Shown here: positions 1 to 64,000 of the stretch, in pieces
Layout: each line of letters opens with the position of its first letter
Numbering within the stretch: position 1 is the first letter of the stretch
From: Isurus oxyrinchus
Lineage: Eukaryota
Direction: 5' to 3'
DNA length: 64,000 bases
Assembly: GCA_026770705.1 (NCBI GenBank)
Contig: JANJGN010000034.1
Span: forward strand, 11,222,001-11,286,000
The notes under the pieces: generated by a model
Told to the model about the DNA's origin: nothing
Databases searched by the model: none
The model's input: the letters and a program-made list of their open reading frames with translations, nothing else
Position numbers and translations under genes: made by a program

Positions 1-545
1 TGTTGGTGAGGCCGCATGTGGAGTACGGTGTACAGTTTTGGTCTCCGTATTTAAGGAAGGACATATTGGCATGGGAGGCTGTTCAAAAAAGATACTAGAC
101 TGATTCCTGGGATGAAGGGGTTGATTTATCAAGAACAGCTAAACAGTTTAGGCCTTTATTCATTAGAGTTTAGAAGAATGAGGGGTCGTCTTTTTGAAAC
201 AAGATTTCAAGGTGGCTTGACAGGGTAGATGTTGAGAAGATAATTCCACTAGTGGGGGAATCTCAGGTTAGGGGGCATAGTGACAAAATAATGGGACACT
301 CATTTAAAACTGAGATGCGCAGGAATTTCTGCTCTCAGAGGGTAGTGAATGCTTGGAATTCTCACCCCAGAGAGTTGAAGAGGCAAGATCGCTGAAAGTA
401 TTTAAAGAGGAGTTAGATCGATTGTTGAAAAACCGTGGAGCTGAGGGCTACGAGGAGCTGGCATGAAGAAGGAATTGACACCTGGGTTGGATCATCTATT
501 GTTTTATTGAAAGGGGGGGAGGCGGTTTCGGGGCACTAATGCACT
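1..545 (+). mobile_element. CR1-type LINE, decayed 3' end of ORF2 plus 3' UTR
   Basis: Translates to [24 protein letters not shown] and HSFKTEMRRNF.SQRVVNAWNS, typical of the CR1 ORF2 C-terminus, with frameshifts. Confidence 0.85.
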
Positions 546-961
546 CCTTCTATTTATTTTTCTTCTGTTTATACATGAATGTAAGTTGCTGTTGCTCTGT
601 TAAATGGCTCTTTGTAAATGAAAGAATGACTGTAAAACACGGGGCGCGGGGCGGGGGGTGCTGGGAGAGGGGTGTGGAAATTCATCCTGACTCAGCACCA
701 CAAACACTCTGCGATTACATTGCTCACTCTCCACTGCCACCACCTGTCCCCCCTACCCTCACTCTGACCACACGCTTCCCCAACCGCACCGACCACTTAT
801 TTCTCCCACTCCGACCGCTTAACCTCTCCGCCACTCCGATCACCTGTCCTTCCCCCACTCCGAGAACTTATCTGCTCCCCGTTTGGATCATTTGATGCCC
901 TTGAAAGGAGGAAACTGATGGAAAACGGGTGACAGCGGGGAGAGGAGACGATTCAAGATGC

Positions 962-1155
962 AGAGGTAAAAGCAAAGAACTGCGGATGCTGGAAATCCAA
1001 ATCAAAAACAGAAACAGAAATACCTGGAAAAACCCAGCAGGTCTGGCAGCAGACCCGTTGTTGAAGGGTCTTGAGGACTCGAAACGTCAACTGTGCTCTG
1101 CTCCGGCGATGCTGCAGACCTGCTGAGTTTTTCGAGGTATTTCTGTTTCTGTTCT
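962..1155. mobile_element. Short Penelope-like (pLTR) insertion with two inverted halves, inside intron 2 of the IgV gene
   Basis: 12-bp direct repeat GATTCAAGATGC at 950-961 and 1156-1167; arms ...AATACCTGGAAAAACCCAGCAGGTCTG / CAGACCTGCTGAGTTTTTCGAGGTATT; degenerate hammerhead-like core at 1057-1093. Confidence 0.75.
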
Positions 1156-1637
1156 GATTCAAGATGCCGATTTCATTCAGAATCAGATGTGGCAGCAACA
1201 TCGGGTGCACAGATCTGGGTGGATGAGGCCCAGGCCGATGTTTATTCTCGGCTTCCGAGCTCCCACAGCGAACATTTCGTGAGCAACCCTCATCCCATCA
1301 AACCAATTTTCTCATCAGTGCAGCCAACTGTGTCCTTCGTATCTGACGTCATCACAACGTGCCATAAACATTCACACGTTGCTCCAATGACGCCACCAGA
1401 CAAACACGCACCGCGCCTTCTGCCATCACCGCGCATACATTCAAGCACAACCCACATCCCATAAGAGGTCTGTCCTGTCAATGGAGCTAAGTATACTCCG
1501 CGCATACCCCGGCTATCACCAACGTCATGAGGGTGCGCTGGCACGTTTCCCCATGCCTGGATTGATGACCTCATGCATAAACGCCATCTAGCATCTTGAC
1601 GTCCCCTCGCAAGCGCAGACCGAAAAATGTCACTTAC

Positions 1638-1955
1638 CGAGTACCTGTAGAGTGAACTGTGCTGTAGTTGAAAAACCCACATATGATTCCATTCTAACGG
1701 AGTAGTTTCCACTGTCCAAAGGTGTCACTGACTGCAGTAGGAGTGATCCGCTAGGGAGCAATAACTTAATCCTACCTTTGTAATTAGAATCTGCATCTAA
1801 TACTGGACCGATCCACTGAACTATATCTTTCATCCCGAATTGCCACTTCCCAACTATTGCCTCAACTGGCGGCTGCACTGAAAATAATGCGTTTCCTCCG
1901 ACGGTCACGTTAATATGGCTGTTTCCTGTCAGGGTACTGAAATCCTGGGGCTCAG
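1638..1955 (-). CDS. Exon 2 of CEACAM-like gene A: IgV-like N domain lacking the B/F-strand cysteines
   Basis: Acceptor tttttctttccacag, donor G|gtaagt, 318 nt, phase 1-1. (A)EPQDFSTLTGNSHINVTVGGNALFSVQPP..KWQFG..IVQW..YKGRIKLLLPSGSLLLQSVTPLDSGNYSV..FTLQVL carries the GR...GSLLL..V...DSG.Y signature of CEACAM/CD2-type V domains; no stops. Confidence 0.9.
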
Positions 1956-2115
1956 CTGTGGAAAGAAAAAGCAGACTGTGAAAAGTGGCGAAACTCGACA
2001 CAACGTATACTTTTGGAGGATGATAATAACAGCATTTCCTGATTTTCTCTGACAATTTCTTGCTGTCCTGTTTTTCCAGTCACTAAAAGAACTGATATGA
2101 GAAAGTGATCCTCAC

Positions 2116-2167
2116 CCGCAGATATCAATAAGCAAACGGCGACCGCGATAAACGTCAGACTCCCCAT
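2116..2167 (-). CDS. Exon 1 of gene A: signal peptide MGSLTFIAVAVCLLISA
   Basis: ATG at 2167, 52 nt, phase-1 donor G|gtgagg in frame with exon 2; exons of the same length at 37675-37726 and 61150-61201. Confidence 0.88.
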
Positions 2168-2224
2168 CCTGAGAGAACTGCGCCAGTCCCTGTTACATTC
2201 CGTGACTGATGCGCTCTTCCTGGC

Positions 2225-2285
2225 GTACAAAGCAGATCAGTTCAATCATTTACTGAAGCGGCAAAGCTGATTGGACCGATTGTTG
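2225..2285 (-). promoter_or_regulatory. Candidate proximal promoter of gene A (CCAAT box at 2267-2274; HNF1-like TTCAATCATTTAC)
   Basis: About 100 nt upstream of the ATG; block conserved upstream of all three signal exons (37790-37840, 61265-61315); CCAAT kept at 61300, lost at ~37826. Confidence 0.4.
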
Positions 2286-2419
2286 ACCACCTGACTAAAA
2301 ACGTATTCCACTGAATACGAAATGTTAGACCTTATACAAATTATTGAAAATGTGCAAAGACGTCGGGTTCATTTTGTCTTCTGGAATAAAATTCCTCAGG
2401 GTTCGTTTGTAAAAAAAAA

Positions 2420-2935
2420 AAAATCATGTCCGTGACGTGAGCGTCGCTGGCTAGACCAGCATTTATTACCCATTTCTGATTGAAGAGATGATGGTGACCT
2501 GCCTTCTTGAACCGCTCCAGTTCCTGTGGCGTCGGTGCACCTACTGGTGCTGTTAGCGGGGGCAGGGGAGGTCGGGGGGCGGGGGGGGGGGGGGGGGGGG
2601 AGGGGGTGGTGAAGGAACGGCCGATCTATTTCAGAGACAGGATGATGAGTGACTTGGAGGGGTACTTCCAGGTGGCGGTGTTCCCTTCTATCTGCTGCAC
2701 TTGTCCTTCTAGATGGCAATGGTCCTGGGTTTGGAAGATGATGCCAAAGGAGCCTTGGTGAGCTTCTGCAGTGCATCTTTTGGATGGTATACAGTGCTTC
2801 CACTGTGGGCCGGTGGTGGAGGGAGTGAATGTTTGTGGAATCAAGCGGGCTGCTTTGCCCTGGATGGTATCAAGTTTCTTGAGTGTTGCTGGAGCTGCAC
2901 GCATCCAGGCAAGTGCAGTGAACGCAGATTCAATG
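2420..2935 (-). mobile_element. CR1/L2-group LINE 3' fragment
   Basis: LAWMRAAPATLKKLDTIQGKAARLI; same family at 10680-11405(+), 55205-56095(-), 44605-44780(-). Confidence 0.8.
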
Positions 2936-3534
2936 GTGAGTTTCAATTGGGAGTTGAATTAACATTGGTCAAGAAACAATTGCAGGGAGCGAAGGTTTAG
3001 TTGGAGCACTGTTTCAATGGCAGATGCTATCTGGAAAATACAGTAGAATATTTGATCTAAACTTTCATTGCATAACATGTGGATTGCTCATGGTGCGGCA
3101 TACCAGAGGTGCAGTGTTCAGGTGAAGCAAGCTTAGTATAAAGCAGGAATAGACAAGGCAAGACATACAGATAATTCACTTTCTTTGTCCATCTTCTGCA
3201 TAAATATCCTCCCCTATTTAAAACAAAAGTCTCATTTGGAAATGGATGCTTTCCCTAGCACTCCATCTCTCAAAAACGATATTCAGTTTTGTCACCCTTC
3301 TCGTCACACTTTTGTATCCATGCTCGACCATTACAAATCCCCAATGCCTCATTAACAATGCATGCACGGGAAACACGCCAAGTCATTGGCGGCTGCCCTC
3401 GGATTTGCCCGTCATGCCATGAACTCAGAGCCTCCTCGCTCTGGGCGCCACGTTTAAAGCGTACCAGAGAGTGTCCGACTTCGTTCATGCCTACAGACCA
3501 GGACTGCTCCAGGTGACAGGTAACCCCGAAAGCA

Positions 3535-5120
3535 ATGAAGACATCAACCCCCAAATTTGTTAACCCCTCGCTAGGCTGCCTGCTGGGTGCATTGGAAGCC
3601 CTGCCGCAAAGGCTTCTGGCTCCACTCTGGACTACAGCAACCACCAAGCTAACCAATCCATCATGGAAGAGAGTGGCAGTGGTGGGGAGTGCCAACACCC
3701 TCCAAATGAGGTCAGCCAGAGGATGAATAATCTCTTCCATTCCGCCTGGGTAACTCATTCTTCTCATCACTCTCGACTCACACACTGACAAACCCATCAC
3801 ACATCCACAGAGTTCGCACTCACTGCCAGCTCAAGGGACGTTATCACTCACTCTTTCACAGCAGTCTCATCTCCACTGCCCATCATGTCCTCATGCCGCC
3901 AATGGCACCATGGACACATTCCACAAGGGCCAGGCATCCTTCTCATCCAGCCTGGCAGGCAATTTGCTTACAGTCTCTCCATCAGTCTCCATGCAGGATA
4001 AAAGAGAGACTGGGGGAGGCATGCCCGAGCTGAAGGCCCTCATGGCCTTTGAAAATAGAACCATCCAGCTGACTGGTGAGTATGTGGACTATTCCTGTGC
4101 AGATCGTGAGGCTGGTGATTCTCACCCAAGTGATGATCCTGCACAGTGAGTGATATCACCTGTTTCACAGTCCACTGCCATGGAGTACTTATCTCTCTTT
4201 CCTCTCGCAGGCACATCCGGGAAGCAACCAAGGTTGGCCACGTGCCTGGTCATCGACTCCAGCCTCGAGGACGTCTCAGAAGAGGAAAAAACAAACACAC
4301 CATTGGAATGCCCATCACAGCGCTCACCCACACCCTCCACCAGCACAGAACTACACACCTCAATAGGACCCAGTTCTAAATGGGCCTCAAAGCCACAATC
4401 TGATCAGCACATCGCATTGTCTAATCTGCAGCAGGAAGGGGTAAGAAAATCCAAGGGCTCTGGCACACAGTGGAGTTCTGGAGGCCAGGGATCTGCTGAG
4501 TCCGAGTCAGATGATGAGCCTCTCGACTCGGTTCTACAGTTGCTGGATCTGCAAATGCAGGCTCGGTAACACCAGGAAGGGATGTCTGCTGCATTCTTCA
4601 GGTTGCAAGACAGAATGTAGGAGTCCACCCGCCTTCAGCCTGCATCAATAACGCCAAATGCCAATGCACCAAAGTGAACACTGGTTGGATGGTATCCTCC
4701 ATGGAGACCGCTCTCCAGGACATTCCCCCTGTATGGCTGTATGAGCTGCACTCCATCGCTGTGGCACTTTCTGGCATCCATCAGTGTCAAGTCTAGAGGG
4801 GGCGGGGCGGCTTGAACACATTCCAGCTGCCCTTTCCTGTCAAGGAGTTAGCCAGGGGTCCTCAGTGACACAGGCACCGTGGTGACCCCAGGAATGTTCA
4901 GCCCAAACAAATCTCTTCTTCTTATGACTCCAAGAGAACCTGCTCCAAAGCCTGTAGACGGTGCCACTTCCATACAGCAGGATCCCGAGAGCAGGCTGGG
5001 GTGCTCCAGGGGCCCTGCACGGACAAGGCATAGCAGTCAGCAGCCTGCCTCCACCTCCACTGTGAATGTCGGGAGAGCACCAAGACAATGTCACAGGGGT
5101 GGGGAGCTTAAGAAGATGCA
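3535..5120 (+). pseudogene. Harbinger Myb/SANT-like DNA-binding gene remnant (spliced)
   Basis: PKF..PSL..LL.ALEA...TNPSWKRVAVVGSAN.LQ.RSA, followed by an S/T/P-rich region; acceptor-like sites at ~3996 and ~4210; stops and frameshifts. Confidence 0.65.
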
Positions 5121-5399
5121 GTTGCATAGCGTGGGCACCAGTGTTTATCACTTGTACATAATCACGATTGTAAATAAGCTCCCAAGAATGTCTCCTTGTC
5201 TATAGCTCTTTGCTGTGATGAGCAGTGGTCATGAAATTCAAATTTGAACCCTTGGTTCCTGCATAAGATGAAGGCAAGCATCTCAGTCCAGGGCCTCTTC
5301 CCGGTGCAGTGTGTAACCTTCAGAACAAGGCAATGGCCTGGCTTCACACTCACTAGACATGTTAGTGATGCTCGCACCTTGATGTGACTTGTCATTGCT

Positions 5400-7080
5400 G
5401 CTAGAATGTCATGGGCAGGCAGCACAGAGTTCTGTGATTTTCTCAGTGTGCTATAAGCACCTTTGAGATGGGGCTGCCCAGCACCACCTCCCACCCCCCA
5501 ACCCCCATCTCTGCCATCTCTTCAGGATTTGTATCGAATGATGGTGTAGCCCTGAAGAGATAGGATTATGTGCTGTTAACGTTTCACCACTGCATTTCTA
5601 TGGTAAAACCCTGATCACAGAGTACAAATGAGCTGCCCTCATCCAAACAGGAATTAGGCATTCACAGGTGCATTGTTTAGATCCATGGAGTGTATGCACT
5701 GCTTGTCACCATTATCACCCTGGAACCCTGTGAAAATTGGGATCTCTGTTGTGTTTCCCTGACATGAGCGTGATCACATAGTGTGTGCCCTGCCATCAGC
5801 CAGGCAAGCGTCAGACGTTCAGAGATGCAATGTGAAGATAACAGGAGTTCCTCACTGCATCTCGTCATCATCCACCAATAATCATGTGGCTATTAAGGCC
5901 ACGTGTGCAAACCTGCATTGTCCGGCCAGTGTGATTGCATCCTCATATTCTCGGACTGCATCGCCTCATCTCCTTCAACATCCTCCTCATATGAGGAGAT
6001 GTGTAGCTTTTCGATCTGCACCTCAGCCAGGCCCTCCCCCTGTTGCAGAACCAGATTGTGTCGCATGCAGCAGGCTATAGAAGTACATGGCTCCCTCTAG
6101 GGACTGAACTGAAGTGGCTGAGCAGACCTGTCCATGCACCAGGACCTCACTTTCAAGATGCCAATTGTTTGCTCCACCAAAGTCCCGGCCATGGCATGTG
6201 CCTCGTTGTACTGACTCAATTGCAGTCTGAGGCTGCCACAGGGGCATCAACAGTCATGTCCTCTGTGGCTATTCCTTTTCCCCATGTAGCCAACTCTGCA
6301 GCCCTTGAGGACCCTACAAGATTTCAGGGATCAGAGACATGTCATGGATGTTGGAGTCCTGCGCATGTCTGGGGTATTGTGCACAGATGAGCATGATGGA
6401 ATTGTTGTGGTTGCAGACCACCTGAACATTTAGCGAGTGTAAACCCTCGCAGTTTACAACTGGGCTGCTTGTTGCCATGGAGGTTGTGCATTCATGAGTG
6501 CATTCGATGACACCCTGCATCTTGGGAAAACAAGAGGTCTCTGTAAAACCAAGTACTCTTGCCTCCTGGCTTGCCTAATCCCAGTCAAAATGCGCAAAGT
6601 GCTGCACCTTCGTGAAAATGGCGCCTGTGGTCTCGTAGGTGCACTTGTGGGTGAAGGCTTGTGAGATTCCATGCAGGTCAACAGTGGAGTCCTGGAAGGA
6701 ACCATTGGAGTAAACATTGAACATTCTGTTCACTTTTACTGCCACTGGCAATAGACGCCCTCCAAGTCGCTGTGAGACCAAATCCTGCAGCAGGTGACAT
6801 ACGTGAGTGACCAATTCCCTAGGCGTGAGCAGCCTTTGGCAACGCTGGTTCTCCCTCTTCTACAGGAATGATAAGTGCCATCTATAGACCCTGGATCTAG
6901 TGAGGTGCCTATGAACAGTAGCTCGCTGTGGATCTTCAGCTGCGTCCAGAGGAACCACCCTTTCATCTTCAGGGTAGTGCTCGTCCATTTGCTAAGACAG
7001 ACCCCTCTGTGACAAACTTCTTCTTCTCTGCTCCCTGTAAACCATGGTGCATACTACTAAATCACCAGGCGCCATGATCC
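5400..7080 (-). pseudogene. Harbinger (HARBI1-like) DDE transposase remnant
   Basis: QGVIECTH..NCEGLHSLNVQVVC..ICAQYP..AQDS, LPVAVKV, GSFQ, GAMY motifs across shifted frames. Confidence 0.8.
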
Positions 7081-7564
7081 TGATGTTCTTCTCCTGCAGT
7101 ATCTTAAGGACCTCTCTTTGTTAAGCCTTTGGTTCCAACTGCATCTCAAGGCGATGCTCGGGAGCGCTGCACAAGGTCATGTGTAAGCTCACCTCTGATT
7201 CCCCCTCGAAGTTCAGCTGGCCACCTGCACGCCTTTGAAAGGCAGTCGTAAATCACGACATTATGACGTCACACCGACGTGCGAATTACATTTGACGTGG
7301 GGGGTGGGACATGATTTCAGTGTGCGGGCACAATAATGAGATGCAAATAAATTACAGTTAAATTCCTCACATTAGATGGCGGGAACTGTGGCCCATCATT
7401 GGTGGGGGGAGGGGACAATCGAGTCCTGGATTTAAATTTCAGGGAAACACGACTAGAGCCATCTTGCGATACTTTCCGCTCCTGCTCGTTTAGGCGCCCG
7501 CCGCAAATGGGTGCGGACAATTCTAGCCCAAGTTTCTTTCAACAGCTCATTCCAAACTTCCTAG

Positions 7565-7900
7565 TTCTATTTTGAGGGGGGGAGCTGTTCCCATTGATGG
7601 AAGAATTGAGAAGCAGAGTCTCCTGATTACAGGTGAATGCAAAAGAAACAGCGGCAACATGAGGAAACGTTTCTTTATACAGCGACTCATTGTGATCTGG
7701 AATGCTCTGCCTGAGATGGGTGGAGGAAGCTCATTTAATCATCGATTTCGAAAGAGACCTGCATCATTATCTGAGAAGGGGAAAAATATCAGAGCTAAGC
7801 GGAAGAGGCAGAGGAGTGGCATTAGTTTCACTGTTGCTGTAGAGGGCTGGCACAGAGAGGTGGGGCCAAATGGCCTCTTTCTGCGATATAACCATTGTAT
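7565..7900 (+). mobile_element. Old CR1 3' end; paralogous copy at ~51410-51745
   Basis: MRKRFFIQR.I.IWNALPE followed by a GGGCCAAATGGCCT tail motif. Confidence 0.7.
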
Positions 7901-8186
7901 TGTTCCAGGAGAAACAACAGCGTGAAGGGGTGGAAGGCAAGTGCAGTATTAACCGCCATTCCCTTTGCTGGCTAGGGCACGGAGATAATAACTCATGCAA
8001 CAGTATTTATTTAAATCTGTATTCCTATCTTCAATGCACTAACAAGTGAGCAAACTTTTTTTCACCGCGTTATGAAATATCATCAGCCGACTGTGTTTCT
8101 TCAATAAAACGTCAAATATACTGCTGGCACATCTGTACAAATGATGCGACAAGCATGACACCCAGAAAGAAAGGAACACCATTAAC

Positions 8187-8228
8187 TGTGTGTGTGTGTA
8201 TGTTTGTGTGTTTGTGTGAGTGTGTGTA
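8187..8228. repeat. Imperfect (TG)n microsatellite
   Basis: Seen directly. Confidence 0.85.
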
Positions 8229-8234
8229 CTGGTT

Positions 8235-8900
8235 TTCAGCAAAAGATACCATAATCAAACATGTTCAATCCCTTGCTGCCCATGTTATGTGCTCTTTTGC
8301 ACGACCTGGTGCTCCGAAGAGGTGGCTCCACCGAGGCTATAATTTTGACTCGGAGGGATACCTGACTTCTATTGATGATACTCAAACAGCACCGAATCGT
8401 GAGGGCTAAGGTGCTGATTACAACTTGGCTTTGGCCAGGGCAGAGTCAGGCTTCTGTTTGTATGATGCTGGCGGGATACGGGTAGAGTGAATGCCAGGGA
8501 GCTGGTGTGCTGCGATCCTGAAATGTGTCAACAAGTGCCTGGCTATGGAGACAAACCCTTCATCCCAGGTTGATCCCTTCAATTGTCCTGTGCTTCTTTC
8601 TCTCCCAAAAATTTATATTGTTGTGAGTAGGGCGGAGTGCACAAAGAGTCCAGATGTGGATATTGGCCGTCAATTCTTCCATGCGCAGATGACAGACGTA
8701 TGATCTTACATGACAGTAGAATGGCCTGCCATGGAAGTTGTCAGTGTTGCCAGCACAAGCTGCGACTTAAGTTTTCACAGAGCTGAGCACTCGCTCATTC
8801 CTTTGTTGTAGAAACTTTTGCATGCTCTGCGTGAAGCAAAGGGACAAGTTAAAGACAGTCAGGGCCAGTCTCTGAATCATTGCGAACACGCTAGCTAGTG
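8235..8900 (+). pseudogene. Decayed coding segment, tentatively a Gypsy/retroviral-type integrase fragment
   Basis: One frame of ~220 codons with 4-5 stops and no frameshift; FARPGAPKRWLHRGYNFDSE resembles F.RFG.P..LHSDQG.NFES, and W..I...LAMETNPSSQVDPF resembles W...L...LAY.T..HSSTG.SPF. Confidence 0.4.
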
Positions 8901-8940
8901 GGCTGTGTCCTGTAACCAACGTTTATGGTATATTTTTTAT

Positions 8941-9970
8941 CAGTCTTCTACACAAGTATTGAGCCTCAAATTCAGCATTTGGGACCTCTGGAATGAAAGT
9001 TGTAAATGATCTGCTAAAGTGAGCTAGCAATTCACACACCCGTCCCTCTCTCCCCCTCTTCCGACTCCACCAGCCCCACTCCCCACCCAGCAACAGCTCT
9101 TGTACTTTCAGCTTTATCAAATCTAACAAGTAATTTTTTAAGGTTCAGTTGGTAACTGAGGTTCTGTACCTCTTGCCTTGCACCTGTGGCCTGTATTTCA
9201 CCACATGACGACGACGCCTTCTCAAACTTAAGAGCTGAAGAATTTGTGGTGCTGGTGTGGTCTTTGTTGGGATCAGGTTGAGTAACGCTACATCATCAGA
9301 AAGGTTTGTCTTCTGTTCCTGAATTCACATTGATGCCCAGACGTTTTTAGCTCCATAAATGATAGAGAAAAATTATTAGCTTTTATTCTGAAGGCAAAAT
9401 CCTGAAAGAGGCTGCAGTTGTCATGTAGCCTATCGGATGAAACAGAAGTAAGAAGGGATAAATGAATAAGGTTTAAGAGGGGAAACCATATTAGATTTAA
9501 CAATGAGTCAGATGCGATAAAATAATCTAATAGCTAAAATAATTTGGTGAAAGAACGATCATAGCATGATCAAATTCAATGTTCGTTTTGGAAAGGGCAA
9601 GCCTAACATTGTCTCATCCCATTAAAACCAGACTAACTGGAAACTGAGACCACCAACAGCAATTTTCTAAAAACTGCTGATAAACAGTGGGAGATGTCCA
9701 AGAAAATGTCATTTAAATGCAGGGCAAGGCAGAGGTACAGAATCTCAGTTACCAACTGAACCTTAAAAAATTGCTTGTCAAACCTGGTGACGCATGGGCC
9801 GTCAATGTTCAAGAGCTGTTGCTGGGTGGGGAGTGGGGTTGTTGGGGAGGGAAGAGGGGGAGAAAGGGAGAGGGGGTGAATTGCCATCTCGCTTTAGCAG
9901 ATCATTTACTACTTTCATTCCAGAGACCCCAAGTACTGAATTTCAGACACAATACTAGTGTAGAAGACTA
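8941..9970. repeat. Diverged inverted duplication: 8941-9184 vs 9716-9970, ~530-bp spacer
   Basis: CTCAGTTACCAACTGAACCTTAAAAAATT and CAAGAGCTGTTGCTGGGTGGGGAGTGGGG occur on opposite strands. Confidence 0.85.
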
Positions 9971-10535
9971 AGGGACTGAATGCTTTTTACCAACTAAACA
10001 GGACAGGTCGACAAATTAAGCGAGTACCAACATAAAATCAATAGAAAGAACATACAATTTTGGAAAGAAACGTGTACAGGAGAGTTTCTGCAATTATATT
10101 AGAATGAATAATGCAGTCGGCATAACATGGGCCATTTGACAACTTAAGAGTGATTATAACAACGGGAAATCCAAGAAGAGAATTGTTGAATGATTTCCCA
10201 TTGTCAGTGTACAGAGCAAAATAAGATAATGATGCAGCACAGGAAACGATGTTTGGGCCCACCGTACACGCTCCAGGTTTTTGAAACCGCTATCAGTTTG
10301 TCCCATTGGCCTGCATTTTTCCTCTCATATCCAGACATATTTAATCAATATCGGAATGCCCCTCCCCATGAAACATGGATCGGATAATAGTACAGGGAAT
10401 TTTGCTATTTTGGGCTTTATTTTAATTGTACTGGTAACATATGGAAATGCTCCCAAATCCTGGCCGTGGAATATGTTTCTCTAGATTCCTCTGCAAAACA
10501 AAAAGCTCTCATTTTCTTTCACCGTGTAACGGCAG

Positions 10536-10572
10536 GAATGCGGTTAGTCAAGAGGAAGTCCAAATGTTGCAA
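10536..10572. promoter_or_regulatory. Candidate leukocyte enhancer core: RUNX (TGCGGTT), AP-1-like (TTAGTCA), ETS/PU.1 (AGAGGAAGT), C/EBP-like (ATGTTGCAA)
   Basis: Abutting motifs; nearly identical in the paralog at 52106-52141 while the flanks are visibly more diverged. Confidence 0.45.
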
Positions 10573-10679
10573 CAGCTTGTTCAAGAGGTGCTACAAACGG
10601 ATATTATTCCCTGCTAATCTCACTAAGGCAGCCTGCTCTGTCCCATGTGATAACATTCAGTTGTCAGATCTAAATATTG

Positions 10680-11405
10680 TGTGGCTACAAGAGCAGGTCA
10701 TAGGCTAGGCATCACCTTCTAACTCCCCTAAGCCTGCCCATAATCTACAAGGCACAAGTCTGGAGTGCGGTGAAACACTAAGAAAAACGAAAAACACAGT
10801 GGATGCTGGAAATCTGAAACCAAATCAAAGAATGCTAGAAAAATCATCAGGTCTGACAGCATGTGTGGAGAGAAATACAGAGTTAACGTTTCGAGTCCGA
10901 TGATTCTTCAGAGCGGTGGTGGAACACTCCCCACTTTGCTGGATGAGTGCAGCTCCAACAACATCCAAGAAGTTTGACGCCATCGAGTACAAAGCAGTTC
11001 CCTTGATTGGCACCACACCCAGAAACTTTCACTCCCGCCACCACCGATGCACAGTGGCAGCAGTGGTGTGTGTACCGTTTACAAGGTGCACTGTAGGAAC
11101 ACGCCAAGGCTCCTTGGACAGCACCATCCAAGCTCACAGCAACTGCCATCTCGAACAAGAGCAGTAGGCACACGGTAACAGCACCACATGGAAGTTCCCC
11201 TCCAAGCTACTCACCATCCAGACTAGGAAGTCTTTCATTTTTTCACTGTCGTTGGGCCAAAGTCCTGGAACTCCCTCCCTAACAGCACTATGGGTGTACC
11301 TACATGGGCTGCAGCGGTTCGAGAAGAGAGCTCAGCAACACCTTCTCAAGAGCAATTAGGATGGGCAGTCAATGCTGGCCCAGCCAGCGCGCCTAAATCC
11401 CAGAA
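10680..11405 (+). mobile_element. CR1/L2-group LINE 3' fragment with a nested Penelope pLTR piece (10780-10913)
   Basis: IYKAQV.S..EHSPLCWMSAAPTTSKKFDAIEYKA..LIG interrupted by a GGATGCTGGAAATCTGAAA...GTTAACGTTTCGAGTCC block. Confidence 0.8.
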
Positions 11406-11689
11406 ATTTGACATGGTCTTTAGAGTTCATTAATTTTGATTTGAAAATATAACTTTGGAAATTATAATTATTGGTCCTATAATTATTGTGCCGGGAAAGT
11501 TCCATGCAAATTTTGAATACTGCCATATGTACAAAATGGGAACAAAAGGCACATCATTTAATTCTGCTTGATATATTTGCATTTATCATGCAGGTTTGAG
11601 AACTGTGGAAAATATTACTGTCCTGGGTTTAGCAACGTGGATTTTGATTCCAATAAACAAATTGGGGAGTGTCAAACTGCGAAGTTATG

Positions 11690-13830
11690 AGCCATGAGTT
11701 GGCTAAGACCGATTGGCGATCTTCATTAAGAAGCATGATTGTGGATAGGATACTTAAGAAACGAATGCATGCATTGCAGTAGTTATACATTCCTTTCTGG
11801 CTCAAAAATATAACAGGAAAACCATGGCTAAAAAATGAAATTAAAGATGGTACTTGATCCAAAGAGGAGTCATATAAAGCTGCTAGAAAAAGTAATAAGC
11901 CTGAGGGTTGGAACTATTTGGTATTCAGCGAATAAGGGCTAAGAGATTGATTGAGGGGAAGAAAGAGCATGAGAGTAAACTTGCCAAGAACATAAAAGGG
12001 GACAGTAAAAGCTTCTAAAAGTACGTAAAAATAAACAAAAATGGGTGAAGACAAATATAGGCCCCTCACAGTCCAAGATGGGAGAATTTATAATAGAGAA
12101 AAAGGAAATGGCATGGCAGGTAAACCACCACTTTAATTCTGTCTTCACAGAGGAAGAAACAAATGGCTTCCCAGAAATGCTAGAGAACCAAGGGTCCAGT
12201 GTGAAGGAGAAATTGAAGGGAATTAGTACTAATTTTTTTAAGTGCTGGATAAATAATGGGACTGGAAGCTTATAAATCCCCTGGGCCTAATAATCTATAT
12301 CCCAGGTTACTAAGGGAGGTGGCCATGAAATATTGGATGCGTTGCTTATCATCTCCCAAAATTCTGAAGATCCTGAACTGTCCTGGCAGATTAGAGGGTG
12401 GCAAATGTAACCCCACTATGTTACAAAAGAGGGAGAAAACAGGGTATTACTGATCGGTTAGCCTAACATCAGTAGTGGGGAAAATGCTAGAATCTTTTAA
12501 AAAGGATAATGGAGCACTTAGAAAATATCAACCGGATTGGAGAAAGTCAACATAGATTTCTAAAAGGGAAATCATGTTTGACAAACCTATTGGAGTTTTC
12601 TTTTGAAGATGGAACTAGCACCTTAGATAAGGGAAAGCCAGTCTATGTGGTGTATTTGGATTTTCAGAATGTTTTTCATAAAGGACCACATTAGAGGACA
12701 TTGTGCAAATTCAAGCACATGGGATTGGGCGTAATATATTGCTACGGAATGAGAATTAATTTGTACAAAACAAACAGAGAGTAGGGCTGAATGAGTATTT
12801 TTCAGAATGGCAGGCGGTTACTAGTGGGGTACCACAGGGATCAGTGCTTTGGCCCCAGTTATTCACAACATAGATCAATGATTTGGATGAGGGAATCAAA
12901 TGTAATATTTCCAAGTTTGCTGGCAACATGAAAATTGATGGGAATGTGAGTGGTGAGAAATATGTTAAGAGGCTTCAAGGCGTTTTAGACAAGGTGAGTG
13001 GGTGGGCAGAATGATGTGGAGATGTGTGAAGATATCCACTTTGGTAGGGGAAAATATAATGGCAAAGTATTATTGAAATGGTGATAGATTGGGAAATGTT
13101 GATGTATAAAGGGACATGGCAGTCCTTGCAAACCAATCATTGAAAGCAACCATGCAGGTGCAGCAAGCAGTTAAAAAGATAAATGGTATGCTGGCCTTCA
13201 CCGTGAGAGGACTTGTGGAAAGGATCAAGAATGTCTTACTGCAGCTATACAGCATCCTGGTGAAGCCACACCTGGATTATTGTGTGCCATTTTGGCCTCC
13301 TTACCTAAGAAAGGATATACCTGCCATAGAAGGAGTGCAGCGTATGTCCACCAGTCTAATTTCTGGGATGGTAAGTTTGTCTTCTGAGGAGAGATTGGGC
13401 TGACTAGGCCTCTATTCAGTGGAGTTTAGAGGAATGTGAGGGATCTCATTGAAACGTGTAATATCTAGACAGGCTGGACAGACTGGATGCAGAGATGATG
13501 TTTCCTCTGGCTGAGGCATCTAGAGAAAGGTGTCACAGTCTCAGAATAAGGTGTAGGCCATTTAGGACTGAGATGAGGAGACATTTCTTCAATCAGATGG
13601 TGGTGAACCTGTGGAATCCTCTACCGCAGGAGGCAATGGAGGCCAAGTCTCTGAATCTATTTAAGTTGGAGATAGCTGGATTTCTGGACTCCAAAGGTGC
13701 CAAGGGGTATTTAGAGAGTGAGGGAGTCTGGTGTTGACCCTGTGGATCAGCCATGATCATACTGAATGGCATAGCAGGCTCGAATGACCTACTGCACATA
13801 TTTTTCCATGTTTCTATGTGTCTATGGTTA
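11690..13830 (+). mobile_element. CR1 LINE, ~2.1 kb decayed ORF2 (RT) through 3' tail
   Basis: KSPGP..LYPRLLREVA, SQH.F.KGKSCLTNLLEF, VVYLDFQ..F.K, VTSGVPQGSVL, LVKPHLDYCV.FW.PYLRKD; TTCTATG tail repeats. Confidence 0.92.
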
Positions 13831-14384
13831 TGATGTGGCAAGGTGAAAAGCAGCTATGAGCGGGAAATGTATTCATTTATTTATAGAGGAAACAAAACAG
13901 AAGAACTGGAAGTCTAATTTAAACCCTTCAGTTTTCTTTCTGTAACAATGCCAGATTTGATGGGAATAAAAGGGTAGATGGAGGCATTGATGAATTTTCT
14001 ACACATAAATGACAGGGGGAAAATAAATCTTGCTTATGGCGGAGGGAGATGATGAACAGCGAGTATACCTAAAGGTAAAATAACTTTGGTGCTAGAAAAT
14101 TTAGAAAATGGATAAAATGGTAAAGCTTAATGGTTAACCATTGTTTGGAAGATATTTTCAGGAGAACTGAAATGTTGCACCTAGAATTAGAACTCTTAAC
14201 ATGTCATCCATTCTATCTTGCCCATGCAGGCACTCTTGGTCCGAATGAAACTCCACCCAGCCTTCTTTCTCCCAACCCGATCAGTATTCTCCCTCATCTA
14301 CTTGCCTTAAATGTAGCTATGCCACACGCCTCAACCTTCTATGTGGCAGTAAGGTCACGTTGCCTCACTGTAAACATTCAAGCA

Positions 14385-14790
14385 AGGAAAATATGAGCAG
14401 GAGTAGGTCTTTCGGCCCTTCGAACCTGCTCTGCCATTTAATATGATCATGGCTGATCCTTTATCTCAAAGCCAGACTCCCGTTCTCTCTCCGTACCCCT
14501 TGATGCCTTTAGAACCCAGGATTATATATATTTCCTTCTTAAATATATTCAGTGAGTTGTCCTCCATGGCCTTCTGTGGTAGATAATTCCACAGATTCAC
14601 CACCATCAGAGTGAAAAGTTGCTCCTCACCTTAGCCCTAAATGGCACCCTGTATCCTAAGAATGTGACCCCTTTCTTTAGACACCCAAGCCAGAGGAAAC
14701 ATCACCCCTGCATCCAGTCTGTCCATCCGTCTCAGATTATTATACCTTACAACCTGATGCCCACTCATTCTTTTGAGCCCCTGTGAATTC
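14385..14790 (-). mobile_element. CR1 3' fragment
   Basis: Reverse complement of the 13480-13830 type tail. Confidence 0.75.
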
Positions 14791-16696
14791 TAAGTACACC
14801 CTGGGCGTAGAATTTTATTCTGAATACATTACTGGGCCTATTTGTGACAAGCTTATATTTATGGCTCCGAATTTTAGATTCTCATACAAGTTATAACCGC
14901 TTCTGTACGTTTACCCGATCAAATGCCTTCGCACTTTTAAGGACTCTATCAGATCACTGCCAAATCATCCCACTGCTACATAAAAGCGCCCTGACATGTA
15001 CAGCCTTTTCTGATATTGATCAGCAGTCAGTTTTGTTATTGTGCTTGTAAATTTTGTACATTGTAATGTCACTATTTAGATTTGCAATTCCACTGTCATT
15101 CAAAGTAGCTACAGCTAACTAAGCACAAATAGTGTCAATATTTCTAAATTGTGGCAATTATCTAAGTTGCTAATATGATCATTGAGTACAGGACTGAACT
15201 GGTCATCTGCTCAAAGTGTCGGTTTTCACACGGTAGCATAATTTGTAAAGAATTGCACATAAACGCTAAGCTTGAAATGTTTCATCATGACCAGTGTATA
15301 TTGACAGGTGCAACGGAAGTTCTCGCACGGCTGGCGTGTTACTGTGCAACCCTAAGGCAAAGGAAAGGCAGACGAGGCCGGAGGAAAAGAGGAACTCTTG
15401 TAAACACTTAAACAAACTGGTAAGGAGCAGGCGTCGGCTGCTTGGTGATCTGTTTCACAAAATGTGCTCATTTTAGCGCTATCAACACAACACTATTTGG
15501 AGAAAACCTGCAGGCGGGGGCAGAGAGTGGTTTCCTAGCTGTTTCCTATGAATCAGCTGGGTCACATACCTGTCTTGTGGGAAGTTTCGAGGTGGGGTTC
15601 CAGAGCGTGGGCCTGAGTTGACTTCAGGCATATTCAATAAGGTGGCAGAAAGAAGGGATAGGCACAAGAGGCCTGGCTGAGAGGAGTGTGTAATTCTGGA
15701 ATATTGAAGGGATGGAAGTGAACAGGGGAGCAGGGATAACATAAAGGACTTTAAACAAGAGGGCGAAAAAATTCAAATGCATGTGTTGGAGACAGAGAGC
15801 TAATGTAAATATGATCAAATATGGGCATGATGGGTAGCATATGGATGAAGCAGTACGTTTGCAGGTAGGGTGAAGCGACAGAGGATGGAGGAAAAGTGAT
15901 CTAAAGGGTACATAACTTTCGATGGGTGCTGAGGCTGATGGCCTTTATCATTCTATTGCGTCATTTGAGGAAGCTGCATCTCATCCATGATTTGGTATTT
16001 AACAAGTAGTGTGACATCACAGAAGGACTGGACAGTTGAGAAGGATGGCAGAGAGGGAGAAGTGGATGTTTGGAGTGTATATGTGGAAACAGATCCTCTA
16101 TCCAGGGGTGTTGGTCATTGGAAGGTAGCACGTAGTTAAGGAAAAACTGTCCGCGAATAGCACAGTGGACCAATTCAGAGACAGCAGAGGGAGCGCAAAA
16201 CAAGAATGGCCACTCCTGGGAGTATTCCTTACAACTGGGTAGCTATGAGAGAAATTATCGATTAACAGTCTAACTGTGTTCGAGCATGCAGATTTTATTG
16301 AACTATGTTGAAGAAAGCTGATTGGTCAAAGCATGAGGAATGAGAACGTCCTATCACCAGTCAAAGTAAGCGTGTTGTTTCTGTCTACGGGTTGGAAGGT
16401 GAAGCAGAGGATACATCAGCTGGAAAAATAGGCAAGTTGATCGGAGGCGATATGATGTTCAATGTCTCAGGAAGTGAAATGGTACATCAGTCATGGCGCT
16501 AGATTGCAATTACATTGGTGTGATATTTTGGTTTTCTTGTGTTCAGAAGTAGAATACCTAACCAAAGTAACGAGTTAACTGACAGCTGGAATAGGTTAGA
16601 AGGTCGGGAAGGGAATTTGAGTACGAGGTGGGCCCCCTAGATGTGATGACATCCAACAAAGAATGTTCCGAATCTTCAAGGCGAGATTAAAGTTAA

Positions 16697-16829
16697 AAGC
16701 AAAAAACTGCGGATGCTGGAAATCCAAAACAAAAGCAAAAATACCTGGGTAAACTCAACAGGTCTGACAGCATGTGCGTAGAGGAACAGAGTGAACGTTT
16801 TGAGTCCGTAAGACTCTTCAACAGAACTA
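16697..16829. mobile_element. Penelope-like pLTR insertion with 13-bp target duplication
   Basis: AGATTAAAGTTAA at 16684-16696 and 16830-16842; same family as 32549-33194. Confidence 0.8.
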
Positions 16830-19279
16830 AGATTAAAGTTAAGCCTCAGGAATGTTTGGTTTCGTGGGCAAGGGGAAGGAGGAGGAAGCAACGGCCAGTG
16901 AAACAAATATTCTTTATTATTGTGACACACATAAGCTCCTCGGAACTGTAAGGACCAAAAAACTGCATCAATTATTAAGTTGCATGAATCAAAATTTCAA
17001 TGTTGCTCTGCCTATGCATAAAGAAGGTACATAACACTATGTCACGCTAATTAAATGCATGTGTCAATTAGATTAGATCAAAATCCAATTCTCATTTGTG
17101 ACTTGTGCCTATATTTACCTATAAATGCATGTAAACCAGCGCAGCTCTAATGCATATAATTGCCTATGGGATCCTTATTTGAAAAACGTTGATCGGATGT
17201 AGCGCTCATGGATAACAGTGGTTTCTCAGGTCTGGTGTCACCTGCAGGAATATACACTGTTGTTTTCCAAGGCTGCTGTACCCTTTATGATATGATGCCT
17301 GAAAACGCGTGCAGCAGCTAACCATTAATTTGTATAAATGTAGAATTACACGTTTACATTTCCTCCTCTTTGTCAATATTTGCGAAACACTAAATTTTAC
17401 TGGGTGCTTGTGTGGATTAATCTCTCTGAACTCATACATTCCGTTATTTATCGCAGCACCCACCGCTCTGCTGGGTTATGTTGCATTTTCTCGACTGTAG
17501 CAAAGGAATCCTGTATCATAGACACAATGCTAACTGAAGTACAGCTGATTGGCACAGCAAGGGAAAAATTGGAATAAAAATTTACCTGGTATATTACCAG
17601 CAGCTGCAGCGTCCATGATATGGTCAGGTTTTGTTTTTATATGCAATAATTAATGTTTTTTTTTCTTTATTTTCAAATACTTTTTTAAAAAAATTCTCAT
17701 ACATTCTGGCACTCTGGCGCAAAATTCAAACTCCCTCAAGGCAACTTAGGCATTTTCCGGAAGATATTAACAATCTAGTTATTGTTTTACTCCCTCAGGA
17801 TCTGACACCCAAACTATTAAACCCTATGGCCAGCCTCACGAACTGACGCCAAAACAATTGAACCCCTATGGCCAACTGACTGTTCTATTTTATATCATGC
17901 TGCATTAAATAGAACAAAAACAATGGAATTCACTGCATCGTTACCACGCTCCCAACTTCGTCATGCTCCATTTTCCCCCAATTGTCCATTAAATATGCCG
18001 TTCAGCAAAGAACAATTTTGTCTCCAAATATATCAAAGTTATATGTTAGGCAAGCGACAGGTGCAAACCACATTCAAAGAAACTTTGAGTATATTCTGAA
18101 ATTCCTTGCTTTACAATTTCCCCGTGGATAGTATGAAGCATTGAATATGGATACCAAGTGGGCAAGATGTCATAAAGCATGTCCCCTGGCCTAAGTCCTG
18201 GTCAACATGTAACTGCATTTACTTAGTGATACAGGGATTGCACTCATTTCTGCACTAGCTGAGAGGCTCCGACTAAGTTCTAACTATCGCCGTGACATGG
18301 ATTTCACATTTTCTTGGACGCAAATTTTATTCTAGTGTCAGCTTCAGTGTATTTTGGTGTCCAGAAACAATGATGTCCTGGAGCATGCTGAACAGACAAT
18401 GAGCATGAAACATTCAGACAGACAGCAAGCCAGGAAGTAAAAAAAGTATCCTTTGTATTTCACTTTGCAACAAACAACGAAATAAAATATCGACAATTCA
18501 CGTGGGATTAAGCCAGAAGCCCAAATATCACGAACAGCTTTCAAAATATTTATTATTCTCAAAATGCGAGAAATGGAGAAATTTGACAATCCACAAATAC
18601 ATAGAGAGTTTTGCAGGGCCAGAGAAGGTGTTCAGCAATATTTCTTATTACGACCCAACTGCTGTTAATATTGAACAAGTCAAATCCCAGAATTAACTCT
18701 GGTTTGATAGTTTTTTTTACAAACAGTGGAGGAAAGTTGCTGAACAAATTTGCAGGAATCTGCTGATGAACTTTTAACACCAAGAAAAACATATTTATTA
18801 AAACAAGAAAAATGAACTCTCTTACACCAGACAAAAGGTTTGGAAATATCTCAATACAAACAGAAGAAAATGACGCAAATTCCCAATATCCCTTTACATA
18901 GCAATGTCCTCACAGGCGTATCAATCATTGAAGAGTTATCACTAGCTAGACACAAAAGATCCTTGCTTGGGACAGGCACATGGACAAACAATTTTCCTCT
19001 GGTGGATTCCTGAGCATTCAATTGATGCTTCTCACCCAATAAATATCTCTCACGCTGAGGCATTCAAAACGCCACTTTGAACTCATGGTTGCTTCAAATA
19101 CAGAGCAAACTGATGGGGTCCCGAAACTTAATCTTCCAGGAGCCTCATGGAATTTTTTATCGCAAAGAGGTCTACCCAGACTTCTAGTCACCAAGGTAAC
19201 AGAATGCAATTAACATGCTTATTGGCTGTATGCACTTAGCTATACACCATTAGACAAAGGATACCTTTTGAAAGCATTT

Positions 19280-20500
19280 TCAGGCAACAAGCAGGGTAGA
19301 TAAAGGGGAACCGGTAAATGTAATATATTTGGATTTCCAAAAGGCATTCAATACGTTACCACACAAAAAGCTACTTAATAAGATAAGAGGCCATGGTGTT
19401 GGAGTAGTATATTAACATGGATAGAGGACTGGCTAACTAATGAAAGATAGAGAGTTCAGATACATGGGGCATTTTCAGGGTGGCAACTGTAACTAGTGGA
19501 GTGCCACAGGGGTCAGTTCTGGGGCCACAATTATTTACAATGTATATTAATGACTTGGGTGAGAGAATTGAATGTACTATCGCCAAGCTTTCAGTTGACA
19601 CAAAAATAGCTGGGAAGGCAAGTGGCGAGGATGACACAAATAGTCTACAGAGGGGTATAGACAAGTTAAGTGAGTGGGAAGAAACGTGGCAGATGGAATA
19701 TAATGTGGGAAAATGTGAGGTTATGCATCTTGGCAGGAAAAATAGAGGAGCTGAATATTAATTAAATGGAGAAAGACTGAAAAATGCTGCGGCTCAAAGA
19801 GATTTGGGGGTCCTCGTGCACGACTCCCAAAAAAGCTAGCATACAAGTTCAGCAGGTAATTGGTATGGCAAATGGAATGTTGGCCTTTATTTCAAAGGGA
19901 ATGAAGTATAAAAATAGAGAAGTCTTGCTAAAACTGTAGGCCACACCTAGAATACTGTGAGCAGTTTTGGCCCCCTTATCTAAGGAAATACATACTGGCA
20001 TTCGCGACTGTCCAGAAAATGTTCACCAGGTTTATCCCGAGGATGGAGGGATTTTATTATGAGGAGAGATTGAATTGGTTGATCCTGTGCTCATTGGAGT
20101 TTTGAAGAATGACCTTATTGAAACATATAAGATTCTTAGGGGGCTTGACAGGATAGATGCTGAGAGGTTGTTTCTCCTTGTGGGAGAGTCTAGGACCAGA
20201 GGGCACAATTTCAGAGTAAGGGGGGCGCCCATTTAAAACGGAGATAGGGAGGAATTTCTTCTCTCAGAGGGCTGTTAATCTGTGGAGTTTGTTACTGCAG
20301 AGGGCTGTAGAGGCTGGGTCATTAGTATATTCAAGGCGGAGATAGACTTTCAATCAGTAAGGGAATAAAGGGGTATGGGGAAAAGGCAGGAAAGTGGAGT
20401 AGAGGATTATCGGGCCAGACATGATCTAATTGAATGGCGGAGCATGCTCGATGGGCCGAATTGCCTACTTCTGCCCCTACGTCTTAAGGCCTTATGGGTT
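19280..20500 (+). mobile_element. CR1 LINE 3' ~1.2 kb
   Basis: IYLDFQKAF, VTSGVPQGSVLGPQLFTMYINDL, WQMEYNVGKCEVMHLG. Confidence 0.93.
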
Positions 20501-21059
20501 TTTTTCATCAAGTCTACTAGCGCAAAAGTCGAGATTCTCTACATTTCAAATAAATATATCCATCTGTGAGGACTTAAACAATACATCGCGTGGAACATTG
20601 CAGAGTTCCTGCAAGCAACTTGCTTAATTCTGCCTCTTACTGTGCATGTTAAATTTTGTTGCCAGTACAACCTCAAACTACAAATAAAGGTCCATTCTTA
20701 GGTGTGGTTCCCATAACTTTACACAGATGTCCAGGTATGGTCCAATTCAGGACATGTAAAAGAAGAAAGGAAGTACACCAATCATTAAAAGACAGGTGCA
20801 AACCTCAACATCTGTAATGGGATGCTAGTGCTCATCTCAAGGATGATGAAGTACAAAGAAGAGAAAATTTGGGTGCAGCGTACATTTACCAGAATGATGC
20901 CAAGGATCGAATGAATTGTGGGGGCAACGTCGTGTTATGTTTCTTTGAGTGCATGAAGTTGGACATTGATCGGATTGAGGTATTGAACAGGTTAAAGGGA
21001 TCGGTTTGATATATACAGATAAACGTTTGCCTCTGGACGGGGAGTCAGGGATAGGAAAA

Positions 21060-21810
21060 GGTAACCTTCATTTCAAAACTGTTTCTAGTGAATTTAGCGT
21101 CACGAACACGATCAGCATATGTTTCGCATCCCTTGACAACTTCCAGAAGGCATTAATCAACTTCTAATTGAAGTACTGATTTGGGAAACAGAGGAGAGGT
21201 GTTAGAAGAGGGTGGAATGTTGAAAGGGAAAATACCGGTGATCAAAGTTTTTTAAAACAAATGACATCTTTGAATAGCCCTTGTTCTGTCAGGGGAGGTA
21301 ACTGCCCTACAGTGTTGCAGGAACGAAGGTCATGGATCTGACAAGCGAAAGGAAATGAGGCTGATCATTATTCTCCAGAGTGATATCAAAACAGTTTGCA
21401 TTTTTGGCAAAGTCATGCTTCATGCGCCCTAATGTGACCTGGCCCCGGGTAGCTCAACAAGCGGTGTGCAGAAGCATGCACGCTCAATTTCCTGTGAGAC
21501 TAATGATTAGTGGCATTCTATGGGGAACAACCCGCTGTGAAAGAGCAAAATTGTTACCGGGAACAGAGGGTGTAACCTGGAGATAAGTCATCGGTTGAGC
21601 ATATTGACACCTGCAGAACTATTAGGGTAACTAAAAGAGCAATGGAGAGACAGATGGCTGTTTGAAAGTGGTTTCATCGATGATTTACCGACAGTTTCCC
21701 TTTGCAGAAAAAAACACAAAGGGAAGTGGGCAGAGATAGGCCAGATTGGGATCAAGGCCACAGGCGTCAACAGGCCACAGTCGATGATTCGGTTGAGACG
21801 TGCTTCTATT

Positions 21811-21846
<36 letters not shown>

Positions 21847-22040
21847 AGCAAAATAGTTTATATAGAGAGAGTGGTTTACTGTGCTCAGAAGGGGACTGAA
21901 ATCAGAAGAGAGCAAGCTGAATTAAGATGAGAGTTAAAATCATGAAAATCAAGTAAATCGCTCTGTAGAGGTTGAGAGGCGATGTAGAATGGCGATGTTT
22001 CGGGGTGGTACAAGAAGTATTTTATTACAACGCGAAAGAA
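21060..22040 (-). mobile_element. Ancient L2 LINE fragment (APE endonuclease region) downstream of the terminal exon; copies at ~29100-30030, 30700-31660, 38990-39600, 63060-64000
   Basis: FLYHP....LL.FHDFNSHLNSAC resembles L2 VLYRPP...LILGDFNLHLNS; the copies align with each other. Confidence 0.6.
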
Positions 22041-22117
22041 GTGTCTTGTAACAGTATCTTCGTGAATTCGATATCCTTTGTCACAAATCGAAAATGTTCT
22101 GCCAGTAATCAAGTAAA

Positions 22118-22124
22118 TTAATTC
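22118..22124 (-). pseudogene. Terminal exon coding part (G AAT TAA), 3' set Z
   Basis: Acceptor tttttccctctacag; phase-2 entry, one codon, then stop, as in three paralogous sites. Confidence 0.65.
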
Positions 22125-23260
22125 CTGTAGAGGGAAAAACATAAGTAACGTTGATCCTAAAAATGCATAAATAATTTTGGTGAAATGTATTCCTTTGGGG
22201 AAAAAGCTACTTATGTTAATGCTCATGTGAAGCAGCAATGTATACTTCTGCAAGGCTACAGTGATTTTTGGATGCATGATATTGCATTAAGCAAAATAGA
22301 CCAGAAAATAAGTTATGATGTTTGCTCCAAAAACAAACTTGCTTGGCTGCCAAAAAAGTGGAAGCAATTAAGTATTTTTCCCGTGCCATGTGCACTTGGA
22401 ACGTATACCCGATAGAAGATAAATTTGGCATCGTTTTGATATGTATTTTAAGGTCATGTTTCTACAGTGATGTTGCTCAGTTGTGGTTTTATTAGCATAG
22501 ATTAGAGTCGGTAGCATGTCTGATTTGCACAATCTGATTGGCCCAAGCACAGGTCCAATTTACGGCATTGGGTTTATTTGATGATTCAGAGCACTCCCCA
22601 CATCTGTGATGTTGGAAAAATGGTAGATTCCCCCATTCTCCTTCACACTACCTGATGCCGTACAACCCTAAGCACAGAACAAATCGGAAGCTAAATTTAT
22701 TAGCGCGCTTAGTTCTCAGTGCACGGTAGAAAGTTGTACTGGGAATCAAGGAAAATCACTAATTACAAGCTTCATTACCTTAAATCTGCTTTCTCAGCAT
22801 TCCGCAGGAATTCTGAAATCTTTTATCCAGAGTAATAACATTTAGGAAAATTTTCCAGGGCCCTATAAGAGGTTACATTATACTCGCATTATTCTGAAGT
22901 GCACGGTCGGCTGTTCACCCAAAATTTAAAGCTCTCAATGGTAAGTGTTGAAATTGAATTCAGTCCTTCTGGCAAATTATGATAGAGCGCAGCAAAGTTT
23001 CGTTGAAATTATTTTTACCGTGAAACCCTACTATTTCAACGATCTCCTCCCAGGAAAAATTGCAGTTCCCCCTATTTTGTCTACATGAATCTCCAGTCCT
23101 AGGAGACATGGCTGACTCTGAATGCAACGAGGACCCCTGGCGATCACACGTAATTACTGCCTTGTCCTATTACAATCCTACCCGGAGAACAAATAAACAT
23201 GCCTACATTTCGTTCTTTGTCAACATGGTGGACGGCTTAGGACATTTTCTAGCCACTTAA

Positions 23261-23304
23261 GGCGTCAAATCATAGTCAATTACTCGATCCTTCAGTTATA
23301 ACTC
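23261..23304 (-). pseudogene. Second ITAM exon, set Z, inactivated (EL*LKDRVIDYDLT)
   Basis: 44 nt, aligned to 35030-35073 and 42243-42286; in-frame TAA; donor GT>TT. Confidence 0.7.
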
Positions 23305-23429
23305 CTCTTATTTTTTTTTAAAGAGTTGTTGAATTTAGTAAACACCTTCATGGTCTGGGAAAACAGAGGTGAAATATGGAATAAATTGTAATTGAATGCT
23401 TAAAAGAATGCGCGAAATAATTTCCTGAC

Positions 23430-23470
23430 CACGTAAGTAGGGTTTTCGTCCAGTGCTTCCGTAGCCCCTC
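23430..23470 (-). pseudogene. First ITAM exon, set Z (..ATEALDENPTYV), 1-nt deletion
   Basis: ttgcatttttacag acceptor, gtcagg donor; 41 nt vs 42 nt in paralogs. Confidence 0.75.
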
Positions 23471-23963
23471 CTGTAAAAATGCAATTTCAAAATAAAAGAC
23501 ATGGCCATGTATACAGGGAATCGGTGTAGTTCTAAATTTAGAAGGGGAGTATGCCATATTAGAGGAGAGTGCCACATTTTTTACGACTAAATTCTATAAA
23601 CTTTCATATCTCCCAACTTAAATTTCAAGGCTGAATGTTCATTTTTTAAAAAATCGCTTTGGAAGACGAGCTTCCATTGCACTGAATATTCAGTTTTCAA
23701 ACCACGCGATTTTCATTCCAGTGGTAAAATTTGAAATTCACCCCAAAATTCCATCTTGCACCAGTAGTATTTTTGAATTGCCTTAAAGTCAAACTGGCCC
23801 ACCAATGGAGTAAGGCAAAGAAGACTGAAACCCTTTCCCTGGTCTGGCTTATCCGTGAATCCAGTTTCACTGCAAATACTTGAACACTAACGTTGTTGGA
23901 TGCACTTGGCAGCCTTTACTGGAACTCTCCAAAATAACGGCATAGCAGTATAATTGTACCAAC

Positions 23964-24010
23964 CTTATGTATCCTTGGAATTGTGTCATAGGTGCCTGCC
24001 GAATTCTCAC
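23964..24010 (-). pseudogene. Cytoplasmic exon, set Z (GENSAGTYDTIPRIHK), acceptor AG>CG
   Basis: 47 nt, aligned to 42927-42973; gttggt donor. Confidence 0.7.
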
Positions 24011-24810
24011 CGGTTGCAGCAAAATGGTCAGTGGGAATACGAAACGGTTAATCAGGCATGAACATAGAATCATGTAATCCTAGAATGGCACAGCAGAAAA
24101 TAAAGCCCTTTAGCCCCCCAGGCAAATACCAGGTCCTTGAAATTGTTATCCAGTTAAGCCCATTCCCCAGCCTTTTCCCCATAGCATTGGAAATGTGTCC
24201 CCTTCAAATATTTATATAATTCCCTCTTGAGATTTCTATTCAGTTTGCTTCCACCAGCCTTCCAATATGTGCATTCCAGGTTACAGCAACGGAATATAGA
24301 ATATATTCCATAAAATCTATTAGTTATTCGGCGTTCTTAATGAATACGCAACCCAATGCAAAATGAGACAACAATGTGAAAATAGATACAGAAACAGAGA
24401 TTGGGTGTTATAAAAGTCAAGGGATTTTCAGTAAGAAAAACGCTGGATAAACCATTCACAACTTGGTATTGCATTGAAAACCTACATTAAACAGAACACA
24501 TGCTGATGTCATTTTAATTTCCCATTATAGAATTAAGCAAGCTATGAAATTACTTCGTTTTCAAAGCATACAACATGGATTGTTGCATGAGGGTATCTCC
24601 ATTTATATGCAAACATAAAGCTTCAAAAACCTGTATAACAAGTGATTAGTTTAATTAACTACAAATCAACAAGTACTGCTAAAGGCTCTATGGTCACCGC
24701 AACATGGGAATGCAAAATTATCTCACTTTCTGTTTGCTACTGAACTATTGTTCATATCATTTAACTCTTGCTTTGGATTTTTCATCCTAAACAAATGTTG
24801 TTCAACATAC

Positions 24811-24858
24811 CTGAAATGTAAACTGTTCAGGAGGATATTAGATTGCAACATTTATGAT
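24811..24858 (-). pseudogene. Probable first cytoplasmic exon, degenerate; paralog at ~44455-44498 has both splice sites mutated
   Basis: tttctgttgcag...CAG|gtatgt lies between the TM exon and the next exon, where a phase 2-to-1 exon is required; contains stops. Confidence 0.4.
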
Positions 24859-25446
24859 CTGCAACAGAAATTTTATTCGTTAATGTCTTATTATTAGTGA
24901 AGGAATAAATTTCATGCACGCTAGGCAAAATCCACACCAGGAGCCACGACCAGATAGCGTCAGGCAAAGAGCAAATACATTGGTCAGAATTTTGGATAGA
25001 GCAAATAAATTGCTCAGAAGTTGGAGATGTAAATTAGATTTCACGCCTAAAGCCATATATCTGTCCTGCTTTTAAACCCTTCATTATTTAACTACGAATA
25101 GTCATCAGAACGTTAAGCTGCTGGGAGGCAGTGGAAAGTTGGTGGAAAAGATTCTCCGTGTTAAATTAAGAGGATTTTGGAAATGCAAAACTAAGTCACT
25201 GAATCAACAGGAGTAGAGGAATGTTATAACACCAGAATAAAGACATAATAAATGAAGAATTTTAGTCATACAATGTTTAAATTATTAATATTAACTATGT
25301 AAATGTACCTGATAAATATATATATATTTGATCAGTGCTGTAGAAATATTTAGAAACCACTTCTGTTTTACAAACTTACTTTAATTCAATCAGCCTGCTA
25401 TGGACAAAACTAAAGGTCCAGGTAAAATTTAAATAGAGCATTTTTC

Positions 25447-25570
25447 CACATGGTATCCTTTTCGATCAACTTCACACTTATATGGCTGATCAGTCCCAGA
25501 CTAAGATGAGCAACAAACATTATGCGTGCTTTTACGCCACTGTTGAATTGAATGTCGTAATTGAGTTGAC
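25447..25570 (-). pseudogene. Transmembrane exon, set Z, degenerate
   Basis: 124 nt, aligned to 45271-45394; SGVKARIMFVAHLSLGLISHISVKLIEK; donor GT>GA. Confidence 0.75.
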
Positions 25571-26597
25571 CTGAAAATGCAGAAAGAACAAATACTGAAT
25601 TTAATTATCACACGCCAAAAGTAATTGCAACCCAATAGCAATGTATATATATATCTAAGTTTCTATTGTCATAGTGCTTGACTGTTTCCAAGTTACAACA
25701 TTCAAAGAATAAATCTAGCCATGTTTGAATCCCATAGATCTAGTAGTCACCTCATTTAAATACACCTCTATGCAACTCCATGTACAACCAAATACATGCA
25801 TCTTTATGCGCGTGAACCCACGGTACATTTATAGTTTCTTTCTACAGCTGTTCCTGGCCAATAAAACCCCAGCTGCACGGAATGCAAACCCAATTGCTGA
25901 CTGATATCTTCCAAAATTCCAATAGACATTTAGGTTCCTTTCCACTCCCCTAAAAAAAGAATCCGTACATTTTACATTTCTTCAACTTCCGTCCCCTGAG
26001 CCTTTTAATAAGGTGCATTTTCTTACTATGATGTGACACTGGATGAAATTTGTGTTGGCTCTTTAACAATGCACAACATTGTTGATAGTGACGCAACAGA
26101 TCAGTTTACTTTTGGCCAGGCTCTAATATTTGCTTTTCATTGTAGGAAATTAGGTTGGGAAGGGACATTTAATATTGTCAGTATGGCTAAACAAGCAACA
26201 GGGGATTAGCCGCCTGTTGCACACAATTCCCGTACTTTCCCTTCCAAGGAATAAAAAGGAAAGCAAAAAAGTGGATTCTTCGGGGAATGCACGTGGTGCA
26301 GTGAAACTAATATTTAAAGCGGGGGTTTTACTGACCACTCCACAAAAAGAAAAATTGTTGCTTCGATTTCATGTGTTGAAATATATTGAACAGAAAAGTC
26401 CATGAAGTGTTATTAAGTCGTTACAATACATACATTGAAGTATAAGTAAAGAGCATTATGTGCCGGTTTGGGTATCACGCAGAGACAGTGATGAAAGCAT
26501 GTATATGATGGACTCAAGACCTGTAGTGTCTTGTCCTTATTGGAATTGTGTTGCAGCAGCTACTTTGATTGTTGGGCTTGCTTTTGCAACAACTCAC

Positions 26598-26665
26598 TTT
26601 ACTTTGCACGTGTTCATATGTGCTCAGTTTCTCTGGGCCGCTGACCAATTCCAAGTGACCCTCTC
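26598..26665 (-). pseudogene. Orphan 68-nt exon (GEGHLELVSGPEKLSTYEHVQSK) with an SxYxxV motif
   Basis: gtgagt donor; original acceptor CAG>CAA; paralog at 46965-47032. Confidence 0.6.
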
Positions 26666-28794
26666 TTGCAAAATCAGAGCAGCACTAACACAAACCCACA
26701 AACAAAATGTGTATGTCAGTAATTTGGAATTACTGTTGCTGAATTGAGTTCCTACCAGCTAACGCTGCATTCCTGTGTTGAGTTGCTCCAGCTTTTCCAC
26801 CTATTTAGTGTGTGGGCATGGGTGGGATCTCATTCATTTGATATTATAGATTTCAACCCCTGCAATCTTGTAAATAGTTAGTCAAACTAGTTGAAACTAT
26901 GCCTTATCTGTACTCAGCACAGCAAGAGGGGAAACAGTCAAATAAACAGTTGAAAATAAAATCAGTTTTAGAACTTATGTCTCAACGATCAAACATAATT
27001 TCTTTTATTTTCAGTTGTAAATACAGGGTTTGTAGTTTGAGGACAGAAATTTGCCTAAGCATGTTAGCAATATTAAAAGTAGTAAGACTGCATTAAATCG
27101 AGACATCACAGTATAAGCAATATTTATTTGTATGTATATATTTGGAAACTCTAAATTTATGCATTTCGATAATAAATTGTTAATTCCAAATCTCCTACAT
27201 GAATCTGCAGTCTGATTGTTCATCTGTCAACAAAATTGCTATTGAAGATAATTTTGATGATGTCATATGATTTTGAGGAAAATAAATCAGTTTAGCGAAT
27301 GTTTTCTTTAACAGTTTTGTAATCTCTGGAACCTACAGTTACCATAATCTCAATTATCTAGCTCTGATTATACGTTTATGTCTCCTTAGCTAGATTTCCC
27401 TACTAGTGAACAAGAATGCTCACACTAACCCTATCAGTTCCTTTCACGATCATAAACAACTTCGATCATCATTTAACCTCTACTTCCAAGAGGGTACAAG
27501 CCTGGTCCATATGATCACTTCTCATAAATTTGCGCTTGGAGCCCTGTTAACATCTTCATGACGGGATGCTGAACTCCCACCAAACCTAATAGCTCACATT
27601 GTGCAGTTAGTGGTGAGCGCATTGCAATCACCGTTGAATTAAACAAAGCTGTGTACAATTTTCGAGCAATCCCTATGACATGGATTTCACTTTTACCAAA
27701 GTAATTTTATTGGACAGCATTTCTGGCATCCAGGGATAATGGTATCATCAAATAAGCTAAGCAGCCAATGACGCTGACATCTCAACATACAACAAACCAG
27801 GTAGTACAATCCCCTGATTATTTGGCACTTTTGAACAGAACGTGTTGTGAAAACTTGGTCTAGACATGGAATTAATACAGGAACTGAAATATCATGACCA
27901 GAATTTTTTTTAAAAAAATTCAAAATTTGTCAAAGTTTCTCATAATAGAGAAATTTCACATTCCACAAAGACAAAATTTGTCTTTCAGGTCAAGTGAGTT
28001 CATTCAACAGTCTTTGTGTACTTAGTGTGTTGTTAAACAACTGACTACACAGAATGGCATAAATTTTCTAAGCCTTCGCATTACTCCCAAGGTGTCAAAT
28101 AGCATAAATGCGGAGCTTCATGTCATTTCAGTTAGGGATCTCCCTATGAGGAGTTGAACACTGGACAATATTGAAGATCAGGAAATTACTGCAGGAAACT
28201 CGTGGATTGCAGTGGTTAATTGTGCATATACAAGTTTTCCGACATTAGCAAATGCCCTTCTTATGTGCAATGCCTATTACGTTACCTGACTTTCCAGATG
28301 TGGTCTAATCCCTTGAAATACGGGAGAACAGAGAACTTTGGCAGTTCTCATGCACAAATCAGTAAAATGCAGGTACAAACATCTGGATGTCTGATGGAAT
28401 ATATGCGCTCTTCTCAAGGAGGCTGAAGTGCAAATAGGAGAAAAAAGTGGATTCAATGGACATTAACCAGAATGGAAGCAGGGATTAAATGGTTGAATTA
28501 TAAGGCCACCATTGGCTTCTATTTCCTTCTGTATAGAAAGTTGTCAGATGATCTGATTGAGATGTTTATCATGTTAAAGGAATGTCTGTTAATAGATACC
28601 GACAGACTCCTGAACCTGGACGTGGAATCAAGAATAAGAAGGTATTATCATCATTTTAAAATAACTGCCGTGGAAATGCATTAATGCCCTTTCAGCTGAA
28701 GCATTGAAGTTGTTGCACTGAAAATACACCGCTGCTTTGTTCAGCAGGAAATGTCAGTAGCTTGACCCAGCGTCCATGAAGAAATCTCCGTCGT

Positions 28795-28918
28795 GCACAC
28801 ACACGCAGACACGCACACGTGCACATACACAAACGTACACACACATATATATATATGTATGTATGAATATATTATGTTATAATATATATTATATTATTTT
28901 ATATATCTGAGTGTGTGT
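28795..28918. repeat. (CA)n/(TA)n low-complexity tract
   Basis: Seen directly. Confidence 0.8.
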
Positions 28919-30100
28919 CAAGTGCAGCATGGTCCATGACTTGGAGGTGATGGTGCCAAATACCTGATGCACTTGGCCTTCTCGTTGATGGAAGTCATGA
29001 GTTTCTAACATCTAACCACATGCCAATGGATGATGTCACCATGGGGCAGCATGCTGATGAGTCAGAGGACGCTGACGAGCATAGATGTAGGGCGCCTAGA
29101 GATCTCATTACTTGGCATCGGAAGCAAAAACATTGCTGCATATCGTCAATGTTATAGGTGGGATTGAAATCAAGCGAGAGCTGTCACACTGAGTTGCATA
29201 GCAGAAGAGAGGTGTTAGAGGAGGCTGGAGTGTTGACTAGTTAAAGGCTGCAGGAGAGTTGAGAGGGTGAATCTCGGCGATCAAAAGAACAAAAGATCAC
29301 ATTTGTGAAGGGGCAGGGATGTGCCATTGCTCTGACAGCAAAAGCACTGATCTCAAGCATGATTCTGCAGAAATGATAGGCAAGATATAAGAGATGAAAA
29401 GAAATGAGGCTGATCATTATTGCCCAGAATTATCCCAGAGCATTTGACAGTTTTGGCAGAGGAATGCTATGCCTGACACGCCTCACTGTGAATTTATTAT
29501 GGATAGCTCAAGCAGCACGTGCAGGAACATGCATTGCCGATTCCCTGATGAAACAAAAATGCAAGGGAACAACCTAAATGAGAAAGAAAAAAGTTCTTAT
29601 TGAGAATGGGTGATTAGAACTGGAGTTGTGCATTGGCTGAACACGTTGATAGCTGCATATTTATCAGGCTGAACATAAGAGCAAAGTCAGGTAGATAAAT
29701 GTTTGAAAATGAATTCCTCGGTGACTTGAAGACTTCCTGGAAGAAAGCACGAAGGCAAGTGGGAAGAGATAGGTAAGTGTGATCAAGACCATGGAAATCA
29801 AAAAGCCATATTTGATGTCAAGGATAATACGTGGCTATTTAGATCAGTAAGAGAGTTTATATGGAGAGAGTGGTTTACGGAGCTTCAAAAAAGGACTGCA
29901 GATGGAGGACAGAAGGCAAACTGAAGCGAAGATGCAGATTTATATAAGGAACTGCTCACTAGACGTTGAGAGACGATACCTAACGGATTATTTTTGGAGT
30001 GGCAGTGGAAGGATTTTAAATTAGTTTGAGATCATCAATCTGCTCTCCTTTTATTGCACCGGGTCGCAAACCAGTAATGACCCGTGAGGCACCGTTTAAT

Positions 30101-30107
30101 TTAATGT
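30101..30107 (-). pseudogene. Extra orphan terminal exon (A CAT TAA)
   Basis: Acceptor catttttattcctcag in an extra tandem copy of the 3'-end block. Confidence 0.55.
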
Positions 30108-31740
30108 CTGAGGAATAAAAATGCAAATAAAGTTGATCATAAGTCTCTCTAAGCAATTTTGGTGAAATGTCTCGCTTTGGGAAACAGTGACATATCCTGT
30201 TGCTTATGTGGAGCCAAATTATGTTACCGCAATAGTGGAGTGGATGCTTGCTAAAACGAGAAGCACTTTGGATTCGTTTTCGTTTTTGCTATGCACATTT
30301 GGAATGCTCAATGAAGGGTAAATTAAATGCCATATTACAATATAAGTAATAAAACAATGGTTCTCCGGTCATGTGAGCATTGTTGTGCATTGATTAGCAT
30401 TGAAGAGTGGCGTATTGACTTCTCGTGGAGATAGGCCAAAACGCAGATATATTTTACAAAATGGGGCTGGAGTTGTAGATCCAGAGCACAAACATTGGGG
30501 AGACGTTGGCGTAGTGTTACTGTCAATGGATCTAGAGACCAAGTGTAATGCTCCAGCGACTTTTCATGTCATAAGCATAGGAAGCAGATGGATCAACTAA
30601 TTAAGGTGCTTAATATGTTAAAGAGGTCCAGTTGATATATACAAACATTTGCCTCTGGACATGGAATCAATAATAAGAAGACGTAAGATTTCTTTTGAAA
30701 TAATTTCTAGGGAAAGGGGCGTCAGTCAATGCCCAACATATGTTATTCACCCCTGGCCCTTCAGAAGGCATTAATAACCTCCTAATTAAAGCACAGTGTT
30801 GGGCAACAGGGAAGAAGTGTTATAGGAGGCTGTAGTGTTCAACCGTTATTGGATGCAGGAAGGTTGAAATGCAAAAGCCCAGTGATCAAAGTCACAAACA
30901 GTGACACCTATGAATGATTAGGGAAGTGCCATTGCTCGGTCAGAGATGAAAACTGGCTTCAAGCATGGTGCTGCAGGAAAGAGTGGCGTGGATTGGAGCG
31001 GTGAACACGAACTACGGTCATCATTATTCACTAGACTGATCCAATGGGTAATTTGGAAGCTTTGATACAGGAATGCGATGTTTGATGTGCTCCACTGTGA
31101 TCTGGTTAAGGGTAGCTCGAACGGTTGTGTGCAGCAAAATGTATGCCAAATCCCCGATGTCATAAAGATTAGTGCCATTGCAAGGCAAAGAACAGGCTTG
31201 GGAAACATCAAATTTCTTATTGAGGACAGGGCTTAAACCTGAGTCTTTGGTTGAGCAAAATGAGAGCTATGGGTATATCACAATGAATCGAAGAACAGGG
31301 TGAGGTAGGTGACAGGTGGAAAATGAATTTATCAACGATTTGCACACGTTTGTTCCATAGGAAATCCAGAACTGAACTGGGCGGAGATTGTCAGAGTCTG
31401 ATTAAGACTATGAACGCCCAAAAGCCACGATTGATGTCTAGGTTGAGACGCTGCAGTGGGAATGAGTAAGACAGTTTATATGGAGGGAGACGTTTACTGA
31501 CCTTAGAAAGGGAGTGATATCAAAGGAAGAAGTCAAGCTGACTTAAGATGCAGACTGAATCATGAATATAAGGAATCACTAAGTAGCCGTTAATAGTTGT
31601 AAGGCAATGGTGAATTTTGAGGGTGGCAGTGGAACCATTTTGGAAGATAGGGAGAGAAGTGTCTTGTAACAACACCTTCATTAATTCGTTGTCCTGTTCC
31701 ATCGAGTCACACACAAATGCTCTGACAGCTATCAAGGAAG

Positions 31741-31747
31741 CTAATAT
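31741..31747 (-). other. Terminal exon coding part (A TAT TAG), set Y
   Basis: Acceptor ccctttttgcttctacag; completes ...YSELSR-Y-stop. Confidence 0.65.
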
Positions 31748-32548
31748 CTGTAGAAGCAAAAAGGGAAATAATGTTGATTCTAAATATGTGTAAGAAATTT
31801 TGTTAAATGCATTAGGTTTTGGAAATAGCAACACATTTTATTGCATTTATTGTAGCAGCAGTCTATGCTGCTGCAAGGGTGGTGTGTATTCTTGATGTGT
31901 GATCTTGAATAAAGCCATCAAATACATTGGAAAACAAGATGTGATGTGAGGTCAGACATTGAACTAACTTAACTGTTACAAATTTGAAGCACTTGGGATA
32001 TTTTTCTTGCGCCCTTCACACTTGGGTTACATGCCCAACAGACGATAAATTCAATGCTGTTTTAACATATATGTATAAAACCATGGTTCTCCAGTCCTGT
32101 TGCTCAGTTGTGGAATGATTAGCATAGAAGAGTACGTGGAGAAATAGGATCTGATTGGCCCAAACATGGGTAGGTCCATTTACAAAGATGGCTGCTGTTG
32201 TTGATTAGGAGCATAAACATTGATCTTCCAACTCTCCACATGTGGAATGTTGGCCGAATTTTCGAAACTGTCATGCCCAGTAATGGCATATCCTAATCCT
32301 AAGTTTGAAAATATGAACCTTACATAGTGTGGCAATATGTGGACCTGGCTTATCTTTTAAAACTAGAAAATATGTGCTTGAAAAGATGTGCGCCAAAGGT
32401 CTTCAGACCTGATGTGTGAATTAAAAAGCTGCCAAACTTTCTCGCAACGCCAAAAGAATACAGGCCAGACTAAGAGATTTGAACTTCCATATACAGTACT
32501 GAGACAATCCTAAGGTCATTCCTGAACTGAACGGGTCTTTCTGAAATA

Positions 32549-33194
32549 AAACAAAAAAACTGCGGATGCTGGAAATCCAAAACAAAAACAGAATTACCTG
32601 GAAAAACTCAGCAGGTCTGGCAGCATCGGCGGAGAAGAAAAGAGTTGACATTTCGAGTCCTCATGACCCTTCGACAGAACTTGAGTTCGAGTTCAAGAAA
32701 GAGTTGAAATATAAGCTGGTTTAAGGTGGGGGGGGGGGGGGGGTGGCGGAGAGAGAGAGAGAGGTGGGGGGGGGGGTTGGTTGTAGGGACAAACAAGCAG
32801 TGATAGGAGCAGATCATCAAAAGATGTCAACAACAATAGAACAAAAGAACACATAGGTGTTAAAGTTGGTGATTAGATAATTAGCACATTCGTTTAGATA
32901 ATATCACCAACTTTAACACCTATGTGTTCTTTTGTTCTATTGTTGTTGACATCTTTTGATGATCTGCTCCTATCACTGCTTGTTTGTCCCTACAACCACC
33001 CCCCCACATCTCTCTCTCTCTCCGCCCCCCCCCCCCCACCCCCCCACCTTAAACCAGCTTATATTTCAACTCTTTCTTGGACTCGAACTCAAGTTCTGTC
33101 GAAGGGTCATGAGGATTCGAAACGTCAACTCTTTTCTTCTCCACCGATGCTGCCAGACCTGCTGAGTTTTTCCAGGTAATTCTGTTTTTGTTTT
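32549..33194. mobile_element. Young Penelope-like insertion forming a near-perfect inverted repeat (~297-bp arms at 32577-32873 and 32903-33196)
   Basis: 16-bp direct repeat GGGTCTTTCTGAAATA at 32533-32548 and 33195-33210; empty site in the paralog near 40470. Confidence 0.88.
33092..33130 (+). ncRNA. Minimal type I hammerhead-ribozyme-like motif (variant core); mirror copy on the - strand at ~32643-32681
   Basis: AGTT-CTGTCGA-A-GGGTC(ATGAG)GATTC-GAAA-CGT-C-AACT: stem I, core, stem II, palindromic ACGT stem III, GUC site; core position 6 is U rather than A. Confidence 0.55.
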
Positions 33195-34136
33195 GGGTCT
33201 TTCTGAAATACCGGCGGTTATCGTCAAACAACTAACAAGCAGTGACTTAACAAATTAGCATTAAGTCTACATTTTGAAATGGGAACAGTGAGAAGTCACA
33301 TGACATGGTAGCCATTTTACTCTCCATTTTTAACTCTAACTGCTGTCTGCAGAGACACAGAATCAGCACAAAAGTCAGTGGCATAGGTACCTTAAGAAGG
33401 AGAGACTGCAAAACCAAATGGTCTTTAAACCTGTTAGATTTTGGATCCACCAACACTCAAAATGGATCAGCTGGTAACGAAAACACAAGCAACTGACTTT
33501 GCGACCTTCAGAAATCCCTCTCTTCGCTAAAATCCTGATATCCTCTTCAGCAGGTTACTCCGGTTGTTGAACTTACTAAGCTGCAATTCAGGAGTGGAGC
33601 GATCCTTTCCATTGGGCCTGCAATGCGTGTTTTACAGAATAGGACAATCACGTGAATTATGGACTATTCACTTTGCTTATAGTTTGTAAACGTGCACTGT
33701 TCTTTTCAACTGTACTTTCTTTGAGTGTGTTTGTGCGTGTGACTGCCTGAGTGGCGGCAATAGCGTTACATTGAGCGTCCAAATTAGCATTTGTATTTAA
33801 ACCCACAAAGAGTTGGCTGTCGGATATTCAAATTGTCACGCACGCAGGGACTAATAACCATACATATATTCTTTTGAAAATTGTACTGAAAACGGACCGT
33901 AGGGAAGGGAGCAAGAATTTCAGTGGTTCTCCTTCCTTACCGCGTCTGTAACACCCCCATTCCCCTTCTGACCGTCTAAGGTGATGGCTGCCAAAGCACA
34001 GAACAAATTTAAGATAACTTGATCAAGAAGTAAACTGCTCAGTACACGGCAGTAGTTTGCCTTTGGAATGAAGGAAAATCACCGTCGTAAGCTTTAATAT
34101 TATTAACTTAAATCAGCATTGTCAGTTGTTACTTTC

Positions 34137-34562
34137 GCAGAATTCAAATAATACCTTCAGTATTGCTGAAAAAAGAGACGTTGAAGTTGTTCGTCTTGCA
34201 CTTATCAGGACACTTCGCAAGAACACCAATTTAAGGGGGGACGGGGAAAAACTTTAGACTGTATATAAAGAGAATGCAAGGCAAGTGGACACTGATTGGT
34301 AGTGGCTTTGGTATGGAGAATGCGCCAGAGATGGTGGCTAGCAGTTACCTGTCAAGAATTGTTTGAAATTTAAACCAGGCAGCTTGATCCTGATTGATCA
34401 AGAGGAAAGAATCAGTGAACAGCTATCACTTATGTTGCTTTGTTATGTTTTGTTTTGTTCCCCTTATGTGGGCATTCTTGCAAGTGTTCTGGTGAGTGCA
34501 AGACGAAAGACTTCAACATGTCCCTTTTACAGCAATACTGAAGGTATTGTTTGAATTCTGCA
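34137..34562. mobile_element. Second-family Penelope pLTR inverted-repeat insertion with degenerate hammerhead motifs
   Basis: Arms ATACCTTCAGTATTGCTG / CAGCAATACTGAAGGTAT; TGTT-CTGGTGA-GTGCAAGAC-GAAA-GACTTC-AACA at 34485-34518; absent from paralogs near 22800 and 41600. Confidence 0.7.
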
Positions 34563-35029
34563 TGTAGTATGAAGTCTTTGACCCAAAGCAACAGCATTTT
34601 AGAAAACAATCCAAATATTTGCACACAGGTCACAATATATTCCAACAACAGGTGTCTTCCTCAATCGGACTGTGGACCGTTCATCCAGTGTTCAAAGTTC
34701 CGAGGGGCAAGTGCTGAAATTGAAATCACTAGGCCTGGTAATTTGTGAGCGAGCACTGAATAAAAACTATGAAATTGGTTTTATAGTAAAACCCGACTAG
34801 TTCAGTAATGCCTTTCCTGGAAAATTGCATTTCTCCTGATTCAGTCTACATCACCATCAAGTCTTACAAGATTTCATTGACACTTAATACTATGAGGACC
34901 CGTGGAGATCTTATATAACCACTACCCTGCCATTTGATAGCCCTATCGTGAGAACAAATGCAAATGCCTAAAGTTCATATATTTCTTTTTAATATGATAG
35001 ATGATTTGTGAAATTTTCTATCCTCAGAC

Positions 35030-35073
35030 CTCGACAGTTCGCTGTAATCTGACTGATCCTGCAGTTGTAATCC
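35030..35073 (-). other. Second ITAM exon, set Y, open (GLQLQDQSDYSELSR)
   Basis: ttcattttaacag acceptor, 44 nt, phase 0-2, weak donor gtctga. Confidence 0.8.
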
Positions 35074-35202
35074 CTGTTAAAATGAAGAAAAAAATAAGTG
35101 CATTTAGTTTTGGTGAACAGCAATCGACAGTGGTAAAATAGACTGAGGTGAAATAAATTGCGAGAGTATAATTTAATGAAATGTGCAAAATAATGTCCTG
35201 AC

Positions 35203-35244
35203 CATGTAAGGAGAGCTTTCACTAAATGGTTTTGTAGCTGGTTC
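35203..35244 (-). other. First ITAM exon, set Y, open (EPATKPFSESSPYM)
   Basis: ttttatttgcacag acceptor, gtcagg donor, 42 nt, phase 0-0. Confidence 0.8.
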
Positions 35245-36944
35245 CTGTGCAAATAAAATTTGAAAAACAAAATATAAGCAACTGACACAAACCATCTATG
35301 CCCCGGTCAATATTCAATTCCTTGACTATATTAGAACTGAATATGGGATAGAGCGTATCATAGACAATACACACATACCTTTGATATGCCCTGCCCAAAA
35401 TTTCAGTCGTAAAGTTAAACTCATGACGCCATTACAGAACACACAACACTTGTTCGTTGCACTGGGTGGCTGAGAAGTATAAGGAGTGAACTGTTACGAA
35501 ACTGCAGGGCATAGAATAGGCGGGCAATATGTTTGAACTTCAATGTGTTAAGAAGAAATTTCACCCAAATGGTATTTCGCAATCACCCTGTCAATAGCGA
35601 AGGTATAGCTGAGAAAGCAGAACAGGAAAACAACAACTTGTCTTTATATAGTTCCATTAACTTAATGATCGGACCCAAGGCACTTTGCACTCCTATCACT
35701 AAACAAAATTTGTCAACATCTAGATAACGTAGAACCTCAGGATACTAGAAGCTCCAACACGACTGCTGAAAATAATGAAAGTTAAAAATGAAATGAACTC
35801 TTCTGAAATCAATTCCACGAAGAATGGTCAATGAAATGAAAAGGGTTTCTTTTGGAAATAAGAGCATATAAGGAGGATTTATATTAAAGTTTCAGTTATG
35901 TGATGATTTCATGCCTTTCCCCGTTTATTTGACAACTCCTGCCCCTTTGACTGCGAACTTATTGTCCAATCGCAATTCCGATCACATGCCCTGTTTTCTA
36001 TGGCCTTCCCCTGTCCTCTCCCACACACCAATAACCAATAACGCATTCGCCACCCCCCCCCCCCCACTCCCCCTCCCATCACCAGTGGCCTCCCCCACTC
36101 CCATTACCAGTGGCCTCCCCACTCCCATTACCAGTCACTACCACACTCATCTCACCAGTCCCTCCTACACTCTTATCACCTAACCCCTACCCCACTTCAG
36201 TCTTAAGTCCACTTCCCTACTCCTTTCAGAATTCCCTCCCCAACTCTCGTCTTCCTTGACTACGTTGCCCAGTTCTGTCGCCCACTCCGGTCACTTTTCC
36301 CCTCCCCCAGTCCAATCACCTTTCACCTTTCCAACTCTGATCCCTTTAGGGACTCACAAACAGGAAAGCCAATGGAAAATGGCTGCCAACAGAGAAGAAT
36401 CATGATTTAGGAAGTACACTTCTGTCCGCTTGCTTGGTGTATCACGAAGAGGCATGGAGGCTTGTGCCGTTCAGCATATACCATTTATTGTTTTCACACA
36501 ACTTTACGCATATCTCCAAGGCATAGAACTATCTCGTTGTTGTTTTCATGCTAATTGCTCTCAGACTCTGTACACACTGTATACTATCATGTGACACTCT
36601 ACATCACAATCTGGGCAGTATCTTTCTCCAGTCCCATACTAACTTTTGCATGTCCAATTACACTAAAACAATATAGACTTCGTCAAATTCACGTGTGACG
36701 ACAACAATCACAGGGAAAAATTCATGAACAACACTCATCCCTTGAAGAGGACTTTGTACTGTCAATTCAAACAAGTGCGCTCCGCACATGCGCAGAGCGA
36801 TCGGCGACGTCAACAGCCCGCGTGGGCAAATTCGCCAGTGCCTGGACTGATTCACGCATGCGCGCGTTGCTCCTCCCGCCTCCTCACGCGTAAACGGCTG
36901 TGGCCTCCTAGCGCATGCGCAGAGCGAGGCGCCGTAGCACTTGC

Positions 36945-37726
36945 CAGGGACATGCAGGGCGATTCTTTCGCATGTTTTCGTTTATATTGGCACAGTGTAA
37001 TCTCCACCGTTCCAAACTGTCCATCATTTCAGTAGGAGTGATCCTTTAGGCACGAATAACGCTGTCTTCAATTGTTTGTATTTTTTTATTTATGAAGCTG
37101 GACACACCAGGAATTCCCACGTCCAACCCTTCACACCATCTGAGGGTTTAACAGAAAAAAGACAATGCGTTTCATCTGACAGTCTCATTAATCCGAATGT
37201 TTAAGGGACAGAGAAATCCTGAGACTCAGATGAGGAAAAAAACGCGCAATGAGAAAAGCGGTCAAACTCGGCACAACGTAGGCTATCTTGTAACTATGTT
37301 GATAGTGCTATCTCCACTGTCCAAACCTGTCACTGAATTCAGCAGGGAGGATCCGTACGGGAGGAATAACTCAGCCCGTTCATAGCGTTCAGAGCCTGCA
37401 CGGAGACACTTTGCGATACCTTTGTCCCCGAATTGCTAATTCCCATTCTGCGCCACAGCTGACGGCTCCACCCGAAAAAATGTAGCGTTTCCTCCCACAT
37501 TAAACCGACTGTTTTCTGAGGAAATATATCCAAAATAATAAAAGCGGTCAAACTCGACACAACATACACTTTTCTAATGTGATAATAATAACATCCACTG
37601 ATTTTGTCTGACAATCTCCTGCTGTCGTACTTCTCCAAACATTAGAAGGAGTGATACGAGAAAGTGATCTTCACCCACTGGTATCAATAAGCAGAGAGCT
37701 CCCGCGCTAAGCGTCAGTCTCCCCAT
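36945..37726 (-). pseudogene. CEACAM-like pseudogene B 5' half: signal exon 37675-37726, IgV-1 ~37283-37515, IgV-2 36945-37229
   Basis: MGRLTLSAGALCLLIPV|gtgaag; YERAELFLPYGSSLLNSVTGLDSGD; second V with acceptor CAT and GC donor; multiple stops and frameshifts. Confidence 0.88.
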
Positions 37727-38194
37727 CCTGAGAGAACCGCGCCAGTCTCTGTTAAACTCGGTGACTGATCCGTTCCCCCTGGTGTACAGAGGAGATCAAT
37801 TCAATCATTTACTGAAGCGGCAATGCTGTTTAGACCCAGCCTTGTTCATCTGTCCGGAAACTCATTCACAGTTTCCGAACGTTTCTATGCTGGACATAGT
37901 GTGTAAACGAAAATAAATGCATTTCTACTGGGCCGAGTGCTGGTCACCAGCCTGGCAACTCATCCCACGGAGAGGGAGCTGCTATATTGCAGTAATATAT
38001 TCGAAATATTCATGCGCGTAGCGTTTTGTTTTTTCAGTGTGCATTCACCATTTTTGATTTGGCGGAGTAACATTGGGGAGCCGGTGCAGACACGATGGAC
38101 CGAATGGCCTCTTTTTGTTCCGTTAAAGTTCCGTGATTCTGTGACTCTGAGATTTTCATCCAAGAACAGAAAGTGACTACGTTGCCGACTGATG

Positions 38195-38478
38195 CACTTA
38201 GGAACTGTTGTGATCTCCTTATATCTCCTGAGATTACTGCGTTCCTCCAATTCTGGTCTCTGGTATATGCCAGATTTTAAGCACTCTACAATGGTGACCG
38301 TTCAGTTCCCGCAGCCCTAAGCTCTGGGATTCTAATCCCGTACATTTCCACCTCTCTATCTCTGCATGCTCATTGCCCTCCTTAAAAACTTCCCCTTTGA
38401 CCAATGATTTAGTCAACTGTCTTAATGTCTGCTTCTTTTACCCGGGATCAAATTGTGTTACGTAACGGGACCATGAAG
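38195..38478 (+). mobile_element. L2 LINE 3' end; paralog at ~61660-61950
   Basis: CTGCG.TCCTCCAATTCTGG...CCCTAAGCTCTGG...CCTCCTTAAAA..CCCTTTGACCAA pattern. Confidence 0.65.
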
Positions 38479-39683
38479 TGTTACGACCACAGCCGATGTC
38501 ATTTACTGAGCAAGCCATTCTCCAGAGGGAAACTCGACTTACTGATCATATATTTATCCAACGAGGGAAAAAACGACTGATCCCAGAAGTACATAATTCC
38601 AGCAACACTTCGAGAAATTTAAGATTACAAAATTTATTAACAACAATAAAAAAGCCTTAAACTTACAAGATTAAACTTATAGAACTAAAACAATTTTGCA
38701 AAACATCGCCACTCCCCACCCCCCGCCACCGAAATAACCTGCATGGGTAAACTACTTTGCAACAGCTCCCTTACAGATTTAAACTATTAAAGTCGTGTGC
38801 TATTTCCCAAGGCAAAAACCGCTGTCACTTTAGTAAAGGCACATCACGCGACTTCTCATTCTCTTCCACTCTGCTGGGAAATCCAAGGAAGTTCAGGAAA
38901 CAAACTGCTGTTTGAGATAAAGATTTTTCCGTTCCTACTGGCTGGTTGTTTCAGGTTTCACAGTGTTCTCAGCAGAGTTGGGGTCAGTAGATTGGGTGCA
39001 GAAATGTGATGCTTGCTGTAACCCACTGTGATTTGGTTAAGAATAGCTCAACCAGTTGTGTGCAGACAAAATAGTGGCAATTTTCTGATGAAATAGAGAT
39101 AAGTGTCATTCCAGGGGAGACAACCGGAATGGGGAGCATCAGTTATTCTTGGGAACCATAGATTAAACTTGGAGATAAGTCATTAGCAGAATACATTGCC
39201 CGCTGCAGATGTTTCACGATGAATTGAAGGGAAGAGGTGAGGCAGCTGACACATTGAAAGTGTTTTCGTGAATGAAAAGCAGTCAGGATAATTTTGTTTC
39301 CAGAGGAAATCAATAAGGGAAGTGGGGAGCAAGTTGTAAGAGTGTGATGAAGACAATGGACGTCGAGAATCCAGTTCAGGCGTGGCTTTATATGTCAGTA
39401 GCAAAGATTATGTGAAAAGAGGGGTTTACTGAGCTCTGAATGGGACTGACGTCAGAGGAGGTAAGGCAAACTGAGCTATGATGCAGACTGAAATCATGAA
39501 TGGAAGGAATTGTTCTGTGGAGTTTGGGAAATGATATTTAATGGCGAATTATGGTGCTGGCAGTTTAAATATATATATAAGGGGGGCTAAGAGAAGTGTA
39601 CTGTAACAGGATCTTCATGAAACTGTTGTCCTTCTGTTGTAGCGAGTCGTGAGCCAACAATTGCCTAGAAGTCACCAAGAACG

Positions 39684-39690
39684 TTAATGT
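39684..39690 (-). pseudogene. Terminal exon coding part (A CAT TAA), set X
   Basis: Acceptor caattttgcttccacag; completes ...SELMR-H-stop. Confidence 0.65.
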
Positions 39691-42242
39691 CTGTGGAAGC
39701 AAAATTGAAATAATATTGATTCCAAGCATGTACAAGCAATTTTGGTGAAATGCCTTGCCTTTGGGAAGTAGCAGCAGTTCATTGCTTTTGTGAAGCAGCA
39801 TTCTATGCTGCTGCAAGGGTAAAGTGCATTGCTGATCTATAATATTTTATAACCCGCCAAAATCCACTGGGAAACAATATATGATGTGTGCCCAGAAAAT
39901 AAAATTCTTGGTTGCTGGATATTGGAAACAATTGAATTTGTTTCTTGTGCCATGCACATTTGGAGTTCATGCCTGATGGAGGATCTTTTAACGTTGTATT
40001 AAACTTTGTGCATAAAATAGTTCTGCAATGGTGCTGCTCAGATTTGGGTTGGTTGAGATAGTAATAACGTCTAGAGACAGCACATGGGCAGGATCTAACA
40101 GGCACAAACACAGTTACATTTCACATCATGGGTTGCATTTTGATTAGTAGCACTAACATTGAATTTCATACTCTCCCGATCTTCAATATTAGATTGAACT
40201 TAGGGCCTCTGTCATGTCAGTAACACGATGTCCTGTTTTAATACTTACAAATATGAACTTTACTCAGTGTGGAATCGTCTGGAACTGTACTTTCCTTCTA
40301 AGATGGTCAATATGTGCTGTAAAATATGGCTCCCAAAGGACATTAAGACTGATAAGTTAATTCAAAGACTGTCACACTATCTAGTGAAGATAAAATGATA
40401 AAGCCCAGACTAAGAGATTTCACTCACCCGTACCCTGAGACTATCCAAAGGACATCTTGAATTGAATTTGCCTTTCTGAAATAAAGTCAGCGATGGCCTC
40501 AACCCTTCTCATTATGAATGCCTGCCAACAAGGAACCAGGTTATGGATAATCAACAACAACACCATATTTGGAAAGAGGAACTGGGAGAAGTCACATGCT
40601 GGGTTGACATGGCTGTCCCCTGCGTCATTTTTAAGTGTTGTGTGCAGAGCCACGGAAGCAGCAGAAAAGGCAGGGCGTTAAGAACATGAGACTGTAAAAC
40701 TATAAGTTCTTCAAGCCTGTTCCTTTTCAGGACCACCAACACTGAGAACTGATGTTCTGGTAAAGTGACTAGAAGCAAGTACCCTCGTGTCCTGAAAAAT
40801 GTTCATGTCTTCAATAGAATCCTAAGAACCACCTCAGCAAATGACTCCGGCTGTTGAACTTATTTTCATAGCCTGAGGATAATATACTTCATCTGATGTT
40901 TTAAAAAGTACTTTATTCTTCGTCATGACCGCGGTCACAGCCCCGAAATACTTACGAAATGTTGAGCTTTTAAGTAAGATGTGAATTTTTTTAATGGACT
41001 CACAAGCAAAACTTGTCTAGGAGTGTACTGCTAACATTTGCCGGAAAATTGCGATGTGGATTACACTTGGCCAAATAGCCCAGAGAACAGTATATTGCAC
41101 CTAATCAGTGTTTCACAAAATAGGGCAATCACGTGAATCATCAATTAATCGCTTTCCTTAGAACTTGTAAAAGTGCATTGTGCGCTTCAATTGCACATTA
41201 TTTGAGTGAATTTTTGTCTGTAAATATGTGAGTGAGGCTTTAGTGTTAGATTGAGCGTGAAAGCAAACAATTGTCTTTATTTAAACGCACAATGAAGTGG
41301 CTGCCGGTTACTCAAATTGTCCACACATTCAACATTTTACTGATTACCGAAAACTGGGAAGGGAACAGGGATTACCATGGCTCCCCCCCCCACCCCCCCA
41401 CACCCTGTCTCTAACAGCCCCTGCCCACTTCCCACCACCTCATGTGATGCTTGCCAAGGCGCGGGACAAATTGACGCTAACTTGCCCAGAACTTTCGTGT
41501 TCATTACGTAGCATTGGCTCATCATTGGAACCAAGAGTGGTCACGAATCTGGAGCTTTACTATTGTTACCTTAAATCAGCTTTCTCAGTTTGTGCTTTGT
41601 TTGCATTCTGCAGGGAATTTGCCCCAAAATAGCAACATTTTGGAAATCGAGCCACGGATGAACACTCAGTTCACAACATAATCAAACTACAGGTGTTATT
41701 CTCAACCGCACACCCAGAGTTCAAAGTCCTCAGTGGCAATTGTTCAAATTGGAGTCACTAGATAAGGTCATTTGTGAGCAAGCACAGAAAAATTGCTATG
41801 AAATTATTATTTTTTGATATAAAACCTGACTATTTCAGTCATGTCCTTTGTGGCAAATTGCATTTCACCCCATTCAGTCTACATCAGCCAACATGATATG
41901 GCTGACACTGAAATCCATGAGGATACGTGGAGATCACTCTTGAACACTGCCTTGTCATGTGTATCCCTGTGCTGAGAATAAATGTCGAGACATGACACGG
42001 TGGTTGCTGAAAGGATTGCTCCCCTTGTGAGAAAGAGTAGATCAATGGAACACAGTTTTAAAATAAGGGCCACAATCAGTGCAGCCACGATCTTATTCAA
42101 TAGTGGAGAAGTCTTGTAGGGGCCGAATGGCCTACATCTGCTGCTGATTCGTACACACGTTAGTTCTTAAATGGAAAAGCCTACATTCTGTTGGATTTTT
42201 TGAAATATGGCAGATGGCGTGTGAAATTTCCTATCAACATAC

Positions 42243-42286
42243 CTCATCAATTCACTGCAAACTGACCGATCTTGTACTTGTAATCC
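42243..42286 (-). pseudogene. Second ITAM exon, set X (GLQVQDRSVCSELMR; second Tyr replaced by Cys)
   Basis: ttttaacag acceptor, AG|gtatgt donor, 44 nt. Confidence 0.8.
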
Positions 42287-42415
42287 CTGTTAAAATTAAT
42301 AACGTATTTGTTTTTTAGTCAACAACAATAGAGTGTGTTAAAAGAGATATGAGATGAAATATAAAATAAAAAGTAAGAAAATGATTTAAAGGAATTCACA
42401 AAATAATGTCCTGAC

Positions 42416-42457
42416 CATGTATGTAGAGTCTTCCTCAAGTGGTTTTGTAGCTTGCTC
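42416..42457 (-). pseudogene. First ITAM exon, set X (EQATKPLEEDSTYM)
   Basis: ttgcatttttacag acceptor, gtcagg donor, 42 nt. Confidence 0.82.
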
Positions 42458-42926
42458 CTGTAAAAATGCAATTTGAAAAACAAAATAGAAGCAGGTACAC
42501 AAGAAATCCCTGTAATTACTTCAGAATTTTGAACGATTAGAATGTCATATATCCCACAATAAAAGGTGATACAGTTTTCCGAAATTAGCTAGCCCTAAAT
42601 TAAATTTCAGGAGTGAATGTTCATTGTTAACAAGCAGTGAAAGAAGGGCAGCCGCGCACAGAATATTCATTTCACTCATCAGTCGATCATCATTGTTCTG
42701 GTAAAATTGAACATTACAGCAAATGTTCCATCCTGCACCAAGGGCCTTTTTTAGATGTTTTTTTTTTTAAAAAGGAGCTGCTCCACAGACAAAGAAGACT
42801 GAAACGCCTAACCTACTCTGGCTTAGCCCCGAATCCAGTATACTCCAACTGCATGAACAATGACATTGTTATCCTCACTGGAATAAACTCGCCAATGTGA
42901 CCATGTGTTAATACAATTGTACCAAC

Positions 42927-42973
42927 CTTTTGCTTTCTTGGAATATTTTCGTAAATCGATGCTGAGTTCTCCC
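42927..42973 (-). pseudogene. Cytoplasmic exon, set X (GENSASIYENIPRKQK)
   Basis: ctcttctgcattag acceptor, AAG|gttggt donor, 47 nt, phase 1-0 and compatible with the next exon. Confidence 0.8.
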
Positions 42974-43019
42974 CTAATGCAGAAGAGCAGTCTTTGAGAA
43001 TGCAAAACAGTTAATCACA

Positions 43020-43555
43020 TCTCCACATATAATCGTCGAATCATACATTGACAGAGCACAATCGGTAGTCTTTCAGCCCACCATGCCAGTATCAGCTCTT
43101 TGAAAGTGCAATACAAATAATTCTATTCCTCAGCCATTTACGCATACCCTTGTGAGTAAGCTTCCTTAAAGTATATATCCAACGTCGTTGTGAAGTGAAT
43201 ATTAAATGTGATTCCACCTGGTGTCCACCCGCTGAATCCTGATCATTGCATTTCGCTGCCTAAAAATAAATTTCCGACTCTCGCAGCTATTTTTTTTTGG
43301 TAATTAGATTGCATTTCTATCAACTGTTTACTGATCCACCTATGGCTGCTTACAGTTTCTCATAATTTTCTCTATCATGATATTTCGCTATTTTGAACAC
43401 CTCTGTAAAATCTCCAATTAGCCTCCCTGCTTTAAGGAGAAGAAGCCCATCTACTCCCGTTCCTCCACGGAGCTAAAGTCCTACTTCTCTGGTACTATCC
43501 CTGTAAATCTTCAGTACACATTATCCAAGACAGTAACATTGGTCCTAAATCATTG
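43020..43555 (-). mobile_element. Old CR1 3' fragment (partial paralog at 24060-24290)
   Basis: Degenerate reverse complement of a CR1 tail. Confidence 0.55.
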
Positions 43556-45270
43556 AACCATGTACATGCCAATAGAGTAGAACTGTTGCTTCATGTTCTG
43601 AGACATTGCAGCTTTTGTTTCTCATTGTTCTGTTTTTGGTTTCTGGTTGGATTATGTTCGCACTAATTTAATTATTACTTGGTTTGTTAGGTCAATTTTA
43701 TGACCTAAGTGCACAATTTTAACAGCCGTAATCAAGGAATGAAAAATAGGTGGGAATTTAATTCTACGTTTTTCAATATAAACCAGGAGACATGTAAAAT
43801 TGGCTGCTGTTTCGCCATCATCTATGCTACATTCAGACAAAAGGGTGAAACGATCCTTGGTAATTCATCATGTGAAGCTGACAGATTCTCCACTTTGAGC
43901 GCCCAAGTAGCAGAAAACATAATAGTTAATTCCAGTCAAAACCTTTGTCTCAACGTCAGCTCTGTATGTGTACACAAATCTATCCGGTTTGGAACTTTCA
44001 CGAGGAAATGTACAAGTAACTGTAAAATGAGGCATTCGTATGAAAATAGATACAAAAGCATATATTGGATGTTTTTAATGTCAAGGTATTTTCAGTAAGA
44101 CATACTTTGCACGAAAGATTGCTTCCTTTCATCGTTCACAAGCTGTATTAAACAGAACGTTAAGCGATACATGTGTTGATGCCAATTTATTTTCAAATGG
44201 CGTTTAGCATGTTAGGCAATTGTGCGTAAAAGCACTCAACAAGAATTAGGTTATCTAATTTGACGTGCAAACGTAAAGCTTCATAAATCTGCCCGATGTA
44301 TGCTTATTTAAATGAACTTCAAATCAAAAAGCACTGTTGTCGCCTGCAATGCTATGGCATGGAAATTTCACTTATTCTTCACTGTTGGATGAAGGTTCAT
44401 CACATTTCGCCCTTGTGTTGGTTCTTGCTTCCTAAAGAAATGTAGGGCAACATAATAAAATAAATCTTATCAGGACGATATTATATTGTAATCATGATAT
44501 GCAACAGAAATCCTATTTGTTAATGTCTTATTATTAGTGAAAAATGTCTTCCTAACTGGAGGGAACAAATTTCATTCGTACTGGGCAACATTGACATTCT
44601 TTTATTCTTTTACGGGACGTGGGCGTCGCTGGCTGAGCCAGCATTTTTTATTGCCTATCCCTAATTGCCCTTGAGAAGCGGTGGTGAGCAGTCCTCCTAT
44701 ACCACTGCTGTCCATATGGTGTAGGTTCAACTAAAATGCTGTGTGCGAGGGACATTAACCTAGCGACAATGAAGGAACATCAGGCGGGAAGCCCAAATCG
44801 ATTCAGGCAAATTGGGATAGATTAAATAAATTGGCCAGAAGCAGGAGATATCAGATAGATCAGCAGTATAAAGCCGTACATTTACGTCCCTGTTTTTGCA
44901 ACAATAATTTACATTGCTACAAATATTAAAGCATCAAGATTATGAGCTGATGCAGCAGGAGAGTAAAGTTGGCGGAAAGTTAAAATGTTCACAATTCGAG
45001 TAGTTGGGAGATGCAAAACTAAGTCACTGCATCAGCAACAGTAGTGGACTGTAATTATACAAGAGTGGGGAGCTAATAGAAGGAGATTTCTGTCAATCAG
45101 AAATATAAACGATTATTATTGAATGTGTAAACAGGCCTCACACGTTTATAGATTTGAAAAGAGATATACACATATTTTGAAACAACTTTTCGCTCATTTA
45201 CTTTGATTCAATTCATCAGGCTACAGACAAACTACTAAAGGGGCAGATAACATTTACATAGACTATTTAC

Positions 45271-45394
45271 CAGCATGCTTTCCTTTTGATCAGCCACGCG
45301 CTTATCCCGCCGATCATTCCCAGAATAAGTAGAACAGCAATCACGATGCCTGCTTTGTGACCACTGACTAATTCATTGGTGGAGAAATGTTGTT
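45271..45394 (-). pseudogene. Transmembrane exon, set X, open: QHFSTNELVSGHKAGIVIAVLLILGMIGGISAWLIKRKAC
   Basis: gcatttttag acceptor, TG|gtaaat donor, 124 nt, phase 1-2; ~21 hydrophobic residues followed by a KRK stop-transfer; AGIVI motif as in CEACAM TM exons. Confidence 0.85.
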
Positions 45395-46334
45395 CTAAAA
45401 ATGCTATAAGAACAGATATTGAAATTAATATCAAATGTCAGAACCAATTAAACTCCTGTAGCTATGGGCAGATATTTAAACACGTTTTGCCGTAGTGCTT
45501 GAATGTTGCTAAATTTCAACAATCCAAGGAACAAAAATGGCCATGACAGAGTTCTCTCGAACCAATGTGACACGTCATTTAAATACAAGCCTGTGCAACT
45601 GCAAGGGCAAGTGGTAATTGAATCTCTAAGCTATTGATCCCACAATATTTTTTTATAATTTCTCTCTGCACCTCTTACTGGGCCACTCAAGTGCTGGGCA
45701 ACAATGAATGCAATCCCGATTTTTGACAGTGTTGTCTTCCAATTTTTCAGGAGGCGTTTCGTTTCATAACCAAAAATATTAATTCCTTACCTCAACCGAT
45801 GCCTGCATTTCACATCTTGTCAACTTCCATTCTCTTGAGTCTTGAAATCAGGCGGATTTCCATTCACAAGCCCCTCCTATTTCTAATCTACCTGATGCCT
45901 CAGTGACAACATGCCAAAACATATAGCTGGATTTTATGGGGCGCGGTAGTCCCCACACCCCGGAGCGAATAAAACGGGGGCCAGCCAAACAGCACCCCAA
46001 CCACGCCCACTGGGGTTGGGGATGGGGTGGGGGGAGGGGGCGCCTGCCGCAGACATTCAATTCCTGGAGGAACATTGCTTGCTTTAAGGTGATGCTGTTC
46101 TGTCCCAATCTGCTCTCGAAGTCCAGCTTCAGTGAGTTGATTGACAAGCAAATGGTCGACAGCGCTACTGTACCAGGAGAGTCGCAGGAAACGCTGGCTC
46201 CTGCTGGCCACTGCGTGGAATTTCCTATGCCGAGCAGACAGATTGAGATATTAGTGCGGTTTTGGGGTGGGAGATGTGCTACAGTGGACAAGCCAGTGGC
46301 GGCAGAGGAACAGGGAAACGGAAGACCTCCCGGT

Positions 46335-46715
46335 CCCTCCAACGCGCTATAAAATTGGCCATATCTGCAATCTTGAAAACAGGGTTCTAGCCAATTGCCC
46401 ATCGTCCAAAGAGATGCAGAAACAGGCCGCATCAAATCTATTCCGCAGGGCAATGTTCACTGTGTGTCGCACAAAGTCTGAATGGGCCAAAAGCAGCCAC
46501 TTTAGGACCAGAAAAGTGCCCGATCTACCTCAAATTAAACGAAACAGGCAACATTTCTCAAAACTTTGACCACCCGGAAAAGCAAGCCGTTTCCCGCTGT
46601 TACCATGCAGTGGCTACGAGAGTGGTACCTACCACTAACAGGATGCTGCCTCAGCCCAAAAGGAATGCTCTGCCTATCACACAACTGAGCAACCCCAATT
46701 TCACTTCCAATGTCA
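46335..46715 (+). mobile_element. Penelope-like element ORF fragment (RT thumb/linker region)
   Basis: TRYKIGHICNL.NR, GPEKCP.YL, AVSRCY.AVATRVV..TNRMLP; homologous to 48850-49200 on the - strand. Confidence 0.7.
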
Positions 46716-46964
46716 TTGCCATGTACCAATGACTGGCTGATCAAACAGCGTGTTATATTGGTTGTTCATAAGAGTGTTAATCATTTTTTTTAAAAAAGGT
46801 TAAAGTATATCTTAGAAAATAGATACTGGCACGTTGTAGCAGCTTAAGCTAAGATGGCTACACGGAAACCTAAATATAATTTTGATATGCACATTACGTA
46901 TTGAATCTGGAATTCTGTAATAGCAACGCATTTTATTGCAATGAAACATTTGGCAGCAACTCAC

Positions 46965-47032
46965 TTTATTTGGCACATATGCTTGTGTGCCGAGTTTCTC
47001 TGGGCCACTGACTAAATCCAAGTGACCCTATC
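46965..47032 (-). pseudogene. Orphan 68-nt exon with in-frame TAG (G*GHLDLVSGPEKLGTQAYVPNK)
   Basis: ctttcattttacag acceptor, gtgagt donor; paralog of 26598-26665. Confidence 0.6.
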
Positions 47033-48299
47033 CTGTAAAATGAAAGCAGCACTAACACAAAACAACGGAACCCACAAAGAACAAAGTGCACAGTGGTAAG
47101 GTGGGATTAGTGTTGCAGAATTGATTTCCTACAGCTTTATGCGTTCTTACCGCAATGGGTGGCTCTCCCTCTTTAGTGCACTGGAGGCGGACAGTTTATA
47201 GGCATGCGAGGGATTTCATGCCTTCAATATTTTAGACTGCAGCCCTGTATCTACTAAATGCTGAGTCAAGCACAGTGGTCTGCTGATTGAAGCCACGCCC
47301 TAATTGCACTAGGCAAAGCAAGGGGGGAAATCAGCCCAGTAATAATTATATTATATGTATATGTGGTCAGTCAAAGATCAAACGTAAGATGTTTTTCCCA
47401 CTCGAAAATCAGCACTTCTAATTGCCTATTCAGGCAGTGTATTGCCTGAAAGGTGAGTTTCAACTGGAAATGAGTATTCCCCGGCCGATAATTTTAAACT
47501 AATTTGATAGTCCATTCAAATGTTCCCCCGATTGGCCCCATCTACAGTTGTGGGGGACGGCGGGGGAGGAGGAAGGTGGATGATGTCATTTATTTATTAT
47601 GTTTTGTGGCTTAGTTGACAACACTCCCGCTGCTGGGTCGGAACGTTGTGGGTGCATTTCCCACTCCCGCTGTCCGTGGAAGGAGTGTTCACCACGCCGC
47701 TATTATTCGGCCTACAGTCCTTCCAGTTTTCCACACGGGGGCACGACTGTGAAGATAAACAAAAAGAGACATATATTCATGTTCAGACGCTGTGTTTCTG
47801 GCATTGCTGTCCCTCCTCCTCCCCACCACGCCCCCTCCCAAGATATCATAGCAGCAATGAGTTTTCCTTCGGGAGACAATTAAAATCGACCACAGATTAG
47901 GAGAAGCATGAATTCTTGGCAGTTTGGCAAAATGTCAATCAGGGGATATTTGGGAACTTCAGTGGAACATTTGGACCAAAGTTTCACAAGCAAACTTGTC
48001 GGCAGCAGATCAACCATGACGTGGCACATCCGGAGTTCAATGTTCAGGTGCAGGAAGGCTAGTGGATGAGGTAGGATTGAACAAGGGAAGGCCCACAGAT
48101 TATTGACTTTCTGTTTCCGTGTTAAACCTATACATCCCCCTACATTTATAAAAATAAATTACGTACCTATATTGTTACAGAAAACCATGCACTCGGTCTC
48201 TGAAAAACCACACTCAGTCTACTCATTCTTCTTGTCACGCGTTTGTGCCATTGTATTTCAATGTGCATTGTATCCAAATAATCGGTCAGCAGTATCGAT

Positions 48300-49630
48300 G
48301 TTGAGTATTGCTGAAAAAATAACATGCAGTCAAATTGTTTCCTCTTGCACTCATCTGGATAGATCGCAACAATTGTAATGCGGGAACAACAATTTATATT
48401 GCATGAGAAGAGAGTGATGAATGTTTGGCAATAGGATTCTGATTGATGGAGGTGTTGCCATGGAGAATGCAGCATGGAACACTTAACTGCTCAGCTTTGT
48501 TAAAATTAAAGCCAGGCAGGTCGACTCTGATTAGTCTAGATGTTGTCCTGGGTAATGAAGCAGGGAATGAATGTTCCATAAACATATGTTTAGTTGAAAA
48601 AAGGTGCAAAGTGTGAAAATGTTCATTTTGGTTGCATGTGTGTGAATGTATGTGACCTCTAGGACGCACAAGTGAGCCACACTGCCAGCCTAACCGATAA
48701 TGTAAAATTGCATTTCAATGTAATTCTTCGCACAATCAGGATTATTTGGCAGCTGTTCTCCTAATGTGGACTTATGCCTTAAGTTGGGCACTATATTTTT
48801 AGGGTTTTGCATGCCCAGCCTGATTGGGGATGGTCAGTACCTTTCTTCCCTGTTGTGAACAGCCGAAGGGGCATGCAGTTTGATACTACCTTCCAATTGC
48901 TGGGACGTTTGGCCCATATACCTCGCATCACACTGGCACTGAAATTCAAATACAACATTGCCCATTGGTGAGTTAGGCCGAAAGCCTTTTTGGCTTGATG
49001 GCAGCATCCTCTTAGTGGAGATTGCCACCCGGGTTCCTACTGCATAGGAGCAGCGTGCTATGCCTAGCTTCGTTTGATTTAGTGCGACATCGTACCCTTC
49101 CAGGGTAATCTGAAGTACACTGGGCACTTTTCAGGAATGCATTTGGCTGCCTTAGGCCCATTCCTGAGTTTGTACAATATACAGCAAAGGAAAATTCTAT
49201 CAGGTGACATATTGTTCCACAGGATGACTTTGCTGCGCATGGCACATAGAGTCATTAAAACTGAACTGAGTTCAGTTGTACACCCATGAAACCACATGTA
49301 TTCACACACAGGGCCTTTGTTGAACAAAGGAACCTGCACTGGCATTGCTCCTTTGCAACTAAACAAAAGTCAGGGAACAGTCATTGGGCAACACATTGAC
49401 CAATCAGCGTCAACCTGCCTGGACTGAATTTGAACAAAGCTGCATGGTTAGTTTCATGCTCCATTCACCATGGCAAGGCTTCCACCAATCAGAGTCCACT
49501 TGCCAACAAATCTGAATTCTCTTGTCTTACAGTATAAATTGATGTTTCCCCATTCCAAAAGGAACAGTCTTGCGTGCTATCCTGATGAAGGCAAATGAAA
49601 AGCATTGAGAGCATGTCTCGACTTTCAGAA
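48300..49630 (-). mobile_element. Penelope-like retroelement 3' part with GIY-YIG endonuclease remnant, flanked by inverted pLTRs
   Basis: PEKCPVYFRLPWKG, NVVFEFQCQCDARYMGQTSQQL..SIKLH.P; hammerhead-like CAGATGAGTGCAAGAGGAAA (-, ~48338-48357) and CTGATGAAGGCAAATGAAA (+, 49581-49599). Confidence 0.8.
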
Positions 49631-52600
49631 GGAGATTGTATTATAAATTCCTGCTCAGAAATTCAGAATGCAAATTGTCCGTAAATTTGGCACCCCATTA
49701 CTGAGCAATCCGGTCACTGGGCTATACTGACAATTTGCTCAAGTTTCCGTTCACTTGAAAAGGTCATAAAATGTTAATCAGCCTCTCATTCCCAGTAAGT
49801 GAAATTTGGGATGTCGAAGTAACTAAGGAAACATTTTAAAATGCGTATATTCTGAGGTGTCATGATTGAATTGCTTAATTGAGCAGTTTTCTGTTGTGCT
49901 TCTTTGTTCAACTTTAATTCAACTTTTCTCAACAGCTCCCAAGTGCACGACTTGAATTTTCATTTTCCCCCATGTTGAAATCTTGGGAGATCACTTTGGA
50001 TTCTGCAATCTCTGATACCTAATTTCCCAATGAGCATCGACTCTACTCAATCAGAAAAAGTGATTGAATTAACAGGCAAACTGTGGTCTGACACACCACA
50101 CTGTACATTGAATGGCAAAGGCCTCCAAGAAAGATTCTGTGATTTTCCCATCAGCCCATCCAGTCGCCAATGACCACTGTGAGTCACAGTACCTCATTAA
50201 AACTCACTCTCTCACGAGCCACTTTAACTCTTCACTTCCGAAATCTAACCCCACAATTGCATCAAATGTTGCTCTGGCTCGGGCTGCCTCAATTACTGCT
50301 CACCTCCCAATGCTTCCACCTCTTCTCCTGAGTAGCTTTCATTCACAGGGTTGAAAACTCTGCAATCCGAACTCGAATTAATGGCATACCTCCAGCTTTT
50401 TTGCAGATGGCTAGTTTCACTAAATTGACACTGCTGTGCACTTCTACAAACTCCAGTCTCCCAGTTGCACTGAGCTATACAAGGTATCCAAGGCTTCTCT
50501 GAGCCTTAACTGCCTCGCACAGAACCAGTAAAATTCCACGACTTTCTGAGCTCCCAGTTCTTCTCTGAACCTTAACTGCCTGGAGTCTGCTAACAGCTCC
50601 CAGGCCCTGTGAGATGCAAACAACCCAAGACCCAAACTGCAACCAACCCTCTTGCCTAACCAACACATAGATAAATTGAAACTACAACACCTCCTCAATC
50701 TACCCCCATCTCCATGGCAACACAGACTTTCAGGTTTCACTGAACGATTTTAAACTAATTTAGCTCTAACCCCCTAAATAAAACATTTCTCTGGACTGCA
50801 CTTCTTTTCAAGCAGTGCAGACATCACGTTTCCAGTTCTCAGTTCAGTAAGCCCACAGCCGTTTTATAGCCTCATCCCTTATGCTTTTACTGTATGAAGA
50901 AAGCAGGGGTAAGCTTCATAACTGCAATTTTCTTTTAGGTGTTCTGGCAATCTCAGAATCCCAGCATTTTCGTTATCCTCAAATCACAAAAAAATCTTTT
51001 TTTCCAAAACGAAAAATTCCCTCTCGAATATTACATGGACTACGAGATAGATATTCAAAACCGTACCATGCATTATTTTTGTCAAATAAAGAAGCCTGGA
51101 ATCAGAAAGCCAAATTTCAACCAGATGTGCGCAGTCACTAAGAGGATCAACAAGCAGATCATCACAGTGCTAAAGCATCACTTCACTGCATCAACTGTTT
51201 AAAGGGTGCTCCGCAGTTCAGTTCTGATCATGTAAGATGATATGAGATTACATGCTGCATGATTTCTGGATAATGAGTGACCAGGCCTCACCATCACCTG
51301 AACCGAATAAAGCTCAAAATGCTGAGGACCTCAGTTACATATTTAGATTGCAGATGCTCTGCTTGCTCTCCTGGGAGACAAAAGATCTGATATCGCTAAC
51401 ATTATAGATAATCATAAATATCATGAAGGGTATGGGCAGAGTTTTTAGCGAGAGGCTGTTCCCTTTGATCGAGAAACACAGGGTACTGATTTATAGGTAA
51501 TGGGGAATGAGGAGACACTTCTTTCAGCAGTGGTTCGTAAGGATGCAGAATACACTGCCAGAGACTATGGTAGAGGCACATTCAGTCATGGCTTTAAAAA
51601 GACACTTGGACCAAAAAGGGAAACATATGAAGGCTTTTGGGAAAGGGCAGCGTAGTGGCACCAGTTGCAATGCTTTCACAGAGAGCTGGAACAGACATGG
51701 CGGGCCGAATGGTCTCCCTCTGTGCTACAAATATTCAATGATTCACGGAGGAAGTTCAACATGAATAGCAGGAACAGCAAGTACGGTATTAAGCAACACA
51801 TCCCCTTACGTACAATAGCTGTTAGTGAGAAAGTTGCCTAGCAGTATTTTATCTGAACCTCCATATAACAATGTTCTAACCTCCTCCCCAACCAGCCCCA
51901 CCCCCACCCCCACCCCCCTCACCTCCCGCAAAACCAAACTACATGCGTTGCAATATGGACAATCGATCTTGGTTAGTGCGTTTTTTTTCTTTCAATTCCA
52001 CCAATAACTAATGCCTTTGTTCACAAATCTCAAGCCGTGCAAAATTTGTTTCTAACTGCCTCTGTTGAACTGAAAGCTTTAATTTTCCTTGCACATCTAA
52101 TGCTTGAATGCGGTTAGTCAGAAGGAAGTCCAAATGTTGCAGCCATTGTGCGGCAAAAGTGGCTCTGCAAATAGATATTTTTCACTTCTCATTTCATTAT
52201 GGCACACTTCCGCGGACGGAGTAATAATTTGTCAGAGCCTTTCAGAATACTGAATTGCTCTCGGAAATTGGACCTTTCAAAATTGCATTCACTGGTCTTA
52301 TAATTATTGAGCGGGGAAGTATTGTTTCAGGAGTGGCTGACAGCAGTGCACAATCCAAAGGGAAGACTCATTAGACCATTCACTTTGACATTTATCATGC
52401 AGCTATGCGATTATCGCGATTTTGGAACCATGGTTTTTTAACTGCGGTGAAAGGAATTGCTCTAAAATCAGGCAAAGTAAGCATCACATTTGGGCAGCAA
52501 CATTATTCGTTTCCTGGGACTTTGCATGTGGATAGAAACAACACAGAATCATTTGAAGCCAGTTTTCAGTCCCTCGTGTTTTGTGCAACAATGTCCGGAG

Positions 52601-53189
52601 TGGCCAAATTAACTGAAGGGCAGGAGATGGTGACTGGGGTATATACACGTTGAAGAGTTTTCTGCTCGTAAATATTGAAAAGAATAGAACTTGCCTAAGG
52701 AAGATGGAGACGGCAAAATAGCCAATATGCCGTAAAGTGCAATAACACAAGTGCAGGAAAATGTGGGGCATATGGTTTACCATTGTTTAGAAAATGTTTT
52801 CAGGAGCGATGAAATGTTACACGTAGAATTTACGCTCTTAATAGGTAATTTGGCTCATCTGGGCCATGTCAACTTCCATTGTCCGAATGAAAGCCCTCCC
52901 ACCCTTTATCACCTAAACCTTATCAACAATCTCCACCATATACTTGACCAGCTTCTCCCAACGTTAATCGACGCTACTTGATTCAACACTCCCTGTTGCC
53001 AAGTCCCATATTCTACGCATTCTCTAGTTCTACAGCTTTGACCTGAATTTCTTCTATCTTCGGGCACCGTGCCCCAAGAAACGGGTTGGCGACCATGGAT
53101 TTGAACGAATCACATTGTTTCTCAATGTGCTGCAGTGGTTTGCCATTGTCTTCTGCAACATGGCTCAACAAGACAGTCTCCCGCTCTGA

Positions 53190-53350
53190 CGGACTGCTGT
53201 GTGGCGTGTTGGAAAGGGTTAACAGGATACTAATCAACCCGCCTACCCACCATATCAACACACCTACTATTGCCATCAAAACCTGGAGTGAGATTTGGAC
53301 CAGGGCCTCCTGGCTCAGAGGCAGGGGCACTTACGAGCATGCAACAAGAC
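53190..53350 (-). mobile_element. tRNA-derived SINE head, decayed
   Basis: GTCTTGTTGCA....GTAAGTGCCCCTGCCTCTGAGCCAGGAGGCCCTGGTCCAAATCTCACTCCAG has A/B-box-like spacing. Confidence 0.45.
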
Positions 53351-55204
53351 TTTCCCTCTAATTGAAAAATGGGTGTATTTGTTTCGATTTTATACTTAGG
53401 GCTCCAATATTTCATTGTACCTCAATTGGAAGCATATTCTCCAGGTTTACCCTTTCAAATGCCTTCAACATTTTAAGGACCTCAGGAAAGAGCTGCGGCC
53501 TGTTTAGCCTTTCTTGATATTTAACACCTCTCAGTTTTGGTATCTTACTAGTAAATTCTGCACATTACAGTCTTAGGATATAAATCTGTAATTCCTTTGT
53601 TAGGAAAAGTAGTGACAGCTACGCAAGTCCAACAATTATCCATGTTTCGAATTCTGGCAATTATTAAAGTTGCTGATGTCATCATTCAGGGAAGGACTGA
53701 AATGGTCACCTCTTTAAAGTGCAGATGGCGCATTGCAGCATAGATTACAAAGAAGTGACACTGAAAGTTCAGACTCAAGTCGTTCATCCTTTCAGGGGAA
53801 CTTGACAGGTTCAGGGGAAGTGCTCCAACTGCTGACTTATCAAGGTGAAACCTCAGGGCCAAAGGAAAGAAAGAAGACATGGAGGGAAAGAGCAACCTCC
53901 TGTATCTGAGACAACATGTTCCTTAAGCAGGGGCCCACAACAAATTAAAACACTTAAACCAACCGAAAGCAGGAGGCACCAGTTGATTTATGTTCTGCTT
54001 CCCAAAATTGTTCATTTTAGTGCTGTCAATATAACACCTTGCAGAGACAAACTTTGCATTGAAGCAGAGACAGGTTTAGTGTTTGTGAGAAAGAGGCAAC
54101 GAGACAAAGCGAAAGAGAAACAGAGAGTCTCATTGTGGTAGAGATATGGACAGAGTGAGAGATAGGGAGGGAGTGGCAGAGAGATGTACTAAGTGAAAAA
54201 TTATGAAAGGTTGCCGGGGGTGCAGGGGGCGCACAAAGAAAGGGAAAGGGAAGGGAGTCAAACTGTTAGGGAAAACTAAATATATTTGTTGATTATACGT
54301 AAGTCTCGAGACAGCCATTACTGCTAAACATATTAACAGTTGAACGTTACCAGGTGGACATTGCACAGCTTTGGCAGCCAGGCTGGAGGTAAAGGTTGGC
54401 ATAAATTAGATTAAGTGCTCCTCTCTCAGATAGGGAAGCAACAAAATGTTGTTTGCTTAGATATGGGAAGATAAACAATGGACAAAGAGGGGGCTTTAAT
54501 GAAACACAAACAGTCTTGAGTTACAAGAATCAAGGTTCTTGTGCCTTAATTCTGATTGGATAGTAAATATATATATACATGTTTTAGAATAATTGCATAG
54601 GAAAATCGCATGTTCATGCACTCAATAGGTTAGAGATAGGATGGAAACAATGTGGTGGTTACCAATTGGATGTCTTCAAATGAACTCAAATGTATTATAT
54701 AAAAAAAAGTACAAAAGCAATGAATTGTAATCAATCTGGGAACTGGGTTTCCATTCTTAGAAATGGTTGCGGCCCTCTTGCATATGCTTGAATAAAGCCA
54801 GTTAAATGAAGCCTGAGTCTCATGTGGTCATTGCGGAATCAGAGTGCAACATCCCCTCTTCACAAAAAAAACAAGAGAGGCAAATGGATAATTGGATTCA
54901 TTGAAATGAGGGACGGAGGGTACAGTTCTTGCTCAAACCAGTTATTTGTTAAGGTAGAATTTCTCCTGCAGCAACGTCAGTCTCCTCCCTTATATTCTTT
55001 CCGTTCTCCATTGATTACATTGTACTTGGAGGACGGAGGCACTATTTGAAAGAGGCTCATTGTCATTCATAAGGCCGGAGAAAATGTATCCAGATCGCGC
55101 TTTGCTGTATCTAACAAGATTTATGCTCCAAATACCTTAAGTTTTCTTTAAAGTTTCTTTGAGATCTTCTAACAGCTATAAATAATCGGGAAACATTTAC
55201 TCAT

Positions 55205-56095
55205 TTTTTTTCAATTCATCCATGGGGTGTGAATTTCGCTGACTGGGCCATCACTTAATGCCCATCGCTAGTTGCCATTCAGATGGTGGTGGTGAGATGA
55301 TTTTTTGAACCGCTGCAGTCCCTGTGGCGTAGGTACACCCACAGTGCTGTTAGGGAGGGACTTCCAAGATTTTGACTCAGCGACAGTGAAGGAACGGCCG
55401 ATATATTTTGAAGTCAGGATAGTGAGTGGCTTGGAGAGGAACTTCCAGGTGGTGGTGCTCCCATGTGTCTTCTGCTCTTGTCCTTCTAGATGGTAGTGGT
55501 TGTGTGTATGGAAGTTGCTGTCCAAGGAACCTTGTGAATTCCTACAGTGCAATTTGTAGATTGTACACATTTCTGCTACTGTGCGTCAGTGGTGGAGGGA
55601 ATGAATGTTTGTGCATGAGGTGCCAATCAATCTGGCTGCTTTGTCCTGGATGGTGTCAAGCTTCTTGAGTGTTGTAAGAGCTGCACTCATCCAGGCAAGT
55701 GCAGAGTATTCCATCATACTCCTGACATGTGCCTTGTACATGGTGGACATGTTTTGGTGAGTCAGGAGGTGAGTTACTCGTCGCAGGATTCCTGGCCTCT
55801 GACCCGGTTCTTGTAGCCACAGTATTTATATGGCTAGTCCAGTTCAGTTTCTGGTCAATGGCAACTCGCAGGGCGTTGATTTTTAGGGAATCTGTGATGG
55901 TAATGCCATTGAACATCAAGGGCGATGGTTCTATTTTCTATTTCTGGAGATGGTCATTGGCTGATATTTGTATGGTGCGAATGTTCTCTGCTATTTGTCA
56001 TCCCAAGCCAGGATATTGTGCAGGTCTGGTTGCATTTGGACATGGACTGTTTCAGCATCTGTGGAATCGCGATTGGTGCTGCGCATCATGCAATC
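55205..56095 (-). mobile_element. CR1/L2-group LINE 3' ~0.9 kb
   Basis: FNGITIT.S..IN.L.V.IDQKLNWTSHINTVATR; same family as 2420-2935. Confidence 0.85.
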
Positions 56096-57414
56096 AAGTG
56101 GAGATCATACATATTTTACGACCATTCATGGATTCTGTGCCCTATTTAATAGTTCATTACGTCTCACTGTCTCCTATGCTCAGAATCCCAGTCGTTAAAC
56201 CCCATAGCATAAATTCATGAAACCTGCACCCTTATATCACATAAGTACATATTTCTATACATATTTTAACAAACTCATGAAAATTTATGAATGGATATAT
56301 TCGAGACCTGGAGATAATAATCTTTATCCAACATAGGCATAATGGGTCAATAACAATGCATGGTGTAGGGTGTGGCAGATGCCGAGGTTTATCTGTGAGT
56401 TTAAGTTTCACAAGTTGGAGGATTTGAGACTGTAGTGGAGAGGAAATGAGCTTACCAACGGAATTTGTGGTGGAATTTGGCACCGGTTACAGCCTTGCAA
56501 CAATTGCTGGGAAAGTGGGAATCTAAAGGGTACATAACTGTCCACCTGAAGGTGATCCATTTATCCTGACTCTCGGCTTCTTGGCCAATGGCCTTCATCT
56601 CCCTACTGCTTCACTAAAGGAAGCTGCATCTCATTCATGATTTGATGTTCAACAAGCAATGTGACATCATAATTATAGGAGAGAGTCGTGGCGGTTGGCA
56701 TAGATGGAGAGATGGATGTTTAGACCGAATATGTGAAAACAGATTTGATATCAAGGAATTTTGCCTCCAGAAGATAACAGGTAGATGAGGAAAAGTTGCA
56801 CAGGAATAGTTCAGTGGTTTAACTGAAAGGCAATAGATGGAGACGAATGACATTTCTGCAAGATCTCTACCTTGATTTGGATCGCTTCGAGTAAAGTAAG
56901 GAATAGCAGTCCCACTGAGTTCGAAACTTAAGAATGATAGTTTTGTTGACTATGCTGAAGAATGCAAACTGGTCGCAGAACCATAGAGGGCGCTCCATGA
57001 CCAGGGAAAGACAGCTCGTTCTGCATCTGCCCAGGGCAGCTTCAGTGTTGCAGTCGGGATGCAAGCTGCAGCAGAGCGACATAATTTTGGAGTCGGCATA
57101 AGTATACAAGGGTGTGACAAGTGTAACCATGTTCGGCATCTCTAGAGAGGAATGGGAATATCAATATGGGTGCTAGATGGCAGCTGCGGGGGAGGGATAT
57201 TGGGGTTTTCTTGTGGGAAGGTATTGTTAACGTCAGTGTTGAAAATTAGAACATCCAAACTTAATAATGTTAAACTGGCAGCTGGAGCGAACTAAAGTGG
57301 CCGGAAAGGAATATGAGTAGGTGGTGAGACTCACTGATGTGATGACTTACAACAAGGAGCGATGTGAAATCTAACAGGAACTTCAAGGTAAGGATAAAGG
57401 CAAAGCATCGGGAG

Positions 57415-57552
57415 TAAAGGCAAAATACTACGGTTGCTGGGAACTTGAAGCAATCTCAAACAATGCTGGAAAAAAGCAGGAGGTCTGAAAGCATCTGTGG
57501 AGAGAGAGACCGAGTTAACTTTTCGAGTCCATGTTACTCTATTTCAGATCTA
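57415..57552. mobile_element. Older Penelope-like pLTR fragment
   Basis: AAAGGCAAAATACTACGGTTGCTGG...GAGTTAACTTTTCGAGTCC; flanked by AGCAT(C)GGGAGT direct repeats. Confidence 0.65.
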
Positions 57553-58969
57553 GTAGCATGGGGAGTGTTTGGCTCCGTGGAAAAGGATAAGTGGGTTGAA
57601 ACAGCCGTCAGTGAAACCAATGGTCGAAACATTTGTGACCAACATGAACTCCTCGAACTTGTAATTAGCATACAAATTTCGAAGGCTGTTGTTTCCAGCA
57701 CAATTTGATTCCTAAAATGTCATGAATCAGTCAAATTGTCTCTTAACCATTGGTTTCATGAAGGAATAATTGCGGTTTGCTCTTCCATGTCAATATTTGT
57801 GAAACTCTGAATGCTACTCGATTGCACAATGAATTCACCTGTCTGAACTCTTACATTCCAGAATACTTCTGCCCATCCAACGCCCCGCTGGGTTCTGTCA
57901 CATTTCCTCTATTGGAACAAAGAATTCATTTATCAATCACACAATGCTGAGTGCGGTGAGACCCAGCAGACTGACACAGCAGGGTTAATATTTGATTAAG
58001 TTTGCATTTTGGACGATGAACGATTGCATATTTAAAACAGTAGTGAAAATCTATTTAAATAAAAGAACGTCCATGAATATTCCGGCTTTCCTTTCATACC
58101 CAACAATTAATTCATTTTGCTTCCTTTTTTTTTAGTTTCCAGTTCCTTCTTTCACTCATTCGGAAGTTGCAACTTCCCTAAAATTTTTCCTGTATTTTTT
58201 TGAAGGGGCTAAGAATGTAGTTCATGTTTTACTTCCTCGGGAACTTTCACACAAGCTATTAATCCCTTAAGGAGAGCTGACAGTTTCATTTCATCTCAAG
58301 CTGCATTAAACATCACAACAATGGTTAAAAAAAAGCTATTTCACTGCATCATTACCATGCGCCAAAATTTGTCTTGCTCCATTTGCCAATAAATGTGCAG
58401 TTCAGCAAAGATCCATTTTGTTCTTAGTTACTTCCAAGACTGAATTTGCACAAACGGCAGCTAAAATCCACATGCAAATGCGTTTGCAGTTTATTCTGAA
58501 CTCATCTGTTTCATGATTTCCCTATGGTGGAAACACTAAATTCTGAAACAAATTAGACAGGCTTCTCAAAGCCTATTTAGGGACCTATGTTCCGGTCCCT
58601 CAACTTAAAAGTCTCAATTATTGTGGGGTGAGGAGGGGATGTGGGGGTGGGGGTGTGGGCGGAGGGCTGGAGAGGGAGTCGGGGAGGCGTGGGGTGCAAA
58701 TGTTGGTTTGAAAAAGTTCAGTTCAGCCACACAGGCATTAGTTGTCATGAGAACAAGAACTTCAAAATCAATGAATTGATGTAAATATACAGATTAAGGC
58801 AATGGCCATAAACTATGGCGATGTTCTTCAATGTGGGAAGATGTGAGGCTGTCTCGAGGGTTCAGGGAAAGAAAGAAATGGCTTACTTTACAAAATTCGA
58901 GGGACATGTGGACAGAAAAAAAGCCATTCAGTCCCGCAGACCTGTTTCACCATTCAATGGGAGCATGGT

Positions 58970-59310
58970 GCATTTAGTCATAGAGTTTTACAGACAGAAA
59001 AGAGGCCCTTGGGCCCATCTTGCCCACGCCAGCCATCAAGCTCCTCTATAATCTAATCCCATTTTCCAGCACTTGGCCCGTAGCCTTGTGTGCTGTGACG
59101 TTTGAAGTATTCATCTAAATACTTCTGAAATGTTCATAGAGTTCCTCCATCTACCAGCCTCTCAGGCAGTGAGTTCCAGGTATCCTCCAACCTCTGGTGA
59201 TATTTTTCCCTCAAATTCCCTCTAAATCTCCTGCCCTTTACCTTACACCCTTGGCCGATGGTTATTGACCCTTCCACTAAGGGCAAAGGTTTATTCCTGT
59301 CTCGCCTATC
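58970..59310 (-). mobile_element. CR1 3' fragment
   Basis: PLVEGSIT.GQG.KVKGRRFRG.LR...QR....WNSLPER.V. Confidence 0.8.
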
Positions 59311-60385
59311 AGCGTCTAGATAATATGTTAGCTTAGGGCAGTAGAAGCTCCTGCATGAATGTTGGAAATGATGAAAGTCAAAAAAGAAATGAACTCTCCT
59401 GAAACCAATTCCACGAATACTGGCCAAGGAAATGAAAGGAGTTTGCTTTGGAATGAAGAGCATATAAGAGCTTTTATATTAGAGTTTCAGTTATGTCATG
59501 ATTTTGTGCCTTATTCAATGGTCGCCGCCAGTTTGGATGCAAATTCATGGTCCAGTCGCCTTTCTGATAACATGTCCTGTTCCGCACTGCCTTCCCTTGT
59601 CCTCTCCCACACACCAATATCCAAATGGAACGCTGTCCCCTCCCCTACTCCCATTACCAGTGAACTCCATAGCTCCCATCACCAGACCCTTCTGCACTGA
59701 TCTCACCAGTCCCTCTGACACTCATATCACATAGCCTGCACCACACTCCAGCCTTAGTGTCACTTCCTCGCTCCTCTCAGAATTCCGTCCACAAAACTCA
59801 TCCCCCTTGACTAGTCTGCACAGTCCTGTCACCCACTCCGGTCACTTTTTCACATCCCCAGTCTAATCAACTTACACCTCTCCCACTCTGATCCCTTTAG
59901 GATCTCACAAGCAGGAAGCTAATGGGAGATAGCTGCCAACAAGAAAGAAGCGTGAATTAGAGAGTGGACTTGTAGGCTTGCTTGGTGTCTCACCAAGAGG
60001 TGTGGAAGTTTGTGTGGTTGAGCATATAGCATTTATTGTTAACACACAACTATTTACATATCTCCAAGGTATAGCCCAAGGTATAGCTGTTTTCATGCTG
60101 ACTGCTCTCAGACTCTCTACACACTGTATACTATCATGTGACACTCTACATCACAATCTGGGCAGTATTGCTCTCCAGTCCCATATTAACTCCTGCATGT
60201 CCAACTACACTTATACTATATTGACTTCGTCAATGTTCATGAGTGACATTGGGTGCACAGCTCTGGATGGGCAGTTATCAGACTCAGCAGCCTCCCTGCA
60301 CTCCTCCTGTCCTCCCCATGCATAAACCGCATTGCTGATTGTGGTGTCTTCGCGCAAGCGCAGAGCGAAGCGCCATATCACTCGC

Positions 60386-61201
60386 CAGGGAAATGCTTTC
60401 GCTTGTTTGCGCTCTTGTGGGCGCAGTGTAATCTCCACCGTCCCACACTGTCAAGGGCTTCAGTAGGAGTGATCCGTTAGACAGGAACAAGGCTGTATTC
60501 AATTGTATTTTTTTAATTGTGAAGCTGGACGGACCATTCCACACCAAGAATTTTGTCTTCCCGAAGTACCACGACCAACCCTTCACACCATCTGAGAGTT
60601 TAACTGAAAGAAGAATGCATTTCCTCCGACGGTCCCATTAATCCGATTGTTTCCTGTCAGAGACAGTAAAACCCTGGGGCACAGATGAGGAAAATAAACC
60701 CGTAATGAGAAAGGCGGTCACACTCGGCACATCGTTGGCTTTTCTGTAACGATGTTGTTAGTGTAATCTCCACTGTCCGAACCTGTCACTGAATTCAGCA
60801 GGAGGGACCCGTAAGGGAGGAATAACTCAGCACGTTCATAGCATGCAATAGTTCTAGCAGAGCCTGCATAAAGCCACTTCGCGATACTTTTGTCCCCGAA
60901 TTGCCATCTCCCATTCCGCACCACAGCTGACGGCTCCACCCGAAAAATCTACAGCGTTTCCTCCCACGGTCGCATTAGTCCGACTGTGTACTGAGGAGGG
61001 AAATCCAAAGTAATAAAAGCGGTCAAACCCCACACAGCATACACTTTTCGAAAGTGATAATAATAACATCCACTGATTTGCCCTGAGAATCTCGTGCTCT
61101 CATTCTTCTCCAAACCTTAGCAAGAGTGATACGAGAAAGTGATCCTCACCCACAGGTATCAATAAATCAACATGTCCCGCGCAAAGTGTCAGTCTCCACA
61201 T
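60386..61201 (-). pseudogene. CEACAM-like pseudogene C 5' half: signal exon 61150-61201, IgV-1 ~60745-60990, IgV-2 60386-60684
   Basis: MWRLTLCAGHVDLLIPV|gtgagg; NATVGGNA/fs/VEPSAVVRNGRWQFGDKSIAKW..LPYGSLLLNSVTGSDSGDYT; second V WSWYFG..LFLSNGSLLLKPLTVWDGGDYT with frameshifts, CAT acceptor and GC donor. Confidence 0.88.
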
Positions 61202-61951
61202 CCCGAGAGAAACGCGCTATTCCCTATTACACTCGGTGACCGATCCGCTCTCCCGGTGTGCAGGGCAGATCAATTTAATCGTTTACTGAAGTAGCAATAC
61301 TGATTGGACCGTGCCTTGTTCATCTGTGCAGAAACTCATTCACAGATGCTGAACATTTATGCACTGGGCATGGTTGACATCCGAAGAAAATGCATTTTTA
61401 TTGGGCCCAGTGCTGGTCACTTGCCTGGCATCTCATTCTACAGAGAGGGAGCTGCTATAATCCAGTAATATATTCGAAATATTGATGCGCGTGGCGTTTC
61501 TTTTAGTGCTCAGTCGCTATTTTTTGTTTTGGCAGAGTAACATTGGAGAGTGGGTGCAGACACGATGGAGCGAATGTCCTCCTTCTGTACCGTTAAAACT
61601 CCATGATTCTGTGACTGAGATATTCATTCAAGAACAGAAAGTTACGACCTTCCCGACTAATGCACTAAGGAACCTCCATGAGCTGCTTATATCCCCCCAG
61701 ATTACTGCGATCCTCCAATTCCCATCTCTGGTACATCCCAGATTTTAAGCACTCTACAATGGTGAACCTGCTGCTCAGTTCCCTCAGTCCTAATCTCTGG
61801 GAATCTGCTCCCGAACTTTTCCACCTCTCTACCTCTAAGTACTCAAGACCCTCCCTAAAACCTTCCCCTTTGACCAATGTTTTAGACAACTGTCCTAATG
61901 TCTTCTGCTTTTGCCCGGGTTCAAAATTGATTACGTAACAGGACTACGGAC

Positions 61952-62860
61952 TGCTACGACCGAAGCCGATGTAATTTACTGAGCAAACCAAACCCCAGTG
62001 AGAAATTTGTATGACTAATGATAAACTTTTTAACGAGGGAAAAGACTGCTGATCCCAGAAGCATATAATACCAGTAATACTTCTATTACTTAAAGATTTC
62101 AAATACTATTAACAACAACACAAAAAACCTTAAGCACACAAGATTAAAGTTGCAGAGTTAAAACAGTTTTACAAAACATCCTTTTTTCCACCACCCCCAA
62201 AAGCACCCGCTTCGTCAGAACACTCAAGTGAACTCCTTGGCAACAGCTCCCATATAGATTTAAACTATTAAAATCCTTTGCTATTACCCAATCCATAAAC
62301 AGCTGTCATGTTAGTAAAGGGACATGACAAGACTTCTCAATCTCTTCCATTGCTGGGAAATCCAATAATGTTCAGGAAACAAACTGTTGTCTGAGATAAA
62401 GACTTTTCTGGTCCCACTGGCTGATTGTTTCAGGTTTCACAGCTTTTCTCAGCAGAGTTGGTCTCAGGGCTTACACCCAACAAACCCTTCCCCATACACA
62501 TAGCCACGACTACTCATCTAAACATGTTTCCTTAAATATCTTATTTTTACCTTTCATCTTAGCTCTCATTGTTCTCAAAGGCCTCTTTGAACTCATTTTT
62601 TTCCAAACTATGAAAATTTTTCATGTTTACCTATTGCCTCTACTTTCGTGTCAAATATAATTGAGTAGTTTACCCTTGTTTGCTTATGAACTCTTTGTAA
62701 ACTGTTAAAGTCCCTTTTCACTTCTTTGAAATCCAACAGCTGATAAGTCAAGACGCGATGTATCTCATAATGCAAATTGTAAATCCACTTCACTAGCGTA
62801 TTCAAATGTGAGACATGTCCTGCTGGTTTCTCAAGTCCCAGTTCACTTTCCTGTAACGAC
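61952..62860. mobile_element. Possible solo LTR (truncated paralog from 38479)
   Basis: Begins TG(C/T)TACGACC and ends near TGTAACGACA; non-coding; no TSD verified. Confidence 0.3.
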
Positions 62861-64000
62861 ATAGCGTCAACATCCACATTTCTACACCGCACATTTACCT
62901 GGATGATACCATGGAATAAATGGTTGAATTATGGAGATAATGTGATCTTCCATTTCATGAGATTTGGAAGCTGGTGAAAGATCTGAATGAGAAGTTTAAT
63001 GTGTTAAGCGGATTCCCTGCACGGAGAATCAAGGTTACCAAGACATAGTCTAAATTTTGAACTTGTTTCGAGGGCGTTGTTCATATGTGGCTCATCGCTA
63101 GTGCATCAGAAGCTATTAATGGTCTTCGAATTAAAGCACTGAGTTGAACAACAGAGCAGAGGTGTGGCTGGAGGCCATAATGTTTCACCGTCATAGGCTG
63201 CAGGAGGCTTAGAGGGAAGGGCTCAGTGATCAAAGTAACAAAGTGAGACATCTGAAAATGATTACAGCATTGGTATTGCTCTGTCAGACAGGAAATCCAG
63301 CTTCCAGAAAGAGAGACAGTGAGGGATGATGCGAAAATGAATGGTGCTTATCATTACTTTCTAGAGTGATCCGAGAGTAATTCGGCAGCTTCGGTGTGGG
63401 AATGTGATGCTTGATGTATCCCACTAAGATTTGGTTAAGTATAGCTCACCCAGTTGTGTGCAGAAACAATAATGGCAATTCCCTGATGAAATAGAGACAG
63501 GTGTCATTGCAAGGGGGACAACCCGAATTAGAAACAGCAAAGTTATTCCTGGAAACAGTAGATTAAACCTGTGGATAAGTTATTGGTTGAATACATTGCC
63601 AACTGCAGATGTTTCACGATGAATTGAAAGGAAGAGGTCAGCCAGCTGACACATTGAAAGCAGCTTCGTCAATGAAAAGCAGACAGATTTTTTTTTGTTT
63701 CCAGAGGAAATCAATAAGGGAAGTGGGGAGCAATTTGTAAGTGTGTGATGAAGACAATCGACGTCGGGAATCCAGTTCATAGGTGGCACTGTATATCAAT
63801 AGCAAGAATTATGTGAAGGGAGTGGTTTACTGATCTCAGAATGGGACTGACATCAGAGAAGGGAAGCCAAACTGAGCTTAGATGCAGACTCAAATCATAA
63901 ACGCAAGCAATCGCTCATTAGAGATTGGGAAACGATACTTAATGGTGCATTATGCTGGTGGCAGTTTAAAAATATATATAAAGGAGACGGAGCGAAATCT

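What the first reader, a model, noticed from the sequence alone, without database searches (positions are those of the whole stretch)
39684..45394. Hidden ITAM-bearing CEACAM-like receptor family in a shark-like genome
Seen: five minus-strand exons with AG/GT borders, none in the ORF track: TM 124 nt (phase 1-2), 47 nt (1-0), 42 nt (0-0), 44 nt (0-2) and a terminal 7 nt. They give ...AGIVIAVLLILGMIGGISAWLIKRK.. [a phase 2-1 exon is missing or decayed] GENSASIYENIPRKQK-EQATKPLEEDSTYM-GLQVQDRSV(C/Y)SELMR-H*. The set recurs at 22.1-25.6 kb and, in part, at 31.7-35.2 kb, interleaved with signal exons and Cys-less IgV exons on the same strand. Established: CEACAMs have a disulfide-free IgV N domain and a phase 1-2 TM exon with an AGIVI motif, and activating members such as CEACAM3 have an ITAM split by a phase-0 intron inside the first YxxL. 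Inference: this is an expanded family of activating CEACAM-like receptors with a built-in ITAM, possibly decoy or paired pathogen receptors. I am not aware of a description of this in cartilaginous fish but cannot check.
Basis: partly seen in the sequence, partly recalled or inferred. Interest (0 to 1): 0.82.

Follow-up and report, generated by a model that had tools for sequence, protein, structure and literature searches.

The report
Decayed shark CEACAM-type activating receptor copies
The small exons are real and belong to a shark family of CEACAM-like immune receptors with a built-in activation motif, but public gene catalogues already list the family and the copies in this window are broken pseudogenes or fragments.

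Summary
A spliced contig from a probable RNA run joins the 47-nt exon to the 42-nt exon at exactly the predicted borders.

The reading is right for the family but not for this locus. A profile of the shark proteins hits the CEACAM1 N domain best among solved structures. Outside cartilaginous fishes it found only CEACAM-named or unnamed proteins.

The family is not hidden. RefSeq already has models with this architecture, for example white shark XP_041032829.1 "CEACAM4-like": signal, Cys-less V, TM, YENI and ITAM. Models carrying this tail exist in 18 named shark, ray and chimaera species.

In this window:
- Copy A (39.7-45.4 kb) has an in-frame stop and no GT donor in its second cytoplasmic exon, Cys in place of the second ITAM tyrosine, and only frameshifted V exons upstream.
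- Copy B keeps only the last three exons.
- Copy C has a dead TM exon and a frameshift.

I found no paper describing the chondrichthyan family in five searches. Other first-stage notes report the same tails up to about 210 kb beyond the window. Interest is modest.

The parts
45271..45394 (-). Copy A, transmembrane exon (124 nt, phase 1 to 2), open and with AG/GT
   Evidence: tblastn to P0025 gives 83.7% over 49 aa, E 1.9e-21. X6 contig record 23 lies on 45273-45395 only.
44344..44431 (-). Copy A, decayed remnant of the phase 2-1 cytoplasmic exon. In-frame TGA at 44370-44368. The position where the family's ..SIA|G end would fall has GC, not GT. It is 88 nt long, where intact relatives encode 24 residues.
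   Evidence: tblastn QEPTQGRNVMNLHPTVKN vs QEPTRGQNATNISPIVNS of P0025. Tail alignments. DNA contigs of a sister organism carry 14 extra letters at 44353-44364.
42927..42973 (-). Copy A, 47-nt exon (phase 1 to 0) encoding ENSASIYENIPRKQK, with a YxNx motif
   Evidence: The spliced joint to the next exon is in X6 record 18.
42416..42457 (-). Copy A, 42-nt exon (phase 0 to 0) encoding EQATKPLEEDSTYM. It ends inside the first YxxL of the ITAM.
   Evidence: Identical in 14 of 14 residues to P0025. Joint.
42243..42286 (-). Copy A, 44-nt exon (phase 0 to 2) encoding GLQVQDRSVCSELM. The second ITAM tyrosine is Cys (TGC at 42259-42257).
   Evidence: Relatives have Y here.
39684..39690 (-). Copy A, coding part of the terminal exon (A CAT TAA)
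   Evidence: Homologous ends sit in copies B and C.
60330..61201 (-). Signal exon (61201-61150, hydrophobic core interrupted by H and D) and two degenerate V exons: V' about 61006-60761 and V'' about 60684-60424. These are the only V exons upstream of copy A. There are frameshifts and stops, no AG at the V'' acceptor position, and GC at its donor position.
   Evidence: Pfam finds no family at E <= 1 in the two longest open pieces.
36900..37726 (-). Signal exon (37726-37675) and two degenerate V exons: V' about 37531-37311 with a TAG, and V'' about 37229-36980 with several stops. About 78% identical to the 61-kb unit.
31741..35244 (-). Copy B, only the last three exons: 35244-35203 (EPATKPFSESSPYM), 35073-35030 (GLQLQDQSDYSELS) and 31747-31741. 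All have AG/GT and the ITAM core is intact. No TM exon, second cytoplasmic exon or 47-nt exon was found upstream.
22118..25594 (-). Copy C, decayed. The TM exon homologue (about 25594-25423) has a 1-nt insertion, GA in place of the GT donor and a polar 'TM'. The 47-nt homologue (24010-23964) has no AG acceptor. The 42-nt homologue (23470-23430) is 41 nt, so frameshifted. The 44-nt exon is barely recognisable. The terminal coding part is 22124-22118.
1638..2167 (-). Intact signal exon (2167-2116, phase 1 donor) and intact Cys-less V exon (1955-1638, 318 nt, phase 1 to 1). They belong to a neighbouring family gene that runs off the window start. They are not linked to any ITAM exon set here.
   Evidence: 88% identical to white-shark XP_041032783.1 (P0005: two V, TM, no ITAM). 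AlphaFold model of a V-type beta sandwich, pLDDT 89.6.
63401..63984 (-). Copy of the 3' flank that follows copy A (84% identical to 39583-39003). It implies a further tail copy just beyond the window end.
   Evidence: An earlier first-stage note, s1-896978, reports such a tail 2.7 kb beyond the window.

Best explanation
The stretch 39,684-45,394 holds the membrane-anchor and tail exons of a pseudogenised copy of a cartilaginous-fish CEACAM-family activating receptor. It is a close relative of white-shark XP_041032829.1, named 'CEACAM4-like'. It sits in a tandem cluster that gains and loses copies. Two further decayed or partial copies lie downstream.

Intact family members are type I membrane proteins. 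They have one or more disulfide-free V-type N domains. Their TM helix has no charged residue, so no adaptor is needed. Their tail carries YENI (a YxNx site) followed by a canonical ITAM (D-x-x-YMGL-x7-YSDL). The first YxxL of that ITAM is split by a phase-0 intron.

Inferred, not shown: ligand binding at the N domain clusters the receptor. Src-type kinases then phosphorylate the ITAM, and Syk/ZAP-70 docks and activates the cell, as for human CEACAM3. In rays and bamboo sharks the N domains of ITAM members cluster with those of ITSM-tailed members of the same taxon. That is the paired-receptor pattern.

Copy A itself cannot make such a protein as assembled.
For: Exons and borders. Spliced contig across the 47/42-nt junction, and a contig covering the TM exon only.

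Close match to P0025: (TM exon E 1.9e-21; 42-nt exon 14 of 14 residues).

Full architecture in natural database proteins.

CEACAM affinity:
- Profile against PDB: top three hits are rodent CEACAM1 N domains at 6.4e-12 to 3.4e-11; CD48 scores 3.9e-4.
- Profile against 5.8 billion proteins: 78 hits. 43 are chondrichthyan and 35 are from bony vertebrates. Of those 35, 26 are named CEACAM, 9 are unnamed and 0 belong to another family.
- The GAIAGIVI stretch occurs in mammalian and teleost CEACAM TM regions.

Tail conservation: an HMM built from 8 shark tails hits ray tails (about 1e-11 to 1e-19) and chimaera tails (about 1e-9). In all, 48 of 229 stored proteins hit at E <= 1e-3, the 8 training rows included.

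Pseudogene state of A: TGA at 44370-44368 and GC at the donor position; TGC for Tyr; broken V exons. No other V exon was found anywhere in the window.

States of B and C.

Paired pattern: (Mobula 97/99, Hemiscyllium 97/76, Hemitrygon 84/53).
Against: No reads of the window's own species were available. The stop, the Cys codon and the V-exon frameshifts therefore rest on the assembly alone. The DNA runs laid belong to an organism about 3% different. Only 40 of 265 base differences and 12 of 24 indels were listed, so I could not see its state at the Cys codon.

The RNA-like contigs are 91-97% identical to copy A. They could come from the orthologous locus in another species, which would mean that locus is expressed there.

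X6 is labelled RNA only as a guess.

Synteny with the CEACAM locus of bony vertebrates could not be tested.

The fold search and the language-model search gave only generic V-set neighbours, with PD-L1, CD48 and TIGIT first.

The shark tail shows no detectable sequence similarity to tails of the 35 bony-vertebrate CEACAMs. Homology of the ITAM module across vertebrates is therefore not shown.

Signalling through Syk is inferred from the motif only.
Confidence: 0.78

Rival explanations
1. Copy A is a working gene. On this view the apparent defects are assembly errors or are bypassed by other exons, and the locus encodes an ITAM or half-ITAM receptor.
For: The TM exon and four of the five following tail exons are open with correct AG/GT borders and mutually consistent phases. 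RNA-like contigs match the TM exon at 119 of 123 letters and the 47/42-nt exons at 80 of 88. One frameshift in V' lies in a T run.
Against: The defects are several and independent.
- An in-frame TGA, an 88-nt length and no GT in the second cytoplasmic exon.
- Skipping that exon would shift the frame, because phase 2 would join phase 1.
- Cys replaces the second ITAM Tyr.
- The signal peptide has H and D in its core.
- V' and V'' each carry frameshifts or stops, and there is no AG at the V'' acceptor position.
- No other V exon lies between 45.4 and 60.3 kb.
Confidence: 0.1
2. The family is not CEACAM. It would instead belong to another group with disulfide-free or similar V domains (CD2/SLAM, HEPACAM, VSTM5), and the CEACAM names would be artefacts of automatic annotation.
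For: With the single V exon, CD48 gives the only near full-length alignment (residues 13-105, E 0.012). CEACAM chains score only 0.09 to 0.7. Pfam Receptor_2B4 is among the precomputed domains of some members. Foldseek puts PD-L1, CD48 and TIGIT first. The first language-model cluster has Receptor_2B4 in 23% of its members. RefSeq names vary: HEPACAM-like, VSTM5-like, unc-89-like.
Against: With a profile, CEACAM1 N domains lead by about 17 bits over the next V-set family, and CD48 falls to 3.9e-4. In the large protein search no hit outside Chondrichthyes carries another family's name (0 of 35). The TM stretch, the phase-0 split of the ITAM and the YxNx motif agree with CEACAMs. Caveat: one search scored only the 8,000 candidates sharing most words, limited to 129-411 aa.
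Confidence: 0.08
3. The tail of intact members works mainly as an inhibitory or endocytic signal rather than as a Syk-coupled activator.
For: Both ITAM tyrosines sit in S/T-x-Y-x-x-L contexts (STYMGL, SVYSDL). These also fit the ITIM consensus I/L/V/S-x-Y-x-x-L/V given in PMC5112662. The same authors call CEACAM ITAM-type motifs 'endocytic'.
Against: The spacing (7 residues), the acidic residue at -3 and the two YxxL fit the canonical ITAM consensus. Separate family members carry distinct TxYxxI/V tails that look like the inhibitory partners.
Confidence: 0.12

Closest known systems
[quoted passage not shown]
   Same: Same exon-by-exon products. TM exon 83.7% over 49 aa. The 42-nt exon peptide is identical in 14 of 14. 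The 44-nt exon peptide matches in 12 of 15. Same order YENIPRKQK, EQATKPLEEDSTYM, GLQVQDRSV...
   Different: The white-shark model is one open frame, with a single intact V domain and Tyr at both ITAM positions. The window copy has a stop in the second cytoplasmic exon, Cys at the second Tyr and only broken V exons.
ITAM or ITAM-like CEACAMs of tetrapods (human CEACAM3/CEACAM4; Xenopus and reptile ITAM Ceacams)
   Same: One Cys-less N domain, a TM without a charged residue and a built-in ITAM-type tail. The first YxxL is split by a phase-0 intron and a YxNx motif lies upstream (legend in PMC5112662; abstract and passages of PMC13278318). Marsupial 'CEACAM4-like' hits also show YEN.. upstream of Y..L-x7-Y..I/F.
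   Different: The shark tail HMM finds none of the 35 bony-vertebrate CEACAMs, so the tails may not be homologous. The shark motif is a full canonical ITAM. Human CEACAM3 is said to have an 'ITAM-like' motif (abstract of PMC5112662). What I say about human CEACAM3/4 beyond those abstracts is recalled.
CEACAM1 N domain (rodent structures 5vst, 3r4d, 1l6z)
   Same: Best profile match among solved structures, 6.4e-12 to 3.4e-11. It is aligned mainly over strands D to G..NGSLLIQRVTVKDTGVYT... The TM stretch GAIAGIVIG is shared.
   Different: CEACAM1 has C2-type domains and an ITIM/ITSM tail. Ray and bamboo-shark members with C2 domains and TxYxxI/V tails look like its counterparts, not the ITAM members.
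CD2/SLAM family V domains (CD48, CD58, 2B4)
   Same: Also V-type domains that align end to end with the single shark V exon (CD48, E 0.012). They are structural neighbours.
   Different: They lose to CEACAM once a family profile is used. None appears among the 78 hits.

Membership tests
CEACAM family | N-terminal V-type Ig domain without the canonical disulfide pair | tested here: met
   The intact V exon 1955-1638 encodes 105 residues with no Cys. The V domain of P0025 has none either. The fold model is a V-type sandwich, pLDDT 89.6. That this feature defines CEACAM N domains is recalled knowledge.
CEACAM family | N-domain sequence closer to CEACAM N domains than to other Ig families | tested here: met
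   Profile against PDB: CEACAM1 at 6.4e-12, next V-set families at 1e-6 or worse, CD48 at 3.9e-4. Profile against the protein collection: 26 of 35 non-chondrichthyan hits are named CEACAM, 9 are unnamed and 0 belong to another family. The single-sequence, fold and language-model searches were not discriminating.
CEACAM family | TM region with the (L)SGGAIAGIVIG-type stretch | tested here: met
   Copy A has HKAGIVIAVLL. Shark relatives have SGAIAGIVIAV. Mammalian, amphibian-neighbour and teleost CEACAM hits have GLSGGAIAGIVIG/A. That it is a hallmark is my inference.
CEACAM family | ITAM-type tail with the first YxxL split by a phase-0 intron, and a YxNx motif upstream | tested here: met
   The intron lies between ..STYM and GLQ.., phase 0, in copies A and B. 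YENI is in the 47-nt exon. The RNA-like contig confirms the preceding junction. The criterion comes from a legend in PMC5112662.
CEACAM family | Location in the conserved CEACAM neighbourhood (markers such as ATP1A3, PAFAH1B3, CNFN, LIPE, listed in PMC3628338) | not testable with these tools
   No such gene lies in the window. tblastn and ORF lists show only family exons and repeats.
CEACAM family | Members with C2-type Ig domains and ITIM/ITSM tails alongside activating members (paired receptors) | tested here: met
   Met for relatives, not in this window. Mobula, Hemitrygon and Hemiscyllium models with Ig_2 domains and TxYxxI/V tails share the same type of N domain and cluster with ITAM members of the same taxon.
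Canonical ITAM (D/E-x-x-Y-x-x-L/I-x6-8-Y-x-x-L/I) | Both tyrosines present at the right spacing | tested here: not met
   Copy A reads D-S-T-YMGL-QVQDRSV-CSEL, with the second Tyr replaced by Cys (TGC 42259-42257). Copy B (YMGL-QLQDQSD-YSEL) and database relatives meet it.
Functional gene (this copy) | One open reading frame through all exons with usable splice sites | tested here: not met
   TGA and GC-for-GT in exon 44431-44344. V' and V'' are broken. This rests on the assembly. No reads of this species were available.

The most novel reading that the evidence does not exclude
Cartilaginous fishes have a complete paired CEACAM system. It combines single-V activating receptors carrying a dedicated YENI-plus-ITAM tail, about 44 residues long and conserved from chimaeras to sharks and rays, with ITSM-tailed CEACAM1-like partners whose N domains evolve in concert with them. 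The activating arm sits in large clusters of fast gene birth and death, of which this window is a graveyard segment. If so, activating ITAM CEACAMs date back to the jawed-vertebrate ancestor rather than arising repeatedly from an inhibitory CEACAM1-like gene. No paper found in my searches describes this.
Probability: 0.45. Interest if true: 0.45.

Novelty: new member of a known kind. Interest (0 to 1): 0.3.

Why it matters
For this locus it matters little. It is a decayed copy in a multigene cluster, and annotation pipelines already model its intact relatives.

For the family there is a modest gap. The papers I could search base 'CEACAM in cartilaginous fish' on little-skate ESTs only (PMC3628338, PMC4079198). 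A 2026 preprint from the main CEACAM-evolution group still cites just those two for this clade (PMC13278318).

The database models show an ITAM tail conserved across sharks, rays and chimaeras. They also show ITAM and ITSM members with co-clustering N domains. A proper description would push the paired-receptor (decoy) logic of CEACAM1/CEACAM3 back to the base of jawed vertebrates. It would also bear on whether the ancestral CEACAM was inhibitory only.

Tried and rejected
1. Single-sequence searches with the V exon (Pfam; PDB) gave only sub-threshold generic Ig hits and could not assign a family. I replaced them with profile searches.

2. The fold search of the V model and the language-model atlas returned generic V-set neighbours: PD-L1, CD48, TIGIT, and mixed V-set clusters. 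They confirm the fold and say nothing about the family.

3. I first considered a longer form of the 47-nt exon with an upstream acceptor, because the open frame continues upstream and resembles ..CPAARGESS.. of P0025. I dropped it for three reasons. The phases do not close with any donor of the preceding exon. The family alignment places 24 residues in the preceding exon.

4. I looked for a TM exon, second cytoplasmic exon or 47-nt exon upstream of copy B (35.3-36.95 kb) and found none; best local scores were 18-22.

5. I looked for further signal or V units in the window and found only three.

6. I tested whether the shark tail is alignable with tetrapod ITAM CEACAM tails. No hit at E <= 1e-3 among the 35 bony-vertebrate proteins held.

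7. The tree has no outgroup families and several long branches, and its bootstrap had not settled. I use it only for within-taxon clustering.

8. The RNA search found no run on record as RNA that holds the stretch. Expression of this very copy is therefore untested.

Figure S2 of PMC3628338 (zebrafish ITAM) and Additional file 1 of PMC5112662 (tail alignments with exon phases) could bear on how close the shark tail is to known ones.

Each exon was examined apart, and full-length searches used natural database proteins only.

Full report
WHAT IS THERE

The window comes from a shark genome (earlier notes of this scan).
- A 124-nt exon (45394-45271, phase 1 to 2) encodes ..SGHKAGIVIAVLLILGMIGGISAWLIKRKAC.
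- A 47-nt exon (42973-42927, phase 1 to 0) encodes ENSASIYENIPRKQK.
- A 42-nt exon (42457-42416, phase 0 to 0) encodes EQATKPLEEDSTYM.
- A 44-nt exon (42286-42243, phase 0 to 2) encodes GLQVQDRSVCSELM.
- The terminal coding part is 7 nt (39690-39684).

The intron between the 42-nt and 44-nt exons cuts the first YxxL (YM|GL) in phase 0.

This is not a chance pattern. tblastn of a natural database protein (P0025) against the window gives E 1.9e-21 for the TM exon. The 42-nt exon product is identical in 14 of 14 residues.

SPLICING EVIDENCE

No run on record as RNA holds the stretch. I laid two DNA-like runs (X1, X2, organism A) and two runs guessed to be RNA (X6, X9, organism B) on 39600-45500.

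In X6, a 1,959-nt contig lies on 42971-42926 and continues on 42456-42415. It has 8 mismatches in 88 letters.

A 215-nt X6 contig lies on 45273-45395 only, with 4 mismatches in 123 and both its ends off the stretch. That is what a spliced TM exon would give.

The DNA runs do not show the joint. These contigs come from a paralogue or from another species, not demonstrably from this copy.

The contigs of X1 and X2 differ from the window by about 3%. No reads of the window's own individual or species were seen.

THE 'MISSING' EXON

The phase 2-1 exon is not missing. A remnant with a good acceptor starts at 44431 and reads KQEPTQGRNVMNLHPTVKNK. This matches MQEPTRGQNATNISPIVNS.. of P0025.

It then runs into TGA (44370-44368). 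The point that would correspond to the family's ..SIA|G end has GC instead of GT. It lies 88 nt from the acceptor, in the wrong frame. Intact relatives encode 24 residues here.

Skipping the exon would join phase 2 to phase 1 and shift the frame. The sister organism's DNA has 14 more letters at 44353-44364, so this exon is indel-ridden.

OTHER DEFECTS OF COPY A

The second ITAM tyrosine is Cys (TGC, 42259-42257). Relatives have Tyr there.

The only V exons upstream on this strand are at 61.2-60.3 kb.
- The signal exon has H and D in its hydrophobic core.
- V' has a frameshift and lacks its 3' third.
- V'' has frameshifts and stops, no AG at the acceptor position and GC at the donor position.

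No other V exon lies anywhere between 45.4 and 60.3 kb. As assembled, copy A is a pseudogene.

THE RECURRENCES

Copies A, B and C are colinear duplicates at 65-73% nucleotide identity, introns included.

Copy B (35.3-31.7 kb) keeps only the last three exons. All have AG/GT and the ITAM core is intact: YM|GLQLQDQSDYSEL. It has no TM exon, second cytoplasmic exon or 47-nt exon. The V unit just upstream (37.7-36.9 kb) carries a TAG in V' and several stops in V''.

Copy C (25.6-22.1 kb) is decayed.
- Its TM homologue has a 1-nt insertion, a polar 'TM' and GA for the donor GT.
- Its 47-nt homologue has no AG.
- Its 42-nt homologue is 41 nt long.
- Its 44-nt exon is barely recognisable.

A copy of A's 3' flank at 63.4-64.0 kb (84% identity) points to another tail just beyond the window. 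This agrees with first-stage note s1-896978.

The one intact V exon (1955-1638, 318 nt, phase 1 to 1, no Cys) and its signal exon are 88% identical to white-shark XP_041032783.1. That model has two V domains, a different TM and no ITAM. It belongs to a gene that leaves the window, not to any ITAM set here.

WHAT THE FAMILY IS

I searched the V exon product against 1.84 billion representative proteins. It gave 227 hits at E <= 0.001 and 69 at E <= 1e-10.

Many of these hits join V domains of this type to a TM of the AGIVIA type and a tail ..YENIPRKQKE..STYMGLxLQDRSVYSDL... They are RefSeq or UniRef models from sharks, rays and the elephant fish. Their names vary: CEACAM4-like, CEACAM3-like, CEACAM6/7/15/20-like, PSG22-like, HEPACAM-like, VSTM5-like, unc-89-like or uncharacterized.

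P0025 (white shark XP_041032829.1, 'CEACAM4-like', 235 aa) is signal, one V, TM, YENI and ITAM.

By my count, models that hit a shark-only tail HMM at E <= 1e-5 come from 18 named species. In all, 48 of the 229 proteins held hit at E <= 1e-3, including the 8 training rows. Ray tails score about 1e-11 to 1e-19 and chimaera tails about 1e-9.

IS IT CEACAM?

The V exon alone gives only marginal generic Ig hits: Pfam V-set at 15.9 bits, below the cut-off; CD48 at E 0.012 and CEACAMs at 0.09 to 0.7.

A profile of 17 sequences changes that. Rodent CEACAM1 N domains come first (6.4e-12 to 3.4e-11), the next V-set families score 1e-6 or worse, and CD48 scores 3.9e-4.

A profile of eight single-V ITAM members against 5.8 billion proteins gave 78 hits.
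- 43 are chondrichthyan.
- 35 come from mammals, amphibians and teleosts. Of these, 26 are named CEACAM, 9 carry no family name and none carries another family's name.
- Only the 8,000 candidates sharing most words, of 129-411 aa, were scored.

The TM stretch GAIAGIVI(G/A) recurs in those mammalian and teleost CEACAMs.

The phase-0 split of the ITAM's first YxxL and an upstream YxNx motif are described for ITAM Ceacams. I read this in the legend of Additional file 1 of PMC5112662 (passages only).

The AlphaFold model of the V exon is confident (pLDDT 89.6). Its Foldseek neighbours are generic, with PD-L1, CD48 and TIGIT first. The language-model atlas likewise gives mixed V-set clusters, with a CEACAM8-like cluster at rank 7.

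Synteny could not be tested. I therefore file the family under CEACAM with good but not complete support.

HOW INTACT MEMBERS PROBABLY WORK

Shown:
- a Cys-less V-type N domain;
- a TM without a charged residue;
- a canonical ITAM (D-x-x-YMGL-x7-YSDL) preceded by YENI.

Inferred from established ITAM biology: clustering by a ligand, phosphorylation by Src-family kinases, docking of Syk/ZAP-70 through tandem SH2 domains, and Grb2-type binding at YxNx.

Both tyrosines also fit the ITIM consensus S-x-Y-x-x-L, so an inhibitory or purely endocytic use is a minor rival.

In a tree of N domains (43 rows, no outgroup family, bootstrap not fully settled), ITAM and ITSM-tailed members of the same taxon group together. 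Support is Mobula 97/99, Hemiscyllium 97/76 and Hemitrygon 84/53. This is the pattern of paired receptors known for CEACAM1/CEACAM3 and for Xenopus Ceacams (abstract of PMC5112662).

The shark tail is not detectably similar to the tails of the 35 bony-vertebrate CEACAMs held. Common descent of the ITAM module is therefore open.

WHAT IS KNOWN

Five literature searches found no description of a chondrichthyan CEACAM family.
- PMC3628338 (passages read) reports a CEACAM homologue in little-skate ESTs, and ITAMs in 'select teleost homologs'. [quoted passage not shown]
- PMC4079198 (passages read) rests on one skate EST sequence.
- The 2026 preprint PMC13278318 (abstract, passages and reference list read) cites only these two for this clade, besides works on mammals, Xenopus and zebrafish. 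It proposes an inhibitory CEACAM1-like ancestor.

So ITAM-bearing CEACAMs are a known kind. Their presence in cartilaginous fish is stated in print and modelled in RefSeq. A detailed account of the shark and ray families seems not to be in print within the library searched.

VERDICT

- Observation: confirmed.
- Interpretation: right for the family, wrong in calling it hidden, and wrong for this locus, which holds one broken copy, one three-exon fragment and one decayed copy.
- Novelty: a new, dead member of a known kind.
- Interest: 0.3.

Every exon was treated apart, and full-length comparisons used natural database proteins.

Other first-stage notes of this scan report the same kind of tail 2.7 kb, 126 kb and 209 kb beyond the window's end. 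None had been followed up.

Noticed in passing
window 44600-44680: A short element inside copy A's intron is extremely abundant in the reads. Summed contig depth is about 1.8e5 in X1 and 1.1e6 in X2 in that bin, with many loose ends on both sides. It has relatives at about 55.2-55.4 kb, 11.3-11.4 kb and 2.4 kb of the window. It is probably a SINE-type repeat.
   Followed up: no
P0163/P0186 (Cetorhinus maximus LOC144671645): Basking-shark RefSeq models of 127-133 aa consist of a short start, the TM helix and the full YENI-plus-ITAM tail, without any V domain. This is either a V-less signalling chain or a transcribed remnant of a gene whose V exons died. It parallels first-stage note s1-898334, 'intact TM + ITAM module attached to a dead ectodomain'.
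   Followed up: no
window 60330-61010 and 36900-37540: Both degenerate V units share an odd structure. A V exon is truncated after ..DSGDYT and fused to a second copy of the 3' end of the leader intron, followed by a second V exon. This is a partial tandem duplication that predates the duplication of the two units, which are 78% identical over 1.1 kb.
   Followed up: partly
window 55100-56300 and 2400-3000, 10900-11200: Open frames resemble the C-terminal part of a LINE reverse transcriptase (..ALAWMSAA..TLKKLDTIQ.KAARLI..) on both strands. They fill much of the 15-kb gap between the 61-kb V unit and copy A.
   Followed up: no
Ray and bamboo-shark proteins P0037, P0053, P0070, P0162: CEACAM1/5-like models with several Ig domains carry tails with two TxYxxI/V motifs (TEYAEI .. 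TDYAEV, or TAYAEL). Their N domain is of the same type as in the ITAM members. They are likely the inhibitory partners.
   Followed up: partly
window 41385-41400 (minus strand): There is a G-rich run (..tgggggggtggggggggag..) inside copy A's last intron. No further meaning was sought.
   Followed up: no
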